Source: a virus
Length of the DNA stretch: 39,492 nucleotides
Reading direction: 5' to 3' (one strand)
IMG/VR virus record: IMGVR_UViG_3300030419_005136
Location: 1 to 39,492 of that record
This document shows, in pieces, positions 1 to 39,492 of this stretch. Positions within the stretch are counted from its first letter, which is position 1; each line of letters opens with the position of its first letter. The notes under the pieces were generated by a model. The model made no database searches. It worked only from the letters and a program-made list of their open reading frames with translations, and had not been told where the DNA came from. The translations under genes were made by a program, and so were the position numbers.

Positions 1-99
1 CCGCAATAGCACCGGCAATAGGCGCAGCGGCGCGGCGCAGCACGGCCAAACCTTGGCTAGTGGCGTTAACGTCTTGGTTAAACTGACGGCTACGGCGGG
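1..99. repeat. 99-bp terminal direct repeat, identical to 39394..39492; contig overlap of a circular molecule
   Basis: Bases 1-99 recur exactly at 39394-39492. The tape-measure reading frame runs through the junction in frame. Confidence 0.9.
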
Positions 100-223
100 A
101 GCCGCGGTCAAAGCCCTGGTTGAGCTTGCCCAGCTCGCTATCGGTCGCCCGTATTGCGCGAATGCCGCCGCTAGCGTCGCCGGTAATGATTAACCCTGTT
201 TTATGTTCGCGTCCACGGGACAT
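1..223 (-). CDS. 5' end of the tape measure gene (ATG at 223); continues across the circular junction into 39393..34733
   Basis: Minus strand reads gaggtgccgccATG then MSRGREHKTGLIITGDASGG...ATSQGLAVLRRAAAP with no stop. It is in frame with ORF 34733..39442 (223-49=174 nt). A GAGGTG SD lies upstream. Confidence 0.8.
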   Translation of the reverse strand, partial: MSRGREHKTGLIITGDASGGIRAIRATDSELGKLNQGFDRGSRRSRQFNQDVNATSQGLAVLRRAAAPIAGAIA

Positions 224-245
224 GGCGGCACCTCAAATAACGGGC

Positions 246-271
246 AAAAAAAATGCCCGCACTAGGCGGGC
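246..271 (-). terminator. intrinsic terminator after the moron, just upstream of the tape measure start
   Basis: Minus strand GCCCGC-ctagt-GCGGGC followed by A+T8. Confidence 0.7.
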
Positions 272-290
272 TCGGGCTTATCGTGAATTT

Positions 291-641
291 CTAGTATTGA
301 AAATGGTCTGAAATATAATGAATATCGCGGGTCAATCGCTCCTGACTTCGTATGTGTTGCTGCATGCGGACGTTATCTACTCCTAAAAACGCCTGATCAC
401 CGTCGCGCTGGAACCTCTCCATAAACGCATCCGAAAGAGGCTCATAACGTTCATCCAGATAACGGTGAAATACTTCACAGCGATCTGCACCACCACCACC
501 ACGAATTTCTCTACGGCAATTAGCTGCCAAGTCTCTCGCCATTTCGGTGGCAGCTTCATACTCAACGAACGTTACCCCTCCATACACGGGCAGCGCTGTA
601 CTAAAAAGAACCACTGATATTGCCAATAATCGCTTGATCAC
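291..641 (-). CDS. small secreted or periplasmic protein (moron gene 2), function unknown
   Basis: ORF 291..695. The likely start is GTG 641, giving the signal-peptide-like N-terminus VIKRLLAISVVLFSTALPVYG. The mature part has 2 Cys. G+C is visibly lower than in the flanks. The start codon is uncertain (GTG 695 is the alternative). Confidence 0.5.
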   Translation of the reverse strand: MIKRLLAISVVLFSTALPVYGGVTFVEYEAATEMARDLAANCRREIRGGGGADRCEVFHRYLDERYEPLSDAFMERFQRDGDQAFLGVDNVRMQQHIRSQERLTRDIHYISDHFQY

Positions 642-669
642 TTTCGCTAACCTACGTAATTGATGGTAT

Positions 670-972
670 TCAAATCGGCTTACCACAGTTATCACACGTT
701 TTGCGTCGGTCTGATACCTCCGCTTGGCAGCTTCTGCATACCACCCTACCGCCCGCTATCGGCGCGGCTTCCTGATTCGCCGCTTTAGAATTACTCACGG
801 CTGAAACAAGCATCCACACTGACCCAACAGCTACAACTAACGCCATCAAACCGCCAAAAATAACCAAGTGCAGGCCATAAACAGCCGCCAACGCTAAAGC
901 GACACCCAACAGCCAAGGCGCCAAGATCACCGCGATAATGACCAGCACCACAAGTATTAATATTTGCACCAT
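670..972 (-). CDS. small polytopic membrane protein with C-terminal CxxC...CxxC zinc ribbon (moron gene 1)
   Basis: ATG 972 with a GAGGTG SD. About 60 hydrophobic residues (2-3 TM helices) are followed by CRSCQAEVSDRRKTCDNCGKPI. G+C is low. Confidence 0.6.
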   Translation of the reverse strand: MVQILILVVLVIIAVILAPWLLGVALALAAVYGLHLVIFGGLMALVVAVGSVWMLVSAVSNSKAANQEAAPIAGGRVVCRSCQAEVSDRRKTCDNCGKPI

Positions 973-1028
973 TGCCCTTCACCTCTCACTGAACCAAAAG
1001 GCAACTTAGCGCACTTGGCCTGCATTGG

Positions 1029-1879
1029 CTACGCCACAAACGCCCCATCCCCATACCCAGCGGGCAGGTGCTGCACGTTCATCAGCTCCTGCGCGTTGAT
1101 ACGCTGCTGGCATTCCAGCTGATAGCTCAGCTCGGCGCGGGCGTCGATGGCCTGGGTGATTCGCTGCTGCTCTTCGGCCTCCTGCTGTGCCAGGGCGTGG
1201 TGTTCGTTCAGGGCGTCGAGCGCGCCCGCTTCTATGTGCTGCACCTGCGCCAGCAGGGCATCCTGTTCATCGAACCCCAGCCGGGCAAATTTGGGGTGTC
1301 CGTAGAGGGCGGTGTAGTCAATCCCCTGGTGATGGGCACCGCCCATGCCTGCGACCACGCGCCACTGGGTGCGCATGGCCAGAAACAGCTCCAGCGCTGG
1401 CCAGTGTTCCTCCCATACGCCGTAGGTTTCCGGCGCGGGAGCGCGGGGCTTGTTGCGCTGGATGCCCCACGCCTTGGCGTCTTCCTCGGTGTGGTCTTTA
1501 ATCGACCGGGCACCCGCCCACCACTGGCCAGCGCCGCTTAGTTTTTTGCAGCGGCCTGGCTGCGGCCTTCTTGGGCAGCGAACCAGGAGAGGATCAGCGG
1601 GCGGCGAATGTAGGTGGTTTGCATGAGCTGTTCTACCAGCTCTTTGTTGAACGGCATGTCGTTGCCGTTTTCGTCCTTGATGCCGCTCACGCTTTCCAGA
1701 TCGTCGAGCAACTCTTCGTCGTGTTTCTCTCCCTTCTGTTGCGCTTCGACCGTGGCGCGGTAGGTATCCCAGTCGTGCAGCTTCCACGTGGCTTGGATGG
1801 TGGAGGGCTTCTCTTCGCCCGGCACTTGAACAGGTACATCCACGGTGGTGGTGGGGATCTTTTTCAGCACTAATGACAT
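1029..1879 (-). CDS. tail assembly chaperone G-T fusion made by -1 programmed frameshift
   Basis: The G frame ends ...GCA AAA AAC TAA. The -1 frame continues KKLSGAGQWW... to the stop at 1029. The position between the major tail and tape measure genes matches lambda G/T. Confidence 0.7.
1538..1879 (-). CDS. tail assembly chaperone (gpG-like)
   Basis: A 113-aa acidic protein directly downstream of the major tail gene, ending at the slippery site. Confidence 0.75.
   Translation of the reverse strand: MSLVLKKIPTTTVDVPVQVPGEEKPSTIQATWKLHDWDTYRATVEAQQKGEKHDEELLDDLESVSGIKDENGNDMPFNKELVEQLMQTTYIRRPLILSWFAAQEGRSQAAAKN
1541..1547 (-). other. slippery heptamer A-AAA-AAC for the -1 frameshift
   Basis: Plus strand gtttttt at 1541-1547 is AAAAAAC on the minus strand in X-XXY-YYZ phase with the G frame. 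It lies immediately before the G stop codon. Confidence 0.7.
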
Positions 1880-1956
1880 GGTGTTTTCCTTGAAATGGGT
1901 AGGGGTAGAACAAACACGCCGCCCATTGGACGGCGTGGTGTGGCTGGTTGGTTGGG

Positions 1957-2904
1957 TTAGGTGAAGACGTATTTCACGTCGTCGTCGTTGCTGCCGGTGG
2001 GTAGGTAACGGATTTCCATGCCGTAGTGCATGATGCCTTGGTTGTCGCTGGGCGTGATGTTCGCGGCCTGCGCCTGCAGCCCTTCGGCTTTGATGATGTT
2101 GCCGGGGGTGGTGCCGTGAGTGAGCGCGACTGCGCCCAAGGTCACGCCCTGGTGGCTTTCGACTTTCTCGAAGGCGTTGAAGTCGGCCAGCGCGGGGGCT
2201 TCGATGGTGATGTTGCCCGTTACGCGGCGGTCGGTGATGTGAACGCCTTCGTAGCCGACGAGATTGCGGTATTCCACTTGGTTGCCTGCGTTTTGGCTAA
2301 ACGCTTGCAGGCGCGCCGGGTAGCCGAACAGGGTAAACGTGCTGTTCTGTTTGTTGATCGGAACCTCACCGGCCACGGTGCTTTCTGCGCCCTGCACAGT
2401 GGGGGCGTTTTGGGGGCGGCTGTAAAGGCCGGTGAGGTTGAACTGCCAGTACGGAAGGCTTTGGGCATCCGCGCCAACCTCGTAGGTGCCACGAGCGCCC
2501 CTAATCTCTTGCACTTGGCCATCTTCGTACCACCAGATTGTGACGCTATCCATGCCCTGAGAAACGGGCTGGTAGGTGACGCTTTCGCTACCAGTGGTGT
2601 TGTCGATGGTTTCCGACAGCGCACAGGCCCGCAATAGCGGGGAGTACGCGGGCGGCTCGCCAGCGGTACCGGAGCCGGAGAACGGCACGCGAATTTGGCG
2701 TTCAACGCTGGGGCCGGTGTTGATCTGCTCAAAGTTGCCGAAGCCGTAGCGCATGCGCTCACGCTCGACGGTGTTACCTGCGTAGGGGTTGCCTGCGTCC
2801 AGCATGACCACTTCTAGAATGGTGGCGGTGGCGGGGTCCGGCGCTACGCCGTACTGGGTTTCTACGGCCACCACGGCTAGGCGGCGTCGCCATTGCTTAC
2901 TCAT
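1957..2904 (-). CDS. major tail tube protein
   Basis: A 315-aa ORF with a GAGGT SD, located between the tail terminator and the G/T chaperones. The assignment is positional; I did not recognise the family beyond that. Confidence 0.65.
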   Translation of the reverse strand: MSKQWRRRLAVVAVETQYGVAPDPATATILEVVMLDAGNPYAGNTVERERMRYGFGNFEQINTGPSVERQIRVPFSGSGTAGEPPAYSPLLRACALSETIDNTTGSESVTYQPVSQGMDSVTIWWYEDGQVQEIRGARGTYEVGADAQSLPYWQFNLTGLYSRPQNAPTVQGAESTVAGEVPINKQNSTFTLFGYPARLQAFSQNAGNQVEYRNLVGYEGVHITDRRVTGNITIEAPALADFNAFEKVESHQGVTLGAVALTHGTTPGNIIKAEGLQAQAANITPSDNQGIMHYGMEIRYLPTGSNDDDVKYVFT

Positions 2905-3082
2905 TGGTATCTACCTCTTGCTTGGCCGCTGCCTTAGCGGGCTTGGGTGCTGCATCGGTTTTCACTGGCGCGGCGGGTTGCGTGTTTGCCTCCGTGGCGG
3001 GCTTTGCGGGCGCGGGCTGGGTGTTGTGCACGAGCACGCGCTTGCCGCCACGGATCTCGTAGCGGCCTCCTGCATTGGGCAT
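2897..3082 (-). CDS. small Lys/Ala/Pro-rich hypothetical protein
   Basis: ATG 3082 is preceded by GGAGGA. The 61-aa product is MPNAGGRYEIRGGKRVLVHN...KPAKAAAKQEVDTNE. It overlaps the major tail gene start by 8 nt. Confidence 0.4.
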   Translation of the reverse strand: MPNAGGRYEIRGGKRVLVHNTQPAPAKPATEANTQPAAPVKTDAAPKPAKAAAKQEVDTNE

Positions 3083-3100
3083 GGGGCTTCCTCCAGGCAT

Positions 3101-3123
3101 AAAAAAACCCGCACGCGGCGGGG
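3101..3123 (-). terminator. intrinsic terminator between the tail terminator gene and the small ORF/major tail gene
   Basis: Minus strand CCCGC-cgcgt-GCGGG followed by T7. Confidence 0.6.
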
Positions 3124-3142
3124 TGTTGGGTGGTGGTGATGG

Positions 3143-3541
3143 CTAATTGCGCAGCCAGGTGTCGGTGGTCCAGAACTCTCGCCACCAGATCAGCTCGCCG
3201 CGAATGTCGGTCGTTTGCCCACCCCGGTACTGCATCGGGTTGTGCTGGGGGCTAAAGCCGTGCCCCATCAGCGCCTCGCGCAGTGCTTGGCGCTGGGCTT
3301 TGAACTCGCTGCGCTTGCACACCAGCCAAATGCCGTAGGTCAGGCGCACTTCCTGCACTGGGCGCGTGGTCTGGGCATCGCCTTTGGCGGAATCCTCCGC
3401 AAAATAGGCCAGCGCGGCGGGGGTTTGGGCTTCGAAGTTGTCGATGGGGTCGGCAAACCACGCTTCTTGTACGGTGGCCATGCCTGGGCATTTGTCGCGC
3501 AAACGCGCCAGCAGGTCGTCGATAATGTCCGGGTCGGTCAT
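3143..3541 (-). CDS. tail terminator protein (gpU position)
   Basis: A 132-aa ORF whose size and order (after Z-like, before major tail) match lambda U. Its start forms an ATGA-type overlap with the upstream gene. Confidence 0.6.
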   Translation of the reverse strand: MTDPDIIDDLLARLRDKCPGMATVQEAWFADPIDNFEAQTPAALAYFAEDSAKGDAQTTRPVQEVRLTYGIWLVCKRSEFKAQRQALREALMGHGFSPQHNPMQYRGGQTTDIRGELIWWREFWTTDTWLRN

Positions 3542-4140
3542 GTTAGGCCTGCTTTGCGGTTGAGGATGTAATTCAGCCGGTCGTTAAACTGCTGGGGTAG
3601 GTCGTCGCGCACCAGCTCCTGCGCGGCTTCCATGACCTGCTGGTTACCGACCATTTCAGGGACTGATGGGCCAAAGCGCATTTCCGGGGTGCTTTTGTTG
3701 TCGTCCTTGTCGCTGCGGCGGTAGATGTGGTTTTTGGCCAACCAGCCACCCTGCACCAGCTGCCGCCCGCGATCCTTGCGCACTCGCACCGTCACGCCTC
3801 TACGGCGCGCCATGCTGCCCTTACGGGGGCCGCTTTGTACCCGCCGCTTGGAACTCACCGTCACCCAGCGCTCACGGGGCTTGAACTGCGCCAGCGGTAA
3901 CCGCCTGCCGGTGTAGAGAATCGCCCGCCCATCGCCACGGTCTAACCGCTGAATGCGTAGGCGCTTGCGAATATCCCCCGCGCTAATATCGTAACGCTGC
4001 CGGGTTTCCCGACTAATCAGCGTGGCCGCTTTGCGAGCGGTGGCGTTCACCGCCCAGCTCAGCGCTTTTTCTACGTCTTTGGGGTCGAACTGCTGTTTCA
4101 GCTCCTGCAGATCGCGCACATCAAATTGCAGGTTGGGCAT
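3538..4140 (-). CDS. minor tail protein Z-like (tail completion)
   Basis: ATG 4140 with a GGGGGAG SD. The 200-aa basic protein has an Arg/Lys-rich centre (...SSKRRVQSGPRKGSMARRRGVTVRVRK...), as in lambda gpZ. Confidence 0.6.
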   Translation of the reverse strand: MPNLQFDVRDLQELKQQFDPKDVEKALSWAVNATARKAATLISRETRQRYDISAGDIRKRLRIQRLDRGDGRAILYTGRRLPLAQFKPRERWVTVSSKRRVQSGPRKGSMARRRGVTVRVRKDRGRQLVQGGWLAKNHIYRRSDKDDNKSTPEMRFGPSVPEMVGNQQVMEAAQELVRDDLPQQFNDRLNYILNRKAGLT

Positions 4141-4156
4141 AACTCCCCCTTTGGCG

Positions 4157-4465
4157 CTACGACACCCACACTCGCCGCCACTGGCCATCGTCCTCTAACA
4201 CCTGCTGCACCCGCCACGTGCGATCCGGCAGCGCGACGGTATCGCCCTGCCGGGATTCCGGCACCCGCTCAACAGGCAACAGGATTGTGGCCACGCGCAT
4301 GGCCACTTGGTCCTGGTCGTAGACTTCGTGGCTTAGATCCAGCTGATACGGCACTTCCAGCAGCGCGGGGCCGCTGACGGGGGTGTAGGTGGCGGTGCCG
4401 TCGGTGAGACGATCCATAAAGACACGGTTAGCCCGCGCCGTAGCGCGGGCAAAGCGGCTGGCCAT
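4157..4465 (-). CDS. head-tail joining protein (gpFII-like)
   Basis: The C-terminal block RQGDTVALPDRTWRVQQVLEDDGQWRRVWV resembles lambda FII RRGDTLTIGEENFWVDRVSPDDGGSCHLWL. Confidence 0.6.
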   Translation of the reverse strand: MASRFARATARANRVFMDRLTDGTATYTPVSGPALLEVPYQLDLSHEVYDQDQVAMRVATILLPVERVPESRQGDTVALPDRTWRVQQVLEDDGQWRRVWVS

Positions 4466-4779
4466 TACTGCACCAACAGGAAGTCAGCAGTGCCGTTCGC
4501 CTCGTCTGCCGTTAGCTTGCCGCACGGGGTCGATCCTGCCGTACCATCGGCGACCAGCTCACCGGCCAGCACAGCCACTTTAGAGCCAGCAGTGAGGCCG
4601 TTAGCACAAGGAACGTTCCACACGCCGCCCGTGTGACCAACGAACGGCTCTCCGGCGGCGGCGTCATCCAGCGGCACGACCACTAGGTCGTTAATCGCTA
4701 CGGGGATGCCCGACAAAACGCCGCCAGCGGGGGCGATGAACGTAGGCGCGGAACCGCTTTGCACAAAATTCTTAGCCAT
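4465..4779 (-). CDS. DUF2190-like head protein (decoration or cement candidate)
   Basis: ATG 4779 with a GGAGGT SD. A 104-aa Gly/Ala/Val-rich protein immediately after the capsid gene. Confidence 0.5.
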   Translation of the reverse strand: MAKNFVQSGSAPTFIAPAGGVLSGIPVAINDLVVVPLDDAAAGEPFVGHTGGVWNVPCANGLTAGSKVAVLAGELVADGTAGSTPCGKLTADEANGTADFLLVQ

Positions 4780-4812
4780 GGGGTTTACCTCCAAGGGTTA
4801 ACAAGCGCCCAT

Positions 4813-4833
4813 AAAAAAACCGCTCAAGGCGGC
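4813..4833 (-). terminator. intrinsic terminator after the capsid gene
   Basis: Minus strand GCCGC-cttga-GCGGT followed by T7. The 21-nt string aaaaaaaccgctcaaggcggc is identical to 30134-30154. Confidence 0.55.
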
Positions 4834-4862
4834 TGATTATGGGCGGTGGATTGGCCTAGCGG

Positions 4863-6992
4863 TTATGCGCCGGGCATCTTAACGATGGTGCGGTACGACA
4901 TAGGCGCAACGCCTGCATCCATGCGCACCTTGAACACCGCACCATCTACCGTGAAGCCTTGCTGCTGCTCAAGGTAGGGCTGATCGTTGCCGTCTAGGTA
5001 AGCCACCTCAATGGTGTCATGCTGGCTGGGGTCCGCTACTAGGTAGCTATCTAATGCGCTTTGATCATCAAGGCGCGCATCGGAAATAACCTCTACCAAA
5101 TTGCGCACGGGGTTGGGTACTTTGGCCTCAGCCATAGCAGGGTCGTACTCAGCCGCCAGCAGCGCCTTAGCAGTGCTCTCCAGGCCCACCGGCACCAGTT
5201 GGTAAGCGGGGCGAATGTTGAGCACCGCGTTACCCTCTTTCTGCTTGCGCATCATCGTTTTGCCTTGGTCGTAGCGGGCAATCGACAACGCGCCAGCGCT
5301 GAGCTGGTTATTGTGGTCAGCGTGGAAGAGCGCTTTGCCATCGCTCATTTTCGGGTTACTTCCCAAAATGGCGTACACAAGATCACCCACCGTGCGAATC
5401 GCGGCGCGGCCCATCATGCGAGGGATGCGGGTAAACGCGCCGAGATCATCGTTGATAATCATCTGCCGGGTAATGCTCAGCAGCTCACCGTAGGTGGCCA
5501 GGGCGATCTTCTCTTTGCGGTCGCCCACGCTGGCGTACTTGTATTCCGCACCCTCGCGCACTTTGCGTAGGCTGGGGAACGAGGTCAGGTCGACGCGCTC
5601 CATTTCGCGGAAGTCGGGCAGCGAGCCGCGCGCCGTCCAGCGCTGGAACGTCTCTTCTGCCTCTTCGTAACCGCGCAGCATTTGACGGCGGGCCACGTCC
5701 GACAGGATGTTGCCAAAATCGCCCGTGGTGTGGGTGAAGGCCGCGCCCACCATGCCCATGACGTCGCCGCGATAGCTGGCAATACCAACGCCGTTATCGA
5801 CTAGATACGCCCGCGCCATTTCACGCAGCGACATACCCGCGTAGGCGTTGTCGCTTTCCAGCGTCTCCAGCTGCACACGGGCCGCTAGCGAGTTTTGCAG
5901 GCCGTCGCGCACGATGTTGCCGTTGCCCGCGTGAATGTGCGCGTCCGGGCGCGGCGGGGCGGTGGGCGTGGTGCCACTGCCCAATGCCTGCAGCAGCTTG
6001 TCCTTAGCGGCGGCGGCATCAATCGTAAAATCGTTCAGGCACTCTTGCTGCAGCGCTGCGTGAGTAGTGCCAAACGGGGCGAACACGGCGGCGACCGCTT
6101 GGCGGCGCTGCTGCTCTTCCTGCTGGAACTGCTCACGGGTGTAGCCTGCCGTCGGGACCGGGTTAGCCGGTGCCGGGTTAGCGGGCGCGGTGGGTGCAGC
6201 GCCAGAAGGAGCCGGGGCCGGTGCCGGGTTAGCCGGGGGACTGCTATTTTCAGGAGGCTGTGAATTGCTTTGCGCACGCGGTGCGATTAGGTTTTTGAGC
6301 TTCTCAGGCATTTGGTCAAACTCCTCAATTCGTTTTGAACTTAGCGATGCAGCTATTTTCAATGGCTGCATAAGTTGATCGGCAAAGCCATGCTCTACCG
6401 CTTGCGCTCCGTCAAGCCAGGTTGTTTCAGCCAGCATTTGATGAAGCTCATCTGCCGATTTTCCTGTTTTGGACGCATAGGCTGGAATAAATGTGTTTTC
6501 TACCAGGTCTAACAGCTTCGCGTATTCACGCATGTCATTAGCATTACCAACCTGCATTCCCCAAGGCTTATGGATCATCATGAATGCATTTTCAGGCATG
6601 ATGATCACATCACCCACCATCGCAATCACCGAGGCCATAGAAGCTGCAAGGCCTAGTATTTCCACCTCAATTCGAGCCGGGTGTTTCATCAGCTGGTTAT
6701 AAATATCAGTACCTTGAAAAACATCACCACCGCCGCTATGGATATATAGCTTGATTAGTGAAACGTTTTTCAGGGCATCAAGCTCTGCTTTGAAGTCTCT
6801 TGCAGTAAGCGCCCCCTCTCCTATTTCGTCATAAATCGCAATCTCAACAATGCCACTACCGCTTGCATTAATTTTGTACCAGTCGCCTTTTTTTACTGTA
6901 TCAATCGGCGTGGCTTTAGCTTTCGGTGCCAATAACAGGCTCCCGGTTAGCGCGGCGGGCAGCGCCTTGAGGGGGTGCGTTAGGTGATCCAT
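4863..6992 (-). CDS. prohead protease - scaffold/linker - major capsid protein fusion
   Basis: ATG 6992 with a GGGAG SD. The N-terminus is ClpP/S14-like (GLAASMASVIA, MIHKPWG). A Pro/Ala-rich linker follows. The C-terminus is Mu gpT-like capsid (IINDDLGAF, LFHADHNN). It is one uninterrupted 709-aa frame. Confidence 0.75.
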   Translation of the reverse strand: MDHLTHPLKALPAALTGSLLLAPKAKATPIDTVKKGDWYKINASGSGIVEIAIYDEIGEGALTARDFKAELDALKNVSLIKLYIHSGGGDVFQGTDIYNQLMKHPARIEVEILGLAASMASVIAMVGDVIIMPENAFMMIHKPWGMQVGNANDMREYAKLLDLVENTFIPAYASKTGKSADELHQMLAETTWLDGAQAVEHGFADQLMQPLKIAASLSSKRIEEFDQMPEKLKNLIAPRAQSNSQPPENSSPPANPAPAPAPSGAAPTAPANPAPANPVPTAGYTREQFQQEEQQRRQAVAAVFAPFGTTHAALQQECLNDFTIDAAAAKDKLLQALGSGTTPTAPPRPDAHIHAGNGNIVRDGLQNSLAARVQLETLESDNAYAGMSLREMARAYLVDNGVGIASYRGDVMGMVGAAFTHTTGDFGNILSDVARRQMLRGYEEAEETFQRWTARGSLPDFREMERVDLTSFPSLRKVREGAEYKYASVGDRKEKIALATYGELLSITRQMIINDDLGAFTRIPRMMGRAAIRTVGDLVYAILGSNPKMSDGKALFHADHNNQLSAGALSIARYDQGKTMMRKQKEGNAVLNIRPAYQLVPVGLESTAKALLAAEYDPAMAEAKVPNPVRNLVEVISDARLDDQSALDSYLVADPSQHDTIEVAYLDGNDQPYLEQQQGFTVDGAVFKVRMDAGVAPMSYRTIVKMPGA

Positions 6993-8487
6993 TCTCTTTA
7001 CTCCCGTAATGGTCGTGGTAGGGGTCTGAGCTGAACACCAGCCCTTTTTCGCGGTTCTCTTTAATCTCCGCTTCACGGCTCTTTTTCAGCTCTTGGGGGT
7101 TACGGCCACGGGCGCGGGCTACTTCGGCCTCATCGGCAAAGCCTGCGGCTACCAACTCTTCCCATGCGCGCGCTTCGTGCTGCGGGTTAATCCATGGCAT
7201 TACCGGACCTAGGTAAAACGCGTTGTAGAGCGTGCGTTCGTCCAGATCCGGCGGCAGGGCAATATCACCGTTCAATACAGCCATGCTTAATGCGCTGCGG
7301 TAGACGCGACGGCACCAACCGGCGATAAACTCATCCTGTAGCAGTTCATAGCCAAGCTGGGCTTCCACCAGCTCTTGGCGCTGTGCGCTGTAGGTGCCGT
7401 CGTAATCCCGCGACCACGTAGACGCCCCGCCCCGCGTACCGGCGGCAACGGCTTTGATCATCGCGCCCCGGAACCCTTCGACCAGGGCGTTAGGGCGGTT
7501 CGATTCGATCATGCCCACGTCTTCACCGGGCAACAGGCCGTCGAACGTCATTCCCGGCGCGATGGGTATTTGCCGGGAACCTGGGGGCAGGTTGCTATTG
7601 CTGCTGTTGTTGCCCGCCTGAGTGGGGTCGGTGAATGTGGCCGGGTCGCCTTTCTTGATATACATCGTCATCGCTGCCGCAATGCGGGCCGCTACGCGCT
7701 CTGACTCTTCGTAATCCTTTAGATCGGCTAGCCGGGTAATCACCGAGTGCAAAATGGTGATACCCCGGCTCTGCTGTAGGCGCTTGCGGTGGGCGAGGTG
7801 AATCATTCGCTCCGCTTCGACGCGCTTGGTATTCAACAGCCAGCCGCGCATGTCGCCGGGGTGGCTTTTGTAAATGTGGTAGGCCCGCACGCGCCGCCAT
7901 TCGTTGCGCTCGATCCCGGCAAAGATGCCCCGCTTTGGGTCGTCTGCATCTAGTGGAAGGTAATCCGCTTCTAGCAGCTCTAACGCGTAGGGCGTGGCCG
8001 TTAGGTACTGATAGCTAGGGATACGCCCACGCAGCTCTTGGGCTAAAACCTCACCATCACGCAGCCAGCTACGGCAGACCAAGCGCTCCATTTGCGGGCG
8101 GGTTAGCTCGCCGGTGGTTTCCGGGTGCAGCGACCACTCGGCCCACCACGTTTTAATTTGCGCGGCCAACTCGTTCAGGCGGTTGCCCGAACGGTCTAAC
8201 GGTATCGGCTCAATGCCGATGCCATCCGCACCCACAACGCGCTCTTCCAGACGGTCCAGAATACCCGTGACTAAATCATGGTTTTCATCCAGATAGCGGG
8301 CCTGCTCACGCAGTGAGCGCCCGGCCAGCTGAACCGCCATGTCCGCGCTTTTGGCTTCGCCCTTGGCCTTGTGCAATCGGCTAGGGGCGGCAGCTTCATA
8401 GGCGTAGATCATTTGCCGGGCGGCTAAGCGCTGAGCCACGCGACCGGGGGCGAACGGCTCTAGGGCTTTGTCGATCCAGTTTTTCAT
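6916..8487 (-). CDS. portal protein (lambda gpB type)
   Basis: A 523-aa ORF between the gpW-like gene and the protease. ATGA overlap with the gpW-like gene. The N-terminus MKNWIDKALEPFAPGRVAQRLAARQ is typical of lambda-type portals. Confidence 0.8.
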   Translation of the reverse strand: MKNWIDKALEPFAPGRVAQRLAARQMIYAYEAAAPSRLHKAKGEAKSADMAVQLAGRSLREQARYLDENHDLVTGILDRLEERVVGADGIGIEPIPLDRSGNRLNELAAQIKTWWAEWSLHPETTGELTRPQMERLVCRSWLRDGEVLAQELRGRIPSYQYLTATPYALELLEADYLPLDADDPKRGIFAGIERNEWRRVRAYHIYKSHPGDMRGWLLNTKRVEAERMIHLAHRKRLQQSRGITILHSVITRLADLKDYEESERVAARIAAAMTMYIKKGDPATFTDPTQAGNNSSNSNLPPGSRQIPIAPGMTFDGLLPGEDVGMIESNRPNALVEGFRGAMIKAVAAGTRGGASTWSRDYDGTYSAQRQELVEAQLGYELLQDEFIAGWCRRVYRSALSMAVLNGDIALPPDLDERTLYNAFYLGPVMPWINPQHEARAWEELVAAGFADEAEVARARGRNPQELKKSREAEIKENREKGLVFSSDPYHDHYGSKENGSPNAPPQGAARRANREPVIGTES

Positions 8488-8693
8488 AGGAACCTCACAA
8501 AGCCAGGGCCACCGGATGCGCCACGGCTACGCTCTAGCGCCAGCTTACGCTCCCACTCTTGCCGCCCTTGGCGTATGGCGGGCAGGTCTACCATGGTGAG
8601 CGTTCTGCCATTTTGGGTAACCGTGCGGCCCTCTAAAACGTCGCGCTCTGCCTGAATGTAAAAATCAAGCATCTGCTGGGCGGTGTAGCTCAT
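8484..8693 (-). CDS. head-tail connector gpW-like
   Basis: 69 aa (lambda gpW is 68 aa). The C-terminus GGPGFVRFL resembles lambda RGPAGFYV. ATGA overlaps on both sides. Confidence 0.7.
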   Translation of the reverse strand: MSYTAQQMLDFYIQAERDVLEGRTVTQNGRTLTMVDLPAIRQGRQEWERKLALERSRGASGGPGFVRFL

Positions 8694-10663
8694 AACCAGC
8701 TGCCTCCTTGAGTTTGCAGCCAGCCGCCACCCGCTGCCGGGGCTTGTGCCTGGGCGGGGGCGGGTGGCGGTGTTTTATCCGGTGGCGGGGTGGCCATGAC
8801 CGGCTGTTGGTTGGGGTCAAAGCCAAAGCGCTGCATCGACACGTAGAGCGCCGCCAAGGCGTACACCAAGCAATCAAGCGCTTCGTTTCGGCGCCCGCCG
8901 GAATCCCATAGATATTTGCGCTGGCCTTTCACCACACGGGGTAGCTTCACCTCGGCGGTGAGCTGCTTTAGCTCGTCCTCGTCACACAACTCGTCGTTAG
9001 CGGGAAAGTGAATACAGCCCTCGACCGGCACGCCGGGTTGTGGCTGGATTTTCAGACGGTTATAAATCAGCTCTTTGGCGTTATTGGTGCCTACCTCAGT
9101 GAGGTAAACGCCTCTATGCTTCTTGCGCGGAAAGTTAGCAATGGGCTTGCCGTAGTCGTTGGCCCCCCTCACGGGCACCACCCACATCAGGCCGTGCTTT
9201 TTCGACTGGCTGTAAACCTCGTCGGTGTAGCTGCCGCCCGAGTCCCAACCCCAGCGAATGACGCTCATCACGCCGCCATCTTCGCGGGTGTACGTGCGGT
9301 GCAGGCGCTCGCCCACTTTTTTCAGCAGCTCCGCGCCTGCCGGGTCGCCGTAGAGTATCCAGCGATCCACCAGCCACATTTCTTGGCCAGCGCCCACCGC
9401 CCATACGCGGCCCTCGTAACGGTCGTCTTGGGTGTCGATGCCGCCAAACAGCCCCACGGCGCGGTTGGGCACCTGGGCGTAAACCTCGCGCCTGCCGTAG
9501 AGCAATTCCCAGTCCAGCTTTTCGCCGTACTCGTCTTCCCACGTTTCGCCCAACGTCGTATTAACAAACGTCTTGAGCTTGGTGGCGTCGCCTTTGGCGT
9601 CGAGGAAGTCGTAAACGATTTGCGACCAGGTGGTGAGCGGGCTGTAGGCGGTCCAGATATGAAATGACACGGTGCGCGGGGTGGGTATCGGCTGGTCGTC
9701 TTTATCGAAAAAGTCGATGCCGTCCCGCGTCCAAATACCGGTTTTCTCACAGACGTAGCGGGCCTGGGCGATGCTGTGCGTACGGTTTTCGTCATGCAGC
9801 TCATGTTGACGGATCACACAGCCGTTATGCTCACACAGGTAGAACGCGCTTTCCGCGTCCCCCTTGTCCCACTTGAACCCGTAGGGCTCGTCTTTGCCTC
9901 CCCACTTCAACACCTGCTCTTCACCGCAATGTGGGCAAGGCACGTTGCAGCGCAGTAGGTGGGGCGACTCCTCAGCGGCAAGGGTTATCTGACACGACCC
10001 GGCCAGCTTGGGCGTCGAGCCGCGCACCGACTTGGGAAACGTCGCGCCTTCAAGGCGCTTGTCGCCCAACGTGGTAGGCGTACCTTCGCGCTCGATGTCG
10101 CTATCAAAACCAGATAGCTCGTCGTAAAAAACGCCATCGGCGCTTATCTCGCGGTAGTTGCGAGCCGCCTTACCACCGTGCATAAACAGCTGCTTGCCGT
10201 TGGCGAAGCGCTTGGCGGCGGTGGTGTTGTCCGTGTGTTTCTTGCCGTGCCAGGGTGCCAGCGCCAGCACCACCGGAATGTCACGGATCATGGTTTTAAC
10301 GTGGGTTTTGCTGAACTTGTCCCGGTCGTCGTCGGTGGGCGAGAACGTCAGACAGTTACGTTTCTTATGCTCCAGCAGATACCCAATCGCGGCCAACATC
10401 ATCTTGGTGTAACCAAGGCGGGCCGACTTGACGATATTGACCTTGCGGATCTCGTCGTTACCCATCGCGTTCAGAATGGCGACCTGAAACGGCAGGGTTT
10501 CCCACCGGCCTTCGTGGTAGCTCGATTCCGACGACAGGTAAAAGTGTTCGTTGGCCCATTCCACGGTGGTCATGGGTGGCGGGCGGTGTAAGGCCGCCAA
10601 ACCAAGGCGCACCGCCTTGGCCAGCTCTTCTAGCTGCTCAGTTGTTGGCGGCGATAAATTCAT
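8690..10663 (-). CDS. terL: terminase large subunit (lambda gpA family)
   Basis: 657 aa. The motif KSARLGYTK matches the lambda gpA P-loop KSARVGYSK. It follows the small subunit with an overlap. Confidence 0.85.
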   Translation of the reverse strand: MNLSPPTTEQLEELAKAVRLGLAALHRPPPMTTVEWANEHFYLSSESSYHEGRWETLPFQVAILNAMGNDEIRKVNIVKSARLGYTKMMLAAIGYLLEHKKRNCLTFSPTDDDRDKFSKTHVKTMIRDIPVVLALAPWHGKKHTDNTTAAKRFANGKQLFMHGGKAARNYREISADGVFYDELSGFDSDIEREGTPTTLGDKRLEGATFPKSVRGSTPKLAGSCQITLAAEESPHLLRCNVPCPHCGEEQVLKWGGKDEPYGFKWDKGDAESAFYLCEHNGCVIRQHELHDENRTHSIAQARYVCEKTGIWTRDGIDFFDKDDQPIPTPRTVSFHIWTAYSPLTTWSQIVYDFLDAKGDATKLKTFVNTTLGETWEDEYGEKLDWELLYGRREVYAQVPNRAVGLFGGIDTQDDRYEGRVWAVGAGQEMWLVDRWILYGDPAGAELLKKVGERLHRTYTREDGGVMSVIRWGWDSGGSYTDEVYSQSKKHGLMWVVPVRGANDYGKPIANFPRKKHRGVYLTEVGTNNAKELIYNRLKIQPQPGVPVEGCIHFPANDELCDEDELKQLTAEVKLPRVVKGQRKYLWDSGGRRNEALDCLVYALAALYVSMQRFGFDPNQQPVMATPPPDKTPPPAPAQAQAPAAGGGWLQTQGGSWL

Positions 10664-11189
10664 CTAGGAATCCAGGCAGGCGGTCATCTAACCCCGCTGC
10701 CTGATTCCGCGCCTTCGCCAGCTCGCGCATCAGTGTCTCAAGATGGCGGGTTTCTAGGTCGGGGTGTTTCCGTTTCATGGTTAACGGCAGGGTGTCTAGC
10801 ACGGTGGCAATCTCTGCCGCCATGCGAGAAAGCGCGAACGTGGCAAATCCCGCATCAATTAAGCGCTTGGCTTTCTCCGCGTTTTTCTGCTCTTGCCCCT
10901 CTGACTGAGCGGCCAACAATCGGCGGCGCTCAACGTCAATTTTGTACTCGATGTTGTGGTCTATCTCTTCGCCGTCATCAGTTGCGTTGGGTTGGTGCTT
11001 CGCTGCAATCTCTGCCAGCCGATGCTCCAGCACGGCGCGGGCATCAAAGTAAACAGAACGGCCCTGCCGTGCCACAGGCTCAACACCCCATTTATCAAAG
11101 GCTTGCACGGATATTCTGAGGCTAGCGGCCATATCCTTTTTGTTCAGCCAGCCGGGGTGAAGCTGGACGACGTTATCGTTCTTAGACAA
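10638..11189 (-). CDS. terS: terminase small subunit (Nu1-like winged helix)
   Basis: 183 aa. The N-terminus LNKKDMAASLRISVQAFDKWGVEPVARQGRSVYFDARAVLEH parallels the lambda Nu1 N-terminal DNA-binding fold. It lies directly upstream of terL. Confidence 0.7.
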   Translation of the reverse strand: MSKNDNVVQLHPGWLNKKDMAASLRISVQAFDKWGVEPVARQGRSVYFDARAVLEHRLAEIAAKHQPNATDDGEEIDHNIEYKIDVERRRLLAAQSEGQEQKNAEKAKRLIDAGFATFALSRMAAEIATVLDTLPLTMKRKHPDLETRHLETLMRELAKARNQAAGLDDRLPGFLDEFIAANN

Positions 11190-11308
11190 AACAACAACCT
11201 CCCCCCAGAAAAAACTCGTACATACGCAAATTCCGCGACTGATTCCCCCCGTACTCTAGGGGGTGGGGTCGGGAGTACCTTTTTATTTTTCTGCACCGCG
11301 TTGGTGCA
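11190..11308. other. candidate cos region (cosN/cosB) upstream of the Nu1-like gene
   Basis: The location matches lambda cos (between the lysis genes and Nu1). GTACTC (11251-56) and GAGTAC (11273-78) are inverted and flank a G-rich 16-mer, with A/T tracts on both sides. No ends are visible in this permuted contig. Confidence 0.3.
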
Positions 11309-11581
11309 TTACTCGGCCTGCCGGTTGCGGAAGATCAACGCGACGGCGCGGCGGTCGGCATTGAAGCGGATGCGCAGGGCTTCGTAGTCGGCTAGCAGCT
11401 GCAGCAGGTCGCGGTTGGTGTGGATCTCTCGAACGGGTGCGGGGCGTGGCTCAGTCAGGAACCACGGCAGCGCTTGGGGTGTCGGCTCCGCTGGTGTCGG
11501 GGCGGGTGAGGCGGCGCACCCAATCAGCAACGCCGATAGGCACAGGCTGGCCAGCCCACGCCCTAGAATCTGAATCCGCAT
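11309..11581 (-). CDS. o-spanin (Rz1-like outer-membrane lipoprotein)
   Basis: Signal peptide with lipobox LLIGC and a Pro-rich mature part. It starts inside the i-spanin gene and extends beyond it (overlapped architecture). Confidence 0.75.
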   Translation of the reverse strand: MRIQILGRGLASLCLSALLIGCAASPAPTPAEPTPQALPWFLTEPRPAPVREIHTNRDLLQLLADYEALRIRFNADRRAVALIFRNRQAE

Positions 11582-11873
11582 CGTTCACCCCCATGGCTTC
11601 GGCCTGGGCGCGCAGTCGGTCGATGCGCTGCGCGCCGTCGTTTAATTCACGTTCGCGCACATCTAACGCTTCAACTAACAGCCGGTTACGCTCTACCTGC
11701 ACCGCCAACGTCGCGGCGGTCACATCAAGCGCGGCTTGTGCTTTCGCGTGCTGCTGCTGGGTCTGCTCTAACTCAGCCTGTAACCCACTGAGTCGCCACA
11801 TCAAACCAATGCCAGCGACCAGCGCTATCACCAGCGCCCACGGAATCAGCTTCGTTAGCAGCCTGCTCAGCAT
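11451..11873 (-). CDS. i-spanin (Rz-like)
   Basis: An N-terminal TM helix (LIPWALVIALVAGIGLMW) followed by coiled-coil-like Ala/Gln/Glu/Arg-rich sequence. A GAGGGGGG SD precedes the start. Confidence 0.75.
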   Translation of the reverse strand: MLSRLLTKLIPWALVIALVAGIGLMWRLSGLQAELEQTQQQHAKAQAALDVTAATLAVQVERNRLLVEALDVRERELNDGAQRIDRLRAQAEAMGVNDADSDSRAWAGQPVPIGVADWVRRLTRPDTSGADTPSAAVVPD

Positions 11874-12339
11874 CCCGCACCCCCTCTAAACACACATCAC
11901 GCTCAACGGCGCGGCGTCTTGCCAGCCCGCGCAACCGCTCACCACCGGCATACACCCAGCGGGACAACTCATTGCATGCAGCCTCAAGCTCCCCAGCATT
12001 CGCCAGCCGGGCCAGCGTCGAACGCTGCAGGTTGCCCGCGCCCACGTTGAACGTGAACGAAACGAACGCGGCGCGGGTATCATCGGGAAGGGGCGCGGTA
12101 ATGATGCGATCCACCGCGCTCAGCGCCTCGCGCATGTCCTGCTCTAGCAACGCGTCACACTCTGCCGGGGTGAGCGTTTGGCCTGGGGCTGCCGTGGCCG
12201 TGTGCCCGGTGCATACCGTCCACACGCCTACCGCGTCGCGGTAGCTCTCCAGCTTGGTGCCCTCGAACGGCACGATGATGCCCGCCGCTATCGCCATTAC
12301 TGCGCCCACTCCGGCGCTAATCGCTCTCTTGTTGGCCAT
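11773..12339 (-). CDS. SAR-type endolysin (GH24 / T4-lysozyme-like muramidase)
   Basis: ATG 12339 with a GGAGAG SD. The weakly hydrophobic N-terminus AISAGVGAVMAIAAGIIVP is followed by the catalytic E-x8-D-x5-T pattern FEGTKLESYRDAVGVWTVCTGHT. Confidence 0.8.
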   Translation of the reverse strand: MANKRAISAGVGAVMAIAAGIIVPFEGTKLESYRDAVGVWTVCTGHTATAAPGQTLTPAECDALLEQDMREALSAVDRIITAPLPDDTRAAFVSFTFNVGAGNLQRSTLARLANAGELEAACNELSRWVYAGGERLRGLARRRAVERDVCLEGVRDAEQAANEADSVGAGDSAGRWHWFDVATQWVTG

Positions 12340-12610
12340 TGCGCTCTCTCCGGCGGTTGTCAAAATGCTTCCAAATATCGAACGCCAAGCGCAGCCCGAC
12401 GAACACCAGACCGCCAACGCTCACCACATCAGCCGTCACCACGTGAACGCCTCCCATCTCAAACCATGGCGCATTCAGTAGCGACACCACCTCGCCGGGC
12501 GAGGGTGAAATATCCATGACGGCGGCCGCGCTGGCCTTAGACGTTTGCGACACAGCAGACACGCCACTGCCGCCCACGTACGCAATCACACGGCCAGCGT
12601 CGACTTTCAT
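12317..12610 (-). CDS. putative holin or pinholin
   Basis: A 97-aa ORF directly upstream of and overlapping the endolysin. It has a C-terminal TM helix (VVSVGGLVFVGLRLAFDIW) plus a charged tail. The family was not recognised. Confidence 0.5.
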   Translation of the reverse strand: MKVDAGRVIAYVGGSGVSAVSQTSKASAAAVMDISPSPGEVVSLLNAPWFEMGGVHVVTADVVSVGGLVFVGLRLAFDIWKHFDNRRRERNGQQESD

Positions 12611-12634
12611 AAGCAATCACCAAATCGCAGACAT

Positions 12635-12659
12635 AAAAAAACCGCCCGGTGAGGGGCGG
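12635..12659 (-). terminator. promoter-proximal intrinsic terminator upstream of the holin (tR'-like)
   Basis: Minus strand CCGCCC-ctcacc-GGGCGG followed by T7, ending 25 nt before the holin ATG. Confidence 0.7.
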
Positions 12660-12755
12660 CATGTCTAAACACGGAACATTAAAGGGCTTGCTGCGGGGCT
12701 AAGGGAACGGAAATACCCCACATGCCATAAACGATAGATCAAAGTGCCACCGGAT

Positions 12756-12774
12756 GCAACACTTAGCGTGTTAA
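12756..12774. promoter_or_regulatory. ACAC-N5-GTGT operator-like palindrome overlapping a candidate -35 of a late or lysis promoter
   Basis: The site reads gcAACACttagcGTGTTaa. On the minus strand its arm overlaps TTGCAT-17nt-TATCGT, about 75 nt upstream of the terminator at 12635-12659. Confidence 0.4.
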
Positions 12775-12857
12775 ATGCCCCTCAAGAGTGTTACACACCA
12801 GCATGCCAACCACCATCACGGCACGTGCTGGATACTCTTAACAGATAGGTTTGCTCA

Positions 12858-14126
12858 TTACCCCGCCACCCCTTGCCACCACTGGGGCTGGTCGCTGTTG
12901 TGATAAAACGACAATCTTGGTTCTGTCTCGGTCAGAAACACGCTAAAACCGCGCTCACATAGCCAGGTATGCCAGCGCTCCAACGCATCGAGAATCTGCC
13001 GCTCAGCGTAGGTATGAATGTAGGTACGGTCGAGCTTCGATAGCGCATGGTTCAGCAACAACTCACCGGCCAGATACTCGACCCCGAGGTCAGCCCACGT
13101 TGTACGGGCCAGCTTACGCAGGTCATGGGAATGCCACCGCGCACCGCTGGCACTCACCACCAAATCAAACACGGCTGAACGGGATAGCGGCTTTCCTTTG
13201 GATGCACCAGGGAACAGATACACGCCCCGGTAACCGTTCGCCTGCTGATAAGCGCGGTAACGGGTTAGCAGCGTCACGGCCATGGGCGTTAACGGCAGGC
13301 GGTGTTGTCGCTTTGATTTTGTGTTGTCGGTAGGGATAGTCCAGGTGCGCGCTTCCAGATCGAACTGAGGCCACTTCGCTAAACGCGTTTCCCCTATGCG
13401 GGTGCCAAACAGCAGCATCAACAACAGCAGGAAACACCCCGGCGGTTCGCACGAACGCAAGGCGCTTATCAGATCGGGCACATCGGCAGCGGTTAGCGCC
13501 CCCGCCTTAGCTGGGGTTTTCGCGTCGATGAAATCACCCACATTCACGCCTGCGAAGGGGTCAGTATCCAGCAGGTTCAGCTTACGGGCTTGCTTAAACG
13601 CGGCTTTGATCACGCCAAATATCAAACGAACGTAAGCAACGGAATAATGCTCTTGCAGCGGCCACACCAAGCCACTGTCGATACACGCCGGGGTAATGCC
13701 TGCCAACGGCTGGGCACCGAACAGGGGCAATAGGTGCCGATTAACGGCGGTTTTGATCGATGATTTTCGAGTAGCGGATAACCGGCCATGAGACGCCGAA
13801 CGGTCACGATACCAACACAGCAGGTCAGCCACGGTTTCCCACGCATCGACGCCCACCGGCCCCGCCGGATCAAGCGCCAGCTTGGCCTCCAACTCAGGCA
13901 ACCGCGCCAGCAGGGCGCGGGTCGTCAACTCCGGGTAATTGCCCACCCGATGCCAATGGCCACGCCCACCCGCGTAGCGCACCACGTACCAGCTGGCACG
14001 CTCACGGGAAGCATGAAAGCGCACCCGCACCGGGTAGCGCGGGTCGCGCAACTGGAAAATATCAGGGTCAGGTAGGTGCCGCTTAATCGCAGCATCAGAG
14101 AGGGGAACAGCGAGGGTTTTAGGCAT
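12858..14126 (-). CDS. int: tyrosine integrase (P4-like)
   Basis: 422 aa. The C-terminal catalytic region reads ...RIGETRLAKW...HSHDLRKLARTTWADLGV...LLNHALSKLDRTYIHT (R, H-x-x-R, H, Y). Confidence 0.85.
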   Translation of the reverse strand: MPKTLAVPLSDAAIKRHLPDPDIFQLRDPRYPVRVRFHASRERASWYVVRYAGGRGHWHRVGNYPELTTRALLARLPELEAKLALDPAGPVGVDAWETVADLLCWYRDRSASHGRLSATRKSSIKTAVNRHLLPLFGAQPLAGITPACIDSGLVWPLQEHYSVAYVRLIFGVIKAAFKQARKLNLLDTDPFAGVNVGDFIDAKTPAKAGALTAADVPDLISALRSCEPPGCFLLLLMLLFGTRIGETRLAKWPQFDLEARTWTIPTDNTKSKRQHRLPLTPMAVTLLTRYRAYQQANGYRGVYLFPGASKGKPLSRSAVFDLVVSASGARWHSHDLRKLARTTWADLGVEYLAGELLLNHALSKLDRTYIHTYAERQILDALERWHTWLCERGFSVFLTETEPRLSFYHNSDQPQWWQGVAG

Positions 14127-14188
14127 TGGCTCAAACTCCGAGACAGCAACGCCCCCGCTCGGGGGTCAATGCGCCGGGCTGAGCCGTT

Positions 14189-14224
14189 GCGTTATTGCGT
14201 TATATCACGCTAGCGTTATAGCGC
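14189..14224. repeat. variant copy of the dispersed GCGT/ACGC-box 30-mer, just upstream of int
   Basis: gcgttattgcgttatatcacgctagcgttatagcgc shares the aacgctagcg core and the GCGT/ACGC boxes with the other copies. Confidence 0.5.
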
Positions 14225-14225
14225 T

Positions 14226-14438
14226 CTAATTAGTGATAGGGGTTACTCGATTCGCCGGAACGTAGCGAATGCGTGACTTATGCTCCATATCCCTCCAATT
14301 CCGGTCACCAAACACCTTTAGCTTTAAGCGACCATCCGGCATTTCCTTCAAGACGTGACAACGCATGTGATAACGCTTCACCCATCGGCAGCAGTGGTAA
14401 CACTCTAATAGGTGAGTGGCGTTTTCAGATGTAAGCAT
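14226..14438 (-). CDS. small Cys/His-rich hypothetical protein (low G+C)
   Basis: ATG 14438 with an AGGGAG SD. The 70-aa product reads MLTSENATHLLECYHCCRWVKRYHMRCHVLKEMPDGRLKLKVFGDRNW... Confidence 0.5.
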   Translation of the reverse strand: MLTSENATHLLECYHCCRWVKRYHMRCHVLKEMPDGRLKLKVFGDRNWRDMEHKSRIRYVPANRVTPITN

Positions 14439-14814
14439 CACGCTCCCTCACACGATCCTTGAGCGCCTCTAACGCCCGCTCAATCCCTAGCAGCGCCTCA
14501 GCGTTATAGAGGTTCGCATGCGGCCCATCTTAAAAACGCTCAAGGCGGTCAGCACACACCGCCAGCAACGCTTCTATGCTCACACCGTTAGGCCCAACCT
14601 CCTGCGGGTTGCCGTCCTGAAAGCTGATACACCCCAGCACCTGAGCGCCACCGCTCATCATCTCACAGTCAGCGCCCACACCAATGAGGTAATGGTTTTG
14701 GGCACCACCTGGGGAGTACGGCCCGTGAGCGATAACCGCTTGGCCCATGTCACCGCGCCCGTTGGGGCTAACGGCATGCCCGGTCACTAACCGGGGCTGA
14801 TCGAGATTAGGCAT
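14425..14814 (-). pseudogene. phage accessory gene interrupted by an in-frame TAA (14530-14532); possible Acb2/Tad1-hairpin-like C-terminus
   Basis: ATG 14814 with an AGGAGG SD gives 94 codons, then TAA. The same frame continues for 34 codons (DGPHANLYNAEALLGIERALEALKDRVRERDAYI) to a TGA that overlaps the next gene start. Confidence 0.5.
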
Positions 14815-14871
14815 TGCATGCCCTCCTACTGTCGGTTCTGAATAGCGCGCCAACGCTCATTGCCATTTGCT

Positions 14872-14901
14872 GCGTTATAGCGTGCTAGCGTTATTTCACG
14901 C
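14872..14901 (-). repeat. dispersed 30-bp GCGT/ACGC-box repeat, copy downstream of Q
   Basis: gcgttatagcgtgctagcgttatttcacgc. Its reverse complement matches the copies at 19628 and 20988 at nearly every position. Confidence 0.7.
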
Positions 14902-15048
14902 TTACCACTCGATGCGCCCCAAAGCGGGCGATAACGCTTGTTCTTGCTGCCTTCTTGGTAGTGCTGGCAGGCACCACCATAGAAAACGTCTTAGGCTTCC
15001 TGCCTTCCAAAACGGTCACGCGGAATACACGGTTAACCGCTTTGGAAG

Positions 15049-15474
15049 TCACAGCCCTAGCACCTGCTCAACATGCAAACGGGCCTTAGCCAACCGCCGC
15101 TTGTACGTTCTCACCCCCATTTCTAACGCGTGGGCCTTCTGCAGCTGCCCTATATTGCGGTGGTCATAGCCACGCAGCTTGCGGCGGCTCACCACCCGCG
15201 CCACGCCCGCGTTGTACTCCAGGCGCAGCACGTCGGCGGTCAACAGATCCTCACGCGCCAGCGATACCACCGCATACTCGATGCGCTCTTCGAGCGGGTA
15301 CGACTCCGCACCCATGGGCGGGGCGCCGCCAGCGGTCGAACGGCTCACCACCCCGCCGTTATCGATCAACACGCCCAGCAGCGACGTACCCAGCGCAGCA
15401 CCGCCGCCCTGCAGGCACCAGCGCGCCCAGCGCTCTAACAGATCATCCAGATCATTTGCTGCCCGACGCCCCAC
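15049..15474 (-). CDS. Q-like late antiterminator
   Basis: GTG 15474 with a GGAGG SD. The N-terminal LLERWARWCLQGG and the C-terminal region-4-like HTH (GVRTYKRRLAKARLHVEQVL) fit my recollection of the Phage_antitermQ family. It is the last gene of the early-left operon. Confidence 0.55.
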   Translation of the reverse strand: MGRRAANDLDDLLERWARWCLQGGGAALGTSLLGVLIDNGGVVSRSTAGGAPPMGAESYPLEERIEYAVVSLAREDLLTADVLRLEYNAGVARVVSRRKLRGYDHRNIGQLQKAHALEMGVRTYKRRLAKARLHVEQVLGL

Positions 15475-15476
15475 CG

Positions 15477-15809
15477 CTACGCCTCCACAATCGTCAGCGG
15501 GTACAACTCCTCGACCTGCCGCTTTTTGAGCTTATACATATCGGTACGCATGCCCTTCACGTCGATCCACTCCACCGAGCCATCAGCGCGGAACACCACA
15601 AAATCAACGATGTATTTCACCCCACCCGGTAGGGCGATAGGCACTTGCATTAGGAACATCGTCACGCGGTCGGCCTGCTGCTCGCTCAGCAGGTACAGGT
15701 AGTAATTCGCCTCTTTTTTCGAGTCGAACGTATGGCCGTGAATGGTCACTTTCTTGTTGTTGTACTTAGCCGCATTGGGCGCACGGCGGCGCATGTTATG
15801 CCGTTGCAT
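15477..15809 (-). CDS. DUF1064-type protein (putative Holliday-junction resolvase or nuclease)
   Basis: ATG 15809 with a GGGAGG SD. Motifs KYNNKKVTIHGHTFDSKKEANYY ... YIVDFVV ... IDVKG are typical of DUF1064. Confidence 0.6.
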   Translation of the reverse strand: MQRHNMRRRAPNAAKYNNKKVTIHGHTFDSKKEANYYLYLLSEQQADRVTMFLMQVPIALPGGVKYIVDFVVFRADGSVEWIDVKGMRTDMYKLKKRQVEELYPLTIVEA

Positions 15810-16035
15810 GCTGCCTCCCCACCCAGCGGTTAAAATCACTCACTAGTGCCAAATAGGCGCGCCCAGCGTCGAGATTCCCGTCTAGCTCACGGCGGCTAAG
15901 CACCCCACACGCCAGCCGCACCTCTGCCGCCGCCGTGGCGGCATCCGGCACTGCGCGCCCAGTGGTAGCCGTGAGATAGTCACGAAATAGCGGGTTATTG
16001 CACAGCATCGCCGCGCCCTTGGCGTATCGGCTCAC
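15796..16035 (-). CDS. hypothetical early protein
   Basis: GTGA overlap with the upstream gene. 79 aa: MSRYAKGAAMLCNNPLFRDYL... Confidence 0.45.
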   Translation of the reverse strand: MSRYAKGAAMLCNNPLFRDYLTATTGRAVPDAATAAAEVRLACGVLSRRELDGNLDAGRAYLALVSDFNRWVGRQHATA

Positions 16036-16442
16036 GCAACACCCCGCTTAGCCCACAGCTCAGACAGCGCCGCCTCACCATCGATAAAATGGCGGTGGCC
16101 ATCCTTGGTGGCGGTGGCCAGCAGATCCCCGCGCACAATGGGCACCTCGTCGCTGGGCACGCCCTCCACATGCACCACGTGACCGCCCAGTTTACGGATG
16201 CGGTCAGCCTCTACCCGATGCACCACGTGGGCCACCACCAAGCACTCCGCGCCCTTGGCCGGGGTCGCGCTAATCATCCCCTCAAGGCGCTGCATGCGGC
16301 GTGCCACTTCGGCATGAGAGCCAAAGCGCTGCGCGGGCGCATCGGTATAGACCGACACGGTACAAATCTGCGCATCACGCATTGCCCGCGCCACGCGCTC
16401 GCGTGCCGTCGCGTTAGCGCCAGCAATTCCAATCAATAGCAT
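16032..16442 (-). CDS. hypothetical early protein with degenerate P-loop-like N-terminus
   Basis: ATG 16442 overlaps the upstream stop. The product begins MLLIGIAGANATARERV...; no confident family. Confidence 0.4.
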   Translation of the reverse strand: MLLIGIAGANATARERVARAMRDAQICTVSVYTDAPAQRFGSHAEVARRMQRLEGMISATPAKGAECLVVAHVVHRVEADRIRKLGGHVVHVEGVPSDEVPIVRGDLLATATKDGHRHFIDGEAALSELWAKRGVA

Positions 16443-16999
16443 TCGACGGCCTCTCTGAGTCGTTGGGCGCGATGCGCCTGCAAAATGTCGTGCAACACGG
16501 TCACCTTGGCCGCATCGCCCTGACGCAACGCCGCCTCGACTGCCGCGCTCATATCCCCCACGGTCACACGGGAAACGCACCAGCGGGCGAAATAGCGCAG
16601 GTTATCGGGGTGGTTCGCCACGTGGGGCGGGTAAGCCAGATCATTGATAAACCACGCCGCCCACTGCTCGGCGCGGTGATAAAGGGTGTCATCGGTGGGT
16701 GCCTGGGCAGGGTCTGCGCGTTCAAGCGTCGGGCAATGCACCGTGAGTGATTCGCCATCATCCTCGACGATCAACAGCCCCTGCGCTTGGTAAAACGCCA
16801 TAAACTCACGGGCGCTATCGTCGTCGGCCTGCATCAAATCGCCCCACGCCACATAGGTTTTTTGTACCGGCCCGGTAGCGGCGGCTAGGGTTTCCAGCAC
16901 CAGCAAATAGCGGGCATAGCCAATCAACCCATACTCAGCCGCCACGGTGGCCACGCCCTCGCTGTGCGCAAGCCCGGCGGGGTGAACAAACCCACTCAC
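16433..16999 (-). CDS. hypothetical early protein (possibly replisome-organiser N-terminal-like)
   Basis: GTGA overlap with the Cro-like gene. The segment VAAEYGLIGYARYLLVLETLA recalls DUF4373-type domains. This assignment is weak. Confidence 0.35.
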   Translation of the reverse strand: MSGFVHPAGLAHSEGVATVAAEYGLIGYARYLLVLETLAAATGPVQKTYVAWGDLMQADDDSAREFMAFYQAQGLLIVEDDGESLTVHCPTLERADPAQAPTDDTLYHRAEQWAAWFINDLAYPPHVANHPDNLRYFARWCVSRVTVGDMSAAVEAALRQGDAAKVTVLHDILQAHRAQRLREAVECY

Positions 17000-17280
17000 G
17001 CCGCCACCCCGTCGCGCTCAGCCAGCACCGCCGCCCAAGGGCCATAGATGCCGTTATAATCCACCGCGCCAGCGGTCAACCGCACGATGCGCCCAGCGGT
17101 GCGTAAACTCGGGGCACGATCAAAGCGATACCAGCTCATCACCGTACGGGGCTTCTCGCTGAGCAGCGCGCCCGCACAGTCCGGCCCGCCCACTTGATCA
17201 ATCCAATCATTCAGCAACACTTTAGCGCACCATTTAACACGAATTGTGTTAAGCCTAGCGCGAAGATTGCCCACGTACAA
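16996..17280 (-). CDS. Cro/YdaS-like HTH regulator, first gene of the leftward operon
   Basis: It is divergent from the CI-like gene. The HTH-like segment is GGPDCAGALLSEKPRTVMSWYRFDRAPSLRTAGRIVRLTAGAV. The start codon is uncertain (TTG 17280 or an internal GTG). Confidence 0.5.
   Translation of the reverse strand: MYVGNLRARLNTIRVKWCAKVLLNDWIDQVGGPDCAGALLSEKPRTVMSWYRFDRAPSLRTAGRIVRLTAGAVDYNGIYGPWAAVLAERDGVAA
17234..17252. promoter_or_regulatory. operator-like perfect palindrome TTAACAC-gaatt-GTGTTAA
   Basis: 7-bp perfect arms with a 5-bp spacer, at the 5' edge of the Cro-like ORF facing the CI gene. Confidence 0.6.
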
Positions 17281-17298
17281 AGGTTTTTTTATTCCACA

Positions 17299-17317
17299 CT
17301 TACACGCTTTGTGTATT
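17299..17317. promoter_or_regulatory. operator-like palindrome cTTACAC-gcttt-GTGTAtt in the cI/cro divergent region
   Basis: It has the same ACAC-N5-GTGT core, in the 131-bp intergenic region between the divergent regulators. Confidence 0.55.
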
Positions 17318-17411
17318 ACTATTGCCTAAGAGGTAATATTTACCCGAAAATTAATCACCGAAGGCGCACACGGACGGCATCAACGGCGGGATAGATAACG
17401 GGAAGCGGAAA

Positions 17412-18065
17412 ATGTCACAGCAAAGCGACAGACAGGACAAAAAAGAGCTAATCGCACAGCGACTAGTGGAAGTGCGCACCCACTTAGGGTGGTCGATCCG
17501 CGACGCAGTCGAAGCGCTCGGCTACGTGCGCTCTCGTTATACCAACTGGGAGCTAGGCATTCGCATGCCCGGCTATCAAGAATTGGAAGACATCGGCAAC
17601 GTAACTGGCTGCAACCCCGGCTATTTTGTCGGCTGGACAAACCGCATGATCGACAGCAGCTACGTCGTGCTAGACCGCACCACGGTTAAAACCCGTGGCG
17701 GCTCGATCACCGTGCAAAACGCCACCGATGTAGCCGCCTACCGCGACGACTACCTAGCCGAAAAAGGGCTAAAGCCCAGCAGTATTATCACCGTCAAAGC
17801 CGAAGATGACGCCATGGAAGGGGTTATCAGCAAGGGCGATTTAGCGCTAATCGACATGAGCCGCAAGCCCGATGCCGTGCGCGACCTGTTCGCCATCCTC
17901 GTGGGTGATCGTATCTGGCTGCGCTGGATACGCCCGGAAATCAACGGCAGCTACACCATGAGCGCCGAAAACAGCCACCAATACCCGGATGAAACCCTCA
18001 CCACCGAGCAGCTACAACAGCTCAACATCATCGGACGCGTCGCCATCATCGAGCACGAACGCTAA
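17412..18065 (+). CDS. CI-like repressor: XRE HTH + S24 peptidase-like domain lacking the catalytic Ser and Lys
   Basis: The N-terminal HTH is LIAQRLVEVRTHLGWSIRDAVEALGYVRSRYTNWELG. The C-terminal LexA/CI-like fold has DDAM in place of GDSM/GNSM and WLRWI in place of VKRL/FKKL. Confidence 0.75.
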   Translation: MSQQSDRQDKKELIAQRLVEVRTHLGWSIRDAVEALGYVRSRYTNWELGIRMPGYQELEDIGNVTGCNPGYFVGWTNRMIDSSYVVLDRTTVKTRGGSITVQNATDVAAYRDDYLAEKGLKPSSIITVKAEDDAMEGVISKGDLALIDMSRKPDAVRDLFAILVGDRIWLRWIRPEINGSYTMSAENSHQYPDETLTTEQLQQLNIIGRVAIIEHER

Positions 18066-18098
18066 CCCCCGCCCAGCGGAAAAACACCCCACTCCTAG

Positions 18099-18126
18099 AA
18101 CGGCACCTACAAAGTGCCGTTTTTTG
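18099..18126 (+). terminator. intrinsic terminator after the CI-like gene
   Basis: AACGGCAC-ctacaaa-GTGCCGTT followed by a T-run. Confidence 0.75.
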
Positions 18127-18135
18127 GCTTGCCGA

Positions 18136-18174
18136 ATAACACAATTAGTGTCACTCTTACACAGACTGTGTAAT
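18136..18174. promoter_or_regulatory. two adjacent operator-like palindromes (aTAACAC-aatta-GTGTCac; cTTACAC-agact-GTGTAAt) ahead of the rightward operon
   Basis: They have the same ACAC-N5-GTGT core as the sites at 17234 and 17299. They lie between the cI terminator and the gene at 18191 and overlap the -10-like TGTAAT. Confidence 0.55.
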
Positions 18175-18190
18175 CAAGAGGGTTTCACTA

Positions 18191-18448
18191 ATGACCACGC
18201 AAGCGCTAGCCACCGTTGCCGCATCGCCCCCCATCGCCTGCACGCCACAAGCGCTGCACCAAGCACTGCGCGAAAGCGTGGCTATCGCCTGCGGCCTCGA
18301 AAAAATGGCCCAATGCGCGCTAGATGAAGGCGAGTACCCAGCGGAAGAACTCGACAACCTTTTTGCTCTCATTAACCGCCACCGCCGCGATTTAGAAGAG
18401 ATCAAGGCCGCGCTGGCCGAACTCGCCACGGGTGGCCGCCATGAATAA
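18191..18448 (+). CDS. hypothetical early protein
   Basis: ATG with an AGAGGG SD. 85 aa, acidic, no recognised motif. Confidence 0.5.
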   Translation: MTTQALATVAASPPIACTPQALHQALRESVAIACGLEKMAQCALDEGEYPAEELDNLFALINRHRRDLEEIKAALAELATGGRHE

Positions 18449-18842
18449 CGCCCTCACATGGCGCGACAACGACGCCCTCGCCCAGCCCGGCCAAGCCCTC
18501 AGCGACCAAGAGCTAGCCCACCTGCTCGCCCTCGCCAACGGCAACGCCCCTAGCGCCATTGCCGCCATGAACGGCACCAGCCGCGCCCAACAGCAGCAAC
18601 TAGAAAGCAGCCTGCGGGCCAAGCTGGGCGCGTTCAGCAAAGCGCACCTCATTACCCGCGCGTTCGTGCTGGGCGTGCTGCTACCTCGCTGCCTCACCGT
18701 GCTACTGATCGTCGCCACACTCGGTAATGGCGCCCAACAAGATGCCATCGCCCAGCGCCTACCCCGCCGCCCCACGCAAACCGCCAGCGCCCGCCTAATG
18801 CGTACTCAGCGGGGCAGTAGCGCAGGGGGTCGCCGCACATGA
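18441..18842 (+). CDS. LuxR/GerE-type HTH protein with hydrophobic C-terminal segment
   Basis: LSDQELAHLLALANGNAPSAIAAMNGTSRAQQQQLESSLRAKLGAFSKAHLITRAFVLGVL resembles the LuxR C-terminal HTH. The start could instead be GTG 18432. Confidence 0.45.
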   Translation: MNNALTWRDNDALAQPGQALSDQELAHLLALANGNAPSAIAAMNGTSRAQQQQLESSLRAKLGAFSKAHLITRAFVLGVLLPRCLTVLLIVATLGNGAQQDAIAQRLPRRPTQTASARLMRTQRGSSAGGRRT

Positions 18843-19141
18843 AACCGCACACCCTCACAGGTCCACGGCGTCGGCACTGCCGCTGTCGCGTCTGTCACGG
18901 GCGGCAGGTCAAGGCCAAACACCCGGACGACTACACCCGCCGCATTCGCTGCAAACACTGCGGGCGGTTCGACACCCTGGCGGTCGACAAATGGGCCGAT
19001 AACCGGGGCTGGCGTAAATACACGTGCTATTGCGATGGCTACCACTTCCCGCACCGCATCCGCTCAGAATTCTGTTTTGAAAACCCACACTACGGCGACC
19101 ACGAAGAACGCCGGTTAACCGCTTACGGGGTGATGGCATGA
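18839..19141 (+). CDS. Cys/His-rich zinc-binding hypothetical protein
   Basis: ATGA overlap with the upstream gene. Multiple CxxC/CxC pairs (CRCRVCHG, CKHCG, CYCDGYHFPHR). Confidence 0.5.
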   Translation: MKPHTLTGPRRRHCRCRVCHGRQVKAKHPDDYTRRIRCKHCGRFDTLAVDKWADNRGWRKYTCYCDGYHFPHRIRSEFCFENPHYGDHEERRLTAYGVMA

Positions 19142-19653
19142 AAATTATGGCGACCGACCTACCACTAAGCCACTGGCAGCGCATTGCCGAACAAAACGGC
19201 ATTCAGCGCAGAACGTTTCTCTATCGCCTGAAAACCATGGACGCGAAAAAAGCCGCCACCAAGCCGCTCAAAAAAGGTGGCATAAAGCCCAGCGCCCAAA
19301 GCAAGCGCCAAAAAAGCCTAGCCGCCGGGCTAGATGAATGCGCCCTAAGCCGCTACCGCCGCGAACACCCCGAAAGCCAGCTAAGCGACGAAGCCGCCCT
19401 AGCCTTTCTGCAAGCGCGCAAAGCCAAACTGCAAAACACCCTACGCGAACGCGCCCTTGCAGCAGGGCTAAGCCCCCAGCTGGTGTATCACCGCATTAGC
19501 CGCAACTGGCCGCTAGATAAAGCACTCAACACCCCGCCCATGCCCACCAGCCACGCGGCCCGCATCGGCGGCAAAGCCCGCGCCCAGCAAAAGCGCGAAC
19601 GCCGCCAGAAGCGGCTTCAGCAAGCAGCGTTAAAAAACGCTAGCACGCAATAA
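19138..19653 (+). CDS. basic hypothetical protein with two HTH-like repeats
   Basis: ATGA overlap with the upstream gene. The stop codon lies inside the 30-bp repeat at 19628-19657. Confidence 0.5.
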   Translation: MKIMATDLPLSHWQRIAEQNGIQRRTFLYRLKTMDAKKAATKPLKKGGIKPSAQSKRQKSLAAGLDECALSRYRREHPESQLSDEAALAFLQARKAKLQNTLRERALAAGLSPQLVYHRISRNWPLDKALNTPPMPTSHAARIGGKARAQQKRERRQKRLQQAALKNASTQ

Positions 19654-19657
19654 CGCA
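19628..19657 (+). repeat. dispersed 30-bp GCGT/ACGC-box repeat
   Basis: gcgttaaaaaacgctagcacgcaataacgc differs from the copy at 20988 at one position. Confidence 0.75.
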
Positions 19658-19684
19658 AACAAAACCGACACAGGAAGCCCCGCC

Positions 19685-20854
19685 ATGTGGTTTACCAACA
19701 TCACCGTTTACCAGCTCCACAACGCCCAAGCGATCGACAGCATAACGCTGCATGAAACGCTGCAAGCAGAAGCCGCCAAGCCGTTAGGCAATACCGACGC
19801 CAAGCGCCTTGGCTGGACACCCCCAGCAGGTCGCGCCAGCAACGCCTATTTACATGAAAGCCAAGGCCACCGCCTGCTCAGCATGCTCAAACAGCAACGC
19901 ATGCTGCCGCCCAAGGTCGTCAAAGCAGCGGTCGAGGAAAAGGTCGCGGAAGTCGAAGCCAACGAAGGCCGCAAGGTCACGCGCAAAGAAAAAACCGCCT
20001 TCAAAGAACAGATCACCGAGGAGCTGCTACCCCGCGCCTTTATCGATAGCGTCAAAATCGACGCATGGTGGGACGTAGAAAAAAACCGCATCATCATCAA
20101 CAGCGGCAGCCGCGCCCGCTGCGAAGAGCTGTTAGACCTGCTACGCGAAACCCTCGGCAGCCTCAAAGCCACCCCGCTCAGCACCCAAACGCTACCCATC
20201 CGCGCCATGACCACCTGGGTAGGCGACGCCAGTCACCGCCCCGCCAACCTCCAGCTCGGCGACAAAGCCACGCTCAAAGCCAAAGGCGACGACGGTAAAA
20301 TAGCCGCCACGCAAGTGGATCTCGACAGCGACGAAATACAGCAGCTACTCGAAAGCGGGCGCCAAGCCACCAACCTCGCCATTACCATCGACGAACGCGT
20401 GAGCGGCGTACTCACCGACAGCCTGCAGCTAAAAGGGCTGCGCTTTAGCGACAAGCTCATAGAGCAAGCCGACATGACCGAAACAAAGAGCGACGACGGC
20501 GACGACGCCATCGCCCGGCTGGAAAGCGACTTTTTCCTCATGGCCCACGCCCTAAGCGACACGCTGGATAGCCTCGTTCACATGCTGGGCGGTGAAACCG
20601 TACGTGAAGTAGCAGCAGAAAAAGGCACACGCCCCGACGACAGCCACCCCGGCGAACAGATCGGCGGCTTTGAAAAAGAAGAGCCGTTATTGAAAGAGGC
20701 CATCGAGCTAGTGAAGCGCTCCCCGCGTGACAAGCTCACGGTTTCCAAGCTCCAGCGTCATTTCAAAATTGGTTACAACCGCGCCGCATGGATGCAAGCC
20801 TACCTGATCCAAAACGGCCACATCCCCGACCACTACGCGCAGCTAACCCCATGA
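19685..20854 (+). CDS. rdgC: RdgC-like recombination-associated protein fused to an FtsK-gamma-like winged helix
   Basis: The N-terminus MWFTNITVYQL matches E. coli RdgC MLWFKNLMVYRL, with colinear RdgC blocks for about 300 aa. The C-terminus DKLTVSKLQRHFKIGYNRAAWMQAYLIQNGHI matches FtsK gamma [28 protein letters not shown]. Confidence 0.75.
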   Translation: MWFTNITVYQLHNAQAIDSITLHETLQAEAAKPLGNTDAKRLGWTPPAGRASNAYLHESQGHRLLSMLKQQRMLPPKVVKAAVEEKVAEVEANEGRKVTRKEKTAFKEQITEELLPRAFIDSVKIDAWWDVEKNRIIINSGSRARCEELLDLLRETLGSLKATPLSTQTLPIRAMTTWVGDASHRPANLQLGDKATLKAKGDDGKIAATQVDLDSDEIQQLLESGRQATNLAITIDERVSGVLTDSLQLKGLRFSDKLIEQADMTETKSDDGDDAIARLESDFFLMAHALSDTLDSLVHMLGGETVREVAAEKGTRPDDSHPGEQIGGFEKEEPLLKEAIELVKRSPRDKLTVSKLQRHFKIGYNRAAWMQAYLIQNGHIPDHYAQLTP

Positions 20855-21003
20855 ACACCGCCACCCTCTACCGCTGCTACAACCCCAAATGCAACCAGGG
20901 CAACACCCCCGGCTGGATGCTAGGCGCTAACCCCATTTGCCCCAAGTGCGGCCACTGGCTCACGCGCCAGCCCAACGATAACGCCAGCGTTAAAAAACGC
21001 TAG
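20851..21003 (+). CDS. 50-aa zinc-ribbon protein
   Basis: ATGA overlap with rdgC. Two CxxC pairs (CYNPKC ... CPKC). The stop codon (TAG) lies inside the 30-bp repeat. Confidence 0.45.
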   Translation: MNTATLYRCYNPKCNQGNTPGWMLGANPICPKCGHWLTRQPNDNASVKKR

Positions 21004-21017
21004 CACGCTATAACGCA
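20988..21017 (+). repeat. dispersed 30-bp GCGT/ACGC-box repeat
   Basis: gcgttaaaaaacgctagcacgctataacgc. Confidence 0.75.
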
Positions 21018-21036
21018 ACCAACAGGAACCGATGCC

Positions 21037-21168
21037 ATGCCCACCCCGCTAATGCTACTGATCGGGCTAGCCGCTGCCGCCGTCGCCTACGCCGGGTGGC
21101 AGTGCAAGCGCGAAATGGAACAGCTCGACCACAACGGCGACCCCATCGAGAAGGACGAACAGCCATGA
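21037..21168 (+). CDS. 43-aa single-TM peptide
   Basis: Below the ORF-track cutoff. The product is MPTPLMLLIGLAAAAVAYAGWQCKREMEQLDHNGDPIEKDEQP. Its stop overlaps the next ATG (ATGA). Confidence 0.35.
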   Translation: MPTPLMLLIGLAAAAVAYAGWQCKREMEQLDHNGDPIEKDEQP

Positions 21169-21410
21169 TCATCGACCACCGCGCCAAAAACGCCCAGCGC
21201 ATTCCCTGCAAAGAGTTTCGCGGTGAATGCCGCATGTGCCAAAGCGGGTTTATTGCCCGCAGCGGGGTATGCTCGGGCGTCAACCCTGACAGCGCCAGCG
21301 CGCCCGACTGCCTGCGGGACGAAGTGCCAGAACACCTATGCCAGCCCAACGGCCTGCCGCTAGGATGGGGTAAATTCACGCAGGATAGCGCCAGCGAGGC
21401 CCGACAATGA
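21165..21410 (+). CDS. 81-aa Cys-rich hypothetical protein
   Basis: ATGA coupling on both sides. The product begins MIIDHRAKNAQRIPCKEFRGECRMCQSG... Confidence 0.45.
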   Translation: MIIDHRAKNAQRIPCKEFRGECRMCQSGFIARSGVCSGVNPDSASAPDCLRDEVPEHLCQPNGLPLGWGKFTQDSASEARQ

Positions 21411-21991
21411 GAAATTCACCTATTTCAAAGCTGAAAGACCACCAGAGGCCAGCAGACAGCACAGCTCTAAGGGTTGGTTTTTTCAAAGGTGAAAACTTTG
21501 AAGTTGAGTTCACTCACTCTCGGCCCAAGAGACGGATAACGCTAGAAAACCCGCCGCCAAAGCCAAAGATGCCTGCAACCGCCAAAGACTACGCAGGAAT
21601 GCGCAACGGCAGAATGACCGCGTTTTTCTGGTTTAGAGAGTCACCCAGCAAAACCAGCTCAATATGGGTGGTGAAGTGCGACTGCGGCAGATATGAATTC
21701 AGAAAAAAAATAGGACGCTGGATAAAAGGTTATAAAGACGGCAACGACATGTGCGAGATATGCGAGAGAGAAAGAGAAATGCTCACCGGGCGCACATCAA
21801 AAGAAAACGAAGGAAAAAGGCGACTGCGTTTCATTGAAAAAATGCGTACCAAGGGTCTTCAAGACAATGATATAGAAAGGCTAATGCGCTTGGGAGTAGG
21901 TCTTGAAACGGCTAAAACCAAAAGCGAAATTCTAGACGCCATCGACGCTAAAGAAGCTAGCTTGAAAGAATACCAGGAGCGCCAGCATTGA
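21407..21991 (+). CDS. low-G+C hypothetical protein with CDCG...CEIC zinc motif
   Basis: 194 aa. The block YAGMRNGRMTAFFWFRE...IWVVKCDCGRYEFRKK...DMCEICERE resembles a widespread phage GRLTV...W.C.CDCG motif family. G+C is much lower than in the neighbours. Confidence 0.55.
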   Translation: MRNSPISKLKDHQRPADSTALRVGFFKGENFEVEFTHSRPKRRITLENPPPKPKMPATAKDYAGMRNGRMTAFFWFRESPSKTSSIWVVKCDCGRYEFRKKIGRWIKGYKDGNDMCEICEREREMLTGRTSKENEGKRRLRFIEKMRTKGLQDNDIERLMRLGVGLETAKTKSEILDAIDAKEASLKEYQERQH

Positions 21992-22257
21992 CCACAAAAC
22001 TGCATAGCGCTACTCTGCCCGAAGTCGCTGCAAAATCAGCGACCGGGTTTAGCAGCTCAACGGACATTGGCGCACAAGCGCCCCCAATCATCGTGTAGGC
22101 GCTATTTTTGTGCCCGCGTGATGCACTATGGCGGGCCGTGCGTGGGGCGCTTCGGCGCGCCGGGTTTCCAATGTCCCCGGTCTGCTAACCCGCGTACGGT
22201 TCGCCTCCATCGTTTAGCAGCGACAGGCGAACTCCAACAGACTTGGAGAATCGCACC

Positions 22258-23040
22258 ATGAGCACCCCCACTATCACAGTGTCTGGCGTCACCCTTCCCT
22301 ATATTGAATATCAGCAGCAACCCGTCGTCACTTTCGCCATGATCGACGGCGTACATTCAAAATCCAAGGCGACGGCACGACGCTCATTTCAGCGAAACAA
22401 AAAGCATTTTATTGAGGGTGAAGACTTCTATGCCCTTGATTCTGAAAGGTTGGGACAAATTGTCACTACCTATCCCGACCTGTTTCCGGCGGCAACCACA
22501 CGCCTAACCCTCTTCACCGAAACCGGCTACCTTATGCTGGTCAAATCGTTTACCGACGACCTCGCATGGCAAGTACAGCGCCAGCTCGTCAAAAGCTATT
22601 TCCGCGTCAAAGGCGCGATGCAGCCCACCACCGCCGAGCCCATCCCCACGCCCATCGACCACCGCCAGCGCGAACAGCTCACCAACGCGGCTAACGCCGT
22701 GTTTCGCAATTTCCACGGCATGCGCCAAAGCGCCACCGGCTGGTTTTACAACGGCGTGCGCACCGACTACTGCCTAAAACGCATCGAAGATTTAAGCCAG
22801 GACGACTTCCCGGCGGTGATGGAACGCCTCCAAGCCCTACGCCCCAAGGTGCGCCAATACGAAGATTTTAGGTATGACTTTCAACAGTCGTTTTTAAAAG
22901 AGGTGGTAGGCGAAGGCCAGCCCTACACGGCATGGATCAGCAAGCTAGCCGGTGGCCAACACCACATCGGCCAACGCCCCAACTGGAAAGCGATAGCCAA
23001 GCAAGTGCTAATCCACAACGGCTTACTCACCAAACAGTAA
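22258..23040 (+). CDS. ORF6N/KilA-N domain protein (antirepressor-type DNA-binding protein)
   Basis: ATG 22258 with a GGAGA SD. The N-terminus QPVVTFAMIDGVHSKSKATARRSFQRNKKHFIEGEDFY...LFTETGYLMLVKSFTDDLAWQVQRQLVKSYF fits ORF6N. Confidence 0.6.
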   Translation: MSTPTITVSGVTLPYIEYQQQPVVTFAMIDGVHSKSKATARRSFQRNKKHFIEGEDFYALDSERLGQIVTTYPDLFPAATTRLTLFTETGYLMLVKSFTDDLAWQVQRQLVKSYFRVKGAMQPTTAEPIPTPIDHRQREQLTNAANAVFRNFHGMRQSATGWFYNGVRTDYCLKRIEDLSQDDFPAVMERLQALRPKVRQYEDFRYDFQQSFLKEVVGEGQPYTAWISKLAGGQHHIGQRPNWKAIAKQVLIHNGLLTKQ

Positions 23041-23063
23041 GCCCACCCGCGCCAGCCCACCCA

Positions 23064-23088
23064 AGCCCGCCACCGCGCGGGCTTTTTG
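23064..23088 (+). terminator. intrinsic terminator after the ORF6N gene
   Basis: AGCCCGC-caccgc-GCGGGCT followed by TTTTG. Confidence 0.7.
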
Positions 23089-23102
23089 CTGCCTGAACGC
23101 CT

Positions 23103-23225
23103 GCGTTATAAAACGCTAGCGTTTTAGCGTTTTATCTTGCACCCCTAGCAGCGCTTTTCTATACTAGCGTTATTGCGTGCTAGCGTTATTTAACGCTGTA
23201 ACGCCAGTGCGCAAAAACGCAACGT
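23103..23225. promoter_or_regulatory. array of GCGT/ACGC tetramer boxes (candidate partition site and par operator)
   Basis: The core reads GCGT-tatt-GCGT-gcta-GCGT-tattta-ACGC-tgta-ACGC-cagt-GCGC-aaaa-ACGC (23167-23220). Three more boxes lie at 23103-23130. The array ends 20 bp before parA. Confidence 0.55.
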
Positions 23226-23244
23226 TAGCCAAGGGGAAACACCA

Positions 23245-23895
23245 ATGGGATACAAAATTGCCTTCGTGAGCCAAAAGGGCGGCGTCAGCAAAAGCACCCT
23301 AAGTCGAGCACTCGGCACCACCTATGCGGCGGCGGGCTGGAACGTCAAAATCGCCGACCTCGATATTAACCAGTCCACCTCGTTTACATGGCTGCAGCGC
23401 CGCCTCAAAAGCGGCGTAACGCCCGAGGTGGCGGTGGAAACCTTCGGCACGGTGGCCAGCGCCCTCAAAGTAGCTGACACCTACGACCTAATGATTTTCG
23501 ACGGTGCGCCCCACGCCACCAAAGCCACCGCCGAAGTGGCCCGGCTTGCGGATCTCGTCGTTCTGCCTACCGCGTTAAGCGTTGACGACCTTGAACCCAC
23601 CGTAAGGCTGGCCAACACACTCACCGGCCAAGAGGGCGTACCCATTGAGCGCATCGCCATCGCGCTGAGCAAAGTAGGCAAGAGCAAAACGCAGCTGCAG
23701 GATGCCCGCGCCTACCTCGCCCATACGCCCTATTTTGTACTCGATGGCCAAGTACCCGAGCGCGACGCGTTTGTATTAGCCCAAGATAAAGGGCTGTCGA
23801 TTGTTGAAACCCCCTTCAAAGGCCCGAAGGCCCAAGCGGATGAACTGATACAAAACATCATCAACCGCTTTGAATCACTCGTTCAGTCAGCGTGA
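23245..23895 (+). CDS. parA: ParA/ParF-type partition ATPase (small, type Ib)
   Basis: Deviant Walker A KGGVSKST in MGYKIAFVSQKGGVSKSTLSRALG. 216 aa, with no N-terminal HTH domain. Confidence 0.8.
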   Translation: MGYKIAFVSQKGGVSKSTLSRALGTTYAAAGWNVKIADLDINQSTSFTWLQRRLKSGVTPEVAVETFGTVASALKVADTYDLMIFDGAPHATKATAEVARLADLVVLPTALSVDDLEPTVRLANTLTGQEGVPIERIAIALSKVGKSKTQLQDARAYLAHTPYFVLDGQVPERDAFVLAQDKGLSIVETPFKGPKAQADELIQNIINRFESLVQSA

Positions 23896-23919
23896 AATAA
23901 CGCTAGAACGCTAACACGC
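23890..23919 (+). repeat. degenerate copy of the 30-bp GCGT/ACGC-box repeat between parA and parG
   Basis: gcgtgaaataacgctagaacgctaacacgc. Confidence 0.55.
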
Positions 23920-23932
23920 AGGAGTAAGCAGC

Positions 23933-24175
23933 ATGGCGAAACCGTCACTTAAACCCAGCAGCAAAGGCGCACCACCCACGGCAGCTACCCCCGGCCCGGT
24001 AGTGGGCAACAACACCAGCAAACCGGAAAGCGGCGAAAAGGTGCCGCTGAATTTCCGCGTTGATCCTGAAATGCGCCGGGAGTTTAAAGCGTTTGCCGTA
24101 GAGCATGACATGCAAATGGTGGACGTACTCAAGGAAGCCTGGGCAGCGTATAAGCGGGAAAAAGGGAAGGGCTAA
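23933..24175 (+). CDS. parG: ribbon-helix-helix ParG-like centromere-binding protein
   Basis: 80 aa with an AGGAG SD. It has a flexible basic N-terminus, then VPLNFRVDPEMRREFKAFAVEHDMQMVDVLKEAW (an RHH beta-strand plus helices). Confidence 0.6.
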   Translation: MAKPSLKPSSKGAPPTAATPGPVVGNNTSKPESGEKVPLNFRVDPEMRREFKAFAVEHDMQMVDVLKEAWAAYKREKGKG

Positions 24176-24178
24176 ACC

Positions 24179-24535
24179 ATGGCGATCAACGAAACTGCCG
24201 AGCTTGAACGGCTGATACCCAGCTATGAGCTGGCACTATGCACTATCGCTGGGCGGCTGAATGACAACAACAAATACGCCATGGAAGCGGTGCTGATCGG
24301 CTCGCACCCAAGCGGGAAGGGCGTAACCGCTGCCATCCGTTGCGATGCACGCTGGGGAACGGCCTACGCACTGCAGGAAGCACCCTACAGCACCTATCAA
24401 GACGCGCTAAGCGCTTTTGGCGTCATGCTAGACGACATTACCGCCCGCAACGAAGGCCGCGCAAAATGGAAGGATGAAGCGTGGTGGGAACAGCACCACG
24501 ACGACTTGAAAGCCCGCTATGGCTTTGAGCTATAG
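24179..24535 (+). CDS. hypothetical protein
   Basis: 118 aa, starting 3 nt after the parG stop. No recognised motif. Confidence 0.45.
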   Translation: MAINETAELERLIPSYELALCTIAGRLNDNNKYAMEAVLIGSHPSGKGVTAAIRCDARWGTAYALQEAPYSTYQDALSAFGVMLDDITARNEGRAKWKDEAWWEQHHDDLKARYGFEL

Positions 24536-24613
24536 CACACACTAAAACGCCCACCCGGTGGCTAGGCCGGGCGGGCGTTACGCAACGACATAATACCAAT
24601 GGGGATTACTATC

Positions 24614-24769
24614 ATGTCAGCAACAGAATATACCACGATTGCACGCACACCGTTAAACCAGCTGCATACGCTGCCGCTGCACCTGCTGTGCGCCTACCTA
24701 TACCAATGCCCAACCATCAGCCGCCGTGCGCTAGAACGCATCGTGCGTATCCATGAGGAGGTCGTATGA
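24614..24769 (+). CDS. 51-aa hypothetical protein
   Basis: Below the ORF-track cutoff. ATG 24614 has a GGGGA SD. The stop overlaps the next ATG (ATGA). Confidence 0.35.
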   Translation: MSATEYTTIARTPLNQLHTLPLHLLCAYLYQCPTISRRALERIVRIHEEVV

Positions 24770-25065
24770 TTAATTACTTCCAAGACAACCCAATGGAGGC
24801 GCTAACGCGCCTCATTAAAGCGGCCCAAGGAGACAGCCACCAAAGCCACCACGTGCGTCGATTCCTGCTTGGTTTGTACAACGCTGAAGAATGGCCCTTT
24901 GAAATGAATCGCCTCAGGGCGCTGGATCGTCAGCTGCAAATGGCCTGCTTTCGGGTGTTAGAGCTTGATGTCGTGACATGTGAGCGTGATATACACGAGT
25001 ACCTGGAAAATGGCGGCACTATTTTTCAGCAATTCTGGCAGCAGGAAAGCGCCAGCAGTGATTGA
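24766..25065 (+). CDS. hypothetical protein of a plasmid/ICE-associated family
   Basis: 99 aa. The block VRRFLLGLYNAEEWPFEMNRLRALD resembles a conserved plasmid/ICE accessory family, which I recall only imprecisely. Confidence 0.45.
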   Translation: MINYFQDNPMEALTRLIKAAQGDSHQSHHVRRFLLGLYNAEEWPFEMNRLRALDRQLQMACFRVLELDVVTCERDIHEYLENGGTIFQQFWQQESASSD

Positions 25066-25081
25066 CCTTTTAGCGGCAAGC

Positions 25082-25113
25082 AATAGCCCGGCCAATGAGC
25101 CGGGCTATTTTTA
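25082..25113 (+). terminator. intrinsic terminator ending the rightward operon
   Basis: AATAGCCCGG-ccaatgag-CCGGGCTATT followed by TTTTA. Confidence 0.8.
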
Positions 25114-25125
25114 TGCCTGAGCAAC

Positions 25126-25160
25126 GAAAAAGCCCCAATCCGGGCAGACTGGGGCTTTAT
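25126..25160. terminator. second hairpin, possibly a bidirectional terminator
   Basis: gAAAAA-AGCCCCA-atccgggcagac-TGGGGCT-TTAT. Confidence 0.45.
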
Positions 25161-25326
25161 GTGTATGAGGCATTGGCGTGCCTTCATACAAAGGTAAAAA
25201 CCTATCGATAAAGCTAACAAGAAAAAATTAACACAATGAGCGGCAGGATCAAGCCTGTTTCCTCCTCGCATGTAATCAGGTTAATGACCTGACTAAGCAG
25301 CGGGCCGCGATTGATAACGGTATATA

Positions 25327-25356
25327 AAATTAAAAACCCCACCGGTAAGGCGGGGT
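25327..25356 (-). terminator. intrinsic terminator after the GNAT toxin gene
   Basis: Minus strand CCCCGCC-ttacc-GGTGGGG followed by TTTTTAATTTT. Confidence 0.7.
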
Positions 25357-25364
25357 AGGTTTTG

Positions 25365-25877
25365 CTATCGCAACGATTTAACCAGTGTCAGCTCATCGCT
25401 GGGCAAAGGCTTAAAACCGTATCGCTTATAAAAATCCACCGCATCAGGCAACGCGTTTATCATCAGGGCCACAGACCCCACTAAACGCGACTGATCGGCT
25501 GCAGTTTGCCAAGCAGCCAGTAGCAAACGGCAACCGACCCCCTTGCCTTTTAGTCGGCTATCGACGGCTAAACGCCCTAACGTGGTCACGGGAACGCTTC
25601 GGGGCATGTTCTTTTTTAACTTGCCCATCATTTTTTCGCGGTCCACTGCACCAGATGCAAGCGCAAAATATCCTAGCACTAGCTTTGTGCCTGGGGCGCA
25701 CACTACATAGACCGTAGTAGCACCACTTTGATGGTTGCCTAACGCTTCACTGGCTAAAAACTTATTTAGCGTGAACACGCCACAATCGAAGTGGCTTAGG
25801 TCGTGCTGAGGCGTTAAGAGCTCTGGGGCTGCGACGACGCCCAAATCGGTGTTTTGTTGAGAAGTTTCTGAAAGCAT
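25365..25877 (-). CDS. GNAT-family acetyltransferase toxin (TacT/AtaT/KacT-like)
   Basis: GGAGGA SD. The N-terminus has PELLTPQHDLSHFDCGVFTLNKFL and the acetyl-CoA loop RLAVDSRLKGKGVGCRLL. It pairs with an upstream RHH/DUF1778-like gene. Confidence 0.75.
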   Translation of the reverse strand: MLSETSQQNTDLGVVAAPELLTPQHDLSHFDCGVFTLNKFLASEALGNHQSGATTVYVVCAPGTKLVLGYFALASGAVDREKMMGKLKKNMPRSVPVTTLGRLAVDSRLKGKGVGCRLLLAAWQTAADQSRLVGSVALMINALPDAVDFYKRYGFKPLPSDELTLVKSLR

Positions 25878-26122
25878 GGGTCCTCCGATGCTGGCTGTTT
25901 AATAGCCTCTTCGAAGAACGCGTAGTCGGTTTCATTCAGCATGTAGAATCGTCGGTTCAGCAGTACCTCTTCGGCTTTTCGACATGCGGCTTCCACCACG
26001 AAACTGGTTCGATCTCCCCCCAGCTCCGCTACGGCTCTATCGATCAAGGCGCGTTTTTTAGGGTCAACACGCATATTGAGTGCCAGTGGCTTAGCCACTG
26101 CCTCAGCAGCTGTGCTTTTCAT
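25814..26122 (-). CDS. DUF1778/RHH antitoxin (TacA-like)
   Basis: LNMRVDPKKRALIDRAVAELGGDRTSFVVEAACRKAEEVLLNRRFYMLNETDYAFFEEAI. It overlaps the toxin start by 64 nt. Confidence 0.7.
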   Translation of the reverse strand: MKSTAAEAVAKPLALNMRVDPKKRALIDRAVAELGGDRTSFVVEAACRKAEEVLLNRRFYMLNETDYAFFEEAIKQPASEDPCFQKLLNKTPIWASSQPQSS

Positions 26123-26456
26123 GATGTATGTCCTATCGCTGTTTAAGGGTGTTTCTCTCCTTAGCCTTGCTCAGCAGCTTGTTGCTGCCTGCAAGGCGCG
26201 TTTAGTTTATGGGTTCTGTTGTGCCTTTGGTTGGGTTAGCCATGTGTCATCTCCTTGGTTTTTTAGTAATGGTTTTGCTTTCTTTGCCTGTGTTGGTTGC
26301 CACGATATATAGCAAAATACATGCGGCAACAATTTCAGTATAACATATTATGTAGCTCAAAACTACACAATGTAGCACAGAGCGTTACGCTGCTTTAGGT
26401 ACTCCCTAAGCGCCCACTGGTGGCCCGCCTGATCAATCAGGCGTTTTAGTCAAACC

Positions 26457-26502
26457 CCCACCCAAAACGCCCACCTGCTAAACTGCCCACCCAAAACGCC
26501 CA
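26457..26502 (+). repeat. two 17-bp direct repeats CCCACCCAAAACGCCCA upstream of the serine recombinase
   Basis: Copies at 26457-26473 and 26486-26502, with a 29-bp period. They end 21 bp before the recombinase ATG. Confidence 0.7.
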
Positions 26503-26523
26503 AAACACCGCCAGGGGGAACGC

Positions 26524-27171
26524 ATGTACGTCAGGGGATACCTACGCGCCAGCACGGCAGAGCAGAACGCCCAGCGGGCACGCAGCACGCTAGAACACTT
26601 CGCCGCTGAACATCGCCGTGAGGTAGTGAGCTGGTATATCGAGAATGTGAGCGGCGCTAGCAGCCAGCGCCCGGAACTCAGGAGGCTTCTGGAAGACGCC
26701 AAGCAAGGTGATGTGCTACTGATCGAATCGGTAGACCGCCTTTCCCGCCTGGGGGCGGCAGAGTGGCGGCACCTGCGGGGGCAGATTGAGGCGCTAGGGT
26801 TACGGGTGGTGTCGCTGGACCTTCCCACTAGCTACGCAGCCATGGCCACGCCCAGCCAGGGCGAGGATTTTACCGCCCGCATGCTCGATGCGCTGAATAC
26901 CATGATGCTAGACGTACTCGCAGCGGTAGCCCGCAAAGACTACGACGACCGGCGAACGCGCCAGCGCCAGGGGATAGAGCAAGCAAAGAAGGAAGGCAAG
27001 TACCAGGGAAAGCGGCCCAACAAGGCACTACACCAGCGAATTGAAGCGCTATTGAACGCCCGCGATGGTGAAGGCAAACCGTTCACCACGGCGCGCATTT
27101 GCGAGCTAGCCGGGTGCGGTGAAACCACTGTGAAAAAGGTAAAGCGGGCTATGCGCGAAAAGGCACACTAA
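26524..27171 (+). CDS. serine recombinase (resolvase/invertase family)
   Basis: The catalytic N-terminus is MYVRGYLRASTAEQN. The block VLLIESVDRLSRL and a C-terminal HTH (ARICELAGCGETTVKKV) are present. Confidence 0.8.
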   Translation: MYVRGYLRASTAEQNAQRARSTLEHFAAEHRREVVSWYIENVSGASSQRPELRRLLEDAKQGDVLLIESVDRLSRLGAAEWRHLRGQIEALGLRVVSLDLPTSYAAMATPSQGEDFTARMLDALNTMMLDVLAAVARKDYDDRRTRQRQGIEQAKKEGKYQGKRPNKALHQRIEALLNARDGEGKPFTTARICELAGCGETTVKKVKRAMREKAH

Positions 27172-27440
27172 GCGCCACGTGAACGCCGCTTTCTTACCCG
27201 GCCCTGCAACCGCTGCCACCATTCGCCGGGTAGCCAGATCGACACCCACCGCAATAGCAATTCAGCCCGGCGGGCGTCCGGGTAATCGTCGGGGTAGTGG
27301 GTAAAGTCGCTGGCCAGCGCCAGCAGTTGGGCCTTGCCTTGCTGTTCTACGGCATCGTGGGCGGGGTCAAAGGCAGCATCTAGCAGCACAGCTAACCACG
27401 TGGCCACTTCATCGGCGTTCATTTGCTTGGGGCGGGGCAT
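27168..27440 (-). CDS. hypothetical protein
   Basis: ATG 27440 with an AGGTG SD. 90 aa. Convergent with the recombinase and overlapping it at the stop codons (CTAA). Confidence 0.35.
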   Translation of the reverse strand: MPRPKQMNADEVATWLAVLLDAAFDPAHDAVEQQGKAQLLALASDFTHYPDDYPDARRAELLLRWVSIWLPGEWWQRLQGRVRKRRSRGA

Positions 27441-27483
27441 AGCGGGCACCTGTTAGCGTGACATATTCCCACTATAGCAGCCG

Positions 27484-27768
27484 CTAATCACCCCGGAAAT
27501 TGTTTTTGAGTATCCAGTTATCCGGCGTGCCGGTGTTTTGACGCCGGGCGTGGGCCGCTGCCTGCTGTGATCGGGTGCGGGCAATCACGCCAATGGCCAA
27601 GCGATCTAACCGGCGGCTGCCTGGGTGCTGCACATAACCCACCTCGGCACACGCAGCGCATGGGAAGCGGTGAAAAAGCCCATGCGTAAAGCCGTGGCCG
27701 TTGCAGTGCGTGCAAGTGGTGGCCTGCAGTTGGGCAAGCGTGCGGGGAAGGGAAGGCGGTAGCGTCAT
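27484..27768 (-). CDS. hypothetical zinc-finger protein (CxxCxGxG-type)
   Basis: CTHCNGHGFTHGLFHRFPCAAC. The SD is weak and the region is high in G+C, so coding status is uncertain. Confidence 0.35.
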   Translation of the reverse strand: MTLPPSLPRTLAQLQATTCTHCNGHGFTHGLFHRFPCAACAEVGYVQHPGSRRLDRLAIGVIARTRSQQAAAHARRQNTGTPDNWILKNNFRGD

Positions 27769-27998
27769 GCGCTTAGTTTACCGGGGGTTGTGGGTTATGT
27801 CGCGCTAGCGACATGCAAGCCGCCCACTGAACTATAAACAGGAATTATACCTGCGCGGCGAACGGGCGTTAGCCCGCCCAACTATGCGGCACCCCTTGCC
27901 ACTGCTAAACGGGGTTTGGGGTGGTTTTTAGCGGGGTCCAGGGGTGCAACCCCTGGGACAACCAGCCCGGCAGGGCTGGGCGTCAGTGTAGAGCGGTT

Positions 27999-28205
27999 CT
28001 GCGCTTGCGCAGGCATTTAAAGCCCTTGACCTTGTGCCCTTAAAAGAGCTTCCGCGCTTGCGCGGGCATTGTGGATAAACCCCACGTTAGTGGGGGTTAG
28101 CTGAACCTATTTAATTACATAAGAGAAGCATATTAACGGTGTACAGCTAATTTAATCTCATATTACCTAATTCTATTTTCAAATCACTTAATTTTACATC
28201 TTTAA
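27999..28205. other. candidate plasmid-type origin downstream of repA
   Basis: 14-bp palindromes CTGCGCTTGCGCAG (27999-28012) and CCGCGCTTGCGCGG (28052-28065), each followed by gcatt. Then a DnaA box, an AACCCCAC/GTGGGGTT hairpin, and a roughly 105-bp AT-rich tract with three CTAATTTAAT-like repeats. Confidence 0.5.
28070..28078 (-). promoter_or_regulatory. perfect DnaA box TTATCCACA
   Basis: Plus strand tgtggataa is TTATCCACA on the minus strand. It lies between the palindromes and the AT-rich tract. Confidence 0.55.
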
Positions 28206-28389
28206 AGGGGGTTCGAATCAGCGGCGGGGTTTGGGCTTTCCGGGGGTGTTATCGGGCTTAGATCGGTGAGATTTTGCGCCAGCGCGGCGCTAAAACAGGC
28301 GGGGAAGTGAGGGCAGGGCAACGCTTAACCACGGGCGATGCGCCCGGCGTGGGCGCTATGTGGCGTTTTTAGGTGGGGTTAGCAGCGGG

Positions 28390-29355
28390 CTAGTAACGTC
28401 GCTGCCGGTCTAGCCACTCTTCATACGGCGGGTACTTGATGCGCACCAGCTTGTTCACCTCGGCATGGCTGGCACCGGGGTTATCGCGCACCACCTGGGC
28501 AAAGTAGGCGTTTGCCTCTTGGTTATAGCGGCGCTGCAGTTCTTTTTCATCGTTGGCGTCGGGTAGATCCTTCTTACCCCGGCGCTGCTTCTGCATCGCT
28601 CTGGGGCCGCTGCCTGCCATCGCTAGGCGGCTACGGGCCTGGGCGGCGTCGTACGCCTTGGGGTGCTGTTCGCGGTGCTTACGGCGGGCTTTCTTAATGC
28701 GGTTGCTGCACCAGTCGCGGAACTCCTTAAACTTCTGGTAGCCCACACGCCCCAGCGCCAGCAGAAAATCCGGGTTGAGTAGCTTCACAGCAGGCCGGGC
28801 GCGCTTAGTACCGTCGGCTTTCACCTCATGCTGCAAATGCACCGTAAACGCGCCAGCGAGCTTTAAGCGCCGGAAGGCGCGCCAAAAACGTTGGCTAGGC
28901 TCGGGGGCTTCCGGGGTGCTGCCGGGTGCCAGCAGGCCCGCCACGCGGGCAATTTCCGCACAGCTACGGTGTTTAAAACCACCATCCGCTAGTGGGGTGC
29001 CCACGCGCAAACTGGCGAACTCGGTAAACTGAATGATGGCAGAAAGCACCAGCGACTCAGCAGCGCGGGCCTCAGATCGGTTACAGCGGGGGTTGCCATC
29101 GGCGTTGGCCTTGCCGTTCAGGTTGGCCAGCGTGGGCAATAGGCCGGGGCTGGTGTAGTAGGCTTTGGCACCGTCTACCAGCGCTTGCAGTGTGGCGGGT
29201 AGCCGCCCCTTTTTAACGGGCTGGCAATAGCGCTCAAATTCCCCTTTCGCGGGGTTATGCCCGCACCGGTTACCGGTGCCCCACCACTTGCCGGGGTGTT
29301 CGTATGGCACGCGCCCCCACGTGAGGGGCTGCGCGTTCTCTGCTGCAGCATCCAT
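28390..29355 (-). CDS. repA: plasmid replication initiator, IncFII RepA-like
   Basis: 321 aa from ATG 29355. The central block ...SEARAAESLVLSAIIQFTEFASLRVGTPLADGGFKHRSCAEIARVAGL...RFWRAFRRLKLAGAFTV... and the basic C-terminus are colinear with IncFII RepA as I recall it. Confidence 0.5.
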   Translation of the reverse strand: MDAAAENAQPLTWGRVPYEHPGKWWGTGNRCGHNPAKGEFERYCQPVKKGRLPATLQALVDGAKAYYTSPGLLPTLANLNGKANADGNPRCNRSEARAAESLVLSAIIQFTEFASLRVGTPLADGGFKHRSCAEIARVAGLLAPGSTPEAPEPSQRFWRAFRRLKLAGAFTVHLQHEVKADGTKRARPAVKLLNPDFLLALGRVGYQKFKEFRDWCSNRIKKARRKHREQHPKAYDAAQARSRLAMAGSGPRAMQKQRRGKKDLPDANDEKELQRRYNQEANAYFAQVVRDNPGASHAEVNKLVRIKYPPYEEWLDRQRRY

Positions 29356-29411
29356 TCGCAAAATCTCTGTAGAGACTTGCCCGCGCCTTGTGCAGCAGTT
29401 AAACTCTGGGG

Positions 29412-29491
29412 AGTCGGTTTTGTGCCCCAGTCGCTAGTGCTGCTGCCCAAAACATCCGAGAAGCCCCAGCGCCAACTGGGGCTTTTCTTTT
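29412..29491 (+). ncRNA. candidate antisense (countertranscript) RNA against the repA leader
   Basis: Plus-strand TTGCCC (29377-82), a 17-nt spacer and TAAACT (29400-05). The terminator AAGCCCCAG-cgccaa-CTGGGGCTT+TTCTTTT (29461-29491) works only on the plus strand. The RNA would lie 57-136 nt upstream of the repA ATG. Confidence 0.35.
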
Positions 29492-29597
29492 GGGTGTCTA
29501 TCTAGTTAATTTGTATGTCTTTTTTGCCTTCCAACCAACGCCGTCCGGCGCTGGCCATCAATTCACTGTTTGCCAATCCTAGCATCCCGAAAGCGTT

Positions 29598-29616
29598 TTG
29601 ACACGAACTGTGTTAA
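29598..29616. promoter_or_regulatory. operator-like palindrome TTGACAC-gaact-GTGTTAA upstream of the repA leader
   Basis: It has the same ACAC-N5-GTGT core and TTAACAC-type arms as the immunity-region sites. Confidence 0.5.
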
Positions 29617-29658
29617 AAAAAATTCCTCAAAACGCTCTCAACCTGGGCGAATGCGGGG

Positions 29659-29871
29659 CTAGTGAGGGCCGTGCTTGCCCGCTCGCTGCAGCTCATGCCC
29701 CAGCGCATCGCGCACCATCGCTAGAATCATGTGATTGCCCGCGTGCGGCTCTTCGCCAGTCACCTGCATAAATTCCATCATCACATCAATGTTTTGCAGC
29801 GTATCGCGCTGGTTAATGCCCACCAGTACGTTAGTGTTATATCGCTGCGTCGTTCCCTGCTGCTCGCTCAT
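29659..29871 (-). CDS. 70-aa orphan protein under a LexA-box promoter (candidate SOS-induced antirepressor)
   Basis: ATG 29871 with a GGGGAGG SD. The product begins MSEQQGTTQRYNTNVLVGINQRDTLQNIDVMMEFMQVTGEEPH...; no recognised family. Confidence 0.6.
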   Translation of the reverse strand: MSEQQGTTQRYNTNVLVGINQRDTLQNIDVMMEFMQVTGEEPHAGNHMILAMVRDALGHELQRAGKHGPH

Positions 29872-29910
29872 TGTGTCGCCTCCCCGGTGCGCGTTTGCGC
29901 ACACCTAAAA

Positions 29911-29926
29911 CTGTTTATACATACAG
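29911..29926. promoter_or_regulatory. LexA (SOS) box CTGT-ttatacat-ACAG
   Basis: A perfect CTGT-N8-ACAG with an AT-rich spacer. On the minus strand it lies immediately downstream of the -10-like hexamers TAGTAT/TATGAT. Confidence 0.65.
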
Positions 29927-30095
29927 CATCATACTACACCGCATGACGCTAATGGAAAATTGCTAAGCGGTTTTAAGCGCTTACGCGGATGTTAGCGGCC
30001 CTGAACCCGCGCTCGAAATAACGCTCAACACCGCCAACACCTTTATCAAAACACGAGCGACGTGCCGCGCAAGCATCCGAGAGACTTCTGTGCAG

Positions 30096-30154
30096 AAAAA
30101 GCCCCGACGGGTACCGGGGCGTTTTTAAGGCACAAAAAAACCGCTCAAGGCGGC
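30096..30154 (-). terminator. tandem intrinsic terminators ending the late operon (the first is bidirectional)
   Basis: Minus strand GCCGC-cttga-GCGGT+T7 (30134-30154), then GCCCCG-gtacccgt-CGGGGC+T5 (30096-30120). The second also has a T-run on the plus strand. Confidence 0.75.
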
Positions 30155-30175
30155 CCGTGTACTAATCCCTCACCA

Positions 30176-30592
30176 TCACGACTGAACGTACCCAAACCAA
30201 TCCTGGGTATACGAATGCTCGACGCCCTCGTCATCGGTGTAGGTTTTCACGCGATCCCACACGCTCTCGTATTTCGCCAACGCTTCGGGGTCGGCAAACA
30301 GCGTCGCGTATACACGCTCATGGGTGTCGCGTTGGCCGTCGATGCGCGGGGCTTCGGCTAGTATTTCCACACCCGGCGTGCCGCGCCACTTCTCAGCCTG
30401 GTCGTCTTTAAAAACGCAGTATGCTAGTAAACTATCGCCCCTCATTTCAGCTCGGGTGCGCGTGAATGCAGTGACGTTGGGCGGCATGGCCATTGCGCCG
30501 TTAGCGTCGCGGGCCAGGGTATCGGGCGCGTGTTCGTCGAGGTATGCCACTAGCGAAAGGAAATTGGGTACGTAGATAATGGCGTCAATCAT
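30176..30592 (-). CDS. hypothetical protein, last late gene (tail fibre accessory or assembly candidate)
   Basis: ATGA overlap with the fibre gene. 138 aa, no recognised motif. Confidence 0.5.
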   Translation of the reverse strand: MIDAIIYVPNFLSLVAYLDEHAPDTLARDANGAMAMPPNVTAFTRTRAEMRGDSLLAYCVFKDDQAEKWRGTPGVEILAEAPRIDGQRDTHERVYATLFADPEALAKYESVWDRVKTYTDDEGVEHSYTQDWFGYVQS

Positions 30593-32424
30593 TGGCTATC
30601 CTCTAAAGAAACCAGACGTTGAAATTCAGGTTCAGAGACAGCTTTCGGTATAGCTTTTACTAACCGAACTACTCCGTTCAAATAAAACGCATTTTCTGAA
30701 TTTCTACCCAGTAGCGCTTGTGTGATATTTGGTAGTGACGCTGGCACACTGCTAACCGTAGTGCCATTAACACCGAACATCGCTAATCCGTTTTTGAATG
30801 TAACCCCGGCCCTTATTTTTCCCGCCAATACAGGTGTGATTGGGGGGTTATAGGACACGCCGTTTGCAACAAATCGATTAAGTATTGCCCCGTCGCTTGT
30901 AGAGTAGTATTGCGCGATGCGGTTATTATCGCTATCACCTAAAAAGTACAATGTTTGCGTAGTTTCTGAGGCATCTATTTCACACTCGATGATAAAAGTG
31001 CCCTCACTTGTATTAAACTCGGCCCCTAACTGCCGCGATATATTGTCAGCAGCGCGGGTAACAGGCGCACTCTCAGTGACGATTACGGGGCCGGGGACGG
31101 TGCCTTCGACGAGTTGGGCGTGGGCCAACAGAACGCTACCCGTCAGTGTTCCACTCCCAGGACTGGTTAGATTATCCCGAGACGCTGGGCGTAGCGTCCA
31201 ACGCGCCCTATTGTTCCCCAATCCGTTGTTTTCAACAGAGCATGAAATCCTGAAAACCCCACTAGAAATTTCATCCACTTTAGCTACAGCGTTTCCGTTT
31301 GTTAAAAACTCGCCAGTTGTTAGATCAACCCATACGCCTTCCTCTCTAACCGTGCCACCAGTATATGCAATCGATAGCCTCACCACATTGCTCGTTCCCG
31401 CAGAAACAATAGCCGATGCGGTTCTAGTTACAGTGTCGTTGGGGACTGCAATACTTCGGCCCAGGTATTCGTCAGCCGAATTGCTATTATCAGCCACTTC
31501 ATAAAACACGCTACCGTTAAACGGGGACTGTACCGAAGATGCACTGACAGAAACGGAGCTGTTCCACGCCGCATTACTAAAATCCGTAGACCACAACAAC
31601 TCATTCGTCACCGCCCCCGAAATCTGCGCCTGATACTGCTGCGTTTCAGGGTTCCACTCTCGCGCAATAACATTAGGCGGCACATACACGTATTTCAGCG
31701 AGCCATCGGCTGTATGCTGATATGCGAGCGTTCCACCTAGTCGCTCGAAGCCGTTCCAGAGTTCTTCGCTCTCTACTGCATCTTGCACCCCTCCATAAAG
31801 CGGCGTGCCTAGGCCATAGGCGGCTAGATTAAAATCTGAGTGCAGCGTTTGCCCGTTATCGCCTAGCCGTTGTAGCGAGCGATTCAAGCGCACGGCGGCG
31901 GAGTGCTTGGCGTCTACGCCTGTTTTTGTGTAGTACGTCGTGATGAGCGTGGCTGCGCCTGCATCGTTGCGGTAGACGCTGACACGCTCGGCTTCCGGCG
32001 CTTCGATCACGCGGAAGTAGTTCGTGTCTACCGTACCCGCTAGGCCCGCTGAAACGCTGGCGTAAGTAGCGGTGGCCTGGGCCACGGCATCGGCCATATT
32101 GCTCGCCGTAGTCGCACTACCGGCGGCGTCTACGGCACTGGCGTCGGCATCGCTGACCAGCCCATTGAGGGTTTGCAGGTCGAGATTGATACTGTCGCGG
32201 TCGTTGCTGGCTTGCTGCGCTGCGGCGCTGGCGGTTTGCGCTGCGCTATCAGCTTCGCCCGCTTTCTGCACAGCGTGACCGGTCATGGCTAGGCCCTGCT
32301 GCAGGGCGGGTACAAATCGCTCGATGTAGCCGGTGCCGTCTAGGCCGGTCGTGGGGTCGGCATCATCGGTAATAGTGATGCCGCTACCGCCGTACTCCGT
32401 GGGAAACGTGACGCTATTAGCCAT
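30589..32424 (-). CDS. tail fibre / receptor-binding protein
   Basis: The N-terminus ITITDDADPTTGLDGTGYIERFVPALQ followed by Ala/Ser/Gln-rich coiled sequence is typical of phage tail-fibre N-termini. The C-terminal half has much lower G+C. Confidence 0.65.
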   Translation of the reverse strand: MANSVTFPTEYGGSGITITDDADPTTGLDGTGYIERFVPALQQGLAMTGHAVQKAGEADSAAQTASAAAQQASNDRDSINLDLQTLNGLVSDADASAVDAAGSATTASNMADAVAQATATYASVSAGLAGTVDTNYFRVIEAPEAERVSVYRNDAGAATLITTYYTKTGVDAKHSAAVRLNRSLQRLGDNGQTLHSDFNLAAYGLGTPLYGGVQDAVESEELWNGFERLGGTLAYQHTADGSLKYVYVPPNVIAREWNPETQQYQAQISGAVTNELLWSTDFSNAAWNSSVSVSASSVQSPFNGSVFYEVADNSNSADEYLGRSIAVPNDTVTRTASAIVSAGTSNVVRLSIAYTGGTVREEGVWVDLTTGEFLTNGNAVAKVDEISSGVFRISCSVENNGLGNNRARWTLRPASRDNLTSPGSGTLTGSVLLAHAQLVEGTVPGPVIVTESAPVTRAADNISRQLGAEFNTSEGTFIIECEIDASETTQTLYFLGDSDNNRIAQYYSTSDGAILNRFVANGVSYNPPITPVLAGKIRAGVTFKNGLAMFGVNGTTVSSVPASLPNITQALLGRNSENAFYLNGVVRLVKAIPKAVSEPEFQRLVSLEDSQ

Positions 32425-33300
32425 TTATAGGATCTCCAGCAAAGCCATCGGGTTTTCGTAGTTAGCAAAATAGGGGTGGGTGATGGGGTTTAACGTCTCT
32501 TGCCTGCACAGCATCGCCCGCGCAAAGTTGGCGGGGCTGGGGGTCACTGAGTAGACGTAGAGTAGTTCGCCGACGATGTCCTGGGTGCGCTGTAGGCGGT
32601 GCAAACGTAGGAATGCTTCGTCTTCATTGAGAAGTTTCAGGTCAAACGAGACGGTGCGCTTGGGCGTCACCTCATCGGCGTACTCAGTGCGTGAGGGGTC
32701 GCGGGCCTCAGTCATCGTGGTGCCGCTGTTGTAGCCGTGCTGCACGCCGTAGCTGATGTTGTACTCCGGCTGCCAGGCATCGGTGAGTATGACGCGCCCC
32801 AGCTCGATGGCCCCGTCGGGGTTGCCGGGGTCGCTTAGCTCGACGTCTACCGCCGTGCCGATCACCCGCTCGTCAAAAAACAGGATCATCAGCGGCGTGT
32901 ACGTGGCGCGGTCTTCCTCGCTGAGCCTGCGGTTCCAAAAATTGTCGTCGCCCCATATCACGTCGTTGAGCGTGTAGACGATGGGCCAGACGTTTTGCAC
33001 GCCCGTATCGGCGATCTCGTCGGTACGCTCGGCATCGCGGTACGCTCGGGCGCGAACCGTGGCCGTAGGGCTGAGGTTGTGGGCGGCGATGGCCACAGCG
33101 TGCAGCCGCCGCCGCCCGGGAAGGGTGAGCGTAAAACGCGTATCGGCGGGATCTAGCGATGCAGTTTTGGCAACGACCGATAGCCGCCGGTCTTGTACGT
33201 GGGCCAGCGGCAGCGTAGGCACCCAACTGCCCCCGCTGAGCGTGGCAGCGGGCACGTAGTTCGGCCAGCACAGTACGATTTTGTTGGGATCAAGTGCCAT
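32425..33300 (-). CDS. distal tail / baseplate-like protein
   Basis: ATG 33300. A 291-aa ORF between the post-tape-measure gene and the fibre. The assignment is positional. Confidence 0.5.
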   Translation of the reverse strand: MALDPNKIVLCWPNYVPAATLSGGSWVPTLPLAHVQDRRLSVVAKTASLDPADTRFTLTLPGRRRLHAVAIAAHNLSPTATVRARAYRDAERTDEIADTGVQNVWPIVYTLNDVIWGDDNFWNRRLSEEDRATYTPLMILFFDERVIGTAVDVELSDPGNPDGAIELGRVILTDAWQPEYNISYGVQHGYNSGTTMTEARDPSRTEYADEVTPKRTVSFDLKLLNEDEAFLRLHRLQRTQDIVGELLYVYSVTPSPANFARAMLCRQETLNPITHPYFANYENPMALLEIL

Positions 33301-33302
33301 GG

Positions 33303-34736
33303 TTAGCCCCACAGTTGCAGTGTCAGTTCTTGGTTTTCGGCGTTGAGCCGGTAGCCGGTCACGCGCATAGCGCGGCCTGCGCCGTAGCCCAGCCGGGGAG
33401 TGGTGGGCGTCACGCTACCGCCCACGGTGGGCGTGAGGGTTTCGCGGGCCTCGATCTCGACGGTATCCCGCCGCACGCTGAGCAGCGCTAGCACGCGGTT
33501 GGCGACTTGCTGGGCGATGGCGCGATCAGTGAGCCGTGATTGAATCGTTAGCTCCCCTGCCAGCGGGTGCCGGTCGCGCACGGCTTGGGCGCTGGCGATA
33601 ACGCGGCGATAGGGTTGCGCCACGCGGGCGCGTCGCTCGTCGCTAACGTTGCCCGCCAGGTCGTCTTGAACCGTGCCGTTGGGGTCGTATTCGACGGTGA
33701 CGCGCCACACTGGCAGCCCGTTTTCACCCGCGCCGGTACTACTGCGGGTGATGCTGCTCATGCTGTAAGGGTGAATGGCGTTGTTGTTGGGCTCGGGTTC
33801 CAGCCACTCGCCCATACGCAGATCACCCTCAGCGGGTGATGTAAGGTAACCGCCGATGCTCTCGGCCAGTTCGTCTAACAGGGTGAGCGTGTCCGTATCG
33901 CTGTTGAGGTACACGCTCACGGCCCCGAAAGCATTCAGTGTGGTCACATCATCAGCGTGCAGCGTGTAGCCGCGCTCGGCTGCCAGCGCGGCGGCGACGG
34001 TGCCCAGCGTGGGCGTGGCTTGCTCGGCATCCACCGTTACCGTACCCACTGGGCTTGCCCCTAGGCGGAAATACCCCTGATAGTGCCGGTACTGGCCCGC
34101 TGCTGGTGCGGTGCTTTGCAGCTGGGCTATGTCGGTGTAAGTGCCGCCGTTCGTCAGCGCCACGCCACGGTCATACACGGCGGTTACGTTGCAGTCAGCA
34201 AGCGACGACACTTGGTAAATCAATTTGCTGGTGTTGACCAACACCGGCTGAGCGTTGCGTACCCGGCCCCACACCTGAGGCTTGGGCTCGCCCGCTATGT
34301 CGTCCTCAGTGCCTTCCACGCCATCCGGAAGCACGTTGTCCCCAGCGTAAACGTCCATCGGTTGCGGGCTGCGCAGTGGTTCTAAAGGGTCTCGCAAGAT
34401 CACGCCCACTTCGTTCTCACGAAACGCGAGCCGGGAGACGGTACCCACCACCTGCAGCTGTTCGTCAAACCTCAGCTGCATGGTGCGACCGTCTACGGCG
34501 TAATCGGCTAGATAGTCCAAGGCGCCGTCGCTGTTCTCAAGCGTGGTTTCGCCGTGGCCGCTGCGCCCCTGTTGCAGTAGTTGGCCCGCGTATAAACCCG
34601 CTTGATACAAGCCTGGTTGCAACATGCGCGGATCATAAAACGCATCGTCCGGGGCGTCGTAACGCCCCAGGCTAAAGCGCAGGGTTTCCGGCTCATTGGC
34701 GGCATTCAGCGCTTCAACGGTGAGGGTCCATGTCAT
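33303..34736 (-). CDS. distal tail protein (first gene after the tape measure)
   Basis: ATGA overlap with the tape measure stop. 477 aa. The assignment is positional. Confidence 0.5.
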   Translation of the reverse strand: MTWTLTVEALNAANEPETLRFSLGRYDAPDDAFYDPRMLQPGLYQAGLYAGQLLQQGRSGHGETTLENSDGALDYLADYAVDGRTMQLRFDEQLQVVGTVSRLAFRENEVGVILRDPLEPLRSPQPMDVYAGDNVLPDGVEGTEDDIAGEPKPQVWGRVRNAQPVLVNTSKLIYQVSSLADCNVTAVYDRGVALTNGGTYTDIAQLQSTAPAAGQYRHYQGYFRLGASPVGTVTVDAEQATPTLGTVAAALAAERGYTLHADDVTTLNAFGAVSVYLNSDTDTLTLLDELAESIGGYLTSPAEGDLRMGEWLEPEPNNNAIHPYSMSSITRSSTGAGENGLPVWRVTVEYDPNGTVQDDLAGNVSDERRARVAQPYRRVIASAQAVRDRHPLAGELTIQSRLTDRAIAQQVANRVLALLSVRRDTVEIEARETLTPTVGGSVTPTTPRLGYGAGRAMRVTGYRLNAENQELTLQLWG

Positions 34737-37700
34737 CGTTTCGCCGCCTCCAACCGTGCGTCATCTTCCAGTTTTTTCAGCATCTTGTTGCCTTCTTTAG
34801 TAGCGGCAATCTGCTGTGTGGCAGCGGCTCCGCGCTGGTTGTTGGCGGCTGCTAGGTGGGTGTTGCTGTCATTGAGCAGGCGCTCGATAGTTTTGCCCTG
34901 CTGTTCTATCGTGCGCTGCATGTCGCGCATTACCTGCGTTACATCGCTCTTACCCAGCAAGGGGAATTGTGGCATGGGAGGTAGTTCGGCACGCACGCCC
35001 AGCGAGCCATTGCTATGGCGAGTTAACGGCATAATCGCTTCATCACCGCTTTCACCCATTAAGCCCATGTCAAACAACGTGGGTGATGAAACGATGCTAT
35101 TAGTGAACACGCCGCCCTTGGCGAATTTGCGGCCTTCGTCTATACCGTGAAGCAAGAAGTGTTGAAAGCCGCTATAGACCTCGCCGCGGCCTATAGCCTC
35201 TGCGATGTCCGGGTTTAGTCTCAGGTAGTTAGCCTCGTCAAAACCCACAGCTGAAATCAGCTTGTCTACGTTGTTTCTAGCAACGGAAGGTGCGAGCGAT
35301 CCTGAGTTAAAGTCGCCTGCTAGAGAGCGGGAAAACGCTCTTTGCGAGCTATCGCCCCTCATGGTTTGTTTTAAAAACGAGAAATTATCGCTAGCATCAA
35401 CCAGTGAAGTTACTTGCGATCTAGTCAAAGTTTTTCCGGCAGGCTGACTAGGCGATGTGTCAATATCGGAGCCGCCACCAGAGCTAAACTCAAGATTTCT
35501 AATGGCCTTTTCAATTTCAGCCAACGCCCCAATCTGACGAACCATGTAGTTCTGGTTGCCACTCCCGCCGAAGAACTCCGCGAACGTCTGTGCTAACGGC
35601 ACTTGCTTCGCCAGCGGCCCCGCTAAACCAGTGTTGGTGGCAACGTTCTTGAGTTGATCGACCATTGCCTGTAGCTGCGGGTCGATGTCCTCTAGTTCAT
35701 CGCTACCTAAACGGCTCGCTAAATCATCTAGACTGCCCTCTACGAGTGCCTGTGCCTGCTGATAGATATTCCCGCTGGCACCGTATGCCTCGGCAGCGTT
35801 CAAATACTGCTGAGCGATGCCGGTAATACCGCTGATCGTGTCCTGTACCAGCGCGCTATCATCGCTGGTGTAGATCGTTGAGATGGCGGCCAGGAATGAC
35901 TCTTCAGCATTCTGATACGCCGTTTCGGGTGAGACGCCCGCGCCGCCGGTATTCTGCAGCGACTCGACAAACTGGCGGATGTTCTGCCCGGCGCTCATCA
36001 TGGTCCGCGCTTCTTGCTCTAACGCACGGATGCGCTCTTGTTGTGCGCGCTCCGCTTCTTGCATTGCGGCGCGCTCGTCCTCAATGGCCCAGATGCGCTC
36101 TTGCAGGGGGCGATTGCTTTCTGCTAGTTGAGATAACTCATAATCACGCAGTGCGTTGGCATTCCCTTGCACGCGTAGTAGCTGCAGCTCTAACTGAGTG
36201 CGCTCACGCATTGCATCCGCGCCACCGATGGCAGCAACGCTAGCCGCTTCCGCAGAGTTCGCAATGTTCCATAGAGCGCCATCAAGCGTCAGTGAACCAG
36301 AGGCTACCCGATCAAACCAATACTCAAGGCCAGCAGTATCCGGCGCACGGCCTAGCTCGCTCTGATACGCCTGCTCAATCGCTTGGCGTACCGCCGCGTT
36401 GGTTTCGCGCAACGCCGGGGCAAGCTGCATCAGCTGATACGCTAGTTGACCTCCGGCCTCTGTATTAAGGTCTTGCGCTTCGACTAGGGTACGCAGGCCC
36501 GCAACAGTGGTCGGCACTTCATCCGTGACGTTGGATAGCGAGCTGTAGAGATCTAACTGGGCGTTGCTTAGGCGCTCGGTTTCGGTGAACGCGGCGTTGT
36601 AATACGCCTGATTCACGGCAGCGATGTTATCCAGCCCGCCGACGTAGTCAGACAAGCCGGCGGCGGCATTGAGCGCTCCTTCTGCGCTGGCGTCGAATTG
36701 CAGGTTGAGGCGAGCGCTATTGCTGTCGAGGAGTTGCATCGCGTTAGCGGCCTGCACCACGCGCCCGGTGATTTGCTCGGCATCCAGCCCCAGACCGCGC
36801 AAGGCGGCGGAAAAATCACCGTCGATAACGTCAACGACAGCCAACGTGCGCGTAGCGAGCTGGTTAGCGATCCCGGCGGCGTCGCTGGCGTTCAAGCGCA
36901 CAGCCTGGGCGGCGCTGGCCATGGCCTGCGTTTTCTCTGCGCCGTTATCTAGGTTGGCGGCTGCCCCCACCAGGGCGTTATCTAGCGCGGTGATGCCGTC
37001 TAAAAACGCCTTGGCGTTATCGAAGCCGTCGAACGTTTCTTCCAAACGGGCAGTGTTAGGGTCATAAAACCCTACGGTGCCCAGCGCGCCACGGCTGTAG
37101 ACGCCCTCTCCATAGTTCTCAAACAGCCCGTGCCGGGTGGGGTCTACGTCCTGCCCTACGGTAGCTAGCTCGAATTTAGGGGCGGTTTTGCGGCCACCGA
37201 ACAGGCCGCTAATTCCGCCCACGATGCCGTCAACGATGCCCAGCCCGAGCACGTTATCAACCAGCGCCCCACCTGCTAGCCACGGCATTGCGGCGCTGGC
37301 AGCGCTCATAAAGCCGCCGGAGGCGGTGGTTGCCGCACCAGTTAGGGCATTGCCGTAAAGGCCACCCACGGCAGCGCCCGTTGACGCGCCCGCGTACAAG
37401 CCGCCCGCTGCCGCGCTGCCCGTGAGCGCATTGGCGTACAAACCACCCGCTGCAGCACTTGAACCGCCAAAACCTAGCGCACTACCGGCGCTACTAATGG
37501 CATCGCCTATATAGGGGAGATTGGTAGCGCCGGTGTAGAGCGAGCCTAGCGAGCTGAGGTTGAAGCCGCCGCCACCCCCACCGGGCATGCCGGCGGTATC
37601 CAGCCCCATCATGCCCGCCACATGGAAAGTCAGGCGCTGGGTAGTGAGCATGTGAGCGATTTCTGCCAGCGTTTGCTGGAAACCGCGTTTGACGGTATCC

Positions 37701-39492
37701 AGCGCGCTTTCAGAACCGTCGATCAAGCCTAGCCACAGGCTTTGGCCGGAATCATCAATACGGCGCAGGGTGTTATCCGCGACGGTTTCCCAGCTAAGGA
37801 AGCTGTTGGCGATGCGCTGGCTGGCGTCTTCTGAGGCGGTGGCGGTGTTTTCTGCTTCCCGCTGCGCTGCTTGAAACGACTCCTGCAGCATGCCCATGGC
37901 CTGCATGTACTGCACGGCATTGATGCGGCCCGTGGCCAGGGCCAAATTCAGCGTGCCCACGTCCTGCGCGTACTGCCGCGCGGCGCGGCGGTTGGGCTGA
38001 ATGCGGTCTAGCAGGTTTTCGTAGCTGTTGGCGAGGGTGGTGGTTTGTTTGGCGGCGTCACGGGATGCGGCGGCGGCGGTGTTGGTGGATGCACTGGCAG
38101 CATCCGCAGTGACTACTATGTCTTCAAGCGCCTGAGCACCTGCGCGGTCGGCGCTAGTGGCCTGCTCTCTCGCTTCTCGGTTTTTGCGTATAGCTGTTTG
38201 CAGCTCGACTTGACGAGCCCACAGGTCTGCCAACGCTTCTGTTTGTTGATCCACTGCACCAGACACACTATCTGCCATGCCTTGGTGTGAGTTTTCATAG
38301 AATGCTTGGCGAGCTTCCAGTTCTGTTAGCTGCGCCATGGCTTCTTGAGCCTGCAGCGAAACAGCCTCAAGAGAGTTAATTAGGTTGTCGTACGTGGCAT
38401 CCAGGGCAGCGGCAGAACCGTCACGTATAGCGGCGCTATTATCATCCAGTGCAATAGTTGCGTTTTTTGCTGCTGCATCGACAAAGCCAAGTTCTTCGCG
38501 GAAATAGAACAATGAGCCAACCGCTATCACAGCTGCGCCAGCTGGCCCACCCACTAACGTTAACGCCCCAGAAACACCACGGACTGAAGCGGCTAACGCG
38601 GTTTGGCTGGCGACCACAGTCGTACTAACGCCCGCCATGCGCGCCAGCGCCATTTGATAGGCGATAGACTGCTGGGTAGCCGCCAGTTTTGCCGCCGTAG
38701 CGGTGGCAAACGCGCCCGCGTAGCGGCCTGCCAGCAGTGCGGCAAGCACTTGAGCGCCATCGGTGAGGTGGCCAACCACCACCTCTGCTCCGCCAACCTC
38801 TTGGATAAACGCATTGACGTTTTGTAGCCCTGCCGTAATCGCAGGCACTAGCTCAGAAAGCAGTGTTTGGCTGACACCTTGCGCGGCAAACTTTAGGCGA
38901 TCGACTTCATCGTTATAGCTTGCCATGGCGTTGGCGGTGTCTTGACTGATCGTTAGGCCCAGCGCGTCAGCCTCCGCGCGCATGGCAGCAATGGCATCAG
39001 TGCCGCTGTTGACGATCTGCACCAGTTTCACGCCTTCACTATCCCAAAGCTGCTGTGCAAGGCGCACCCGCTCACTGCTGTTTTCCACGCCTTGCATGGC
39101 TTCCGCAATGCGTTCGAACTGGTCTTCTGGGGCCAGTTGGTTCAGCTCTTGGGCACTAAGGTTGAGGCGATCCAGCGCCGCAACCGCAACACCAGTGCCT
39201 GCAGCGGCTTCGGCAATGCGGCGGGTTTGGCGCTGCCATGCCGTCGTTAGCTGGTTGAACTCGACGCCAGAGAGGCTGGCGACGTAGTTGTACTGGCTCA
39301 GCGCTTCCGTGCTGGCACCAATCCGCAGGTTGGTTTTCTGTAGCTGGTCGCCCCAGTTGATCTGGTTTTGCAGCGAGTTAGCCGCAAACATGCCCGCAAT
39401 AGCACCGGCAATAGGCGCAGCGGCGCGGCGCAGCACGGCCAAACCTTGGCTAGTGGCGTTAACGTCTTGGTTAAACTGACGGCTACGGCGGG
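34733..39492 (-). CDS. tape measure protein, body and 3' end (5' end is at 223..1 across the circular junction; total 1627 aa)
   Basis: A long Ala/Gln-rich helical protein with a Gly-rich hydrophobic centre. The C-terminus GGVFTNSIVSSPTLFDMGLMGESGDEAIMPL is typical of lambda-like gpH. The track start at 39442 is a TTG inside the frame. Confidence 0.85.
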   Translation of the reverse strand, partial: RRSRQFNQDVNATSQGLAVLRRAAAPIAGAIAGMFAANSLQNQINWGDQLQKTNLRIGASTEALSQYNYVASLSGVEFNQLTTAWQRQTRRIAEAAAGTGVAVAALDRLNLSAQELNQLAPEDQFERIAEAMQGVENSSERVRLAQQLWDSEGVKLVQIVNSGTDAIAAMRAEADALGLTISQDTANAMASYNDEVDRLKFAAQGVSQTLLSELVPAITAGLQNVNAFIQEVGGAEVVVGHLTDGAQVLAALLAGRYAGAFATATAAKLAATQQSIAYQMALARMAGVSTTVVASQTALAASVRGVSGALTLVGGPAGAAVIAVGSLFYFREELGFVDAAAKNATIALDDNSAAIRDGSAAALDATYDNLINSLEAVSLQAQEAMAQLTELEARQAFYENSHQGMADSVSGAVDQQTEALADLWARQVELQTAIRKNREAREQATSADRAGAQALEDIVVTADAASASTNTAAAASRDAAKQTTTLANSYENLLDRIQPNRRAARQYAQDVGTLNLALATGRINAVQYMQAMGMLQESFQAAQREAENTATASEDASQRIANSFLSWETVADNTLRRIDDSGQSLWLGLIDGSESALDTVKRGFQQTLAEIAHMLTTQRLTFHVAGMMGLDTAGMPGGGGGGFNLSSLGSLYTGATNLPYIGDAISSAGSALGFGGSSAAAGGLYANALTGSAAAGGLYAGASTGAAVGGLYGNALTGAATTASGGFMSAASAAMPWLAGGALVDNVLGLGIVDGIVGGISGLFGGRKTAPKFELATVGQDVDPTRHGLFENYGEGVYSRGALGTVGFYDPNTARLEETFDGFDNAKAFLDGITALDNALVGAAANLDNGAEKTQAMASAAQAVRLNASDAAGIANQLATRTLAVVDVIDGDFSAALRGLGLDAEQITGRVVQAANAMQLLDSNSARLNLQFDASAEGALNAAAGLSDYVGGLDNIAAVNQAYYNAAFTETERLSNAQLDLYSSLSNVTDEVPTTVAGLRTLVEAQDLNTEAGGQLAYQLMQLAPALRETNAAVRQAIEQAYQSELGRAPDTAGLEYWFDRVASGSLTLDGALWNIANSAEAASVAAIGGADAMRERTQLELQLLRVQGNANALRDYELSQLAESNRPLQERIWAIEDERAAMQEAERAQQERIRALEQEARTMMSAGQNIRQFVESLQNTGGAGVSPETAYQNAEESFLAAISTIYTSDDSALVQDTISGITGIAQQYLNAAEAYGASGNIYQQAQALVEGSLDDLASRLGSDELEDIDPQLQAMVDQLKNVATNTGLAGPLAKQVPLAQTFAEFFGGSGNQNYMVRQIGALAEIEKAIRNLEFSSGGGSDIDTSPSQPAGKTLTRSQVTSLVDASDNFSFLKQTMRGDSSQRAFSRSLAGDFNSGSLAPSVARNNVDKLISAVGFDEANYLRLNPDIAEAIGRGEVYSGFQHFLLHGIDEGRKFAKGGVFTNSIVSSPTLFDMGLMGESGDEAIMPLTRHSNGSLGVRAELPPMPQFPLLGKSDVTQVMRDMQRTIEQQGKTIERLLNDSNTHLAAANNQRGAAATQQIAATKEGNKMLKKLEDDARLEAAKR
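39394..39492. repeat. second copy of the 99-bp terminal repeat
   Basis: Identical to bases 1-99. Confidence 0.9.

Follow-up and report, generated by a model that had tools for sequence, protein, structure and literature searches.

[quoted passage not shown] The HK97 gene is flanked by the G-T chaperone gene and the TMP gene, and both its position and the function of its product, gp15, in superinfection exclusion are confirmed by published work (PMC3594210). Ltp is a prophage-encoded helical protein that sits outside the cytoplasm and blocks DNA injection (PMC3952083). Small inner-membrane proteins that halt genome entry after adsorption, namely, P22 SieA and T4 Imm and Sp, are likewise described (PMC3594210; PMC10883804).

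Here, we analyzed a viral sequence of 39,492 nt (IMG/VR record IMGVR_UViG_3300030419_005136; referred to as the window) in which a preliminary description had placed two extra genes, termed ORF A and ORF B below, between the tail chaperone and TMP genes and had likened their position to that of HK97 gene 15. Every element was found on the minus strand at the coordinates originally given (Table 1), and the HK97 comparison held when the coordinates of the two phages were set side by side: in both, the G-T chaperone and TMP genes enclose a small ORF that starts ~57 nt past the T stop and is followed by an intrinsic terminator and then, ~12 to 23 nt on, by the TMP ATG. Like ORF A, as predicted below, gp15 is small and sits in the inner membrane with its tail in the cytoplasm, and its gene is low in G+C and missing from relatives (PMC3594210). 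However, gp15 has 62 aa and one span, whereas the 100 aa of ORF A include a 57-residue hydrophobic module and a putative zinc ribbon, and the phage studied here has a second, periplasmic gene (ORF B). When ORF A was compared with gp15/YebO, BLASTP gave an E value of 0.16 over 10 residues, hhalign gave a probability of 2%, and the Pfam search did not return YebO; the resemblance between gp15 and ORF A is one of position and not of homology.

With a moron defined as for HK97 and HK022 (PMC3594210), the original moron reading is supported in its structural part: ORF A and ORF B are extra, low-GC, horizontally mobile genes between T and TMP, which are adjacent in the lambda-type order, and they are followed by a terminator, the ownership of which is qualified below. 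Since this kind of element is already known from the same slot in HK97, the basic finding is unsurprising. What is new is that the slot is a genuine hotspot of this marine phage lineage, that the gene adjoining TMP codes for an envelope protein wherever it can be read, and that the unannotated ORF A family keeps to precisely this place, together with a promoter motif and a terminator of its own, across tail modules that have diverged beyond recognition. The range of this family takes in phages of the Halomonadaceae and of Pseudomonas (P. aeruginosa prophages included), along with a homologue in a Marinobacter island.

Architecture of the slot

Positions 224 to 1028 form the slot that holds cargo in this phage, a temperate siphophage of the Halomonadaceae; we call it temperate because its genes include those for an integrase and for a CI-like repressor with HTH and S24 domains. 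The assignment of the upstream neighbor as a G-T tail chaperone was borne out by the slippery heptamer, by the -1 frame that runs from it to the stop at the slot edge, and by the DUF1799 domain of the T part (PF08809, E 1e-13; phrog_680, E 6e-21), the C terminus of which (GYGDGAFVA before the stop) is kept in relatives. On the other side of the slot, the whole TMP gene encodes 1627 aa, and the same gene is called at 1627 aa on contig L001. In most relatives, regardless of cargo, the TMP start codon is directly preceded by the stretch TGCCCGYWATTTGAGGT, with small variants in L014, L036, L063, and L068.

Table 1. Features of the slot and its flanks, with the corresponding HK97 coordinates
Feature	Coordinates	Strand	Remarks
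Phage sequence	1..39492		circular assembly with 99-nt terminal repeat; positions 1-99 = 39394-39492
Gene order		(-)	G/G-T chaperone (stop 1029), ORF A, ORF B, terminator, TMP
Chaperone G	1538..1879	(-)	113 aa; from ORF list; weak Phage_TAC_4 and PHROG tail matches
Slippery heptamer A_AAA_AAC	1547-1541	(-)	in G; read from the sequence
T part of G-T frameshift product	1029..1541	(-)	-1 frame; stop 1031-1029 is the upstream slot edge
Candidate ORF A promoter	1003..1031	(-)	-35-like TAGCCA (1031-1026), 17-nt spacer, -10-like TAAGTT (1008-1003)
ORF A	670..972 (972-670)	(-)	100 aa; supported by family alignment and dN/dS
ORF B	291..641 (641-291)	(-)	116 aa, GTG start; public gene calls (P0001) give the same 116-aa form
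Intrinsic terminator	246..271	(-)	stem 271-255 GCCCGC-CTAGT-GCGGGC, then A+T8 to 246
TMP leader	224..246	(-)	TGCCCGTTATTTGAGGTGCCGCC, including GAGG ribosome-binding site; downstream slot edge
TMP, first 74 codons	1..223	(-)	ATG at 223; frame runs on across the circular junction
TMP, remainder	34733..39393	(-)	PHROG tape-measure families, E 4e-32; from ORF list
HK97 slot	8145..8435		T stop 8145; gp15 8203-8391; terminator 8398-8422; TMP ATG 8435

The candidate promoter contains a block, GTGCGCTAAGTT, that is kept in three diverged loci carrying ORF A, the rest of the 56-nt spacer being variable, and it lies at the distance at which other members of the ORF A family have the motif TGnTAnnnT. 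It is weak, falling below the threshold of the consensus scan, which picked out no sigma-70 consensus site anywhere in positions 1 to 12500. Because the gap between ORF A and ORF B (28 nt) holds no terminator, the two genes would most likely be cotranscribed, starting from this weak promoter, which overlaps the T stop codon, and ending at the terminator at 271-246. They stand in sense orientation within the late operon and so are certainly transcribed late too; late transcription would have to pass the same terminator to reach TMP.

That terminator, with a 6-bp all-G:C stem and a 5-nt loop, shares the late operon with three further strong intrinsic terminators (at 4834-4818, 3122-3108, and 1937-1915). 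It had been described as belonging to the two genes. The hairpin and its T8 tract are indeed present, but the stem, with a variable loop, is kept in all relatives regardless of cargo, and many of them have a tandem pair. Because it is kept whatever the slot holds, the terminator is part of the junction backbone and not of the A/B cassette. We also considered, and set aside, an alternative fold in which the terminator and TMP leader would act like a riboswitch; the minimum free-energy structure pairs the 3′ arm with a downstream GCCCG, and the z-score is only -1.1.

The two genes stand out in composition. Positions 291 to 972 average 48.7% G+C where the genome as a whole averages 58.3%, a value within the bottom 2% for stretches of this size, and the hand counts first made for lines 301-360 and 1141-1200 proved exact (41.7% and 68.3%, respectively). 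GC3 is 0.54 in ORF A and 0.41 in ORF B versus 0.73 to 0.79 in G, T, and the tube gene, and the junction is G+C depressed in relatives too. A foreign origin for ORF A and ORF B is supported, the depressed G+C and GC3 counting in its favor. Both are real genes under purifying selection, as their dN/dS values of 0.05 to 0.14 indicate (0.09 to 0.14 for ORF A and 0.05 to 0.10 for ORF B).

The ORF A and ORF B proteins

ORF A encodes a small protein of the inner membrane, with two or three spans predicted in its N-terminal 60 residues, of which residues 4 to 60 are hydrophobic and free of charge. Its C-terminal tail is net positive and has four cysteines in the arrangement CxxC-x10-CxxC; the CxxC-x12-CxxC spacing of the preliminary description was wrong. 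Against Pfam PF13240 (Zn_Ribbon_1), ORF A scored 24.2 bits (E 2.8e-5), the cutoff being 25 bits, and a PDB sequence search gave weak zinc-ribbon matches only. A Zn_Ribbon_1 or DZR match (E ≤ 0.01) is found in 27 to 30 of the 42 members of the ORF A family, and the ribbon is wholly absent from some. The family as a whole is uncharacterized and unannotated, with a transmembrane module that is almost invariant. AlphaFold2 returned a single unbroken helix for residues 2 to 65 (pTM 0.32), a model that does not settle the topology. We infer that the N-terminal 60 residues cross the membrane and that the tail, with its positively charged zinc ribbon, faces the cytoplasm. P22 SieA and T4 Imm/Sp differ from ORF A in being unrelated to it in sequence, in their genome positions, and in lacking the conserved module.

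ORF B begins with a signal peptide of ~22 residues (K/R and then a hydrophobic stretch), after which ~94 residues are modeled as a three-helix bundle (AlphaFold2 pLDDT, 84.6; helices at 25-48, 53-85, and 90-114). The protein is thus predicted to be exported by Sec and to fold in the periplasm, probably with a disulfide between C42 and C55, a cysteine pair that is invariant in the family. Most signal peptides of the family have no cysteine and none has a lipobox, and because the lipobox cysteine is absent, ORF B appears to be a soluble periplasmic protein and not a lipoprotein. A longer, 134-aa form starting from the GTG at 695 was rejected; it overlaps ORF A, and relatives keep the start and ribosome-binding site equivalent to 641. 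Fold searches with ORF B found only generic three-helix bundles with E values above 1, and a PDB sequence search returned nothing; the one good match in BFVD was an identical protein that is itself unannotated. A tblastn search of both proteins against GenBank phages gave no match, with the low-complexity filter masking the membrane part of ORF A. The closest functional model for ORF B is provided by the Ltp-type lipoproteins of S. thermophilus and lactococcal temperate phages. Unlike ORF B, however, these are lipoproteins, and their genes lie in the lysogeny module rather than in the tail operon; moreover, the fold and sequence searches of ORF B yielded no meaningful match.

Given a long hydrophobic module without charge, one might suppose that ORF A disrupts membranes, either as a holin-like protein or in abortive infection, killing the cell when triggered, and that ORF B serves as a periplasmic regulator of lysis. 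A match of ORF A to a PHROG holin family (phrog_8269, E 0.015) points the same way, as do distant relatives of ORF B in Mu-like phages, which lie between mor and the endolysin gene, adjoin endolysin and holin genes, and have no apparent promoter of their own, a context that fits lytic-cycle expression. We nonetheless consider such an effector role very unlikely. The holin match, the only one obtained, is not significant; no endolysin gene adjoins the slot, the phage having its own lysis cluster ~11 kb away, around the lysozyme gene at 12417-11773. Furthermore, no conserved partner antitoxin or sensor stands beside ORF A, and ORF A and ORF B occur independently of each other.

A hypervariable junction in related phages

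In ~25 related loci, the junction between T and TMP was never empty, and its contents varied: ORF A and ORF B together (L001-8), ORF A alone (L009-12 and L014-17), ORF B alone (L013, L019, and L022), or, in still other loci, a lipoprotein, proteins otherwise secreted or membrane bound, or cargo that runs to several kilobases. Relatives whose T proteins are 60 to 97% identical may have ORF A only, ORF B only, or unrelated cargo. With at least eight cargo sets among the sequences compared, the junction is a hypervariable accessory-gene hotspot in this marine phage lineage. Given that no empty junction was seen in the lineage, insertion is deduced from replacement and not from presence versus absence. 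Such swaps imply that ORF A and ORF B are dispensable for tail assembly; the comparison of gene order, proposed at the outset as a check, showed that they are not kept in all relatives. Nor are they the functional pair that had been suggested, since either gene can be found without its neighbor and in different surroundings, which also led us to reject an obligate two-component system. That the loci with ORF B only are deletion derivatives of A+B loci was not supported by alignment.

Cargo other than ORF A and ORF B ranges from 0.47 to >4.8 kb and, where larger, includes Fic/Doc, a HEPN-like protein, an RNase T/BRCT protein, and modules of isrK, C4 RNA, and antirepressor. The gene next to TMP encodes an envelope-targeted protein in every locus where it could be read, for example, L063 has a lipoprotein of 139 aa there, L068 has a membrane protein of 208 aa, and L035 and L024 have secreted proteins of 125 and 151 aa, respectively.

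Envelope genes acting in lysogenic conversion are known from phage lambda (bor and lom), and ORF A and ORF B, both envelope targeted, may similarly serve the lysogen in ways apart from phage entry, for instance, by altering its tolerance of stress, its resistance to tailocins or bacteriocins, or its surface behavior. The functionally mixed cargo of the relatives, together with the occurrence of lipoproteins such as SmpA/OmlA (see below) among the alternatives in the slot, would suit this idea. Still, we judge it unlikely: neither protein showed similarity to any known conversion factor in Pfam, PHROG, and NCBIfam searches, and conversion would leave the tight positional link between the ORF A family and TMP without an explanation.

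The ORF A family beyond this lineage

Members of the ORF A family lie directly 5′ of an ORF of >1000 aa in 15 of 16 IMG/VR loci, which represent several tail-gene types; in the sixteenth (L035), a 125-aa ORF intervenes, and the downstream ORF ends at 532 aa with the contig. Lambda-like prophages of P. aeruginosa have a homologue (P0053) in the same position, between T (PF06223) and TMP (PF20155), and that of L018 likewise precedes TMP. Outside the lineage of the phage studied here, an extended -10 motif (TGnTAnnnT) stands 31 to 41 nt 5′ of the start codon in all 15 ORF A loci (in one of them read by eye), against a background of 0.00025 per nt and an expectation of 0.007 per 30-nt window, and a terminator hairpin was present in all 14 spacers examined between ORF A and TMP. 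A candidate promoter spacer, TGGTAGATT, comes from P. aeruginosa prophage L028. As far as these loci indicate, the ORF A family nearly always takes the form of a promoter-ORF-terminator cassette directly 5′ of TMP, across unrelated tail-gene types.

This positional constancy in all 16 viral contigs and in P. aeruginosa prophages, with unrelated tail modules, together with the sense orientation within the late operon, raises the possibility that ORF A, and perhaps ORF B, is a late-made, phage-intrinsic helper or controller of the phage's own TMP. Such a protein could shield hydrophobic TMP segments from the membrane, prime the next injection, or stop progeny from injecting into the dying cell. 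Several findings make this quite unlikely. The B-only loci, whose T and TMP N terminus are 70 to 80% identical at the protein level, have no ORF A. In P. aeruginosa phages PP9W2 and vB_PaeS-D14Q, which otherwise match the P0053 prophages (~94 to 97% identical flanking DNA), the gene between T and TMP is instead an SmpA/OmlA lipoprotein gene. This alternation indicates that the slot exchanges envelope proteins, although SmpA/OmlA is a protein family separate from ORF A and its role in the slot is likewise only putative. Moreover, ORF A has its own promoter motif and terminator, and a Marinobacter integrative island (with integrase, AlpA, and D5 primase) carries a homologue in its accessory part but has no tail genes, which means that no TMP gene is needed in cis for the homologue to act.

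Proposed role

In our analysis, the most likely function of ORF A and ORF B is superinfection exclusion, and both are good candidates for blocking rival phages. Taken as a whole, the account that we tentatively favor, at a little short of an even chance, is that of envelope proteins supplied by a mobile slot and made in the lysogen. Both proteins would most likely be present there and would stop the genome of a superinfecting siphophage from entering, at the TMP-mediated step in the periplasm and inner membrane; the exclusion exerted by HK97 gp15 from the same genomic position offers a precedent. Several points weigh against exclusion. The candidate promoter is weak, and positions 1 to 12500 lack a sigma-70 consensus; PADLOC, NCBIfam, and Pfam gave no defense-family match for the two genes; and no empty junction was found in the lineage. 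The sense orientation entails late transcription too, and the Mu-like location of ORF B relatives fits the lytic cycle, while the near-constant adjacency of the ORF A family to TMP could mean a phage-intrinsic role tied to TMP.

A broader and more speculative proposal, which we regard as somewhat doubtful, is that the T/TMP junction is an entry-defense slot of many unrelated siphophages, with the ORF A family, a hitherto unrecognized exclusion family, as its commonest occupant. Here, the near-invariant transmembrane module of ORF A would obstruct a conserved step that TMP-mediated DNA entry takes at the inner membrane, and specificity would be adjusted by the cytoplasmic tail, which varies in having a zinc ribbon, a coiled coil, or both; in the periplasm, the counterparts of ORF A on this entry route would be ORF B and those other occupants of the slot that are secreted proteins or lipoproteins. 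If these proteins do block entry, position would become a simple rule for finding new exclusion genes, and the proteins would offer a testable handle on a poorly understood process, the inner-membrane step of siphophage DNA injection. They would also be relevant to predicting prophage-mediated resistance in phage work on P. aeruginosa.

A DNA search of GenBank phages with positions 1 to 2400 gave no match. Related prophages were found in genomes of Vreelandella (Halomonas); a scan of genome contigs turned up only two such prophages, both with large and different cargo.

Cargo hotspot at the T-TMP junction

The junction between the T part of the G-T chaperone gene and the tape measure (TMP) gene is a cargo hotspot in the window's temperate phage lineage. 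Using exact-protein look-ups, pattern scans and local tblastn, we collected about 25 distinct phage and prophage loci (L numbers) whose T protein is 60 to 97% identical to that of the window; in loci extending as far as TMP, the TMP N terminus was mostly 64 to 91% identical, with only 35% in L068. None of these loci has an empty junction, and the content is rarely repeated. Among cellular sequences, the window T protein is most closely related to those of prophages in Vreelandella (Halomonas) lionensis and V. nanhaiensis.

Cargo at the T-TMP junction (A, ORF A; B, ORF B)
Cargo	Loci	Remark
A + B	window type	
A alone	L009-12, L014-17	
B alone	L013, L019, L022	signal peptide intact, though gene callers had cut it short
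Antirepressor-like gene + 217-aa gene + B	L021	
Cys-rich 75-aa ORF + A	L034-36	2-5 kb of further genes before them
As L034-36, then 125-aa secreted protein	L035	
Cys-rich ORF + 139-aa lipoprotein	L063	
208-aa membrane protein	L068	
3.5-kb insert ending in 151-aa secreted protein	V. nanhaiensis, L024	

In every variant where it could be read, the gene adjoining TMP encodes an envelope-targeted protein. Among the larger cargo of relatives, Rfam picked out isrK and C4 antisense RNAs, accompanied by an antirepressor; other products encoded there include a Fic/Doc protein, an ImmA-like peptidase, an RNase T/BRCT exonuclease and a HEPN-like protein, together with a weak PIN-like match. Junction G+C is about 49 to 50% in the six short-cargo variants measured and 45 to 56% in others, each value lying below that of its own upstream flank. 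In prophage Phm3 of Halomonas meridiana, ORF61 is the chaperone gene and ORF67 the TMP gene, which implies five genes in the corresponding slot; the same paper includes strand-specific lysogen RNA-seq (PMC11131426; BioProject PRJNA416452).

Two further families recur. A conserved Cys-rich ORF of 75 to 76 aa (VAEYCRECS...LCEGCGD...; L034-36, 5789-6016; L063, 3635-3865) precedes ORF A, whose start codon it overlaps, or the lipoprotein gene. A secreted-protein family with a ...PGRSVPWVD... motif is the TMP-proximal cargo, as an alternative to ORF B, in three different relatives (L035, 6410-6787; L024, 9451-9906; L023, 8100-8933).

Layout of the locus

Features of the window
Feature	Position	Strand	Remark
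Terminator	4834-4818	-	
Terminator	3122-3108	-	
Tail tube gene	2904-1957	-	PF18906
Terminator	1937-1915	-	
Chaperone G	1879-1538	-	ends in slippery heptamer A_AAA_AAC at 1547-1541
T part of G-T	to stop at 1031-1029	-	-1 frame; DUF1799, E 1e-13
Spacer, T stop to ORF A	56 nt	-	
ORF A	972-670	-	100 aa
Spacer, ORF A to ORF B	28 nt	-	without hairpin
ORF B	641-291	-	116 aa, GTG start
Terminator	271-246	-	perfect 6-bp G:C hairpin + T8
TMP start	ATG at 223	-	
Lysozyme	12417-11773		
Tyrosine integrase	14126-12858		
CI-like repressor	17412-18065		HTH + S24
RdgC-family protein	19685-20854	+	C-terminal FtsK-gamma domain (E 4e-85, 5e-9)
C4 antisense RNA	22124-22211	+	Rfam, 66.7 bits
Antirepressor-like gene	22243-23040		ORF6N domain
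Other low-GC islands (45-49% G+C)	6161-7163, 21281-22153, 24701-26543, 30311-31603		
GNAT acetyltransferase gene	25877-25365		
Serine resolvase gene	26524-27171		

ORF A and ORF B are real genes under purifying selection: against homologues in related phages, dN/dS was 0.09 to 0.14 for ORF A and 0.05 to 0.10 for ORF B, with synonymous sites near saturation. The phage itself is temperate, with an integrase, a repressor and a lysozyme. The hand counts of G+C in the preliminary description were exact on recount; over 291-972 the value is 48.7% versus 58.3% for the genome, within the lowest 2% of equal-size windows, and GC3 is 0.54 in ORF A and 0.41 in ORF B versus 0.73 to 0.79 in neighbor genes. 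Positions 1-99 and 39394-39492 form an exact 99-nt terminal direct repeat, which makes the window a closed circular assembly of 39,393 bp. This repeat sits within the TMP gene, and simple end-joining produces a false 33-aa tandem duplication. Read correctly, the TMP frame runs from position 1 on into 39393-34733 (1627 aa), and the identical protein is called on near-identical 38- to 39-kb contigs from many marine metagenomes.

Terminators

The A/B pair had been credited with a terminator of its own. The hairpin at 271-246 would indeed end a cassette transcript, but every junction variant has the same form (GCCCGCC-loop-GCGGGC and a run of T), with differences in the loop alone. It thus belongs to the slot and is not specific evidence for an A/B cassette. 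In most variants the hairpin is followed by the leader TGCCCGYWATTTGAGGT, from which four loci differ slightly. Tandem double hairpin units occur in 7 of the 13 junctions examined, and the repeated unit may be a recombination joint for cargo exchange. These pairs stand before the TMP gene in L009 (7362-7438), L014 (3424-3504), L022 (516-594), L034, L036, L063 and L068; each unit of ca. 42 nt consists of hairpin, T run and TGCCCGYWAYTTRA. The window's single copy resembles a fusion of units 1 and 2 (TGCCCGTTATTT + GAGGT).

Three other strong intrinsic terminators lie in the late operon, one after the capsid gene and the other two flanking the tube gene; the HK97 tail genes have a corresponding arrangement around them. 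Late transcription must read through these sites, which implies a reliance on antitermination or graded read-through. No gene for an antiterminator was recognized.

ORF A

Residues 1-62 of ORF A are uncharged and residues 4-60 hydrophobic, whereas the tail carries 7 K/R against 4 D/E and four cysteines, spaced CxxC-x10-CxxC rather than CxxC-x12-CxxC as first described. The tail is predicted to be cytoplasmic, both from the positive-inside rule and because a zinc site depends on a reducing environment. Pfam returned the zinc ribbon alone, slightly below cut-off. AlphaFold2 predicted a single long helix and a small beta ribbon (pLDDT 82, pTM 0.32), which does not discriminate between two and three membrane spans. 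A profile search yielded 61 relatives of 65 to 156 aa from metagenomes, Marinobacter and several Pseudomonas species, annotated, where named, as hypothetical or "zinc ribbon domain-containing." The first ca. 35 residues (MQxAILVVLxxIAVILAPWLxGV...A.YG) are near-invariant; beyond them come a ribbon, a coiled coil plus ribbon, or a coiled coil only.

This previously unannotated family is locked to the TMP gene. In 15 of 16 IMG/VR loci, its gene lies 30 to 110 nt upstream of an ORF of >1000 aa; in the sixteenth (L035), a 125-aa ORF stands between, and the contig ends 532 aa into the downstream ORF. One locus was confirmed by TMP_3 and Tape_meas_lam_C downstream and a lambda-type T gene upstream. 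The same order, homologue then TMP, recurs in lambda-like prophages of P. aeruginosa and in L018, an unrelated siphophage. Such strict adjacency would suit a phage-intrinsic role of ORF A, perhaps also of ORF B, coupled to TMP. We nevertheless consider this unlikely, because the genes are dispensable and are replaced by unrelated ones in relatives, the family has separate promoter and terminator motifs, and one homologue resides in a satellite island. In P. aeruginosa phages PP9W2 and vB_PaeS-D14Q, for example, the slot flanks match those of ORF A-bearing prophages at ca. 94 to 97%, and the slot gene encodes an SmpA/OmlA lipoprotein. Two exceptions to TMP adjacency were found: a homologue in a Marinobacter island with integrase, AlpA and D5 primase, and one downstream of an RNase T/BRCT gene, a gene type also found among the junction cargo of V. 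nanhaiensis. The Marinobacter island (L025-27, ca. 6900-14600) is small and integrative, also encodes an HTH protein and resembles P4-like satellites; the ORF A homologue (P0017) is at its accessory end.

The promoter and terminator motifs of the family are its own. A scripted scan placed a putative extended -10 element, TGnTAnnnT (mostly TGnTAGAKT), 31 to 41 nt before the start codon in all 14 cases, and inspection by eye added L040; at a background of 0.00025 per nt, ca. 0.007 would be expected per 30-nt window. Each of the 14 A-to-TMP spacers examined contains one G+C-rich hairpin or two, with a T run behind. Judged from these motifs, the arrangement is the textbook layout of a moron. In the window lineage the -10 motif is degenerate; a conserved block, GTGCGCTAAGTT, which is absent where another cargo gene precedes ORF A (L034-36), holds a -10-like TAAGTT (1008-1003), with a -35-like TAGCCA 17 nt upstream that overlaps the T stop codon. 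This candidate fell below the threshold of the consensus scan.

ORF B

ORF B has a signal peptide of ca. 22 residues (K/R, then hydrophobic) without a lipobox. The mature part of ca. 94 residues is modeled as a three-helix bundle (pLDDT 84.6, >90 in the helices), and two invariant cysteines on either side of the first turn probably form a disulfide. A profile search run exhaustively over 1.84 billion representatives returned no more than 13 clusters. Of these, the eleven small ones were retrieved (88 to 116 aa); they share the Cys pair and, in all but one truncated sequence, begin with a signal peptide. Fold and sequence searches with ORF B gave no informative match. In Mu-like phages, relatives at 38% identity have mor on one side and the M15 endolysin and holin genes on the other. 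ORF B is thus independently mobile, in variable slots that differ by phage type. This Mu-like context, together with a non-significant PHROG match of ORF A, could point to a holin-like or abortive-infection role, which we regard as quite improbable.

Possible function

The A/B genes are accessory, foreign in composition and envelope targeted, and they very probably have the anatomy of a moron. The spacing in the ORF A family agrees almost base for base with that of the HK97 gene 15 moron, and by analogy the window element may work likewise, although it falls outside the gp15/YebO family. With HK97 gp15 as the model (PMC3594210), we tentatively propose that the pair excludes superinfecting phages. 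In lysogens, a weak promoter at ca. 1003-1031 would drive an A-B transcript ending at 271-246; ORF A would insert into the inner membrane, ORF B would enter the periplasm, and together they would disturb the step at which the TMP of an incoming siphophage opens a path for DNA. Host and prophage defenses that target TMPs have recently been reported (PMC13190303, PMC10884400). ORF B resembles Ltp-type exclusion proteins only as a helical protein outside the cytoplasm, and it lacks their lipid anchor. A lysogenic conversion function unrelated to phages is less likely. The hotspot that trades envelope proteins at the T-TMP junction, like the ORF A family locked to TMP, is first recognized here.

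Other features of the window

The C4 RNA lies directly upstream of the antirepressor-like gene, and the two resemble an immI-type module of P1/P7. In L024, L034-36 and L055, an isrK-C4-antirepressor module instead lies inside the T-TMP junction; the module thus moves between sites. Among the other low-GC islands, 24701-26543 covers the GNAT gene and adjoins the resolvase gene, and 6161-7163 falls at the overlap of a 737-aa protease-capsid ORF and the portal ORF. The RdgC-FtsK-gamma protein of the early region is an unusual fusion.

Follow-up and report, generated by a model that had tools for sequence, protein, structure and literature searches.

Partition-type boxes at the gene boundaries of a phage-plasmid

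What reads a 30-bp element that recurs at gene boundaries, and to what effect, is the question raised by the window analysed here, the whole 39,492-nt stretch of IMG/VR record IMGVR_UViG_3300030419_005136. An earlier note on this sequence described five near-identical 30-mers, and the consensus GCGTKAAAWAACGCTAGCACGCWATAACGC does match the window five times, with no match in 100 dinucleotide-preserving shuffles. The positions reported were right for the copies at 14872, 23167 and 23890, whereas those given as 19628 and 20988 were each one base too high. The element is laid out as GCGT-N6-ACGC-N4-ACGC-N4-ACGC, i.e. four tetramer boxes, one inverted GCGT and three direct ACGC, with an 8-bp period; the structural pattern GCGT-N6-ACGC-N4-ACGC was observed seven times against 0.01 expected. 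The looser variants noted at 14189 and 23103–23130 are real as box arrays, and no copy was found in the window outside 14.1–24.0 kb. The copies away from the par promoter and the degenerate copy behind parA are as follows.

14189–14226, minus strand: looser array, about five boxes in the same direction as int, whose start codon (14126) lies 63 bp downstream
14872–14901, minus strand: 30-mer, four boxes, 0 mismatches
19627–19656, plus strand: 30-mer, four boxes, 0 mismatches
20987–21016, plus strand: 30-mer, four boxes, 0 mismatches
23890–23919, plus strand: degenerate 30-mer, 3 mismatches, between parA and the ribbon-helix-helix (RHH) gene, 13 nt upstream of the RHH ATG

The int-proximal array is followed by a GC hairpin (dG −17). 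The 14872–14901 copy lies at the junction of a 53-aa ORF, 14891–15052(−), and gene 14530–14853(−); the rdgC-ftsK-gamma start codon lies 28 nt downstream of the 19627–19656 copy, and a 43-aa ORF begins 20 nt downstream of the 20987–21016 copy. A placement ‘downstream of Q’ was not borne out, the neighbouring ORFs having no antiterminator match. Two genes had been said to take their stop codons from the element; both do, and two further ORFs do likewise.

parA: TGA at element positions 4–6 of the 23890–23919 copy
53-aa ORF 14891–15052(−): TAA at element positions 9–11 of the 14872–14901 copy
50-aa zinc-ribbon ORF: TAG at element positions 15–17 of the 20987–21016 copy
171-aa ORF: TAA at element positions 25–27 of the 19627–19656 copy

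The 30-mer motif holds stops in all three forward frames; being AT-rich and full of stops within a GC-rich genome, it yields the in-element stop codons as a by-product. The use of different frames had been taken as a sign that a pre-formed element was inserted; this view found no support: target-site duplications are absent, the sites are syntenic in relatives and the stops follow from the motif. A MITE-like element was rejected on the same absence of flanking duplications and the same synteny.

Replicon and comparative set

The element is a plasmid and the window a phage-plasmid: the window assembles as a circle of ~39.4 kb, and a close relative from Halomonas qaidamensis, NZ_CP080628.1, is a complete circular plasmid with capsid, portal and terminase genes. 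Among the 120 ParA relative clusters listed, no contig longer than 63 kb carries a ParA relative. The comparative set comprised about 30 related loci (L numbers below), and the scan for dispersed arrays covered 31 loci; in metagenomic loci, genes were called by our own ORF and Shine-Dalgarno criteria.

The partition locus and its putative operators

23103–23130: putative operator cluster GCGT-N6-ACGC-ta-GCGT-N4-GCGT, directly upstream of the −35 hexamer; arrays occupy the same place in all relatives
23137–23165, plus strand: predicted parA promoter, TTGCAC-N17-TATACT, read from the sequence
23167–23196, minus strand: inverted 30-mer, 0 mismatches, within the putative par operator cluster
23167–23220: putative operator cluster over the predicted transcription start, made up of the inverted 30-mer and, after it, ACGC boxes in forward orientation at 23201 and 23217
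23245–23895, plus strand: parA, small Walker ATPase of 216 aa, type Ib, ParF-like (Pfam CbiA/AAA_31/MipZ; phrog_164 ParA-like)
23933–24175, plus strand: candidate centromere-binding protein of 80 aa, RHH, starting 38 nt after parA

The promoter was missed by a consensus promoter scanner because its −35 hexamer matches at only three of six positions; TTGNNN-N17-TATACT is nevertheless kept across the family, with a variable spacer. It is bracketed by at least ten GCGT/ACGC boxes in a layout kept in the related loci examined, and the par region holds more than 12 boxes in total. In L021, two 30-mers form a full palindrome with two arms at the counterpart of 23167–23220, and arrays stand between parA and the RHH gene in most relatives examined.

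Three features of type Ib partition loci are present: a small Walker-type ParA (~200–220 aa) without an N-terminal HTH domain, a small RHH protein encoded directly downstream and, judged by layout, a short-repeat array at and upstream of the operon promoter, with a putative centromere and operator role. Among PDB sequences, ParA matched only 5u1g ParA and 4dzz ParF of TP228 (E ≤ 0.001), aligned over residues 5–211. The 80-aa protein, which matches phrog_6024, begins with a disordered tail (invariant KGxPP..VVGNNTxKP) and continues with a β-strand PLNFRV and two helices, and its AF2 model places helices 45–57 and 62–77 after the strand region. In a Foldseek search with this model RHH proteins took all of the top 19 places, ParG (1p94) coming third, with E-values of 0.3 or higher. 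A profile search of PDB sequences returned no ParG match at E ≤ 10, and the Pfam scan (E ≤ 0.01) returned RHH_10 only, at 20.4 bits against a cutoff of 27; sequence-level membership in Pfam ParG was rejected for this protein on that basis.

The closest published architecture is that of the TP228 ParG sites, in which 4-bp boxes separated by 4-bp AT-rich spacers, in direct and inverted orientation, each bind one dimer (PMC3130281). Both loci encode a small Walker ATPase and then a small RHH protein whose N-terminal tail is disordered, and the box and spacer architecture of parH/O_F, with sites upstream of and over the operon promoter, is shared. In contrast, the box here is ACGC rather than ACTC, the 80-aa protein does not match the ParG family at sequence level, the two par genes are separated by an additional array, and four-box arrays are dispersed to other gene junctions, whereas descriptions of TP228 place its sites only upstream of parFG.

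Conservation and co-variation of the boxes

Boxes are 99–100% identical in 7–10 distinct relatives, as against 74–97% for the spacers and 81–90% for the flanks; those of the 14872–14901 copy are 100% identical in 10 distinct relatives. The par box sequence varies with the RHH β-strand residue that follows NF or NL. ACGC boxes accompany arginine in three separate lineages (the window clade, L136, L139/L144), about 12 lineages pair lysine with ACGA or AAGA, and serine lineages have ACGN boxes. L022, the window's nearest outgroup, combines lysine with ACGA, and the far more distant L136 combines arginine with ACGC. Two arginine lineages lack ACGC, L140 using ACGT and L113 another unit.

Dispersed arrays, of which 61 were found in the 31 loci scanned against about none in shuffles, match the par box type of their own genome, even to the spacer variant (TAGC or TTTA). 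An array upstream of int, made of the genome's own box type, recurs in at least eight lineages and across four to five box types. Judged by sequence, such arrays are common to a whole family of marine phage-plasmids.

The earlier note had equated the boxes of the dispersed copies with those of the par array and had suggested that the copies could be sites for a ParG-like protein. The tracking of box sequence with par operators and RHH β-strand across relatives agrees with the first proposal, and the same co-variation, together with an architecture like that of the published ParG sites (PMC3130281), favours the second. The dispersed copies are sites of the par-box kind, most likely bound by the ParG-like RHH protein.

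Orientation of the arrays and proposed function

Across the family, arrays are located at gene junctions. When 28 non-homologous site clusters were compared with gene direction, 22 were co-oriented, one was reversed, four were ties and one was undecidable. What follows downstream is mixed: usually a Shine-Dalgarno sequence and ATG directly, sometimes a hairpin and rarely a promoter. No recognisable promoter adjoins the dispersed copies in the window, making ordinary operator-type repression unlikely there. As with stoperators, the sites are asymmetric, occupy short intergenic spaces and run in the direction of transcription, and upstream stops fall within the arrays. The position of copies at junctions, oriented with gene reading, suggests that the partition protein also controls transcription, and their bias in orientation favours a stoperator-like role coupled to transcription.

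On balance, we favour a model in which four-box RHH arrays would act as operator and centromere at par, and as sites of polar regulation and possible partition seeds elsewhere. Each box would be read by one dimer of the element's own RHH protein (gene 23933–24175), with its β-ribbon in the major groove. The par clusters, bracketing the parA promoter and filling the parA–RHH gap, would form an autoregulatory operator and the main centromere, as in type Ib partition loci. Dispersed copies would place the RHH protein at gene junctions within the two early operons and before int, coupling the level of partition protein to downstream gene expression, presumably in a polar manner; like the stoperators of mycobacteriophages, they would form a roadblock or an attenuator. 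In addition, they may supply four-box seeds of partition complexes able to activate ParA. In pSM19035 the RHH ParB requires at least four contiguous repeats to activate ParA (PMC9499535), and the 30-mer has exactly that number of boxes; against this, TP228 needs about eight boxes for efficient centromere activity (PMC3130281). The sites, their conservation, their orientation bias, their co-variation with the protein and the plasmid nature of the element are observations, and the protein is tied to the boxes by correlation; we infer binding by the 80-aa protein and both of these roles.

Relation to known systems

The nearest precedents are omega of pSM19035, the SopB sites of N15 and the stoperators of L5. 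Omega is likewise an RHH centromere-binding protein with several separate short-repeat arrays per replicon, and its arrays double as operators, as those described here may do. Its sites, however, are 7-bp heptads that all overlap promoters (copS, delta, omega), whereas most dispersed arrays here lie inside operons with no promoter nearby and are co-oriented with transcription. A comparison with N15 had been drawn earlier, and as regards dispersal it stands: N15, too, is a phage-plasmid with partition-protein sites (IR1–4) scattered over its genome. It does not extend to the protein or the sites: SopB of N15 is a type Ia HTH protein whose sites are single palindromes, whereas here an RHH protein goes with asymmetric four-box arrays; N15 is also linear with a protelomerase, whereas the present replicon is circular. 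Assignment to an N15-type class of dispersed centromeres was rejected, since dispersal alone is in common. Stoperators of L5 and Cluster A phages resemble the arrays in being many, asymmetric, transcription-oriented and placed in short intergenic spaces, often at stop codons, but they are single 13-bp sites bound by an immunity repressor monomer, whereas here multi-box arrays are tied to the partition protein and the S24 immunity repressor has separate operators.

Alternative explanations

The dispersed 30-mers could be accessory centromeres only, loading the RHH protein and ParA so that the plasmid prophage segregates better, with no part in gene expression. The element is a plasmid, its dispersed boxes are identical to those at par, and there are precedents in the four dispersed SopB sites of N15 and the six parS sites of pSM19035, where four contiguous repeats are enough for ParA activation (PMC9499535). 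Such a role gives no reason for strand polarity, yet 22 of the 23 decidable clusters follow gene orientation. Moreover, no copy in the window is farther than 10 kb from par, so that the copies are not distributed around the whole circle, and the par region is already rich in boxes. We regard a purely centromeric function as unlikely; an accessory centromere role alongside the proposed transcriptional one is possible.

Binding of the arrays, and control of the par promoter, by another element-encoded regulator is less probable still. The early operons encode several small DNA-binding candidates, including a LuxR-type 136-aa protein, the 171-aa protein and a Cro-like protein, but their genes are not conserved in relatives that retain the arrays, and box type follows the RHH β-strand. 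Tetramers repeating every 8 bp are typically seen with RHH proteins such as ParG, and the S24 repressor has distinct operators of its own, (A/T)ACAC-N5-GTGT, beside its gene.

That the 30-mers serve as recombination linkers, or as a small mobile element at gene-cassette boundaries with protein binding incidental, is highly improbable. The 19627 and 20987 copies are collapsed into one in L009, where the rdgC cassette is missing exactly between these two direct copies; insertions in L003 and L007 directly follow the 20987 copy, and box arrays flank a 1.8-kb module in L005, L009 and L010. However, only about six of ~22 mosaic breakpoints (13–27 kb) fall near arrays, which approximates the arrays' share of gene junctions; neither target-site duplications nor terminal repeats were found; and boxes stay conserved and co-vary with the protein while spacers drift.

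Equally remote is action at the mRNA level, where the element would be an AU-rich leader preceding the Shine-Dalgarno sequence and would raise or regulate translation of the gene that follows. In its favour, arrays are co-oriented with genes, often end 9–30 nt before a start codon and in relatives merge their last box into the Shine-Dalgarno sequence. Against it, inverted copies lie upstream of the −35 at every par promoter, where transcription would not reach, some arrays precede promoters or terminators instead of a start codon, and conserved 4-bp boxes with an exact 8-bp period and β-strand co-variation argue for reading as double-stranded DNA.

Implications for marine phage-plasmids

Partition proteins that double as global regulators are known from few plasmids, including omega of pSM19035 and SopB of N15; KorB of RK2 is reportedly another. 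An RHH partition protein with intra-operon, transcription-oriented sites was not described in the literature searched. More tentatively, and with considerable doubt, the ParG-like protein of a large, previously undescribed family of ~40-kb marine phage-plasmids, from Halomonas, Vibrio, Photobacterium and relatives, may double as a stoperator-type polar transcription brake acting through the four-box arrays at gene junctions, so that the concentration of partition protein per plasmid copy would set read-through into int, recombination, early and even tail genes. If so, the lysis–lysogeny programme would be coupled directly to plasmid copy number and segregation.

One family member has a cultured host, H. 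qaidamensis XH36, which makes experiments feasible. If binding and the polar effect hold, the Arg/Lys/Ser-to-box code in the β-strand would provide a compact and testable RHH recognition rule, a widespread family of marine phage-plasmids would be annotated, and a simple mechanism would link copy number and segregation to the expression of integrase, recombination and lytic genes.

A phage-plasmid carrying a predicted ParA–RHH partition locus

The first and last 99 bases of the window are identical (1-99 = 39394-39492), indicating that the assembly is a circle of about 39.4 kb (39,393 bp). It encodes a lambda-like head module, tail genes, a leftward early operon and a rightward one with an RdgC–FtsK-gamma fusion among its genes, together with the following features.

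Features of the window
12858-14126, tyrosine recombinase gene int
17412-18065, S24/LexA-type repressor gene, likely operators of its own on its flanks
19685-20854, RdgC fused to an FtsK-gamma (KOPS-reading) domain
22124-22211, plus strand, C4 antisense RNA
22243-23040, ORF6N anti-repressor gene
23137-23165, predicted parA promoter (TTGCAC-N17-TATACT), phylogenetically conserved
23245-23895, parA
23933-24175, gene for an 80-aa predicted ribbon-helix-helix (RHH) protein
25365-26122, minus strand, GNAT-toxin/TacA-antitoxin pair
26524-27171, plus strand, serine recombinase (invertase-like)

In Halomonas qaidamensis XH36, a complete circular plasmid of 45,853 bp ('plasmid unnamed') encodes a ParA 96% identical to that of the window and bears capsid, portal, terminase and tail genes. 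Among the best 120 ParA clusters, many occur in isolate assemblies of Halomonas, Vreelandella, Salinicola, Vibrio, Photobacterium and Endozoicomonas; the largest carrying contig is about 62 kb and the majority are 36-46 kb. ParA relatives on small contigs and on a complete circular plasmid with phage genes thus identify the element as a phage-plasmid, and its par locus is accordingly expected to work in partition.

Several accessory features were recorded. The C4 RNA (Rfam RF01695; score 66.7 bits, gathering threshold 45) directly precedes the anti-repressor gene, forming a P1/P7 immI-like c4-ant immunity module, here in a lambda-like phage-plasmid. The toxin-antitoxin pair and serine recombinase, typical plasmid-prophage accessories, are found in the stretch from par to the tail genes; in the related locus L013 this block is replaced entirely. 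Near the serine recombinase, a near-perfect palindrome, ATGTCGCGCTAGCGACAT (~27797-27814), upstream of a 94-aa ORF (27484-27768, minus strand), may serve in recombination or as an operator. The H. qaidamensis plasmid NZ_CP080628.1 carries a reverse transcriptase/maturase-family gene (25638-26696) in a variable region beside the tail genes, for which the window has no equivalent.

A dispersed four-box element

The consensus GCGTKAAAWAACGCTAGCACGCWATAACGC matched the window five times and was matched in none of 100 dinucleotide-preserving shuffles.

Copies of the 30-mer
14872-14901, minus strand, consensus match
19627-19656, plus strand, consensus match
20987-21016, plus strand, consensus match
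23167-23196, minus strand, consensus match
23890-23919, plus strand, consensus match with three mismatches

The description that suits the 30-mer best is a set of four tetramer boxes, in which an inverted GCGT and a 6-bp AT spacer are followed by three direct ACGC copies repeating every 8 bp; GCGT-N6-ACGC-N4-ACGC occurs seven times in the window against 0.01 expected. An earlier note, made from the sequence alone, had described a repeated 30-bp element at five places, and this holds, with its coordinates correct for three copies whereas the starts 19628 and 20988 were each one base too high. The position-weight scan that it proposed, combined with the structural pattern and run over the whole window, also recovered, at 14189-14226 and 23103-23130, the looser variants it had pointed out and found no copies outside 14.1-24.0 kb. 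Megablast of 13-26 kb of the window against INPHARED phages gave no match, nor did an exact scan of GTDB representative genomes with the 21-mer, and a ParA-profile scan of genomes returned only distant, unrelated ParA loci among the matches listed.

The element does not resemble a sigma-70 promoter, its internal TTAAAA and TATAAC being just 13 bp apart, and a promoter scanner run on the window reported none at the dispersed copies. It likewise lacks the GC-rich stem and following T-run of an intrinsic terminator; the sole terminator-scanner match (23164-23183) is a CTAG-centred operator palindrome. No known RNA family coincides with the arrays, the only Rfam match in the window being the C4 RNA elsewhere.

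The predicted partition proteins and their probable sites

ParA is a small Walker ATPase whose only sequence matches among solved structures at E <= 0.001 are 5u1g ParA and ParF of TP228. In the 80-aa protein, the N-terminal half is disordered and is followed by a short strand, PLNFRV, and two helices. It is predicted to be a ribbon-helix-helix protein on uniform but statistically weak fold evidence: all 19 best Foldseek matches are RHH proteins, with ParG (1p94) third, at E-values of 0.3 or higher. By Pfam scan and PDB profile search its sequence does not place it in the Pfam family ParG. Within its tail (23933-24050), KGxPP...VVGNNTxKP is invariant in 17 close homologues and recognisable in many, not all, distant relatives, making it a candidate ParA-interaction or ATPase-stimulation motif.

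Four boxes lie directly 5' of the predicted parA promoter, the inverted 30-mer with additional ACGC boxes starts one base past the -10 hexamer, and another array occupies the stretch separating parA from the RHH gene. In TP228, ParG sites are ACTC tetramer boxes with 4-bp AT-rich spacers in direct and inverted orientation, bound by one dimer per box, with eight boxes in the operator and twelve in the parH centromere (PMC3130281). The window follows this published design, with ACGC in place of ACTC.

Covariation of boxes with the RHH beta-strand

In IMG/VR contigs 80-97% identical to the window, all copies are present at syntenic positions. Conservation in close relatives reaches 99-100% in the boxes, compared with 74-97% in the spacers and 81-90% in the flanks. 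In L016/L019, a clade further removed, a TTTA spacer replaces the window's TAGC, both at par and at the dispersed copy of that clade. A ParA-profile scan of IMG/VR yielded some 80 loci, in which the plan [inverted 8-bp units]-TTGNNN-N17-TATACT-[forward units]-SD-parA-[units]-SD-RHH gene is retained down to ~43% ParA identity. Across these loci, box type varies with the beta-strand residue that follows NF or NL.

Beta-strand residue and box type in related par loci
Arg, ACGC: window clade; L136; L139/L144
Arg, ACGT: L140
Lys, ACGA or AAGA: about 12 lineages
Ser, ACGN (degenerate): L142, L150
Gly-Phe-Lys, GCTA: L116, L127

L113, with Arg and yet a different unit, is an exception. The window's nearest outgroup, L022 (ParA 69%, RHH 66% identical), has Lys/ACGA whereas the far more distant L136 (48%, 36%) has Arg/ACGC, so the association is not simple inheritance. 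Three Arg/ACGC lineages stand against 12 Lys/ACGA-AAGA lineages without crossovers (Fisher ~0.002, the lineages being only approximately independent).

Dispersed arrays match the box type of their own genome; a scan of 31 loci counted 61 of them with three or more boxes outside par, where shuffles gave about 0. The Vibrio parahaemolyticus locus L023, for example, has ACGA arrays at 4056, 8318, 13078 and 18863. In at least eight lineages, representing 4-5 box types, an array stands ahead of int or of the small sub-operon to which int belongs. The best-supported reading is that the 30-mers are probably arrays to which the ParG-like RHH protein of the element binds.

Orientation of the arrays and stop codons within them

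Orientation was scored symmetrically on both strands from an SD, a start codon and an ORF no shorter than 40 codons within the next 80 nt downstream, and from a long ORF ending in the array, and homologous sites were collapsed afterwards; gene calls in the metagenomic loci are crude. Among 28 independent site clusters, 22 were co-oriented with local genes, one was reversed, four were ties and one was undecidable (two-sided binomial p ~6e-6). In the window, the four dispersed arrays and the parA–RHH array all point with their genes. Replication is unlikely to set this orientation, as arrays to the right of par in L023 lie on the minus strand, as do their genes.

Most often, the next SD-ATG follows within 9-30 nt. 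A strong hairpin lies downstream of about 7/32 arrays, including the tape-measure/gpU junction in three lineages, and a sigma-70-like promoter downstream of only 3-4/32, which sets the dispersed arrays apart from ordinary operators at promoters. A further motif, CCAAGGCCGGGCAnnnnGCCAAGGCC, recurs in distant relatives (L130 ~12080-12990, L133 ~16250-17160, L024 ~14560, L142 ~16330, L150 ~18320), where it follows several of the dispersed arrays by 10-40 nt and precedes 100-140-aa genes; it may be an RNA structure or antisense target.

Four upstream ORFs terminate within 30-mers, at four element positions and in all three frames.

Stop codons supplied by the 30-mer
parA, TGA, element positions 4-6
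53-aa ORF, TAA, element positions 9-11
50-aa ORF, TAG, element positions 15-17
171-aa ORF, TAA, element positions 25-27

The earlier note had recognized such stops, in different frames, for two genes, to which two ORFs are now added. It had taken them to suggest insertion of a pre-formed element, which is unneeded to explain them: the motif has a stop in each forward frame, and since the genome is 58% G+C, upstream ORFs run until they reach it; target-site duplications were absent from the 30-mer copies. No evidence was found for the 'Q' antiterminator gene it had placed beside the 14872 copy.

Role of the dispersed arrays

A purely centromeric role would be in line with the precedents of N15 and pSM19035. 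It is compatible with the size of the 30-mer, whose four boxes equal the minimum of four contiguous repeats required for ParA activation by the pSM19035 RHH ParB (PMC9499535), but such a role leaves strand polarity unexplained.

Binding by another regulator is unlikely: the proteins conserved in every array-bearing locus are limited to ParA, the RHH protein, Int and the S24 repressor, and the last of these has likely operators of its own with a different sequence. Inverted repeats (A/T)ACAC-N5-GTGT occur five times in the window (17236, 17301, 18138, 18158, 12758) against 0.3 expected; four flank the S24 gene and are likely its operators, and the fifth lies ~90 bp past the stop codon of int.

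The arrays might instead be recombination linkers or mobile elements. L009 lacks the RdgC–FtsK-gamma cassette and a zinc-ribbon ORF exactly between two direct 30-mers, which have collapsed to one, and two relatives carry insertions directly past the 20987 copy. Three relatives (L010, 1921-3732; also L005 and L009) have a 1.8-kb three-gene module with arrays on both flanks, inserted at window 23100-23119, after the anti-repressor terminator and ahead of the parA promoter; this module has its own promoter region with a 25-bp palindrome, AATATAGCTCCATTGGAGCTATATT. However, about six of ~22 mosaic breakpoints fall at arrays, approximately the arrays' share of junctions, so that a hot spot beyond gene-junction expectation is not clearly indicated, and the lack of target-site duplications leads us to reject a mobile element. 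An RNA-level leader does not fit, given inverted, untranscribed copies 5' of every par promoter and boxes that co-vary with the RHH beta-strand.

Mycobacteriophage stoperators act as orientation-dependent elongation blocks in short intergenic spaces (PMC9283540), and their hallmark, polarity relative to transcription, is also seen in the arrays of this family. In the literature searched, neither this family of phage-plasmids nor partition-protein arrays that are oriented and lie inside operons had been described. On balance, we lean slightly towards arrays bound by the RHH protein that serve as a polar brake or regulator and possibly as accessory centromeres. The partition protein would then also regulate int, the rdgC-ftsK-gamma cassette and other early genes, and in relatives the tail genes, with accessory centromere activity alongside.

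Follow-up and report, generated by a model that had tools for sequence, protein, structure and literature searches.

The window, i.e. the whole stretch of 39,492 nucleotides that was analysed, is a complete circular phage genome of about 39.4 kb (the contig ends close on themselves with a 99-nt overlap). The phage is a member of an uncharacterised family of marine phage-plasmids, found in Halomonas, Vibrio and Aeromonas, which share cI, an integrase, a RepA-like gene, ParA and a c4-ant module. The immunity region gave no megablast match among deposited phages, and cI alone as a protein query gave none in the genome-contig collection; by protein search, the closest deposited phage is the Pseudomonas phage PARCL1pr (33-40% identity). 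The recombinases found are a tyrosine integrase and a serine invertase, without any others. The ORFs searched include no candidate protelomerase, and no other large ORF of the early region could encode one. The lysis cassette is followed by Nu1/GpA-type terminase genes. No match to antiterminator (Q-like) families was obtained with about 30 proteins of the early region. A 136-aa product encoded at 18432-18842 matches a PHROG labelled 'sigma factor' (E = 1.7e-8). The other features are listed in Table 1.

Table 1. Position of the genes, palindromes and other features of the window considered in this work
Feature	Positions	Strand	Sequence or size	Remarks
Intrinsic terminator before the first lysis-cassette gene	12641..12660	-	seven pairs then T7	found by scanner
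Probable attP core	12716..12736	-	TATCGTTTATGGCATGTGGGG	21 nt identical to bacterial pstC; invariant among close relatives
Sixth operator-like site	12756..12774		gcAACAC-ttagc-GTGTTAA	exact match; flanked by the integrase stop codon and the probable attP core
Extra half-site	12785..12795		AGAGTGTTAca	at a spacing of 20 bp from the corresponding half of the sixth site
Tyrosine integrase gene (int)	12858..14126	-	422 aa	Pfam Phage_integrase, E = 5.9e-15; PHROG integrase, E = 7.8e-51
First gene of the left operon	16996..17220	-	74 aa	GTG start; called 74 aa in all relatives
Putative PL operator	17234..17252		TTAACAC-gaatt-GTGTTAA	only perfect 7+7 palindrome; top weight-matrix score (23.4)
Putative operator of the cI promoter-like element (autoregulation)	17299..17317		cTTACAC-gcttt-GTGTAtt	exact match
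CI-type repressor gene (cI)	17412..18065	+	217 aa	HTH_XRE N-terminal domain; S24-like C-terminal domain
Intrinsic terminator after cI	18101..18125	+	CGGCAC-ctacaaa-GTGCCG then T6	read from the sequence
First putative PR operator	18136..18154		aTAACAC-aatta-GTGTCac	exact match
Second putative PR operator	18156..18174		cTTACAC-agact-GTGTAAt	exact match; centre 20 bp from the first
First gene of the right operon	18191..18448	+	85 aa	no HTH detected
C4 antisense RNA	22124-22211			Rfam RF01695, 66.7 bits; directly upstream of the antirepressor gene (antirepressor PHROGs)
RepA-like orphan gene	28390..29355	-	321 aa	counted from the ATG at 29355
Putative remote operator of the RepA-like gene	29598..29616		TTGACAC-gaact-GTGTTAA	exact match; promoter-like element
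Small gene	29659..29871	-	70 aa	LexA box upstream; no family match (Pfam, PHROG, NCBIfam)

The N-terminus of the repressor (residues 15-72) matches the Pfam families HTH_3 (26.2 bits for a cut-off of 23) and HTH_31 (27.1 for a cut-off of 27), and its C-terminus (residues 100-210) matches Peptidase_S24 (PF00717, E = 1.4e-9, 38.1 bits for a cut-off of 23.3). Among PDB sequences, its best match is a protein with an HTH cro/C1-type domain, and the repressor also matches PHROG_4 'transcriptional repressor' (E = 1.8e-22). Its recognition helix carries the motif RSRYTNWE. In the family alignment, with residues assigned by eye, it reads DDAM where the family motif is DDSM, and the region equated by eye with that of the LexA lysine reads WLRWIRPE, i.e. 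with an arginine, in all 19 members; neither BLASTP nor hhalign gave a usable alignment with E. coli LexA. A terminator had been noticed after cI, ahead of the rightward pair of palindromes, and a hairpin followed by a T-run is indeed present there. Relatives have a hairpin and a T-run at this position, with different stem sequences. A simple terminator scanner did not list the cI terminator.

The leftward neighbour of cI encodes a 74-aa protein that has no match in Pfam, PHROG, NCBIfam or PDB and no detectable HTH. Hence the 'cI/cro divergent region' of the preliminary description is not confirmed as such, the cro label being given by position and context only. No Cro was detected when the 74-aa and 85-aa proteins were compared with Pfam (E <= 1), PHROGs, NCBIfam and PDB sequences. 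Armadillo-repeat matches of the 85-aa protein look like helical, low-complexity similarity and were rejected. Between relatives, the 85-aa protein has changed at the same pace as cI, with 33-58% identity in cases where the 74-aa protein is 53-85% identical, and its position and divergence rate would make it the better Cro candidate of the two.

Number and location of the palindromes

A regular-expression search for ACACNNNNNGTGT (ACAC-N5-GTGT) gave exactly six matches, at 12759, 17237, 17302, 18139, 18159 and 29601, which are the cores of the 19-mers given in Table 1. The six palindromes of the preliminary description are thus all found, as is its expectation of less than one such 8-nt core by chance: dinucleotide shuffles contained 0.39 matches on average and two at most, and six were reached in none of 100. 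When up to one mismatch was allowed, only seven more scattered matches appeared, and the 13 observed for 12.3 expected correspond to chance level. A weight matrix based on the symmetrised half-site and built for ACAC-N5-GTGT sites gave 16.8-23.4 bits to the six sites, 9.2 to the next best position and 15.8 to the shuffle maximum. Since this runner-up scores below the shuffle maximum, there is no seventh palindrome, in coding sequence or elsewhere, and the many further coding copies named beforehand as the finding that would speak against the proposal were not seen. The same scan found no operator copy ahead of the c4-ant module.

Non-coding DNA makes up about 12% of the window according to our gene map and contains 6 of the 6 palindromes, a count that requires the first leftward gene to begin at 17220 (the gene-caller placement in relatives) instead of the TTG codon at 17280. 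At two of the sites, 12756 and 29598, modules have been exchanged in a mosaic fashion among relatives, as would be expected if the palindromes were non-regulatory, i.e. a chance cluster, a recombination scar or a module-boundary sequence of mosaic phages. However, this explanation is hardly credible given the excess over shuffled sequence, the absence from coding DNA, the conservation of the arms while spacers vary, the fixed positions relative to conserved -35/-10-like hexamers and the class-wise covariation with the repressor helix described below.

Operators around cI and at the replication gene

We consider it likely, with good confidence, that the CI-type lysogeny repressor of the phage itself uses the six palindromes as operators. 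A repressor dimer would read two (T/A)ACAC half-sites separated by five free bases. For the four palindromes around cI, the role of operators that had been proposed for them is supported by their layout, by the conservation of their arms with free spacers and by the covariation with the recognition helix. This 2+2 layout is kept in relatives whose cI proteins are 98%, 71% and 53% identical, with the same arms and different spacers. Because the consensus scanner calls no sigma-70 promoter in the five presumably regulated regions, promoter assignments rest on conserved hexamers (7-8 of 12 positions).

On the minus strand, the PL operator begins at the last base of TAGGCT, the -10 of the candidate promoter TTGTAC-N17-TAGGCT, and covers the presumed start. 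This leftward element would be promoter-like by its conservation, not by the consensus scanner. From its position over the start region, the operator would repress the leftward early promoter; this position is kept, with a different spacer, in nine relatives. The operator at 17299-17317 sits between TTCCAC (17292-17297) and TATTAC (17314-17319), with the ATG of cI 95 nt downstream, and the GTGTATTA(C/T) junction at this operator is kept in all relatives. Its position inside the repressor's own putative promoter suggests autoregulation. On the other side of cI, the first PR operator occupies the spacer that follows a conserved -35, TTGCC(G/A) (18129-18134), and has the same position in five relatives. 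The second precedes the ATG of the 85-aa gene by 17 nt. Together, the two sites of this pair, which is kept in relatives, would fill the spacer and the start region of the rightward early promoter. The comparison of the flanking sites with the OR and OL pairs of lambda holds for PR, where the two operators are 20 bp apart. It does not hold for the divergent region, whose two sites form no adjacent cooperative pair because their centres are 65 bp apart and each lies on a different one of two back-to-back promoter-like elements.

The RepA-like protein has 116 homologues, a few of which are named 'plasmid replication protein repA' (records from Salinicola, Moritella and Aeromonas) and many of which are encoded on contigs of 34-46 kb. 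It belongs to no Pfam or NCBIfam family. A fold search with its confident AlphaFold model (pLDDT 81.7) gave no PDB match (best E = 0.028, TM 0.1) and, in BFVD, only one unnamed homologue. The fifth palindrome does lie between a gene preceded by a LexA box and the gene previously called repA, but the latter encodes an orphan without Pfam or fold match: no homology to a characterised Rep/RepA family was found and the 'RepA' label rests on position and context. The LexA box, CTGTTTATACATACAG (CTGT-N8-ACAG, 29911-29926), is located 39 nt upstream of the ATG of the 70-aa gene, and a homologue of this gene with a LexA box is also found in one relative (L015). Its product is a candidate SOS-controlled antirepressor. 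Rfam detects no known RNA in the repA leader, where a plus-strand terminator occupies 29458-29487.

The remote operator is 11.4 kb from the repressor gene. Its half-site GTGTCA (29604-29599, minus strand) is located 17 nt upstream of a conserved -10-like hexamer, TAGGAT (29581-29576), so that the operator covers a -35-like sequence, with the ATG of repA about 245 nt downstream. Every RepA locus examined has an operator at the same fixed position. If bound over this -35 in the putative promoter of the RepA-like gene, the repressor may allow the immunity state to set plasmid-type replication.

In relatives, other recognition helices are accompanied by other half-sites at the same positions (GCCAC/GTGGA, TCCAC, GGCAC..GTGCT, ACAG..CTGT or TTAAC..GTTAA), and where SRY[ST]NWE is retained, so is ACAC..GTGT, even when the cI proteins as a whole are only 33-39% identical. 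An exception is L107, which has an SRYGNWE helix without ACAG operators. Furthermore, the site of the RepA locus matches the cI-flanking operators of its own phage better than those of other phages, with a diagonal sum of 80 versus 71.2 +/- 2.4 (exact p = 0.0006, 362,880 permutations, nine immunity types). This test used one positionally defined site per phage, with registers fixed from each site's own symmetry. It replaced a first, noisier one that treated all palindromes in the cI flanks as 'operators', was swamped by spurious palindromes and shared specificity classes, and was not significant (p = 0.17). The covariation argues for the proposal that one regulator also acts at the replication gene. 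A CRP-like motif or that of another host factor was dropped, since a host factor would explain neither the order of the half-sites, ACAC before GTGT, nor their covariation with the phage repressor.

Another product of the immunity module, namely a Cro-like lytic repressor such as the 85-aa protein, or the 74-aa protein, might bind the palindromes while cI recognises something else. Indeed, lambda-type switches have a Cro that shares the operators, and the 85-aa protein, diverging as fast as cI, would also covary with the operator class. We nevertheless regard this as improbable: both proteins are devoid of a detectable DNA-binding domain, the class of operator follows the cI recognition helix even between repressors that are only 33-39% identical, and the Cro proteins of N15, phiKO2 and PY54 bind a single operator, whereas CB binds all of them, including those at repA (PMC4997575). 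The CI-type repressor thus remains our preferred ligand of the palindromes.

The sixth site and its surroundings

The sixth site and the PL operator are identical at 10 of 10 arm positions. Relatives of the same immunity keep these arms with other spacers (gctaa, gttac and tcaac). In L119, a heteroimmune near-twin whose integrase is 98.8% identical and whose cI is 44% identical, only about 100 nt are replaced around the site (12753-12852). Covariation at the sixth site reached p = 0.036 by permutation (n = 6), for only two or three effective immunity classes, and the right arm is fixed as GTGTT in all relatives, whatever their immunity type. In L004, the proximal site is broken by a 2-nt deletion. 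From these comparisons, the sixth site is real and linked to immunity. Moreover, the extra half-site creates a direct repeat AG(C/A)GTGTTA at 12765 and 12785, with the same 20-bp spacing as the PR pair. At this distance, a TAACAC half-site is kept in L001 and L006 and a full second site is found in L004 and L013. The sixth site and the adjacent half-site lie in a 100-nt immunity-specific cassette, and the same repressor very probably binds the sixth site.

Between this cassette and the lysis genes, 122 nt downstream of the integrase stop codon and 19 bp from the sixth site, lies the 21-nt block. It matches exactly inside an uninterrupted pstC on 10 bacterial metagenome contigs, the ORF carrying it being confirmed as PstC (648 bits), and the identity of the block extends up to 26 nt between L119 and L126. 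This block is probably the attP core, a chance match of a 20-mer being possible in a collection of this size. The 22 loci with the block include no attL/attR hybrid junction (all phage loci have the attP form and all bacterial ones an intact pstC), and a scan of the genome-contig collection with a limited set of patterns combining the core and a phage arm found nothing.

The preliminary description saw in the sixth site an operator overlapping a -35, upstream of the terminator of the lysis cassette, and hence a control of the late/lysis entry point. The overlap with TTGCAT stands, as does the terminator, which is kept in five relatives. However, the candidate promoter TTGCAT-N17-TATCGT agrees with the consensus at 7 of 12 positions, was not called by the scanner and has a proposed -10, TATCGT, that is formed by the first six bases of the pstC-identical block. 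No known RNA was detected by Rfam in the int-lysis spacer. The block downstream of the sixth site was first attributed to a lambda PR'-like unit, as its promoter and initially transcribed region. This reading was given up, attP being a better explanation of the conservation of the block because of the pstC matches. Since the site adjoins the probable attP core and the -10 is part of this core, repressor control of the late/lysis entry point is possible and constitutes only one option. In the circular form, the repressor bound over the -35 of this weak promoter-like element could block transcription towards the terminator and the lysis genes; after integration, it could control the transcription that crosses the junction into pstC'-pstA-pstB; it could also modulate recombination.

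Alternatively, the sixth site may be part of the architecture of the attachment site and not a late/lysis operator, the repressor or another immunity-linked protein binding the int-proximal arm. The bound protein could hinder or assist recombination by Int, or gate transcription from the prophage end into pstC'-pstA-pstB-phoU. We put this forward tentatively. It agrees with the position of the pstC-identical block, which adjoins the site directly downstream of int, with the lack of a promoter found by the scanner, and with the length of the immunity-linked cassette, which at about 100 nt exceeds that of one operator. As TATCGT is inside the block, its conservation needs no promoter, and the strong terminator after the core would insulate the lysis genes from host pst read-through. 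The missing hybrid junctions, both among the block loci and in the contig scan, do not favor this explanation, nor does the fact that relatives from isolate genomes are separate phage-length contigs. Besides, L006 keeps TTGCAC-N17-TATGGT, i.e. a -35/-10-like spacing, though its block has diverged from pstC, which favors a promoter. More doubtful still is the precise proposal that the repressor, bound at 19 bp from the crossover core within the 100-nt cassette exchanged with immunity, gates either Int-mediated excision or integration, or transcription from the prophage end into the interrupted host phosphate-transport operon (pstC'-pstA-pstB-phoU).

Switch model and comparison with known phages

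The switch of this phage is of a largely familiar kind and is well supported. Control by one regulator, as proposed in the preliminary description, is upheld for the early operons and for replication, and possible for the late/lysis genes. Operation of the switch by the CI-type repressor, as suggested by sequence comparisons, provides a sequence-level model of the lysis-lysogeny decision for widespread, uncharacterised marine phage-plasmids (Halomonas, Salinicola, Vibrio, Aeromonas and Moritella), with an operator grammar and a readable recognition code (helix motif versus half-site class). It also adds comparative evidence that immunity is wired to plasmid-type replication, as in N15. The one unexpected element is the operator copy adjoining the probable attP in pstC. 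If true, binding of the repressor to the attP arm would tie immunity to either recombination or the phosphate signalling of the host, in an element also capable of plasmid life.

N15 has a LexA-box gene and an antisense-RNA-controlled antirepressor module, and both are present here. The CB repressor of N15 and phiKO2 binds three OR and two OL sites over the repA promoter and represses repA, and it is reported to lack the Ser/Lys autocleavage residues (PMC4997575). Likewise, the promoter-like element of the replication gene carries an operator in our phage, where it covaries with the cI-flanking operators. Its repressor might lack the Ser/Lys residues as well, from the family alignment read by eye. 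However, the replication-gene operator is single here and located 11.4 kb from the repressor gene, whereas the N15 pair adjoins the repressor gene, and the operators are 19-bp ACAC-N5-GTGT sequences instead of the 16-bp T-A-N10-T-A of the N15 type. The genome is circular, with a tyrosine integrase and no protelomerase candidate, its Rep-like protein is a 321-aa orphan whereas the RepA of N15 is large, and an extra site is found beside the probable attP.

As in lambda, an HTH and S24-fold repressor is associated with palindromic operators on both sides of its gene, over divergent and early promoters. The adjacent PR pair about two helical turns apart is also lambda-like, as is the terminator immediately ahead of a lysis cassette that has Nu1/GpA-type terminase genes after it. 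In contrast, each side has two sites instead of three, cI points in the same direction as the right operon, with a terminator between the two, and the sites of the divergent region, on separate promoters, are spaced by 65 bp. No Q-like gene was found among the approximately 30 early-region proteins searched, and lambda is not known to have a cI site at PR', attP or a replication-initiator promoter.

In the phage-plasmid P1, the operators of the primary repressor are dispersed along the genome; its C1 controls lytic replication and is not known to control the plasmid RepA. The dispersed repressor operators and the C4 antisense RNA directly upstream of the antirepressor gene recall P1 and P7. 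However, C1 does not belong to the HTH_XRE/S24 proteins and its operators are asymmetric sequences of 17 bp, and no operator copy lies ahead of the c4-ant module in our phage.

The Mu repressor competes with the transposase at the operator/enhancer. In mycobacteriophage BPs, attP is reported to be located inside the repressor gene (PMC4557955). Both phages are precedents for a direct physical link between immunity and the recombination site. Here, in contrast, the link would be an operator copy in the arm of the probable attP, 4.5 kb from the repressor gene, a geometry that neither of these two mechanisms has.

Six palindromes in a circular genome

An exact search of the 39,492-base window with the pattern ACACNNNNNGTGT returned exactly six matches (12759, 17237, 17302, 18139, 18159 and 29601), which are the cores of the six 19-base ACAC-N5-GTGT palindromes listed in the preliminary description. 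In 100 dinucleotide-preserving shuffles, the mean was 0.39 matches and none contained more than two. Allowing one mismatch added seven scattered matches, i.e. 13 observed for 12.3 expected, which is the chance level. A weight matrix (symmetrised half-site built from the six sites) gave these sites 16.8-23.4 bits and the next best position of the window 9.2 bits, below the maximum of 15.8 bits obtained with shuffled sequence. The mismatch scan and this gap indicate that the window carries six sites and no more. The many copies in coding DNA that had been feared are absent: all six sites lie in non-coding DNA, about 12% of the window in our own gene map.

Bases 1-99 are repeated identically at 39394-39492, so that the contig closes into a circle of ~39.39 kb (about 39,393 bp), whose late operon crosses the contig junction. 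Megablast with the immunity region found no DNA-level relative among deposited phages. Syntenic contigs of 34-46 kb, recovered by protein searches, make up a large family found in Halomonas, Salinicola, Vibrio, Aeromonas, Moritella and marine metagenomes. Several relatives are separate phage-length contigs within isolate assemblies, which, together with ParA and the Rep-like gene, suggests a phage-plasmid lifestyle. One viral contig of 76.6 kb (IMGVR_UViG_3300044878_000205, loci L108 and L110) carries two cI-int modules ~38 kb apart, suggesting either a dimer in tandem or two related genomes joined during assembly.

Two other modules of the rightward operon deserve mention. The C4 antisense RNA directly precedes the antirepressor gene, and the two make up a c4-ant module like immI of P1/P7, here in a phage-plasmid of the Halomonas type; ahead of it, no copy of ACAC-N5-GTGT was found. 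The serine DNA invertase gene lies beside small ORFs, one of which has a weak anti-TRAP-like zinc-ribbon match.

Features of the window and their coordinates
Feature	Position	Strand	Remarks
Late block	12616 down through junction to 30589	minus	Lysis cassette, Nu1/GpA-type terminase, portal, head and tail genes
Conserved strong terminator	12660-12641		Ahead of lysis genes
Probable attP core	12736-12716	minus	21 nt
Sixth site	12756-12774		
Tyrosine integrase	12858-14126	minus	
Leftward early operon	17220 to 14226		
PL operator	17234-17252		First base is last base of TAGGCT in leftward TTGTAC-N17-TAGGCT element
Operator upstream of cI	17299-17317		Between TTCCAC and TATTAC
cI repressor, 217 aa	17412-18065	plus	HTH_XRE and Peptidase_S24 domains
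First PR operator	18136-18154		Occupies spacer after conserved TTGCC(G/A)
Second PR operator	18156-18174		Over expected start region of right operon
Rightward operon	from 18191		RdgC, C4 antisense RNA then antirepressor gene, ParA, DNA invertase
Second gene of right operon, 136 aa	18432-18842	plus	PHROG 'sigma factor', E = 1.7e-8
C4 antisense RNA	22124-22211	plus	Rfam RF01695, 66.7 bits, E = 5.8e-11
Antirepressor ORF	22243-23040		PHROG anti-repressor; ORF6N in relatives
Serine DNA invertase	26524-27171	plus	PHROG DNA invertase, E = 6e-41
Small ORFs by invertase	27168-27449, 27484-27768 (-)		
Candidate replication origin	27769-28389		620 bp free of ORFs of at least 50 aa; AT-rich block about 28100-28200
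26-nt repeats	27992-28017, 28045-28070		Internal palindromes
RepA-like orphan, 321 aa	28390-29355	minus	
Leader hairpin	29458-29487	plus	12-bp GC-rich stem
Replication-gene site	29598-29616	minus	Covers GTGTCA, 17 nt upstream of conserved TAGGAT; ~245 nt before ATG
70-aa gene	29659-29871	minus	LexA box (CTGT-N8-ACAG) at 29911-29926

Predicted operators around cI and their probable ligand

Relatives were fetched through cI homologues. In those with 98%, 71% and 53% cI identity, each of the four positions around cI again holds an exact ACAC-N5-GTGT site, with a different five-base spacer. The arms therefore appear to be under selection and the spacers free. Conservation also points to promoters at these sites, where a simple consensus scanner calls none. 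The likeness to lambda OR and OL that had been proposed is fair as an analogy. However, the sites of the divergent region, 65 bp apart from centre to centre (20 bp for the pair at the right operon), are not an adjacent pair and each belongs to a different promoter-like element. The 'cro' label given to the 74-aa leftward protein is unverified: Pfam, PHROG, NCBIfam and PDB sequence searches detected no DNA-binding domain in it, nor in the 85-aa first protein of the right operon.

The relatives sort into operator classes at the same positions, and the recognition-helix motif of the repressor follows the class. SRY[ST]NWE occurs in all ACAC phages, even at 33-39% overall cI identity to the window. 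It is mainly because of this protein-DNA covariation that cI, rather than a Cro-like protein, is predicted to bind the sites; the direction of regulation is a prediction as well.

Operator classes among related loci and recognition helices of their repressors
Operator class	Examples	Helix motif
ACAC..GTGT	Window, L001, L014, L031, L032, L039, L072, L090	SRY[ST]NWE
GCCAC / GACAC..GTGGA	L004, L013, L071, L119	[ST]R[LFV]SNWE
TCCAC / ATCAC..GTGGA	L041, L043-45	TGMNMWE
GGCAC..GTGCT	L063	RAIYTCYE
ACAG..CTGT	L046, L079, L116	SRYGNWE (one exception, L107)
TTAAC..GTTAA	L052	

Its domain content places the repressor in the CI/LexA-type class. Within residues about 132-175, its S24 domain reads DDAM, with DDSM in about half of the homologues, and in our own reading the whole family has an Arg (WxRWIRPE) where the catalytic Lys is expected; alignment to LexA gave nothing usable for assigning Ser and Lys. 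The autocleavage residues thus appear to be missing and the repressor is probably not self-cleaving, an unconfirmed property that it would share with the CB repressors of N15 and phiKO2, reported not to be self-cleaving (PMC4997575).

Probable control of the replication gene

The preliminary description placed one site ahead of 'repA'. This site lies on a promoter-like element; the gene name depends on context. Homologues of the 321-aa protein go by the name 'plasmid replication protein repA' in a few genome records; the protein itself matches no Pfam or NCBIfam family and its confident AlphaFold model (pLDDT 81.7) gave no informative fold match. A replication role is suggested by the candidate origin directly downstream, where repeats and an AT-rich block lie in a stretch without ORFs, by ParA, by the relatives found as separate contigs and by the leader hairpin. 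Together with the TTTTCTTTT that follows, this hairpin makes an intrinsic terminator for transcription antisense to the Rep-like gene; it has no Rfam match. It is kept at all loci, and in distant relatives (L016, L017, L030-L046) its stem has changed in a compensatory way. An antisense countertranscript, as in plasmid copy control, is thereby suggested.

In every RepA locus examined, a palindrome occupies a fixed position and belongs to the class of its own phage's cI-flanking operators; the L043 palindrome has the same sequence as one of the PL sites. An earlier, noisier covariation test was not significant (p = 0.17). With one positionally defined site per phage, nine immunity types, and matches to each phage's cI flanks counted at 10 arm positions, the own-phage total is 80, versus 71.2 +/- 2.4 for permuted pairings, and 0.057% of all 362,880 permutations reach this value. 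The proposal that the repressor also controls a plasmid-type replication gene is well supported by comparative data. It has a direct experimental precedent in N15 and phiKO2, whose CB binds a pair of operators covering the repA promoter and lowers plasmid copy number (PMC4997575).

The 70-aa gene behind the canonical LexA box, directly upstream of the Rep-like operator/promoter element, belongs to no recognised family; the RepA loci inspected have a small gene in the same place. The 70-aa gene is a candidate SOS-controlled antirepressor or replication trigger.

The sixth site beside a probable attP, and comparison with known systems

The sixth site is identical to the PL operator at 10/10 arm positions, and same-immunity relatives keep its arms with three different spacers (gctaa, gttac, tcaac). 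Over 11.7-14.2 kb, the related locus L119 and the window are nearly identical: nucleotide identity, taken in 50-nt steps, is 90-100%, and as proteins int is 98.8% and endolysin 100% identical. The cI of L119 is only 44% identical. The drop of L119 to 58-64% identity is limited to 12753-12852, ~100 nt that hold the sixth site's variable arm together with an additional half-site at a distance of 20 bp. In L119 the substituted cassette has TCCAC, which also occurs as a half-site in the PL operator (GTGGA) of its same-immunity relative L120. The permutation test gave p = 0.036 for six phages, weaker than at the replication gene because only two or three immunity classes were sampled. By these comparisons, the sixth site is real and linked to immunity.

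Just downstream on the minus strand, a very conserved block, TATCGTTTATGGCATGTGGGG, lies 122 nt past the integrase stop codon. Exact matches occur inside uninterrupted pstC genes of ten large bacterial metagenome contigs, where NCBIfam identified the ORF as PstC at 648 bits. The matching pstC segment encodes ..SIVYGMWG..; the loci concerned are L124-L131, L134-L137 and L139. Given this identity and position, the block is most simply a probable attP core. The phage would then integrate into the phosphate-permease gene and leave pstC truncated, and host pst read-through would be kept out of the lysis genes by the strong terminator. Integration itself is a prediction: no attL/attR hybrid junction was found among the loci holding the block or in a contig scan with limited patterns.

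This bears on the proposed late/lysis promoter, TTGCAT-N17-TATCGT, whose -10 is the first six bases of the pstC-identical block. It fits 7/12 consensus positions and the consensus scanner calls no promoter there; in its favour, L006 keeps the -35/-10-like spacing though its block has diverged from pstC, and the site is centred near -42 of the element. Three outputs are therefore kept: the site may repress (or activate) a weak promoter directed towards the terminator and the lysis genes; once the element is integrated, it may govern transcription that crosses the junction into the distal pst genes; or it may modulate recombination. The idea of one regulator acting on early operons, replication and late/lysis entry is partly supported: the case is strong at the four cI-flanking sites and at the replication gene, and late/lysis entry is one possible output of the sixth site. 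The 136-aa product of the right operon, which matches no Pfam family, could be a late-gene regulator and, if so, would bear on the switching-on of lysis and late genes.

That one repressor can have a dispersed regulon including replication is already established. The predicted wiring of the window resembles that of N15 and phiKO2, where the repressor also controls repA, and its operator dispersal and c4-ant module recall P1. However, it is a member of neither group, being circular, with an integrase, no protelomerase candidate, an orphan Rep-like protein and another operator grammar. Its sole feature without clear precedent would be the operator that is linked to immunity and lies next to a probable attP in pstC.

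Follow-up and report, generated by a model that had tools for sequence, protein, structure and literature searches.

A Halomonas phage-plasmid repressor with a predicted non-catalytic S24-fold domain, and a LexA-box small gene as its candidate antirepressor

The repressors lambda CI, P22 C2 and VP882 cI join an N-terminal helix-turn-helix to a C-terminal S24-fold domain, are encoded between divergent operons with palindromes flanking the gene, and undergo RecA*-dependent cleavage at an Ala-Gly site by a Ser/Lys dyad. For VP882 cI, the residues S130 and K172 and the A91-G92 site were established by mutagenesis (bioRxiv 10.1101/2019.12.16.877910). Systems such as 186 (Tum), N15 (AntC) and Gifsy (GfoA/GfhA) combine a repressor without self-cleavage with a small gene outside the immunity region, and SOS is sensed indirectly because this small gene sits behind a LexA box. 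The N15 and 186 repressors are not known to carry an S24 domain. Pairs of a non-cleavable repressor and an antirepressor under LexA control form a recognised class (PMC3121763), and the Gifsy repressors, of about 136 aa, wholly lack the C-terminal domain (PMC3121763). A further arrangement was described by Silpe et al. in 2023 for linear plasmid-like phages, in which a smORF of about 60-80 aa beside a replication gene inactivates cI without proteolysis (PMC10432266). Expression of these TF-smORF modules depends on transcription factors encoded by the phage and not on SOS, and their targets are autoproteolytic cI proteins; 210 of 271 cI proteins, predicted to be non-autoproteolytic, were set aside in that study, and most of the phages encoding them have N15-like repA-telN loci (PMC10432266).

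The window analyzed here is the whole stretch of DNA, 39,492 nucleotides (39.5 kb) in length. The element carries ParA, integrase and virion genes and is a phage-plasmid of Halomonas, and its repressor is 92.6% identical to the one on Halomonas qaidamensis XH36 plasmid NZ_CP080628.1. The features of the immunity region and of the genes to its right were as follows.

16996..17280, minus strand: first gene of the divergent leftward operon, a Cro-like candidate (ORF, PHROG_409, position)
17235..17251, no strand: operator-like palindrome TAACAC-N5-GTGTTA in the divergent promoter region (palindrome scan; same relative place in L003)
17300..17316, no strand: operator-like palindrome TTACAC-N5-GTGTAT upstream of the repressor gene (palindrome scan; kept in L003)
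17412..18065, plus strand: putative immunity repressor gene, 217 aa (ORF call, Pfam, PHROG_4, AlphaFold2 model)
17457..17627, plus strand: XRE helix-turn-helix domain, residues 16-72 (Pfam, PDB profile matches)
17691..17696, plus strand: Thr94-Arg95, counterpart of the LexA Ala84-Gly85 scissile bond (hhalign)
17709..18041, plus strand: S24-like C-terminal domain, residues 100-210, predicted to be non-catalytic (PF00717, Foldseek, hhalign)
17811..17813, plus strand: Ala134, codon GCC, at the nucleophile position (LexA Ser119, lambda CI Ser149; hmmalign, hhalign)
17922..17924, plus strand: Arg171, codon CGC, at the general-base position (LexA Lys156, lambda CI Lys192; hmmalign, hhalign)
18101..18125, plus strand: intrinsic-terminator-like hairpin and T6 run just 3' of the repressor stop (sequence, fold)
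18137..18153, no strand: operator-like palindrome upstream of the rightward early operon (palindrome scan; kept in L003)
18157..18173, no strand: perfect operator-like palindrome TTACACAGACTGTGTAA, with 17 nt between it and the first rightward gene at 18191 (scan; L003)
22243..23040, plus strand: ORF6N-domain protein, annotated 'anti-repressor' (Pfam, PHROG_4608)
23245..23895, plus strand: ParA partition ATPase, a phage-plasmid marker (NCBIfam ParA_partition, PHROG_164)

The ORF at 17412-18065 is read as the lysogeny repressor of this element as part of the explanation preferred below. Like lambda CI, P22 C2 and VP882 cI, the protein has an N-terminal helix-turn-helix (HTH_3, HTH_19 and HTH_31 at residues 15-72 in Pfam), which matched XRE, ImmR, SinR and P22 C2 domains in a PDB profile search, and it matched PHROG_4 'transcriptional repressor' (E 1.8e-22). 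Peptidase_S24 was detected on residues 100-210 with 38.1 bits (E 1.4e-9), above the gathering cut-off of 23.3. The AlphaFold2 model had a mean pLDDT of 88.6, and its C-terminal domain showed the beta-rich catalytic-core fold of LexA, resembling LexA, UmuD' and lambda CI C-terminal domains in a Foldseek search of the PDB (probability 1.00, target-normalised TM 0.67-0.76). The gene also lies, as in those phages, between divergent operons with palindromic candidate operators on either side (17235, 17300, 18137 and 18157), and the gene order around it is the same in relatives. Five such palindromes, a number reached in 0 of 100 shuffles, were found in the window versus 0.71 expected, and the same five relative positions are occupied in the H. 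qaidamensis plasmid. The divergent ORF at 16996..17280, whose place is taken by a gene of 68-80 aa in relatives, gave a weak match to PHROG_409 'transcriptional regulator' (E 0.0012), and its translation probably begins downstream of the TTG. The hairpin at 18101..18125 folds at -15 kcal/mol (z -4.0).

PDB searches by sequence or profile with the full-length repressor family were dominated by helix-turn-helix matches, and the C-terminal domain alone retrieved at best Thermotoga maritima LexA at E 0.64; since these searches were too weak for residue mapping, a library profile search followed by hmmalign and hhalign was used. With hmmalign, the 150 best among about 6,200 library matches were aligned together with E. 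coli LexA, and the canonical GDSM...V-K-R columns lined up with DDAM...L-R-W of the window repressor. With hhalign, an alignment of the relatives that share arginine at the lysine column (the Arg clade, as opposed to the Lys clade) was compared with one built from LexA, lambda CI, UmuD and 68 canonical relatives, giving a probability of 99.8% and an E value of 8.5e-30 over 110 aligned columns. Both methods placed Ala134 at LexA Ser119 and Arg171 at LexA Lys156.

An earlier note on this DNA had proposed that the repressor keeps the S24 fold while its nucleophile had changed from Ser to Ala and its Lys to Arg or Trp, and that no Ala-Gly or Cys-Gly dipeptide was left. The Pfam, Foldseek and hhalign results bear out the fold, and the alignments bear out the loss of the serine nucleophile, the G-(D/N/M)-S-M motif reading DDAM. 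The lysine general base is absent as well, and its substitute is arginine and not tryptophan, since both alignments put Arg171 in that column. Neither dipeptide occurs anywhere in the 217 aa, the scissile bond being expected about 35-42 residues before the serine, and Thr94-Arg95 stands in its place. The invariant Ala109-Tyr110 was considered as a cut-site remnant and rejected, because canonical Lys-clade proteins with the same A-F/Y...W/Y-L motif have their AG further upstream. Across the Arg clade, conservation of 85% or more was not reached by any further Ser, Thr, Cys or Lys column.

In LexA, K156R alone gives an uncleavable, SOS-deficient allele in vivo (PMC5760743). The window repressor is altered at the same two positions as the non-cleavable K156R and S119A mutants; unlike in these laboratory alleles, its substitutions are natural and clade-wide, and they come with a Gly-to-Asp change in GDSM and with an RWIRPE signature. 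These changes, seen in the sequence and in the profile alignments, mark the C-terminal domain as a pseudo-protease, in which RecA-stimulated self-cleavage is predicted not to occur because Ala134, Arg171 and Thr94-Arg95 replace the nucleophile, the base and the cut site, and because no conserved column could substitute for the missing nucleophile. The conclusion of the earlier note that such autocleavage looks impossible is sound given the lost nucleophile and the K156R precedent. The window repressor thereby differs from lambda CI, P22 C2 and VP882 cI, and also from the Gifsy repressors, in that an S24 fold is retained but predicted to be catalytically dead; the fold presumably serves dimerisation or oligomerisation.

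Another route of inactivation may be provided by a second locus to the right, with the following features.

28390..29355, minus strand: gene of about 320 aa that follows the small gene; its position alone makes it a candidate replication initiator (PHROG_20951, synteny)
29599..29615, no strand: TGACAC-N5-GTGTTA, the fifth of the operator-like palindromes, separating the small gene from the gene of about 320 aa (scan)
29659..29871, minus strand: LexA-box small gene, 70 aa, proposed antirepressor (ORF, homologues, co-occurrence with Arg-clade repressors)
29911..29926, no strand: perfect LexA (SOS) box CTGTTTATACATACAG
29928..29933, minus strand: -10-like hexamer TATGAT, one base from the LexA box (read from sequence)

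The LexA box is the sole CTGT-N8-ACAG in the window and lies 39 nt upstream of the ATG of the small gene at 29871. At the -10-like hexamer, the same string GTAGTATGATGCTGTAT is present in L001 and L002. A consensus sigma-70 scan called no promoter at either the repressor or the small-gene locus, TATGAT included. As with 186 Tum, N15 AntC and the Gifsy antirepressors, the small gene stands outside the immunity region behind a LexA box, in an element whose repressor is predicted to lack self-cleavage. Unlike those characterised antirepressors, the 70-aa protein matched no family in Pfam or PHROG, nor any in NCBIfam, and showed no homology to a characterised antirepressor. It also resembles the TF-smORF modules, being a small ORF next to the candidate replication gene of a plasmid-type element, but here the controller would be host LexA and the repressor is predicted to be non-proteolytic.

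The locus was compared across ten elements, namely the window, two others from Halomonas (the H. qaidamensis plasmid and L002, a partial contig from which the repressor was not recovered), four from Vibrio, and one each from Edwardsiella, Pseudomonas aeruginosa and Delftia. A perfect CTGT-N8-ACAG box was located 0-110 nt upstream of a syntenic gene of 67-83 aa in all ten, and it was the only one of its kind in eight of the nine complete or near-complete elements. Every element with a readable repressor (9/9) encodes the Arg type, a co-occurrence that is confounded by ancestry because all ten share one syntenic backbone. Homologues of the Edwardsiella small protein were found in seven plasmids among 72,556, all seven being within the 26 plasmids that have a repressor homologue. 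A negative control, in the form of a relative that combines this backbone with a catalytic, Lys-type repressor, was not found; two further PLSDB records considered for this purpose both turned out to be Arg-clade elements with a LexA-box small gene. These observations link the Arg clade to a conserved, uncharacterised family of LexA-gated small proteins. The elements concerned are phage-plasmids of Vibrio, Aeromonas, Edwardsiella, Pseudomonas aeruginosa, Delftia and Halomonas, and several of these hosts are aquaculture or human pathogens.

The earlier note had named two candidates for the induction route, the SOS-box gene and the gene of the ORF6N protein. The former is strongly favoured because the box and the syntenic small gene are present in 10/10 elements and the Arg-type repressor in 9/9. 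The likeliest mechanism, to which we assign a probability of about 0.58 for the explanation as a whole, is that the non-cleavable repressor is inactivated by a LexA-gated small antirepressor. The helix-turn-helix domain of the repressor would most likely bind the T(T/A)ACAC-N5-GTGT(A/T)A palindromes flanking its gene, and the leftward and rightward operons would be silenced because these sites are occupied. With a pseudo-protease C-terminal domain preventing RecA-stimulated self-cleavage, DNA damage would be sensed by host LexA and not by the repressor: LexA bound to the SOS box at 29911-29926 would keep the 70-aa gene (29659-29871, minus strand) off, and RecA*-triggered self-cleavage of LexA would allow the small protein to be made, bind the repressor and inactivate it without proteolysis, leading to the lytic programme. 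For this last step, the proposal draws on what is known of 186 Tum, N15 AntC and Gifsy GfoA/GfhA, and of the smORF antirepressors in plasmid-like phages. If the small protein does act in this way, it would represent a new antirepressor family, and a natural system in which to ask why a protease fold outlives its lost chemistry. An ImmR/ImmA-type partner protease (ImmA/IrrE, COG2856/Peptidase_M78) was sought with Pfam among the 26 ORFs between 14.5 and 29.9 kb, and none was found.

Alternatively, the LexA-gated protein may not be an antirepressor but a lytic-replication switch or a modulator of the host SOS response, with the repressor lost by other means, or the element may not be SOS-inducible at all; we regard this as rather unlikely. 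The small gene could control replication instead, because the about 320-aa gene just behind it may be a replication gene. In L008, the place of this about 320-aa gene is taken by an annotated RepA, and elements of Halomonas, Edwardsiella and Delftia have homologues of the about 320-aa gene in the corresponding position. However, a hairpin at 29458-29487 separates the two genes, and the repA-adjacent locus of plasmid-like phages is known to encode small antirepressors (PMC10432266). That the about 320-aa gene is itself a RepA could not be shown, as it had no detectable homology to the L008 RepA and matched PHROG_20951, a family of unknown function. The fifth operator-like palindrome, identical in L001, L002 and L003, falls between the two genes and is a further point for this alternative, as is the lack of a match to any antirepressor family. 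In addition, the small proteins of the window and of the H. qaidamensis plasmid share only 70% identity, having diverged much more than the 92.6%-identical repressors, a pattern not expected from simple co-evolution of a tight pair. Against this stands that a repressor unable to self-cleave must be inactivated in some way, and that the element has no SOS signal other than the one at the small gene. Under such an alternative, the repressor could be removed by a host ATP-dependent protease or by simple dilution; the phage Mu repressor is removed by a host ATP-dependent protease.

A variant in which the dead S24 domain is more than an oligomerisation scaffold, its substrate cleft being re-used as the place where the LexA-gated 70-aa protein, or RecA* itself, docks, with an invariant Asp132-Arg171 pair instead of the Ser-Lys dyad, seems to us quite doubtful. 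The vestigial cleft is the counterpart of the LexA/CI cleft that receives the protein's own cleavage loop. If docking did occur, the pseudo-protease would be a receptor of the SOS signal across a phage-plasmid family in Gamma- and Betaproteobacteria.

The ORF6N-domain protein fared less well than the SOS-box gene as the antirepressor inactivating this repressor, and we find it improbable in that role. The domain itself is well supported (Pfam ORF6N E 3.9e-14), the protein matched PHROG 'anti-repressor' families at E 3e-40 to 1e-9 (PHROG_4608, E 3.1e-40), and homologues are present in the close Halomonas-type relatives L001, L002 and L015. Yet this name is a homology-based annotation only, the gene has no LexA box nearby even with one mismatch allowed, and annotations of the Edwardsiella, Pseudomonas, Vibrio and Delftia elements with the same repressor type include no such gene, so that neither SOS control nor co-occurrence with the repressor type accompanies the domain. 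Moreover, its product would be made only after derepression, because the gene belongs to the rightward operon, which the operator-like sites at 18137-18173 precede.

The catalytic losses extend beyond the window protein. Among the 150 best library matches aligned, 95 representatives have arginine at the lysine column, where it is invariant (95/95), whereas the nucleophile column of the same sequences has drifted (Ser in 43, or 45%, Ala in 24, and T, V, L, Y, D, N, G, C or H in others); in the Lys clade, serine is kept in 70/70. The first position of GDSM is D in 79/95 Arg-clade and G in 69/70 Lys-clade sequences, and AG or CG occurs 39-44 residues upstream of the serine column in 58/69 Lys-clade versus near that spacing in about 10/87 Arg-clade proteins. 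As read from these alignments, the losses are not due to chance, since arginine at the lysine column goes together with the Gly-to-Asp change and with RWIRPE, and they are a trait of a large clade and not a peculiarity of the window protein. Some Arg-clade relatives may have residual chemistry, because 45% of the clade still has serine at the nucleophile column. That the window repressor itself still cleaves, through a different nucleophile or base or at a non-canonical site, is hardly credible: its S24 fold is intact and modelled with confidence, and serine and a suitably spaced AG persist in the clade members just counted, but it has Ala and Arg in the two catalytic columns, the clade tolerates many different residues at the first and conserves no replacement, and K156R alone disables LexA.

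The non-catalytic clade can be told apart from true autoproteolytic repressors by a simple sequence rule (Arg at the lysine column, Asp for the Gly of GDSM, RWIRPE). Annotation pipelines call such proteins 'S24 family peptidase' or 'LexA family transcriptional regulator', and induction is often predicted merely from the presence of an S24 domain. A literature search for 'pseudo-protease' or non-catalytic S24 repressors returned nothing specific, which, its coverage being incomplete, is not proof of novelty. The CI-like repressors of the Mu-like phages JBD24, SuMu and MuM16-1 were rejected as characterised members of the dead clade since they have a canonical G(D/S)SM...KR, and that of Pseudomonas phage Fyn8 since it keeps both Ser and Lys (GDSN...KR); all four had come up as tblastn matches.

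The repressor was encoded by a clean ORF followed by a terminator, and Pfam models delimited two domains in the protein:

17412-18065, + strand: repressor gene, clean 217-aa ORF
18101-18125, 3' of the repressor gene: terminator seen in the sequence, a hairpin followed by T6 (fold -15 kcal/mol, z -4.0)
Repressor residues 15-72: Cro/C1-type helix-turn-helix (Pfam models)
Repressor residues 100-210: Peptidase_S24 (Pfam, 38.1 bits, gathering cut-off 23.3)

In PHROGs, the protein matched phrog_4 'transcriptional repressor' (E 1.8e-22) and also 'CI-like repressor'. An AlphaFold2 model built with 19 homologues as input had a mean pLDDT of 88.6, and Foldseek matched it, with a probability of 1.00, to T. 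maritima LexA, the M. tuberculosis LexA C-terminal domain, UmuD', and the lambda CI C-terminal domain (target-normalised TM of 0.67-0.76 for the C-terminal domains). The Pfam, PHROG, and Foldseek matches thus identify a CI-type, two-domain repressor, and the earlier note's view that the S24 fold was kept is supported by both Peptidase_S24 and the structural matches.

Direct sequence searches of the PDB gave matches too weak for residue mapping, and a profile of the C-terminal domain was therefore searched against 1.8 billion representative proteins, yielding 6,236 matches (E ≤ 0.001). In an alignment of the best 150 of these plus E. coli LexA and the previously found homologues, the DDAM ... 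L-R-W of the window repressor fell in the same columns as the canonical GDSM ... V-K-R. Arg-type sequences, which carry Arg in the LexA Lys156 column in place of the canonical Lys of the Lys-type, were also compared by hhalign with LexA, lambda CI, UmuD, and 68 canonical relatives (probability 99.8%, E 8.5e-30, 110 aligned columns). In these three references, only Ser, Lys, and Ala-Gly/Cys-Gly were verified at their published positions; the mapping is independent of them because canonical motifs occupy those columns in 70 library sequences as well. Both comparisons placed Ala134 at LexA Ser119 and Arg171 at Lys156, and hhalign placed Thr94-Arg95 at Ala84-Gly85; no AG or CG dipeptide was present in the whole 217-aa repressor. 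The profile alignment that the earlier note had called for thus put Ala134 and Arg171 at the Ser and Lys positions, confirming the Ser-to-Ala change; the absence of a cleavage dipeptide was also confirmed. The Lys, read there as replaced by Arg/Trp, is indeed lost, with Arg171 and not Trp as its substitute.

Among the sequences in the profile alignment, the Lys column contained Arg in 95 and Lys in 70. The Lys-type sequences had Ser in the nucleophile column (70/70) and Gly at the first GDSM position (69/70). The nucleophile column of the 95 Arg-type sequences contained Ser (43), Ala (24), Thr (7), Val (4), Leu (3), and, for the remainder, Tyr, Asp, Asn, Gly, Cys, His, or gaps; the first motif position was Asp in 79 of the 95, the Arg lay within a W-x-R-W-I-R-P-E signature, and no other Ser, Thr, Cys, or Lys column reached 85% conservation in the Arg clade. 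Of 69 Lys-type sequences, 58 had an AG or CG dipeptide 39-44 residues before the Ser column; near that spacing, only ~10 of 87 Arg-type ones had such a dipeptide. Judged from sequence, the catalytic losses are a trait of the clade, not a one-off event, and the combination of a relaxed nucleophile with an invariant base other than Lys and the loss of the cut site marks a pseudo-enzyme. LexA K156R on its own is in use as an uncleavable, SOS-deficient allele (PMC5760743), and Arg171 occupies the position of the lysine mutated there.

The window carries virion genes (large terminase, portal, protease-capsid fusion, and tail proteins), as well as an integrase, a ParA partition ATPase, and an invertase. 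A 92.6% identical repressor was found on NZ_CP080628.1, a 45.8-kb circular plasmid of Halomonas qaidamensis XH36 whose gene order matches the window; the element is therefore a phage-plasmid. Further homologues came from metagenomic contigs with matching architecture and from non-mobilizable 'plasmids', 35-57 kb in size, of Vibrio, Pseudomonas, Aeromonas, Edwardsiella, and Delftia. All inspected repressors on such elements were Arg-type, with the motifs GDSM...RWIRPE (Edwardsiella), DDSM...RWIRQE (P. aeruginosa), DDSM...RWIRPE (Delftia), DNSL...RWIRPE and DNSM...RWVKPE (V. alginolyticus), and DDAM...RYVRRD (Vibrio sp. HDW18). The repressor of the V. parahaemolyticus phage-plasmid pVPGX2 (NZ_CP020037.1, 31957-32594) has a frameshift after DDSM and stop codons in its translation; either the sequence is in error or the repressor has decayed. 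Its type was assigned from a tblastn match in two pieces and from the translation containing the frameshift. Repressors of Mu-like phages and of Pseudomonas phage Fyn8, which were also matched, have the canonical Ser/Lys and are not Arg-type. PGAP labels Arg-clade repressors 'S24 family peptidase' or 'LexA family transcriptional regulator' despite the lack of a Ser/Lys dyad (NZ_CP080628.1, NZ_CP097559.1, NZ_CP054061.1, NZ_AP025557.1, and others), which is a systematic over-annotation.

The window contains a single perfect gammaproteobacterial LexA box, CTGTTTATACATACAG, located one base from a TATGAT -10-like hexamer; a simple consensus scan called no promoter near it. The box precedes a small gene:

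29911-29926: LexA box
29659-29871, - strand: small gene, 70 aa, ATG 39 nt downstream of the LexA box

The 70-aa protein has homologues, none of its matches being to a Pfam, PHROG, or NCBIfam family. Each of the ten elements examined had a perfect CTGT-N8-ACAG box ahead of the syntenic 67-83-aa gene. The set comprised the window, the H. qaidamensis plasmid, a Logan contig from which no repressor was recovered, one element each from Edwardsiella, P. aeruginosa, V. parahaemolyticus, Delftia, and Vibrio sp. HDW18, and those of two V. alginolyticus strains. The box was the only one of its kind in eight of the nine elements with full or near-full sequence, the P. aeruginosa plasmid having three, and the surrounding intergenic DNA was otherwise dissimilar from genus to genus. 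Alignment and further sequences gave the small proteins a common motif, (E/D)-(W/F)-L, an acidic stretch, then (H/C)-(P/A)-G-(M/L). Among the 72,556 plasmids of PLSDB, a homologue of the Edwardsiella small protein was detectable on 7 and a repressor homologue on 26, which include all 7. The small gene and the Arg-type repressor thus appear on the same elements, all of which share one backbone; no Lys-type repressor that could serve as a control was found on it.

These results suggest that induction probably proceeds through the LexA-gated small gene acting on a non-cleavable repressor. Host LexA would repress the small gene via the box at 29911-29926, and the small protein would, as the weakest step, act as an antirepressor. 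The arrangement fits an established scheme: in coliphage 186 (Tum), N15 (AntC), and the Gifsy prophages, LexA controls an antirepressor gene that lies outside the immunity region, and the product of this gene inactivates a repressor that cannot be cleaved (PMC3121763). The small gene is also placed like the small non-proteolytic antirepressors that adjoin repA in plasmid-like phages; in that study, 210 of 271 cI proteins were predicted to be non-autoproteolytic and set aside, most such phages having N15-like repA-telN loci (PMC10432266). An alternative candidate antirepressor is the ORF6N protein (22243-23040), which matches PHROG 'anti-repressor' families; however, its gene lacks a LexA box, lies within an operon behind operator-like sites, and has no annotated counterpart in the non-Halomonas relatives. 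No ImmA/IrrE-type protease was found among the window ORFs scanned with Pfam.

A non-cleavable repressor with an SOS-gated antirepressor is a known kind of system and pseudo-enzymes are common, so that a specialist would not be astonished. At the level of sequence or profile, the analysis shows that the fold is kept, that three catalytic or cleavage features are lost in a pattern running through the clade, that the setting is a phage-plasmid, and that a conserved LexA box precedes a conserved small gene, which shares its elements with the Arg-type repressor. What appears to be undescribed in the searchable literature is a large natural S24-fold clade in which Lys has invariably become Arg and the nucleophile drifts. 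The same applies to the clade's link with a widespread circular phage-plasmid family, to its conserved pairing with a LexA-gated small protein that is an orphan, and to the routine misnaming of its members as S24 peptidases or LexA-family regulators.

The palindrome TTACAC-N5-GTGTAA, with up to two mismatches, had five occurrences in the window where 0.71 were expected, a count reached in 0 of 100 shuffles:

17235 and 17300: sites 1 and 2, divergent promoter region
18137 and 18157: sites 3 and 4, just upstream of the rightward operon
29599-29615: site 5, TGACACGAACTGTGTTA, between the small gene and a ~320-aa gene

These would be operators of the repressor. All five positions are occupied, in the same relative places, on the H. 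qaidamensis plasmid (L003), and site 5 is identical in three Halomonas-type elements (L001, 10247-10263; L002, 610-626; L003, 24137-24153); the repressor may therefore also control the ~320-aa gene, a candidate replication gene.

The second gene of the rightward operon (18432-18842, + strand) matched PHROG 'sigma factor' phrog_3282 (E 1.7e-8), its positional counterpart in another relative being annotated as a LuxR C-terminal-related regulator, and may encode an early regulator that turns on late genes. At 19685-20854 (+ strand), Pfam detected a fusion of recombination-associated RdgC to an FtsK-gamma (KOPS-binding) domain, which is kept in Halomonas-type relatives. At 25365-26122 (- strand), a GNAT acetyltransferase (Pfam Acetyltransf_10/7/1) is overlapped on its upstream side by a small ORF (25814-26122), a layout reminiscent of the addiction modules formed by a GNAT toxin and its antitoxin; such a module would be fitting for a prophage carried on a plasmid. 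The DNA invertase/serine recombinase (26524-27171, + strand; PHROG_125, E 6e-41) lies in an accessory region, with partition genes on one side and tail genes on the other, and could act as an invertase that switches host range or phase, or as a resolvase of plasmid multimers. In the closest relative, L003, the tail genes and the small gene flank a diversity-generating retroelement (25638-27319; reverse transcriptase and four-helix-bundle Avd-type protein).

Follow-up and report, generated by a model that had tools for sequence, protein, structure and literature searches.

A phage RdgC carrying an FtsK-gamma-type helix-turn-helix module at its C-terminus

The window analyzed in this study, a stretch of 39,492 nucleotides of viral DNA, contains a gene in which a complete RdgC is fused to the three-helix core of an FtsK-gamma-type helix-turn-helix domain. 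RdgC is a well-described and functionally puzzling RecA antagonist, and the gamma domain of FtsK is known from textbooks for reading chromosome polarity and triggering XerCD. The fused gene, rdgC-gamma (positions 19685..20854, plus strand), is a single ORF of 389 aa, identified by its stop-free translation, its Pfam domains, and the same layout in relatives. The architecture proposed in the initial annotation is correct, as seen from the Pfam domain calls for both families (RdgC, PF04381, and FtsK_gamma, PF09397). We tentatively suggest, with a probability of about 0.45, that the protein is an early phage RdgC clamp that would moderate RecA, and that its gamma part may serve as a second DNA-targeting module, tethered and changed in specificity.

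The RdgC half and the genomic setting

The RdgC domain occupies residues 1-304 (19685..20596, plus strand) and covers the entire PF04381 profile (positions 1-298 of 298; E 3.7e-85, 286.3 bits at a Pfam cut-off of 25). The solved ring-forming RdgC structures match at E ~1e-52 in round figures (2OWY, 7.6e-52, and 2OWL, 1.9e-51, over residues 1-306). The colinearity of the first 300 or so residues with E. coli RdgC, noticed in the initial annotation, is thereby confirmed, as are the motifs quoted there, LLPRAF and LRETLGSLKATPL versus LRKSLGSLPVVPL in E. coli. The RdgC half shows 63-65% identity to the chromosomal proteins of Halomonas and other Halomonadaceae.

In E. coli RdgC, the gate residue F120 and the horseshoe residues Q212, E218, and K227 are essential for the dimer interfaces and function, and the electropositive fingertip R97, K98, K100, and K101 is needed for loading on circular DNA (PMC2965237). 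In the alignment with E. coli RdgC, the four essential residues correspond to F119, Q210, E217, and R226, the last being a K to R substitution, and the gate residue R117 is kept as well. The basic fingertip is also retained as R96, K97, and R100, with K101 and K103 adjoining, and only the equivalent of K100 differs (T99).

A ribosome-binding site, AGGAAG (19672..19677, plus strand), is read directly from the sequence 7 nt 5' of the ATG. Just 5' of the gene lies a 30-bp ACGC/GCGT-box element (19626..19657; repeat families D2 and I3-I5), which contains the stop codon of the preceding ORF and is a candidate operator or partition-protein site. The same element forms a mosaic exchange boundary: compared with the related locus L100, identity is 91-95% here and 57% inside the gene. 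Repeat analysis, the sequence itself, and the comparison with L100 revealed a second 30-bp copy at 20986..21017. It contains the stop codon of a 50-aa zinc-ribbon ORF with a CxxC...CxxC pattern (20851..21003, plus strand), which is translationally coupled to rdgC-gamma via an ATGA overlap. This small ORF is kept 3' of rdgC-gamma in the relatives L100-L103 and is uncalled in L104. According to the comparison with L100, it has been exchanged together with the gamma module.

The rdgC-gamma gene belongs to a rightward operon behind a repressor with HTH and S24-peptidase domains. A promoter and terminator scan of positions 16800-24200 gave fewer matches than shuffled sequence. The neighbors at 18432-19653 and 21096-21991 belong to no named Pfam or PHROG family, except for weak sigma-like and HNH-like PHROG matches. 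The phage genome also encodes its own tyrosine integrase and a serine recombinase of the invertase/resolvase type. The source is best read as a temperate, RecA-inducible Halomonas-type siphophage or phage-plasmid, with rdgC-gamma as an early gene.

A role in the choice between lysis and lysogeny or in the exclusion of superinfecting phages, exerted by the RdgC ring, its tail, and the zinc-ribbon partner on something other than RecA, should be weighed at this point. Lambda RexA has the same fold as RdgC and biases the switch between lysis and lysogeny (PMC11077077), and a role of this kind has been proposed for lambdoid rdgC genes adjoining cI (PMC12315714). The rdgC-gamma gene itself lies downstream of a cI-like gene in the same orientation, with no convincing terminator separating them. 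However, its identity to the Halomonas proteins and its retained essential residues mark the window protein as a bona fide RdgC and not a divergent RexA-like form; no RexB-like partner was seen, and in other phages the gene sits in modules with SSB and exonuclease genes. We consider this role very unlikely.

The C-terminal module

The 85-aa C-terminal extension starts with a flexible linker of about 26 aa (residues 305-330; 20597..20674, plus strand), recognized from the AlphaFold2 confidence and from alignment A1, where it shows the conserved motif GTRPDDSHPGEQIGGF. In the structure, predicted for the monomer with AlphaFold2, residues 305-332 have pLDDT below 50, that is, the linker is disordered. 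It is followed by the FtsK-gamma-type three-helix core (residues 331-380; 20675..20824, plus strand), supported by Pfam, phmmer, and Foldseek. The helices span approximately residues 336-345, 353-360, and 364-376, are modeled confidently (pLDDT 73-87), and leave residues 381-389 as a short tail at the position of the wing.

The PF09397 score of the core is 36.3 bits against the curated cut-off of 30.6, and 39.4 bits in a six-frame search of the genome. The phmmer matches to the gamma structures 2J5P, 2VE8, and 5DCF have E-values of about 1e-4, and the identity of the core to FtsK gamma domains of any source is about 30%. When the predicted core was compared with the PDB by Foldseek, the 13 best matches were all FtsK gamma domains (2VE8, 2VE9, 5DCF, 2J5P), superimposed at rmsd 1.1-1.7 Å over 45-52 aligned columns with probability 0.99-1.00; the E-values are merely 0.02-0.1 because the domain is small. 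Thus the fold assignment of the initial annotation stands, and the signature motif QRHFKIGYNRAA is indeed present. One detail needs adjusting: the Pfam match is confined to profile positions 2-49 of 63, leaving positions 50-63 unmatched, so that just the three-helix core is present. The beta-hairpin wing is missing: its strands appear in neither model, and the tail GHIPDHYAQLTP takes the place of G..S.M...G.REVL.

The alpha and beta motor domains of FtsK (PF17854, PF01580) are absent both from the protein and from the whole 39.5-kb genome, where the gamma match is the only one. The "DNA translocase" label carried by the Achromobacter homolog is a misnomer.

The truncated form of the domain could be taken for the decaying remains of a formerly canonical gamma, functionless in this phage. 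Its Pfam score is low compared with the 72-87 bits of other phages, the wing and two reading residues are lost, and in the sister proteins P0014 and P0018 the domain scores below the FtsK_gamma cut-off of Pfam. Against decay, the same tail protein sequence is found joined to an RdgC part with only about 66% identity to that of the window: over the 63 tail codons there are five nucleotide differences, all of them synonymous. The tail is under purifying selection. Moreover, the three-helix core is modeled with confidence and the wing-less form is kept throughout a 14-member clade, which makes loss of function highly improbable.

Candidate targets of the module

In FtsK, mutations of N1296, R1300, and E1303 make the protein KOPS-blind (PMC2533119). 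Alignments with FtsK gamma place N365, W369, and A372 at these positions in the window protein, so that only the asparagine of the triad is kept, and W369 and A372 (20789..20800, plus strand) stand in the recognition helix in place of the KOPS-reading R1300 and E1303. Further, one KOPS is read by three gamma domains and monomers bind weakly (PMC3384302), whereas an RdgC ring carries two. The suggestion of the initial annotation that the module reads KOPS-type motifs is therefore unsupported for this copy, with one triad residue of three, a truncated wing, and two gammas per ring.

If the tail nevertheless read canonical KOPS (GGGNAGGG), it could load the RdgC ring at polar motifs or compete with FtsK. 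The motif occurs eight times on the plus strand and once on the minus strand of the genome, where about 2.3-2.6 per strand are expected, but this skew ranks only 117th among 3162 comparable motifs. Polar counts were found in other carriers of the fusion (1:10 in PA8, 2:10 in F1Pa, and 13:0 in CF418P1). An equally strong polarity, however, was observed in phage H66 (10:0), whose RdgC is gamma-less, and the motif is absent or rare in the fusion-carrying Vibrio phages (0:0, 0:0, and 2:2); therefore, KOPS polarity does not discriminate and was rejected as evidence of targeting. We regard KOPS reading by the window protein as quite unlikely. For the canonical relatives, such as Pseudomonas phage PA8, the retained N/R/E triad and wing suggest that it may still take place.

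The module could instead be directed at a protein. Residues Q1288-R1297 of FtsK contact both XerD and DNA, the XerD contacts of E. coli gamma being Q1288, R1289, R1292, I1293, G1294, and N1296, and the 9-mer RQFRIGYNR by itself stimulates XerCD (PMC5052618). In the alignment and the contact table, this stretch corresponds to QRHFKIGYNR (residues 357-366; 20753..20782, plus strand), where Q357, R358, K361, I362, G363, and N365 match the contacts in five of six cases at the sequence level, with one R to K replacement. Judging from these residues, the protein might be an FtsK mimic, whose tail would present a XerD-activating surface, so that a ring-held protein could switch on or sequester the host XerCD independently of FtsK. 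Possible uses would be the resolution of multimers of a plasmid-like prophage or interference with the dimer resolution of the host chromosome.

The stretch is invariant or nearly so in all fused proteins and forms their common core, whereas drift is seen in the wing and at the positions specific for KOPS. A canonical dif site, an FtsK gamma, and a XerD bearing the GEEA patch are all present in the likely host genus; relatives of the phage carry ParA and a ParG-like protein, and one of them is recorded as a 45.8-kb plasmid. Phage-encoded Xer activators, XafT and XafV, are also known (10.64898/2026.06.12.731946). On the other hand, the conserved residues double as turn and DNA-contact residues of the helix-turn-helix fold, so that their conservation does not point specifically to XerD; QR.F.IGYNR is a DNA-contact and a XerD-activating surface alike, and therefore the sequence cannot separate DNA binding from XerD binding. 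A scan of the phage genome with the E. coli dif and the Halomonas dif (found in three genomes) revealed no dif-like site beyond the range of shuffled sequences: the best match agrees at 16 of 22 arm positions, as against 14-17 for shuffled sequences. This best match, at about 17232, is an inverted repeat in the upstream region of the cI-like gene, and is more likely an operator than a dif site. The phage, in addition, owns two recombinases, the integrase and the serine enzyme mentioned above, and in H66 a nucleoid-binding protein, not a Xer factor, is encoded where the gamma tail would be. Mimicry of FtsK towards XerD thus appears unlikely; if the tail did engage XerD, it would represent a new class of phage Xer modulators.

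Distribution, proposed role, and comparison with known systems

The RdgC and gamma architecture was found in roughly 100-200 phage records, including Vibrio phages, Pseudomonas Hollowayvirus, Achromobacter phages, and Halomonas phages and phage-plasmids. At least 28 protein clusters (377-392 aa) share the two-domain single-ORF layout, which, along with the single ORF in the window, excludes a frameshift or a two-gene artefact, the possibility that the initial annotation had itself raised. Of the phage RdgC genes in the phage collection, a large share, perhaps about half, have the gamma tail. In the openly searchable literature we found no paper describing an RdgC-FtsK gamma fusion or pairing both names, and the six papers that mention RdgC together with FtsK name neither in the title or abstract. 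The architecture is uncharacterized, as the initial annotation had supposed, but being common in phages it is not the singularity implied there.

On the RdgC tree, the fusion state shows no fewer than four changes. For the fused forms of the Halomonas type, the AU test disfavors a single origin (p 0.022). Both halves tend to resemble the rdgC and ftsK of the local host. For instance, the RdgC half of PA8 scores 521 bits with the P. aeruginosa RdgC, its gamma half is 68% identical to the P. aeruginosa FtsK gamma, and the gamma of P0029 is 60-65% identical to the Halomonas FtsK gamma. Within Hollowayvirus, PA8 and F1Pa carry the fused protein, and H66, with a nearly identical RdgC part, encodes a 306-aa RdgC followed in the same slot by a separate NA37 nucleoid-associated protein. 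The tail can thus be acquired, lost, or exchanged within very short times. The large share among phage RdgC genes, the fast turnover, and the host-like halves argue for strong and repeated selection for some function, as do the state changes and the AU test.

These observations raise the possibility that phages of different hosts have independently built the chimera from the host rdgC and the host ftsK gamma, with a ring that would plug into the KOPS and/or XerD system. The wing-less W369/A372 allele of the window, cassette-exchanged with its zinc-ribbon partner, would then represent a re-targeted form that has acquired a new specificity, for DNA or for a protein. Such a scenario is doubtful; if true, it would reveal a previously unrecognized way in which phages interact with the segregation machinery of the host.

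Returning to the RdgC clamp with a second DNA-targeting module, we suggest the following. A dimeric RdgC ring would encircle duplex DNA and limit RecA there, both in strand exchange and in its co-protease activity towards LexA/CI-type repressors. Each protomer would bear the FtsK-gamma-derived helix-turn-helix on its tether of about 26 residues, as a second, independent domain for DNA targeting or loading. In the canonical relatives this module is host-FtsK-like and probably prefers KOPS-type motifs. The window copy has W369 and A372 in the reading helix and lacks the wing, so its specificity is probably changed or relaxed. The module seems to be inherited as a cassette with the small zinc-ribbon protein. 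That NA37 takes the place of gamma in H66 is consistent with a DNA-targeting tail, as a purely positional argument. DNA binding by this gamma allele, a target motif, if it has one, and an action of the protein against RecA during the phage life cycle are inferred. On the opposite side, a wing-less gamma might bind DNA poorly, and, by analogy with the fold relative RexA, which biases the lysis-lysogeny switch (PMC11077077, PMC12315714), it may be that the phage RdgC has no action on RecA. If the tail does target DNA, the protein would be the first example of an RdgC to which a DNA-targeting domain has been added on a tether. Taken alone, the window gives a more modest result, a derived allele of rdgC-gamma. 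Since PA8 and F1Pa, with the canonical tail, grow on PAO1, and the gamma-less relative H66 was isolated on strain HIM-6, the question is directly testable.

Among known systems, the chromosomal RdgC proteins (2OWL of E. coli, 2OWY of P. aeruginosa, and the 308-317 aa proteins of Halomonas/Vreelandella) are colinear with the window protein over the full length of residues 1-304 and have in common with it the gate (R, F), the horseshoe (Q, E, K/R), and the basic fingertip. Unlike them, the window protein is phage-borne, has the C-terminal extension of linker and gamma core, and is translationally coupled to a zinc-ribbon ORF. With the FtsK gamma subdomain (2J5P, 2VE8/2VE9, 5DCF) it shares the three-helix core and the motif QR.F.IGYNRA, but it has two extra residues in the loop that joins helices 1 and 2, a short tail instead of the beta-wing, and W and A for R1300 and E1303. 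There are two gammas per RdgC dimer versus six per FtsK hexamer and, in contrast to FtsK/SpoIIIE, no translocase motor in the phage protein.

The RdgC-gamma proteins of other phages (PA8, F1Pa, Achromobacter CF418P1, Vibrio K120, ST2-1pr, and SHOU24) have the same architecture (386-408 aa) and, like the window gene, an early or recombination-module context, although their RdgC parts are only about 30-37% identical to that of the window. Their gamma is canonical and host-FtsK-like, with 72-87 bits, the full wing, and the N/R/E triad, whereas the tail of the window is a derived wing-less allele. Lambda RexA resembles the window protein in having an RdgC-like fold, being phage-encoded, binding DNA non-specifically, and adjoining the repressor gene, but it has neither detectable RdgC sequence similarity nor a gamma module, while the sequence of the window protein is that of a true RdgC. 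Finally, XafT and XafV of the Vibrio IMEX phages are phage-encoded substitutes for FtsK gamma that activate XerCD, a functional analogy relevant to XerD mimicry only. They have unrelated helix-turn-helix folds and are encoded beside a dif-like attP, in contrast to the window, which has no dif-like site.

Domain architecture and the RdgC half

The rdgC-gamma gene (window 19685-20854, + strand) is an uninterrupted frame of 389 aa, with the ribosome-binding site AGGAAG 7 nt upstream. In Pfam, its product matches the RdgC profile end to end (PF04381, residues 1-304, E 3.7e-85) and the FtsK_gamma profile (PF09397) on residues 331-380, with 36.3 bits against a curated cut-off of 30.6; a six-frame search of the genome scores the gamma part, the only one present, at 39.4 bits. 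The N-terminal part matches two solved RdgC structures with E of about 1e-52, and the C-terminal 90 residues match FtsK-gamma chains only (2J5P, 2VE8/9, and 5DCF; E about 1e-4). In AlphaFold2 models, residues 305-332 form a disordered linker, and the tail behind it folds into three helices without any strand. The 13 best PDB matches of the tail model in Foldseek are all FtsK gamma domains (rmsd 1.1-1.7 Å, 45-52 aligned columns), with modest E-values, as expected for so small a domain. The fusion proposed in the initial annotation is confirmed. At least 28 protein clusters (377-392 aa) share the layout, which, together with the intact frame, excludes two genes separated by a frameshift. Linker residues 305-330 (window 20597-20674) carry a motif, GTRPDDSHPGEQ(I/V)GGF, that is conserved across the clade of the window protein and partly in P0041, and that may be a short protein-binding motif.

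The RdgC part was aligned to E. coli RdgC and checked against the mutants that Briggs et al. studied (PMC2965237), and no degeneration was seen in this alignment. The gate residues R118 and F120 of the E. coli protein correspond to R117 and F119, and the essential horseshoe residues Q212, E218, and K227 to Q210, E217, and R226; the basic fingertip, which in E. coli loads the ring on circular DNA, is represented by R96, K97, R100, and K101. E. coli RdgC is established as encircling duplex DNA and excluding RecA (Drees et al. 2006, as cited; Briggs et al. 2010, PMC2965237), and on this basis the phage ring would do the same. The chromosomal RdgC proteins of Halomonas and Vreelandella are 63-65% identical to the RdgC part, which suggests this genus group as the likely host.

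The gamma tail, KOPS, and XerD

FtsK becomes blind to KOPS, the polar motif read by its gamma domain, when N1296, R1300, and E1303 are mutated (PMC2533119). In the alignment these positions are occupied by N365, W369, and A372, so that one of the three is kept. The FtsK_gamma match ends at profile position 49 of 63, and a GHIPDHYAQLTP tail stands where canonical gammas have the wing hairpin (G.REVL). Unlike FtsK gamma, the domain has two extra residues between its first and second helices, and it is about 30% identical overall to any FtsK gamma. Reading one KOPS takes three gamma domains, each a weak binder in isolation (PMC3384302), whereas an RdgC dimer would carry only two. Of the proposed KOPS-reading tail, the gamma-type fold is supported, but KOPS reading is not supported for this copy.

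The canonical KOPS (GGGNAGGG) is skewed 8:1 in the window, with the + strand count about three times that expected. The fused phages PA8 (1:10), F1Pa (2:10), and CF418P1 (13:0) also show polarity, but H66, a relative without gamma, is no less polar (10:0), and hardly any KOPS occur in the fused Vibrio phages. KOPS polarity thus goes with these high-GC temperate genomes as such and does not track the fusion; codon bias and selection in the prophage state are not separated by these counts. In the Halomonas phage QHHSV-1 (6:9), the strand preference reverses at around 20 kb. Apart from the window itself, the polar counts come from the phage records MZ285879, PP735386, OQ817832, KC262634, and KX879752. 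Given the altered triad, the missing wing, and the polarity of H66, canonical KOPS reading or competition with FtsK is distinctly unlikely, and the target of this allele is probably a different one.

The fully conserved part of the tail, QRHFKIGYNR (residues 357-366), matches the stretch that in E. coli holds all XerD-contacting residues (Q1288, R1289, R1292, I1293, G1294, and N1296), and the 9-mer RQFRIGYNR is by itself able to stimulate XerCD (PMC5052618). The tail could accordingly mimic FtsK toward XerD; however, the same surface of FtsK gamma also contacts DNA (PMC5052618), so that sequence cannot tell which activity was kept, and we regard mimicry as unlikely, if the best placed of the alternatives. 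In Halomonas genomes, dif is canonical (GGTTCGCATAATATATATTATGTTAAAT) and XerD is normal; a scan of the phage genome found no dif-like site above chance, the best look-alike, at chance level, lying at about 17232-17259. At this position the inverted repeat TTAACAC-AATTC-GTGTTAA separates a divergent 94-aa ORF from the cI-like repressor gene, and an operator is more likely than dif.

Genome setting and the exchanged cassette

The window is a complete viral record of 39,492 bp with direct terminal repeats, and the genome is that of a temperate, siphovirus-type phage. The minus strand encodes the small and large terminase, portal, a protease/major-head fusion, tape measure, endolysin, and tyrosine integrase. 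The rdgC-gamma gene lies inside a rightward block that opens with an HTH and S24-peptidase (CI/LexA-type) repressor and also contains an ORF6N antirepressor, a ParA/ParF-type ATPase with a small ribbon-helix-helix neighbour, and a serine invertase-type recombinase. Repressors of the S24-peptidase type are cleaved by RecA, and the presence of one fits a RecA-antagonist role; a RexA-like function in the switch or in exclusion is very unlikely. One genome thus combines a tyrosine integrase (12858-14126), the ParA/ParF-type ATPase with its ParG-like gene (23245-24175), and the serine invertase/resolvase-type recombinase (26524-27171), and a relative (L104) was deposited as a 45.8-kb plasmid of Halomonas qaidamensis. 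This may be a phage-plasmid or a phage with a dual lifestyle.

The window protein belongs to a clade in which all 14 members have a wing-less tail and most retain R and E of the reading helix; the W369/A372 version is common to P0001, P0003, and P0012. P0012 has an identical tail, yet its RdgC part is only about 66% identical. At the DNA level, identity between the window and the contig of P0012 (L100) is 91-95% before the ATG, varies between 57 and 88% within the RdgC part, rises to 93-100% between about 20705 and 21050, and then drops to about 45%. The exchanged cassette comprises the gamma core, a 30-bp ACGC/GCGT-box element, and a zinc-ribbon ORF (20851-21003, + strand; 50 aa with two CxxC pairs). 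This ORF and the rdgC-gamma stop codon overlap in an ATGA, and the ORF's own stop codon falls within the box element. L100-L103 keep the ORF behind the gene, also where the relative has another gamma allele, and an uncalled copy is present in the H. qaidamensis 'plasmid'; its product is a possible partner of RdgC-gamma. Two copies of the box element flank the gene (19626-19657 and 20986-21017), coinciding with the borders of the near-identical DNA shared with the diverged L100, and others lie at 14872-14902, 23167-23197, and 23888-23919. The element may be both an operator or partition-protein site and a junction of mosaic exchange. Across 63 tail codons the window and P0012 differ by five nucleotides, all synonymous, which indicates purifying selection and makes a vestigial tail the least probable of the readings considered.

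Distribution and origin of the fusion

A survey of a phage collection found RdgC homologues in 371 records and gamma domains in 377; of the gamma matches in Vibrio (177) and Pseudomonas (30), the majority fall under genes annotated as RdgC or recombination-associated exonuclease. Pfam confirmed both domains in the Pseudomonas Hollowayvirus phages PA8 and F1Pa, Achromobacter CF418P1 (where the protein is mislabelled 'DNA translocase'), and Vibrio K120, ST2-1pr, and SHOU24, with gamma scores of 64-87 bits. The wing is complete in all five aligned tails (all but SHOU24) and the N/R/E triad in four, CF418P1 having S for R; in SHOU24, Q replaces N.

A tree built from the RdgC parts without their tails shows at least four changes in the gamma state, and an AU test against a single clade of Halomonas-type fused forms gave p 0.022, for a group named after the tree was seen. 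The RdgC parts of PA8 and H66 are almost identical, and only PA8 has the tail. The shared Hollowayvirus slot runs exonuclease, SSB, RdgC, ..., LexA-like wHTH, with RdgC fused to gamma in PA8 (L003 4001-5221) and F1Pa; the same slot in H66 (L096 1501-3503) holds a 306-aa RdgC and a separate NA37 nucleoid-associated protein. Both halves look host-derived. In PA8, the RdgC part reaches 521 bits against P. aeruginosa RdgC, compared with 37% identity to that of the window, and the gamma shares 68% identity with the gamma of P. aeruginosa FtsK. P0029 has a full-wing gamma of the Halomonas type, with 60-65% identity to the FtsK gamma found in three Halomonas genomes. The simplest reading is that the same chimera was repeatedly assembled, or repeatedly homogenised, out of the rdgC and ftsK genes of the hosts; the evidence is suggestive and falls short of proof, since gamma is a short and well-conserved domain.

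Gamma domains also occur elsewhere. Five metagenomic proteins (P0122, P0123, P0154, P0169, and P0156) carry two to four in tandem, alone or fused to TIR (P0154), DUF4062 (P0169), or MORN repeats (P0156); they look defence-type, and gamma could be a DNA sensor in them. Mycobacterium phage Sejanus gp65 (L094 1670-2743; 357 aa), annotated as a sliding clamp and encoded between RecT and RusA, has a strong FtsK-gamma at residues 280-338 after 280 aa without a Pfam match, and about 100 mycobacteriophage records have gamma domains under 'FtsK-like' labels.

The fold, the NA37 replacement in H66, and the recombination-module context (SSB, exonuclease) in other phages suggest that gamma would be a DNA- or nucleoid-targeting add-on to the ring. 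We tentatively favor, with a probability of about 0.45, an early phage RdgC clamp to which a DNA-targeting module has been added on a flexible tether. RdgC and gamma are both known domains and their combination is visible in public annotations; no publication on it was found in the open-access literature. Compared with these known components, what is of interest is that the fusion recurs with host-like halves and a rapidly swapped tail and, in the window, that a re-shaped, selected gamma allele travels with a zinc-ribbon partner.

Follow-up and report, generated by a model that had tools for sequence, protein, structure and literature searches.

[quoted passage not shown] In the ParF-ParG system of plasmid TP228, ParG recognizes ACTC boxes in mixed orientation with one dimer per box (PMC3130281), and its operator OF is an array lying downstream of the -10 hexamer (PMC3413123). 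The omega protein of pSM19035 uses contiguous short non-palindromic repeats, also in mixed orientation, at the copS, delta and omega promoters, where they serve both as operators and as centromeres, and at least four contiguous repeats are required for ParA activation (PMC9499535). Tandem 8-bp units bound by one dimer each are likewise found in the RHH repressor MetJ (PMC3413123), whose ACGT core resembles the ACGC/ACGA core described below; Met-boxes, however, are palindromic and occur as direct tandems only, and MetJ is a chromosomal metabolic repressor without a ParA partner.

Two further systems are pertinent. The Halomonas plasmid pZM3H1, a mobilizable metal-resistance plasmid and not a phage, encodes in orf34 and orf35 a true homologue of the cassette analyzed here, namely a 214-aa ParA and an 80-aa protein. 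Phage N15 has a type Ia system with a large HTH-containing SopA, a large HTH-type SopB, single palindromic sites, a linear genome and a protelomerase; its IR sites are scattered round the genome, and its partition system was reportedly linked to late gene expression by Ravin et al. (2008, as cited in PMC11652158). This temperate phage is kept as a plasmid by its ParA-family system, the centromere of which consists of four separate IR sites (PMC7205306). The PAR module of pZM3H1 is a prediction of its authors, who proposed a ParB-type protein and, as parS, "7-bp imperfect inverted repeats"; their description contains neither the RHH fold nor the 8-bp register and does not mention the extra sites (PMC3606827).

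The window, that is, the whole stretch of 39,492 nucleotides of virus record IMGVR_UViG_3300030419_005136, carries a comparable cassette, which we consider quite likely to be a type Ib plasmid-partition system of a temperate phage most likely persisting as a plasmid prophage, with an RHH protein that would also bind modules dispersed in the genome. The genes of the cassette are as follows.

23245 to 23895, plus strand: parA, 216 aa, with a deviant Walker A motif (KGGVSKS) from residue 11 and no N-terminal extension.
23933 to 24175, plus strand: RHH gene, 80 aa, encoding the candidate centromere-binding protein and repressor.
24179 to 24535, plus strand: orf118, candidate third operon gene, starting 4 bp past the RHH stop codon.

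A 216-aa ParA without an HTH domain, followed by an 80-aa RHH protein, had been described in the first-pass annotation, and both gene calls proved correct. ParA has the size and motif of type Ib proteins and matched Pfam CbiA (4.8e-13), PHROG 164 (ParA-like, 4.5e-34) and, under the curated cut-off, NCBIfam ParA_partition (7.7e-28); the nearest solved structures were 5u1g, a 214-aa chain deposited as "ParA" (2.4e-7), and 4dzz, ParF of TP228 (7e-7). The small HTH-less ParA, the 80-aa gene downstream and the iterated repeats at the par promoter together match the type Ib description. The RHH reading frame begins 37 bp past the parA stop codon, and this pairing was kept in all relatives examined. 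Orf118, which may be the third gene of the par operon, had no match in Pfam, PHROG or NCBIfam, and relatives have a gene of variable size at its position.

The 80-aa protein starts with a basic, disordered tail (MAKPSLKPSSKGAPP...), followed by a ribbon segment (V37-P-L-N-F-R-V-D44) and by helices at residues 45-57 and 62-77. Its AF2 model, a monomer of moderate confidence (mean pLDDT 65) in which the ribbon strand is not formed, has two helices behind an extended segment, with pLDDT 50-57 over residues 1-40. Foldseek comparison with this model returned RHH proteins as all top matches, with ParG (1p94) at rank 3. Sequence-based matches were fainter: Pfam RHH_10 (6e-4) and NCBIfam PrgO (5e-4) both scored below the curated cut-offs, a single-sequence PDB search gave nothing significant (E of at least 0.85), and a word-indexed protein search recovered close relatives only, at 62% identity or more. 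The first-pass annotation had proposed comparing the protein with ParG and omega, and the outcome differed between the two, with the profile of 101 family sequences reaching SvtR (1.8e-4) and ParG (1p94, 4.4e-4) and giving omega an E of 1.4; a profile of 23 sequences had matched SvtR alone (E 0.009). The Pfam scan of the window protein lists RHH_10 and does not place it in the ParG family (PF09274), which was touched by one of the 101 family representatives (E 0.0015). These searches indicate that the protein and ParG are remotely related through the RHH superfamily, the protein itself lying outside the ParG family.

Family members of about 80 aa form 548 clusters at 50% identity and share an N-terminal motif, M-A-x-P...K-G-x-P-P, conserved in 86-94% of the 101 representatives. 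They are carried by phages and plasmids of Halomonas, Vibrio, Aeromonas, Edwardsiella, Yersinia pestis (pTP33), Erwinia, Pseudomonas and Xanthomonas. Matches on Agrobacterium plasmids were dropped, having no adjoining parA and not corresponding to the pTAR par locus.

Upstream of parA, the following elements were delimited (F, GCGT; R, ACGC).

23063 to 23090, plus strand: terminator-like hairpin, an inverted repeat (AAGCCCGC / GCGGGCTT) with a 6-nt loop, followed by a T-run.
23095 to 23134, no strand assigned: distal array, five 8-bp units in a row (R F R F F), located before the -35 hexamer; 4-slot PWM score of 47.7 bits against a null maximum of 21.
23137 to 23165, plus strand: par promoter-like element, -35 TTGCAC (23137-23142), 17-nt spacer, -10 TATACT (23160-23165).
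23167 to 23222, no strand assigned: proximal array, seven slots (F F F R R r R, with r for a degenerate GCGC); PWM score of 47.8 bits.

The box string reported earlier was found exactly at 23167-23220, with GCGT at 23167, 23175 and 23183, ACGC at 23193, 23201 and 23217 and the degenerate GCGC at 23209, and so were the three additional boxes assigned to 23103-23130 (GCGT at 23103, 23119 and 23127); two ACGC boxes, at 23097 and 23113, had been missed. The segment 23095-23222 thus comprises 11 exact GCGT/ACGC boxes in a single strict 8-bp register over 128 bp, with GCGT starts at position 7 modulo 8 (6/6) and ACGC starts at position 1 (5/5), in the slot pattern RFRFF....FFFRR.R. When the entire window was simulated 60 times with a third-order Markov model, the maximum number of phased boxes anywhere was 3-5, as compared with the 11 of 16 slots filled here, and chance is therefore no explanation for the array. 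Box density within the window peaks at the par promoter (11 per 130 bp, mean 1.9) and autocorrelation has maxima at lags 8, 16, 24 and 32, the highest at lag 16 (0.48 against a background of 0.26). Tandem Repeats Finder was nearly blind to the array, recovering merely 2.2 copies of TAGCGTTT, because the mixed orientation hides the repeats; arrays were scored instead by a phased box scan and a PWM.

Alignment of 32 units yielded t-a-T-A-A-C-G-C-t-a, with a 6-bp core, TAACGC, about two A/T-rich bases between cores and a spacing of exactly 8 bp from center to center in either orientation. The true unit is therefore w-TAACGC-w, the bare tetramer being too short. The account of TP228 on which the first-pass annotation relied (ACTC boxes, 4-bp AT-rich spacers, operator and centromere in one) was accurate (PMC3130281), and its proposal of the same geometry with a different box holds for the 8-bp period and the mixed orientation but not for the tetramer, which has to be replaced by TAACGC with about 2 bp between cores. 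ACTC boxes with 4-bp AT-rich spacers were not found in the window arrays. The two loci are alike in having a small HTH-less ParA followed by an RHH protein of about 76-80 aa with a flexible N-terminal tail, and direct and inverted 8-bp boxes upstream of the operon with one block right behind the -10 hexamer. They differ in the ribbon (KRVNVNFD in TP228, VPLNFRVD in the window) and in that the window has its promoter between two arrays, further modules across the genome and a phage as carrier.

The two box blocks are separated by a 32-bp gap holding the promoter-like element, and the proximal array begins one base (A23166) past the -10 hexamer and stops 22 bp short of the parA ATG; presumably it serves as the operator and main centromere. 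A sigma-70 consensus scan of the par locus called no promoter because the -35 hexamer matches the consensus at only 3/6 positions. We nonetheless infer that 23137-23165 is the par operon promoter, since the hexamers are kept in relatives while the spacer has diverged (TTGCAC-17-TATACT in L008, TTGATC-17-TATACT in L009; also in L020). Relatives also carry an array at the position equivalent to the distal array. No constant helical phasing between the promoter-flanking arrays was found, the gap being 32 or 40 bp in the window clade and VPHZ6 and 44 or 55 bp elsewhere. The hairpin is preserved in seven relatives (L008, L009, L012-L015 and L020) and is a candidate for closing the upstream ORF6N gene and insulating the par promoter, although a terminator scan made no call at 23063-23090.

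Comparison with relatives extended these observations. In all closely examined phage, plasmid and metagenomic relatives except Yersinia pestis pTP33, in which the analysis made out no such period upstream of parA, arrays with an evident 8-bp period lie beside parA and the RHH gene. The relatives with arrays comprise siphovirus-type elements of Halomonas (L008-L015, L020), myovirus-type elements of Vibrio, Aliivibrio and Edwardsiella (L001-L004, L017, L019, L021/L027), a Shewanella contig (L006) and the plasmids pZM3H1, pPAC1.3b and pAG1 (L022, L024-L026); parA and the RHH gene are all that most of these backbones have in common. A DNA-level search of phage records gave three weak Vibrio matches only. 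The pZM3H1 cassette shares with the window the TAACGC boxes and the layout of array, gap, array, parA, array and RHH gene, and its RHH protein, with the ribbon VPCNFRV, is 57% identical to that of the window over residues 26-78.

Among relatives, the box varies together with the ribbon of the RHH protein. The NFRV ribbon accompanies TAACGC (window clade, L005, L022 and, in part, pAG1), NFK[VIR] accompanies TAACGA or GCACGA (VPHZ6, PE002A, L006, L016, L018, L021), NFKP accompanies TAAAGA (H905) and DFNFKV accompanies TAGCGA (pPAC1.3b). Variation falls on ribbon position 6, which faces the DNA in the alignment to the ParG ribbon KRVNVNFD (PMC3413123). The R/K covariation comes from few independent lineages, with exceptions in L016 and pAG1, which mix box types. 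The comparison supports the view that the box sequence tracks the RHH ribbon and points to a distinct specificity. As for the ParF/ParG-type partition system of distinct specificity on a phage that had been proposed, the phage genes and the covariation bear it out, whereas the protein falls outside the ParG family and the boxes also occur at five other loci.

Short repeats near maintenance genes can be iterons, and the arrays might conceivably be bound by some other factor, such as a replication initiator at iterons or an origin, a cI-like repressor, or ORF6N or HTH proteins, with the adjacency of parA and the RHH gene being incidental. Iterons typically repeat every 17-22 bp, unlike the 8-bp period of seven arrays dispersed over 10 kb. 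Moreover, the arrays accompany parA and the RHH gene into otherwise unrelated backbones, the box changes with the RHH ribbon and the ParA has no specific DNA-binding domain. The iteron or origin reading was rejected on period, dispersion and covariation, and, with pZM3H1 having a separate RepA/oriV with different repeats (PMC3606827), binding by any such factor appears highly improbable.

The boxes of the window are not confined to the par promoter. Seven runs of at least four phased boxes were detected (about 0.005 expected), forming seven modules of 4-7 units at six loci, with PWM scores of 42-51 bits. The next best site in the window reached 10.8 bits and the null maximum was 21, and no degenerate modules were found by PWM in the structural half. 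The five modules beyond the par promoter arrays are listed below, none of them assigned to a strand.

14189 to 14220: int module, R F R R as read in the direction of int, 62 bp ahead of the int start at 14126 (minus strand); PWM score of 51.0 bits, the highest.
14872 to 14903: post-Q module, F R R R as read in the direction of the gene that it precedes, following the Q-like gene cluster; 42.5 bits.
19627 to 19658: rdgC module, F R R R, overlapping the orf171 stop codon and ending 26 bp before the rdgC ATG at 19685; 45.5 bits.
20979 to 21018: post-rdgC module, five boxes (R F R R R) after the rdgC and zinc-ribbon genes, with 18 bp between its end and the ATG at 21037; 46.4 bits.
23890 to 23921: parA/RHH module, F R R R, overlapping the parA stop codon and ending 11 bp before the RHH start; 42.3 bits.

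These positions are shared with relatives to different extents. The module between parA and the RHH gene was also found in L003, L005, L006, L008-L014, L018, L020, L021 and L022, the rdgC module at the same junction in L008-L012, L014 and L015, the post-rdgC module in L008-L015 and L020, and the post-Q module in L012, L013 and L020. The post-Q module runs across the stop codon of a 53-aa ORF, and 18 bp separate its end from TTG 14853, the first candidate start of the minus-strand orf107. The int module, extended to 14228 by a fifth, degenerate box, is kept ahead of int on the Halomonas qaidamensis plasmid (L020), and a cognate TAACGA array precedes int in pEI-2083-2. VPHZ6 has its cognate arrays within the structural operon (on either side of the capsid gene, ahead of the sheath gene and behind the tape-measure gene), and pZM3H1 has one in front of its toxin-antitoxin operon. 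As with omega, arrays of at least four units thus lie at several separate loci of the replicon, and the minimum of four repeats required by omega matches the four-box size of the window modules; the pSM19035 repeats have a period of 7 bp (WATCACW heptads) instead of 8 bp, and belong to a Firmicute plasmid, not to a proteobacterial phage. With N15, only the dispersed layout is common, a type Ia SopA/SopB pair with IR sites not being what the window contains.

With the same boxes at five other loci, the RHH protein is therefore probably more than an autoregulator of the par operon. No recognizable promoters were found beside the dispersed modules, including by a sigma-70 scan that made no call at the int and post-Q modules; the modules instead sit at stop-codon/RBS junctions, so that they are at most candidate operators in the classical sense. 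The modules may serve solely as extra centromere sites, in an N15-like manner and without effect on the expression of neighboring genes, a reading that we regard as doubtful while granting it some weight. It would agree with the intercistronic, promoterless position of the modules, with their 4-5 boxes, given the minimum of four repeats in an omega-bound parS (PMC9499535), with the cognate arrays inside the VPHZ6 structural operon and with the four separate IR sites that make up the N15 centromere (PMC7205306). A centromere, on the other hand, needs neither a strict polarity nor a next start codon at a fixed 11-62 bp, and the modules have been kept before particular genes (int in the Halomonas and Edwardsiella lineages, the toxin-antitoxin operon in pZM3H1), as in omega-like gene control.

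The constant sense orientation of modules ending 11-26 bp before start codons could also be read at the RNA level, with repeated UAACGC motifs and short GCGUU/AACGC hairpins acting in 5' leaders just upstream of the ribosome-binding sites. We hold this to be extremely improbable, since the possible stems are just 5 bp long, the par-promoter arrays hold both orientations and lie partly upstream of the promoter, and an 8-bp register with boxes in both orientations is what characterizes RHH operators (PMC3130281, PMC3413123). An Rfam search gave no match at E up to 1, making an RNA element unlikely.

The element carrying the cassette encodes a terminase, a portal, a head protease and capsid, a tape measure protein, an endolysin, a cI-like repressor and an integrase, in addition to a GNAT/RHH toxin-antitoxin pair. 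Phage morphogenesis and lysis genes therefore reside on the same molecule as plasmid-maintenance genes, the combination that defines a phage-plasmid. The ends of the window overlap by 99 bp, which indicates a complete circular assembly, and host flanks are absent. Halomonas qaidamensis NZ_CP080628.1 (L020), syntenic with the window, is recorded in a complete genome as a circular plasmid of 45.9 kb, and its RHH protein is 94% identical to that of the window; plasmid records also hold relatives of VPHZ6 and pTP33. On account of this circular-plasmid record of a close syntenic relative, the element, a temperate Halomonas-type phage, is probably a phage-plasmid. An integrated lifestyle is still conceivable because a full-length tyrosine integrase of 422 aa is present and no replication initiator was identified among the window genes.

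These last features would fit a mainly transcriptional cassette, in which the RHH protein regulates int, rdgC, the post-Q gene and its own operon in a phage that integrates, with the ATPase serving a purpose other than plasmid segregation, such as the positioning or upkeep of the excised or replicating form. The box module directly upstream of the integrase gene and the fixed F-R-R-R polarity relative to the downstream gene, suggestive of a transcription-linked role, would be accounted for as well. Such a reading seems unlikely to us, for tyrosine recombinases on plasmids are commonly multimer resolvers and both close and distant phage relatives were deposited as circular plasmids. In addition, ParG and omega combine regulation with partition, the two roles being compatible, and the same pair with its arrays is the sole par-like locus of pZM3H1, a bona fide plasmid (PMC3606827).

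The partition reading can be formulated as a mechanism by analogy with the systems described above. At each TAACGC core, the beta-ribbon (V-P-L-N-F-R-V-D) of an RHH dimer would enter the major groove, and dimers on adjacent 8-bp units would bind cooperatively and coat each array. With the arrays bracketing the -35 and -10 hexamers and the proximal array starting one base past the latter, coating would stop parA-RHH transcription, resulting in negative autoregulation. The same protein-coated arrays would constitute the centromere, where the conserved basic N-terminal tail of the RHH protein may contact nucleoid-bound ParA-ATP dimers and stimulate their ATPase, such that replicated copies are pulled apart. 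The five extra modules would be further sites of the RHH protein, either as an omega/KorB-like global regulator or as a dispersed centromere, linking partition with recombination and with other phage genes. The observations behind this model are the arrays and their register, the syntenic positions that they keep, the box/ribbon covariation, the protein folds and gene families and the plasmid records of relatives, whereas binding, repression, centromere activity and the role of the dispersed modules are its predictions.

More tentatively, and with less than even confidence, we propose that the RHH protein is a genome-wide regulator, the polar 4-box modules at stop-codon/RBS junctions coupling segregation to the integrase or resolvase, rdgC and post-Q (late-side) genes, possibly as roadblocks or attenuators. 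Specificities, and hence incompatibility groups, would diversify through a simple ribbon code in which Arg corresponds to C and Lys to A at box position 6; in the Vibrio/Edwardsiella lineage, the control exerted by the RHH protein would reach the structural operon. The window cassette appears, in sum, to belong to a known kind of system, seemingly used as a small regulon.

Phage-plasmids are increasingly seen as vehicles of gene flow, but annotation of the small type Ib partition systems on them mostly stops at "ParA + hypothetical protein". The present analysis gives a widespread and uncharacterized family of about 80-aa proteins a predicted function and a DNA target, and its ribbon/box pairs offer a natural series for studies of RHH recognition and plasmid incompatibility. 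If confirmed, the findings would provide an annotation rule for centromeres and operators in metagenomic phage genomes, and control of the integrase and other phage genes by a partition protein would represent a compact wiring of partition with lysogeny control.

The intergenic stretch between the ORF6N stop codon (23040) and the parA ATG (23245) contains, in order:

23063-23084, terminator-like hairpin with a T-run
23095-23134, distal array of five 8-bp units
32-bp gap between the arrays: TTGCAC (23137-42), 17 nt, TATACT (23160-65)
23167-23222, proximal array of seven more units
between the proximal array and the parA ATG, AAGGGG ribosome-binding site

The array string and coordinates quoted in the first-pass annotation are correct in the sequence and the boxes it listed are present, but ACGC at 23097 and 23113, in the distal array, had been overlooked. 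Taken mod 8, the start coordinates of all six GCGT boxes (F orientation) equal 7 and those of the five ACGC boxes (R) equal 1, giving the slot pattern RFRFF....FFFRR.R. The consensus of 32 aligned units is t-a-T-A-A-C-G-C-t-a, hence a recognised core of TAACGC, and spacing is exactly 8 bp in either orientation when the A|C step is taken as the centre of each unit. Autocorrelation maxima occur at lags 8, 16, 24 and 32, lag 16 (0.48) exceeding lag 8 (0.39); the lag-16 maximum reflects alternation of TAACGC and GCACGC units, a 16-bp super-period over 23095-23222. The alternation is common to the arrays of Vibrio relatives, including VPHZ6, as TAACGA/GCACGA, and the super-period suggests that a dimer of dimers may be the binding unit. 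A 14-bp tandem direct repeat, AGCCCACCCGCGCC / AGCCCACCCAAGCC (23040-23067), partly kept in relatives, overlaps the ORF6N stop codon and runs into the terminator hairpin.

Eleven phased boxes were observed in the 16 slots, against at most five in simulations (third-order Markov, whole window), and the window holds seven runs of at least four contiguous phased boxes versus 0.005 expected. With PWM scores summed over four slots of 8-bp units, seven modules reached 42-51 bits; the next best site scored 10.8 and the null maximum was 21. Five further modules lie outside the pair of par-promoter blocks:

14189-14220, 62 bp before the integrase ATG, the gene being on the minus strand
14872-14903, after the Q-like cluster, ending 18 bp before the minus-strand orf107
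19627-19658, ending 26 bp before rdgC
20979-21018, ending 18 bp before the next ATG
[quoted passage not shown]

Read toward the downstream gene, every one has the polarity F-R-R-R or R-F-R-R(-R), and several extend over the stop codon of the ORF before them; no recognisable promoter was found next to these modules in the window. These polar junction modules would be an additional feature of the partition system. That they regulate the adjacent genes, rather than serving only as extra centromeres, is a tentative reading to which we give somewhat less than even weight. The RdgC homologue (19685-20854), whose gene has RHH-box modules on both sides, ends in an FtsK-gamma-like winged-helix domain (residues 334-385; PHROG 13700), and its orthologues in the Halomonas-type phages L008 and L009 match Pfam RdgC and FtsK_gamma. 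Since FtsK-gamma activates Xer recombination in bacteria, a link between this domain and the putatively co-regulated tyrosine recombinase is conceivable.

ParA (216 aa, KGGVSKS, without N-terminal extension) matches CbiA and ParA-like families; among solved structures it is closest to a 214-aa chain deposited as 'ParA' (5u1g) and to ParF of TP228 (4dzz). Direct HMM matches of the 80-aa RHH protein were weak (RHH_10, 6e-4; PrgO, 5e-4). AlphaFold predicted a low-confidence tail and an extended segment followed by helices at 45-57 and 62-77, and the top Foldseek matches were all RHH proteins (StnY, ParG at rank 3, CdbA, CopG, Arc, AmrZ). A 101-representative family profile matched SvtR (1.8e-4) and ParG (4.4e-4), aligning the ribbon, V-P-L-N-F-[R/K]-V-D, opposite K-R-V-N-V-N-F-D of ParG (PMC3413123). 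The family is sizeable (548 clusters at 50% identity) and without a name; its N-terminal motif M-A-x-P...K-G-x-P-P, 86-94% conserved, is as would be expected for a ParA-contacting tail. Four base pairs past the RHH stop codon starts orf118 (24179-24535), which had no match in Pfam, PHROGs or NCBIfam; in relatives the gene in this place differs in length (86-117 aa), so a variable third gene may belong to the par operon.

The parA-RHH pair was found in unrelated backbones and 8-bp arrays accompany it wherever repeats were resolved, a statement that does not cover Y. pestis pTP33, with TCAC-type repeats 5' of parA.

Boxes in relatives of the parA-RHH pair
Halomonas-type phages, close and mid-distance (L008-L015, L020): TAACGC, with modules retained at corresponding gene junctions
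Halomonas/Chromohalobacter contigs and plasmid pZM3H1 (L005, L007, L022/L026): TAACGC, as 4 F, gap, 4 R, parA, 4 R, RHH
Shewanella contig (L006): perfect tandems of TTAACGAA flanking a TTGACA-17-TACAAT promoter, also in the space between the two genes and beyond them
Vibrio, Aliivibrio and Edwardsiella phage-plasmids (L001-L004, L017, L019, L021/L027): TAACGA/GCACGA or TAAAGA
P. aeruginosa pPAC1.3b (L024): TTCGCTAA
Xanthomonas pAG1 (L025): GCGTGCTT

Arg at ribbon position 6 goes with ...ACGC boxes and Lys with ...ACGA, AAGA or GCGA, except for the mixed cases L016 and pAG1. Co-inheritance and covariation are the strongest computational argument for the RHH protein as the putative binder of the boxes, and we consider it highly probable that it binds them and autoregulates the operon. 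Relatives from Vibrio, Aliivibrio and Edwardsiella have, just 3' of the RHH gene, a GC-rich hairpin followed by ACCAATGGGA (L001 3890-3975, L002 3050-3140, L003 3925-4025, L021 920-1010); the motif is identical to the surroundings of the parA start codon (ACCAATGGGATA), and either duplication of the parA 5' end or a common translation/regulatory signal might account for it.

Cognate arrays are also dispersed in VPHZ6, pEI-2083-2 and pZM3H1. In VPHZ6 they lie on both sides of the capsid gene, upstream of the sheath gene, downstream of the tape-measure and repressor genes, and ahead of the exonuclease...integrase block. This element is a myovirus-type phage-plasmid, and its TAACGA/GCACGA arrays (2492-2515, 3471-3502, 9565-9596, 14826-14849, 25615-25646, 29100-29123) sit at gene junctions of the structural (late) operon and early region, all R relative to the downstream gene. 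Those of pEI-2083-2 follow the tape-measure gene and lie 44 bp upstream of int. In pZM3H1, a non-phage plasmid, TAACGC arrays (FFFRR 21693-21732, FFR 21968-21991) precede a RelE/ParE-HTH toxin-antitoxin operon, paralleling omega control of epsilon-zeta.

The arrangement matches that of TP228 ParF/ParG, with 20 ACTC boxes of mixed orientation repeated every 8 bp, each bound by one dimer, and an operator block downstream of the -10 that doubles as centromere (PMC3130281; PMC3413123). Omega of pSM19035 (PMC9499535) is matched in the multi-locus layout and in the module size of 4 units, the ACG-cored 8-bp tandem unit recalls the met-boxes of MetJ, and the layout recalls the dispersed centromere sites of the phage-plasmid N15. 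Earlier work (PMC3606827) had interpreted the homologous pZM3H1 cassette, as a prediction only, as a PAR module whose parS would be 7-bp repeats. We file the cassette as a new member, of distinct specificity, among the type Ib RHH partition systems, one that would work like ParFG and delta-omega; the first-pass proposal of a ParF/ParG-type system with its own specificity is supported, but the small protein is not ParG at the sequence level.

The window represents a full phage genome that lacks host flanks and encodes small and large terminase subunits, portal, protease/capsid, tail proteins, a 1569-aa tape measure, endolysin, a cI-like repressor, a Q-like region and integrase. The 99 bases at either end are the same (1-99 = 39394-39492), indicating that the genome, of ~39.4 kb, is complete and either circular or terminally redundant; the tape-measure ORF extends to this junction. 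A single 737-aa ORF (4863-7076, minus strand) has matches to both a head-maturation protease and a major-head family (PHROG 133, 4523) and is a putative protease-capsid fusion gene. A Hin/Gin-like serine DNA invertase (26524-27171; PHROG 125) adjoins the structural module at its tail-fibre end and may form a host-range switching inversion system. A 170-aa GNAT acetyltransferase (PHROG 1758) overlapping a 102-aa upstream ORF (25365-26122, minus strand) looks like a TacT/TacA-type toxin-antitoxin pair, which would give the element a second maintenance function of the plasmid kind.

A circular 45.9-kb plasmid record of Halomonas qaidamensis XH36 is syntenic with the window (~80% DNA identity across the early region, 94% for the RHH protein). 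A 38.6-kb Vibrio parahaemolyticus plasmid, equal in length to the VPHZ6-like contig L017, matches the RHH protein at 50.9% identity versus 49.1% for VPHZ6, and Y. pestis pTP33 and Erwinia, Edwardsiella and Aeromonas elements are plasmid records too. Given these plasmid records among relatives, a plasmid-prophage lifestyle is likely; the integrase possibly acts in multimer resolution, and the cassette, we believe with moderate confidence, functions in segregation of the episomal prophage.
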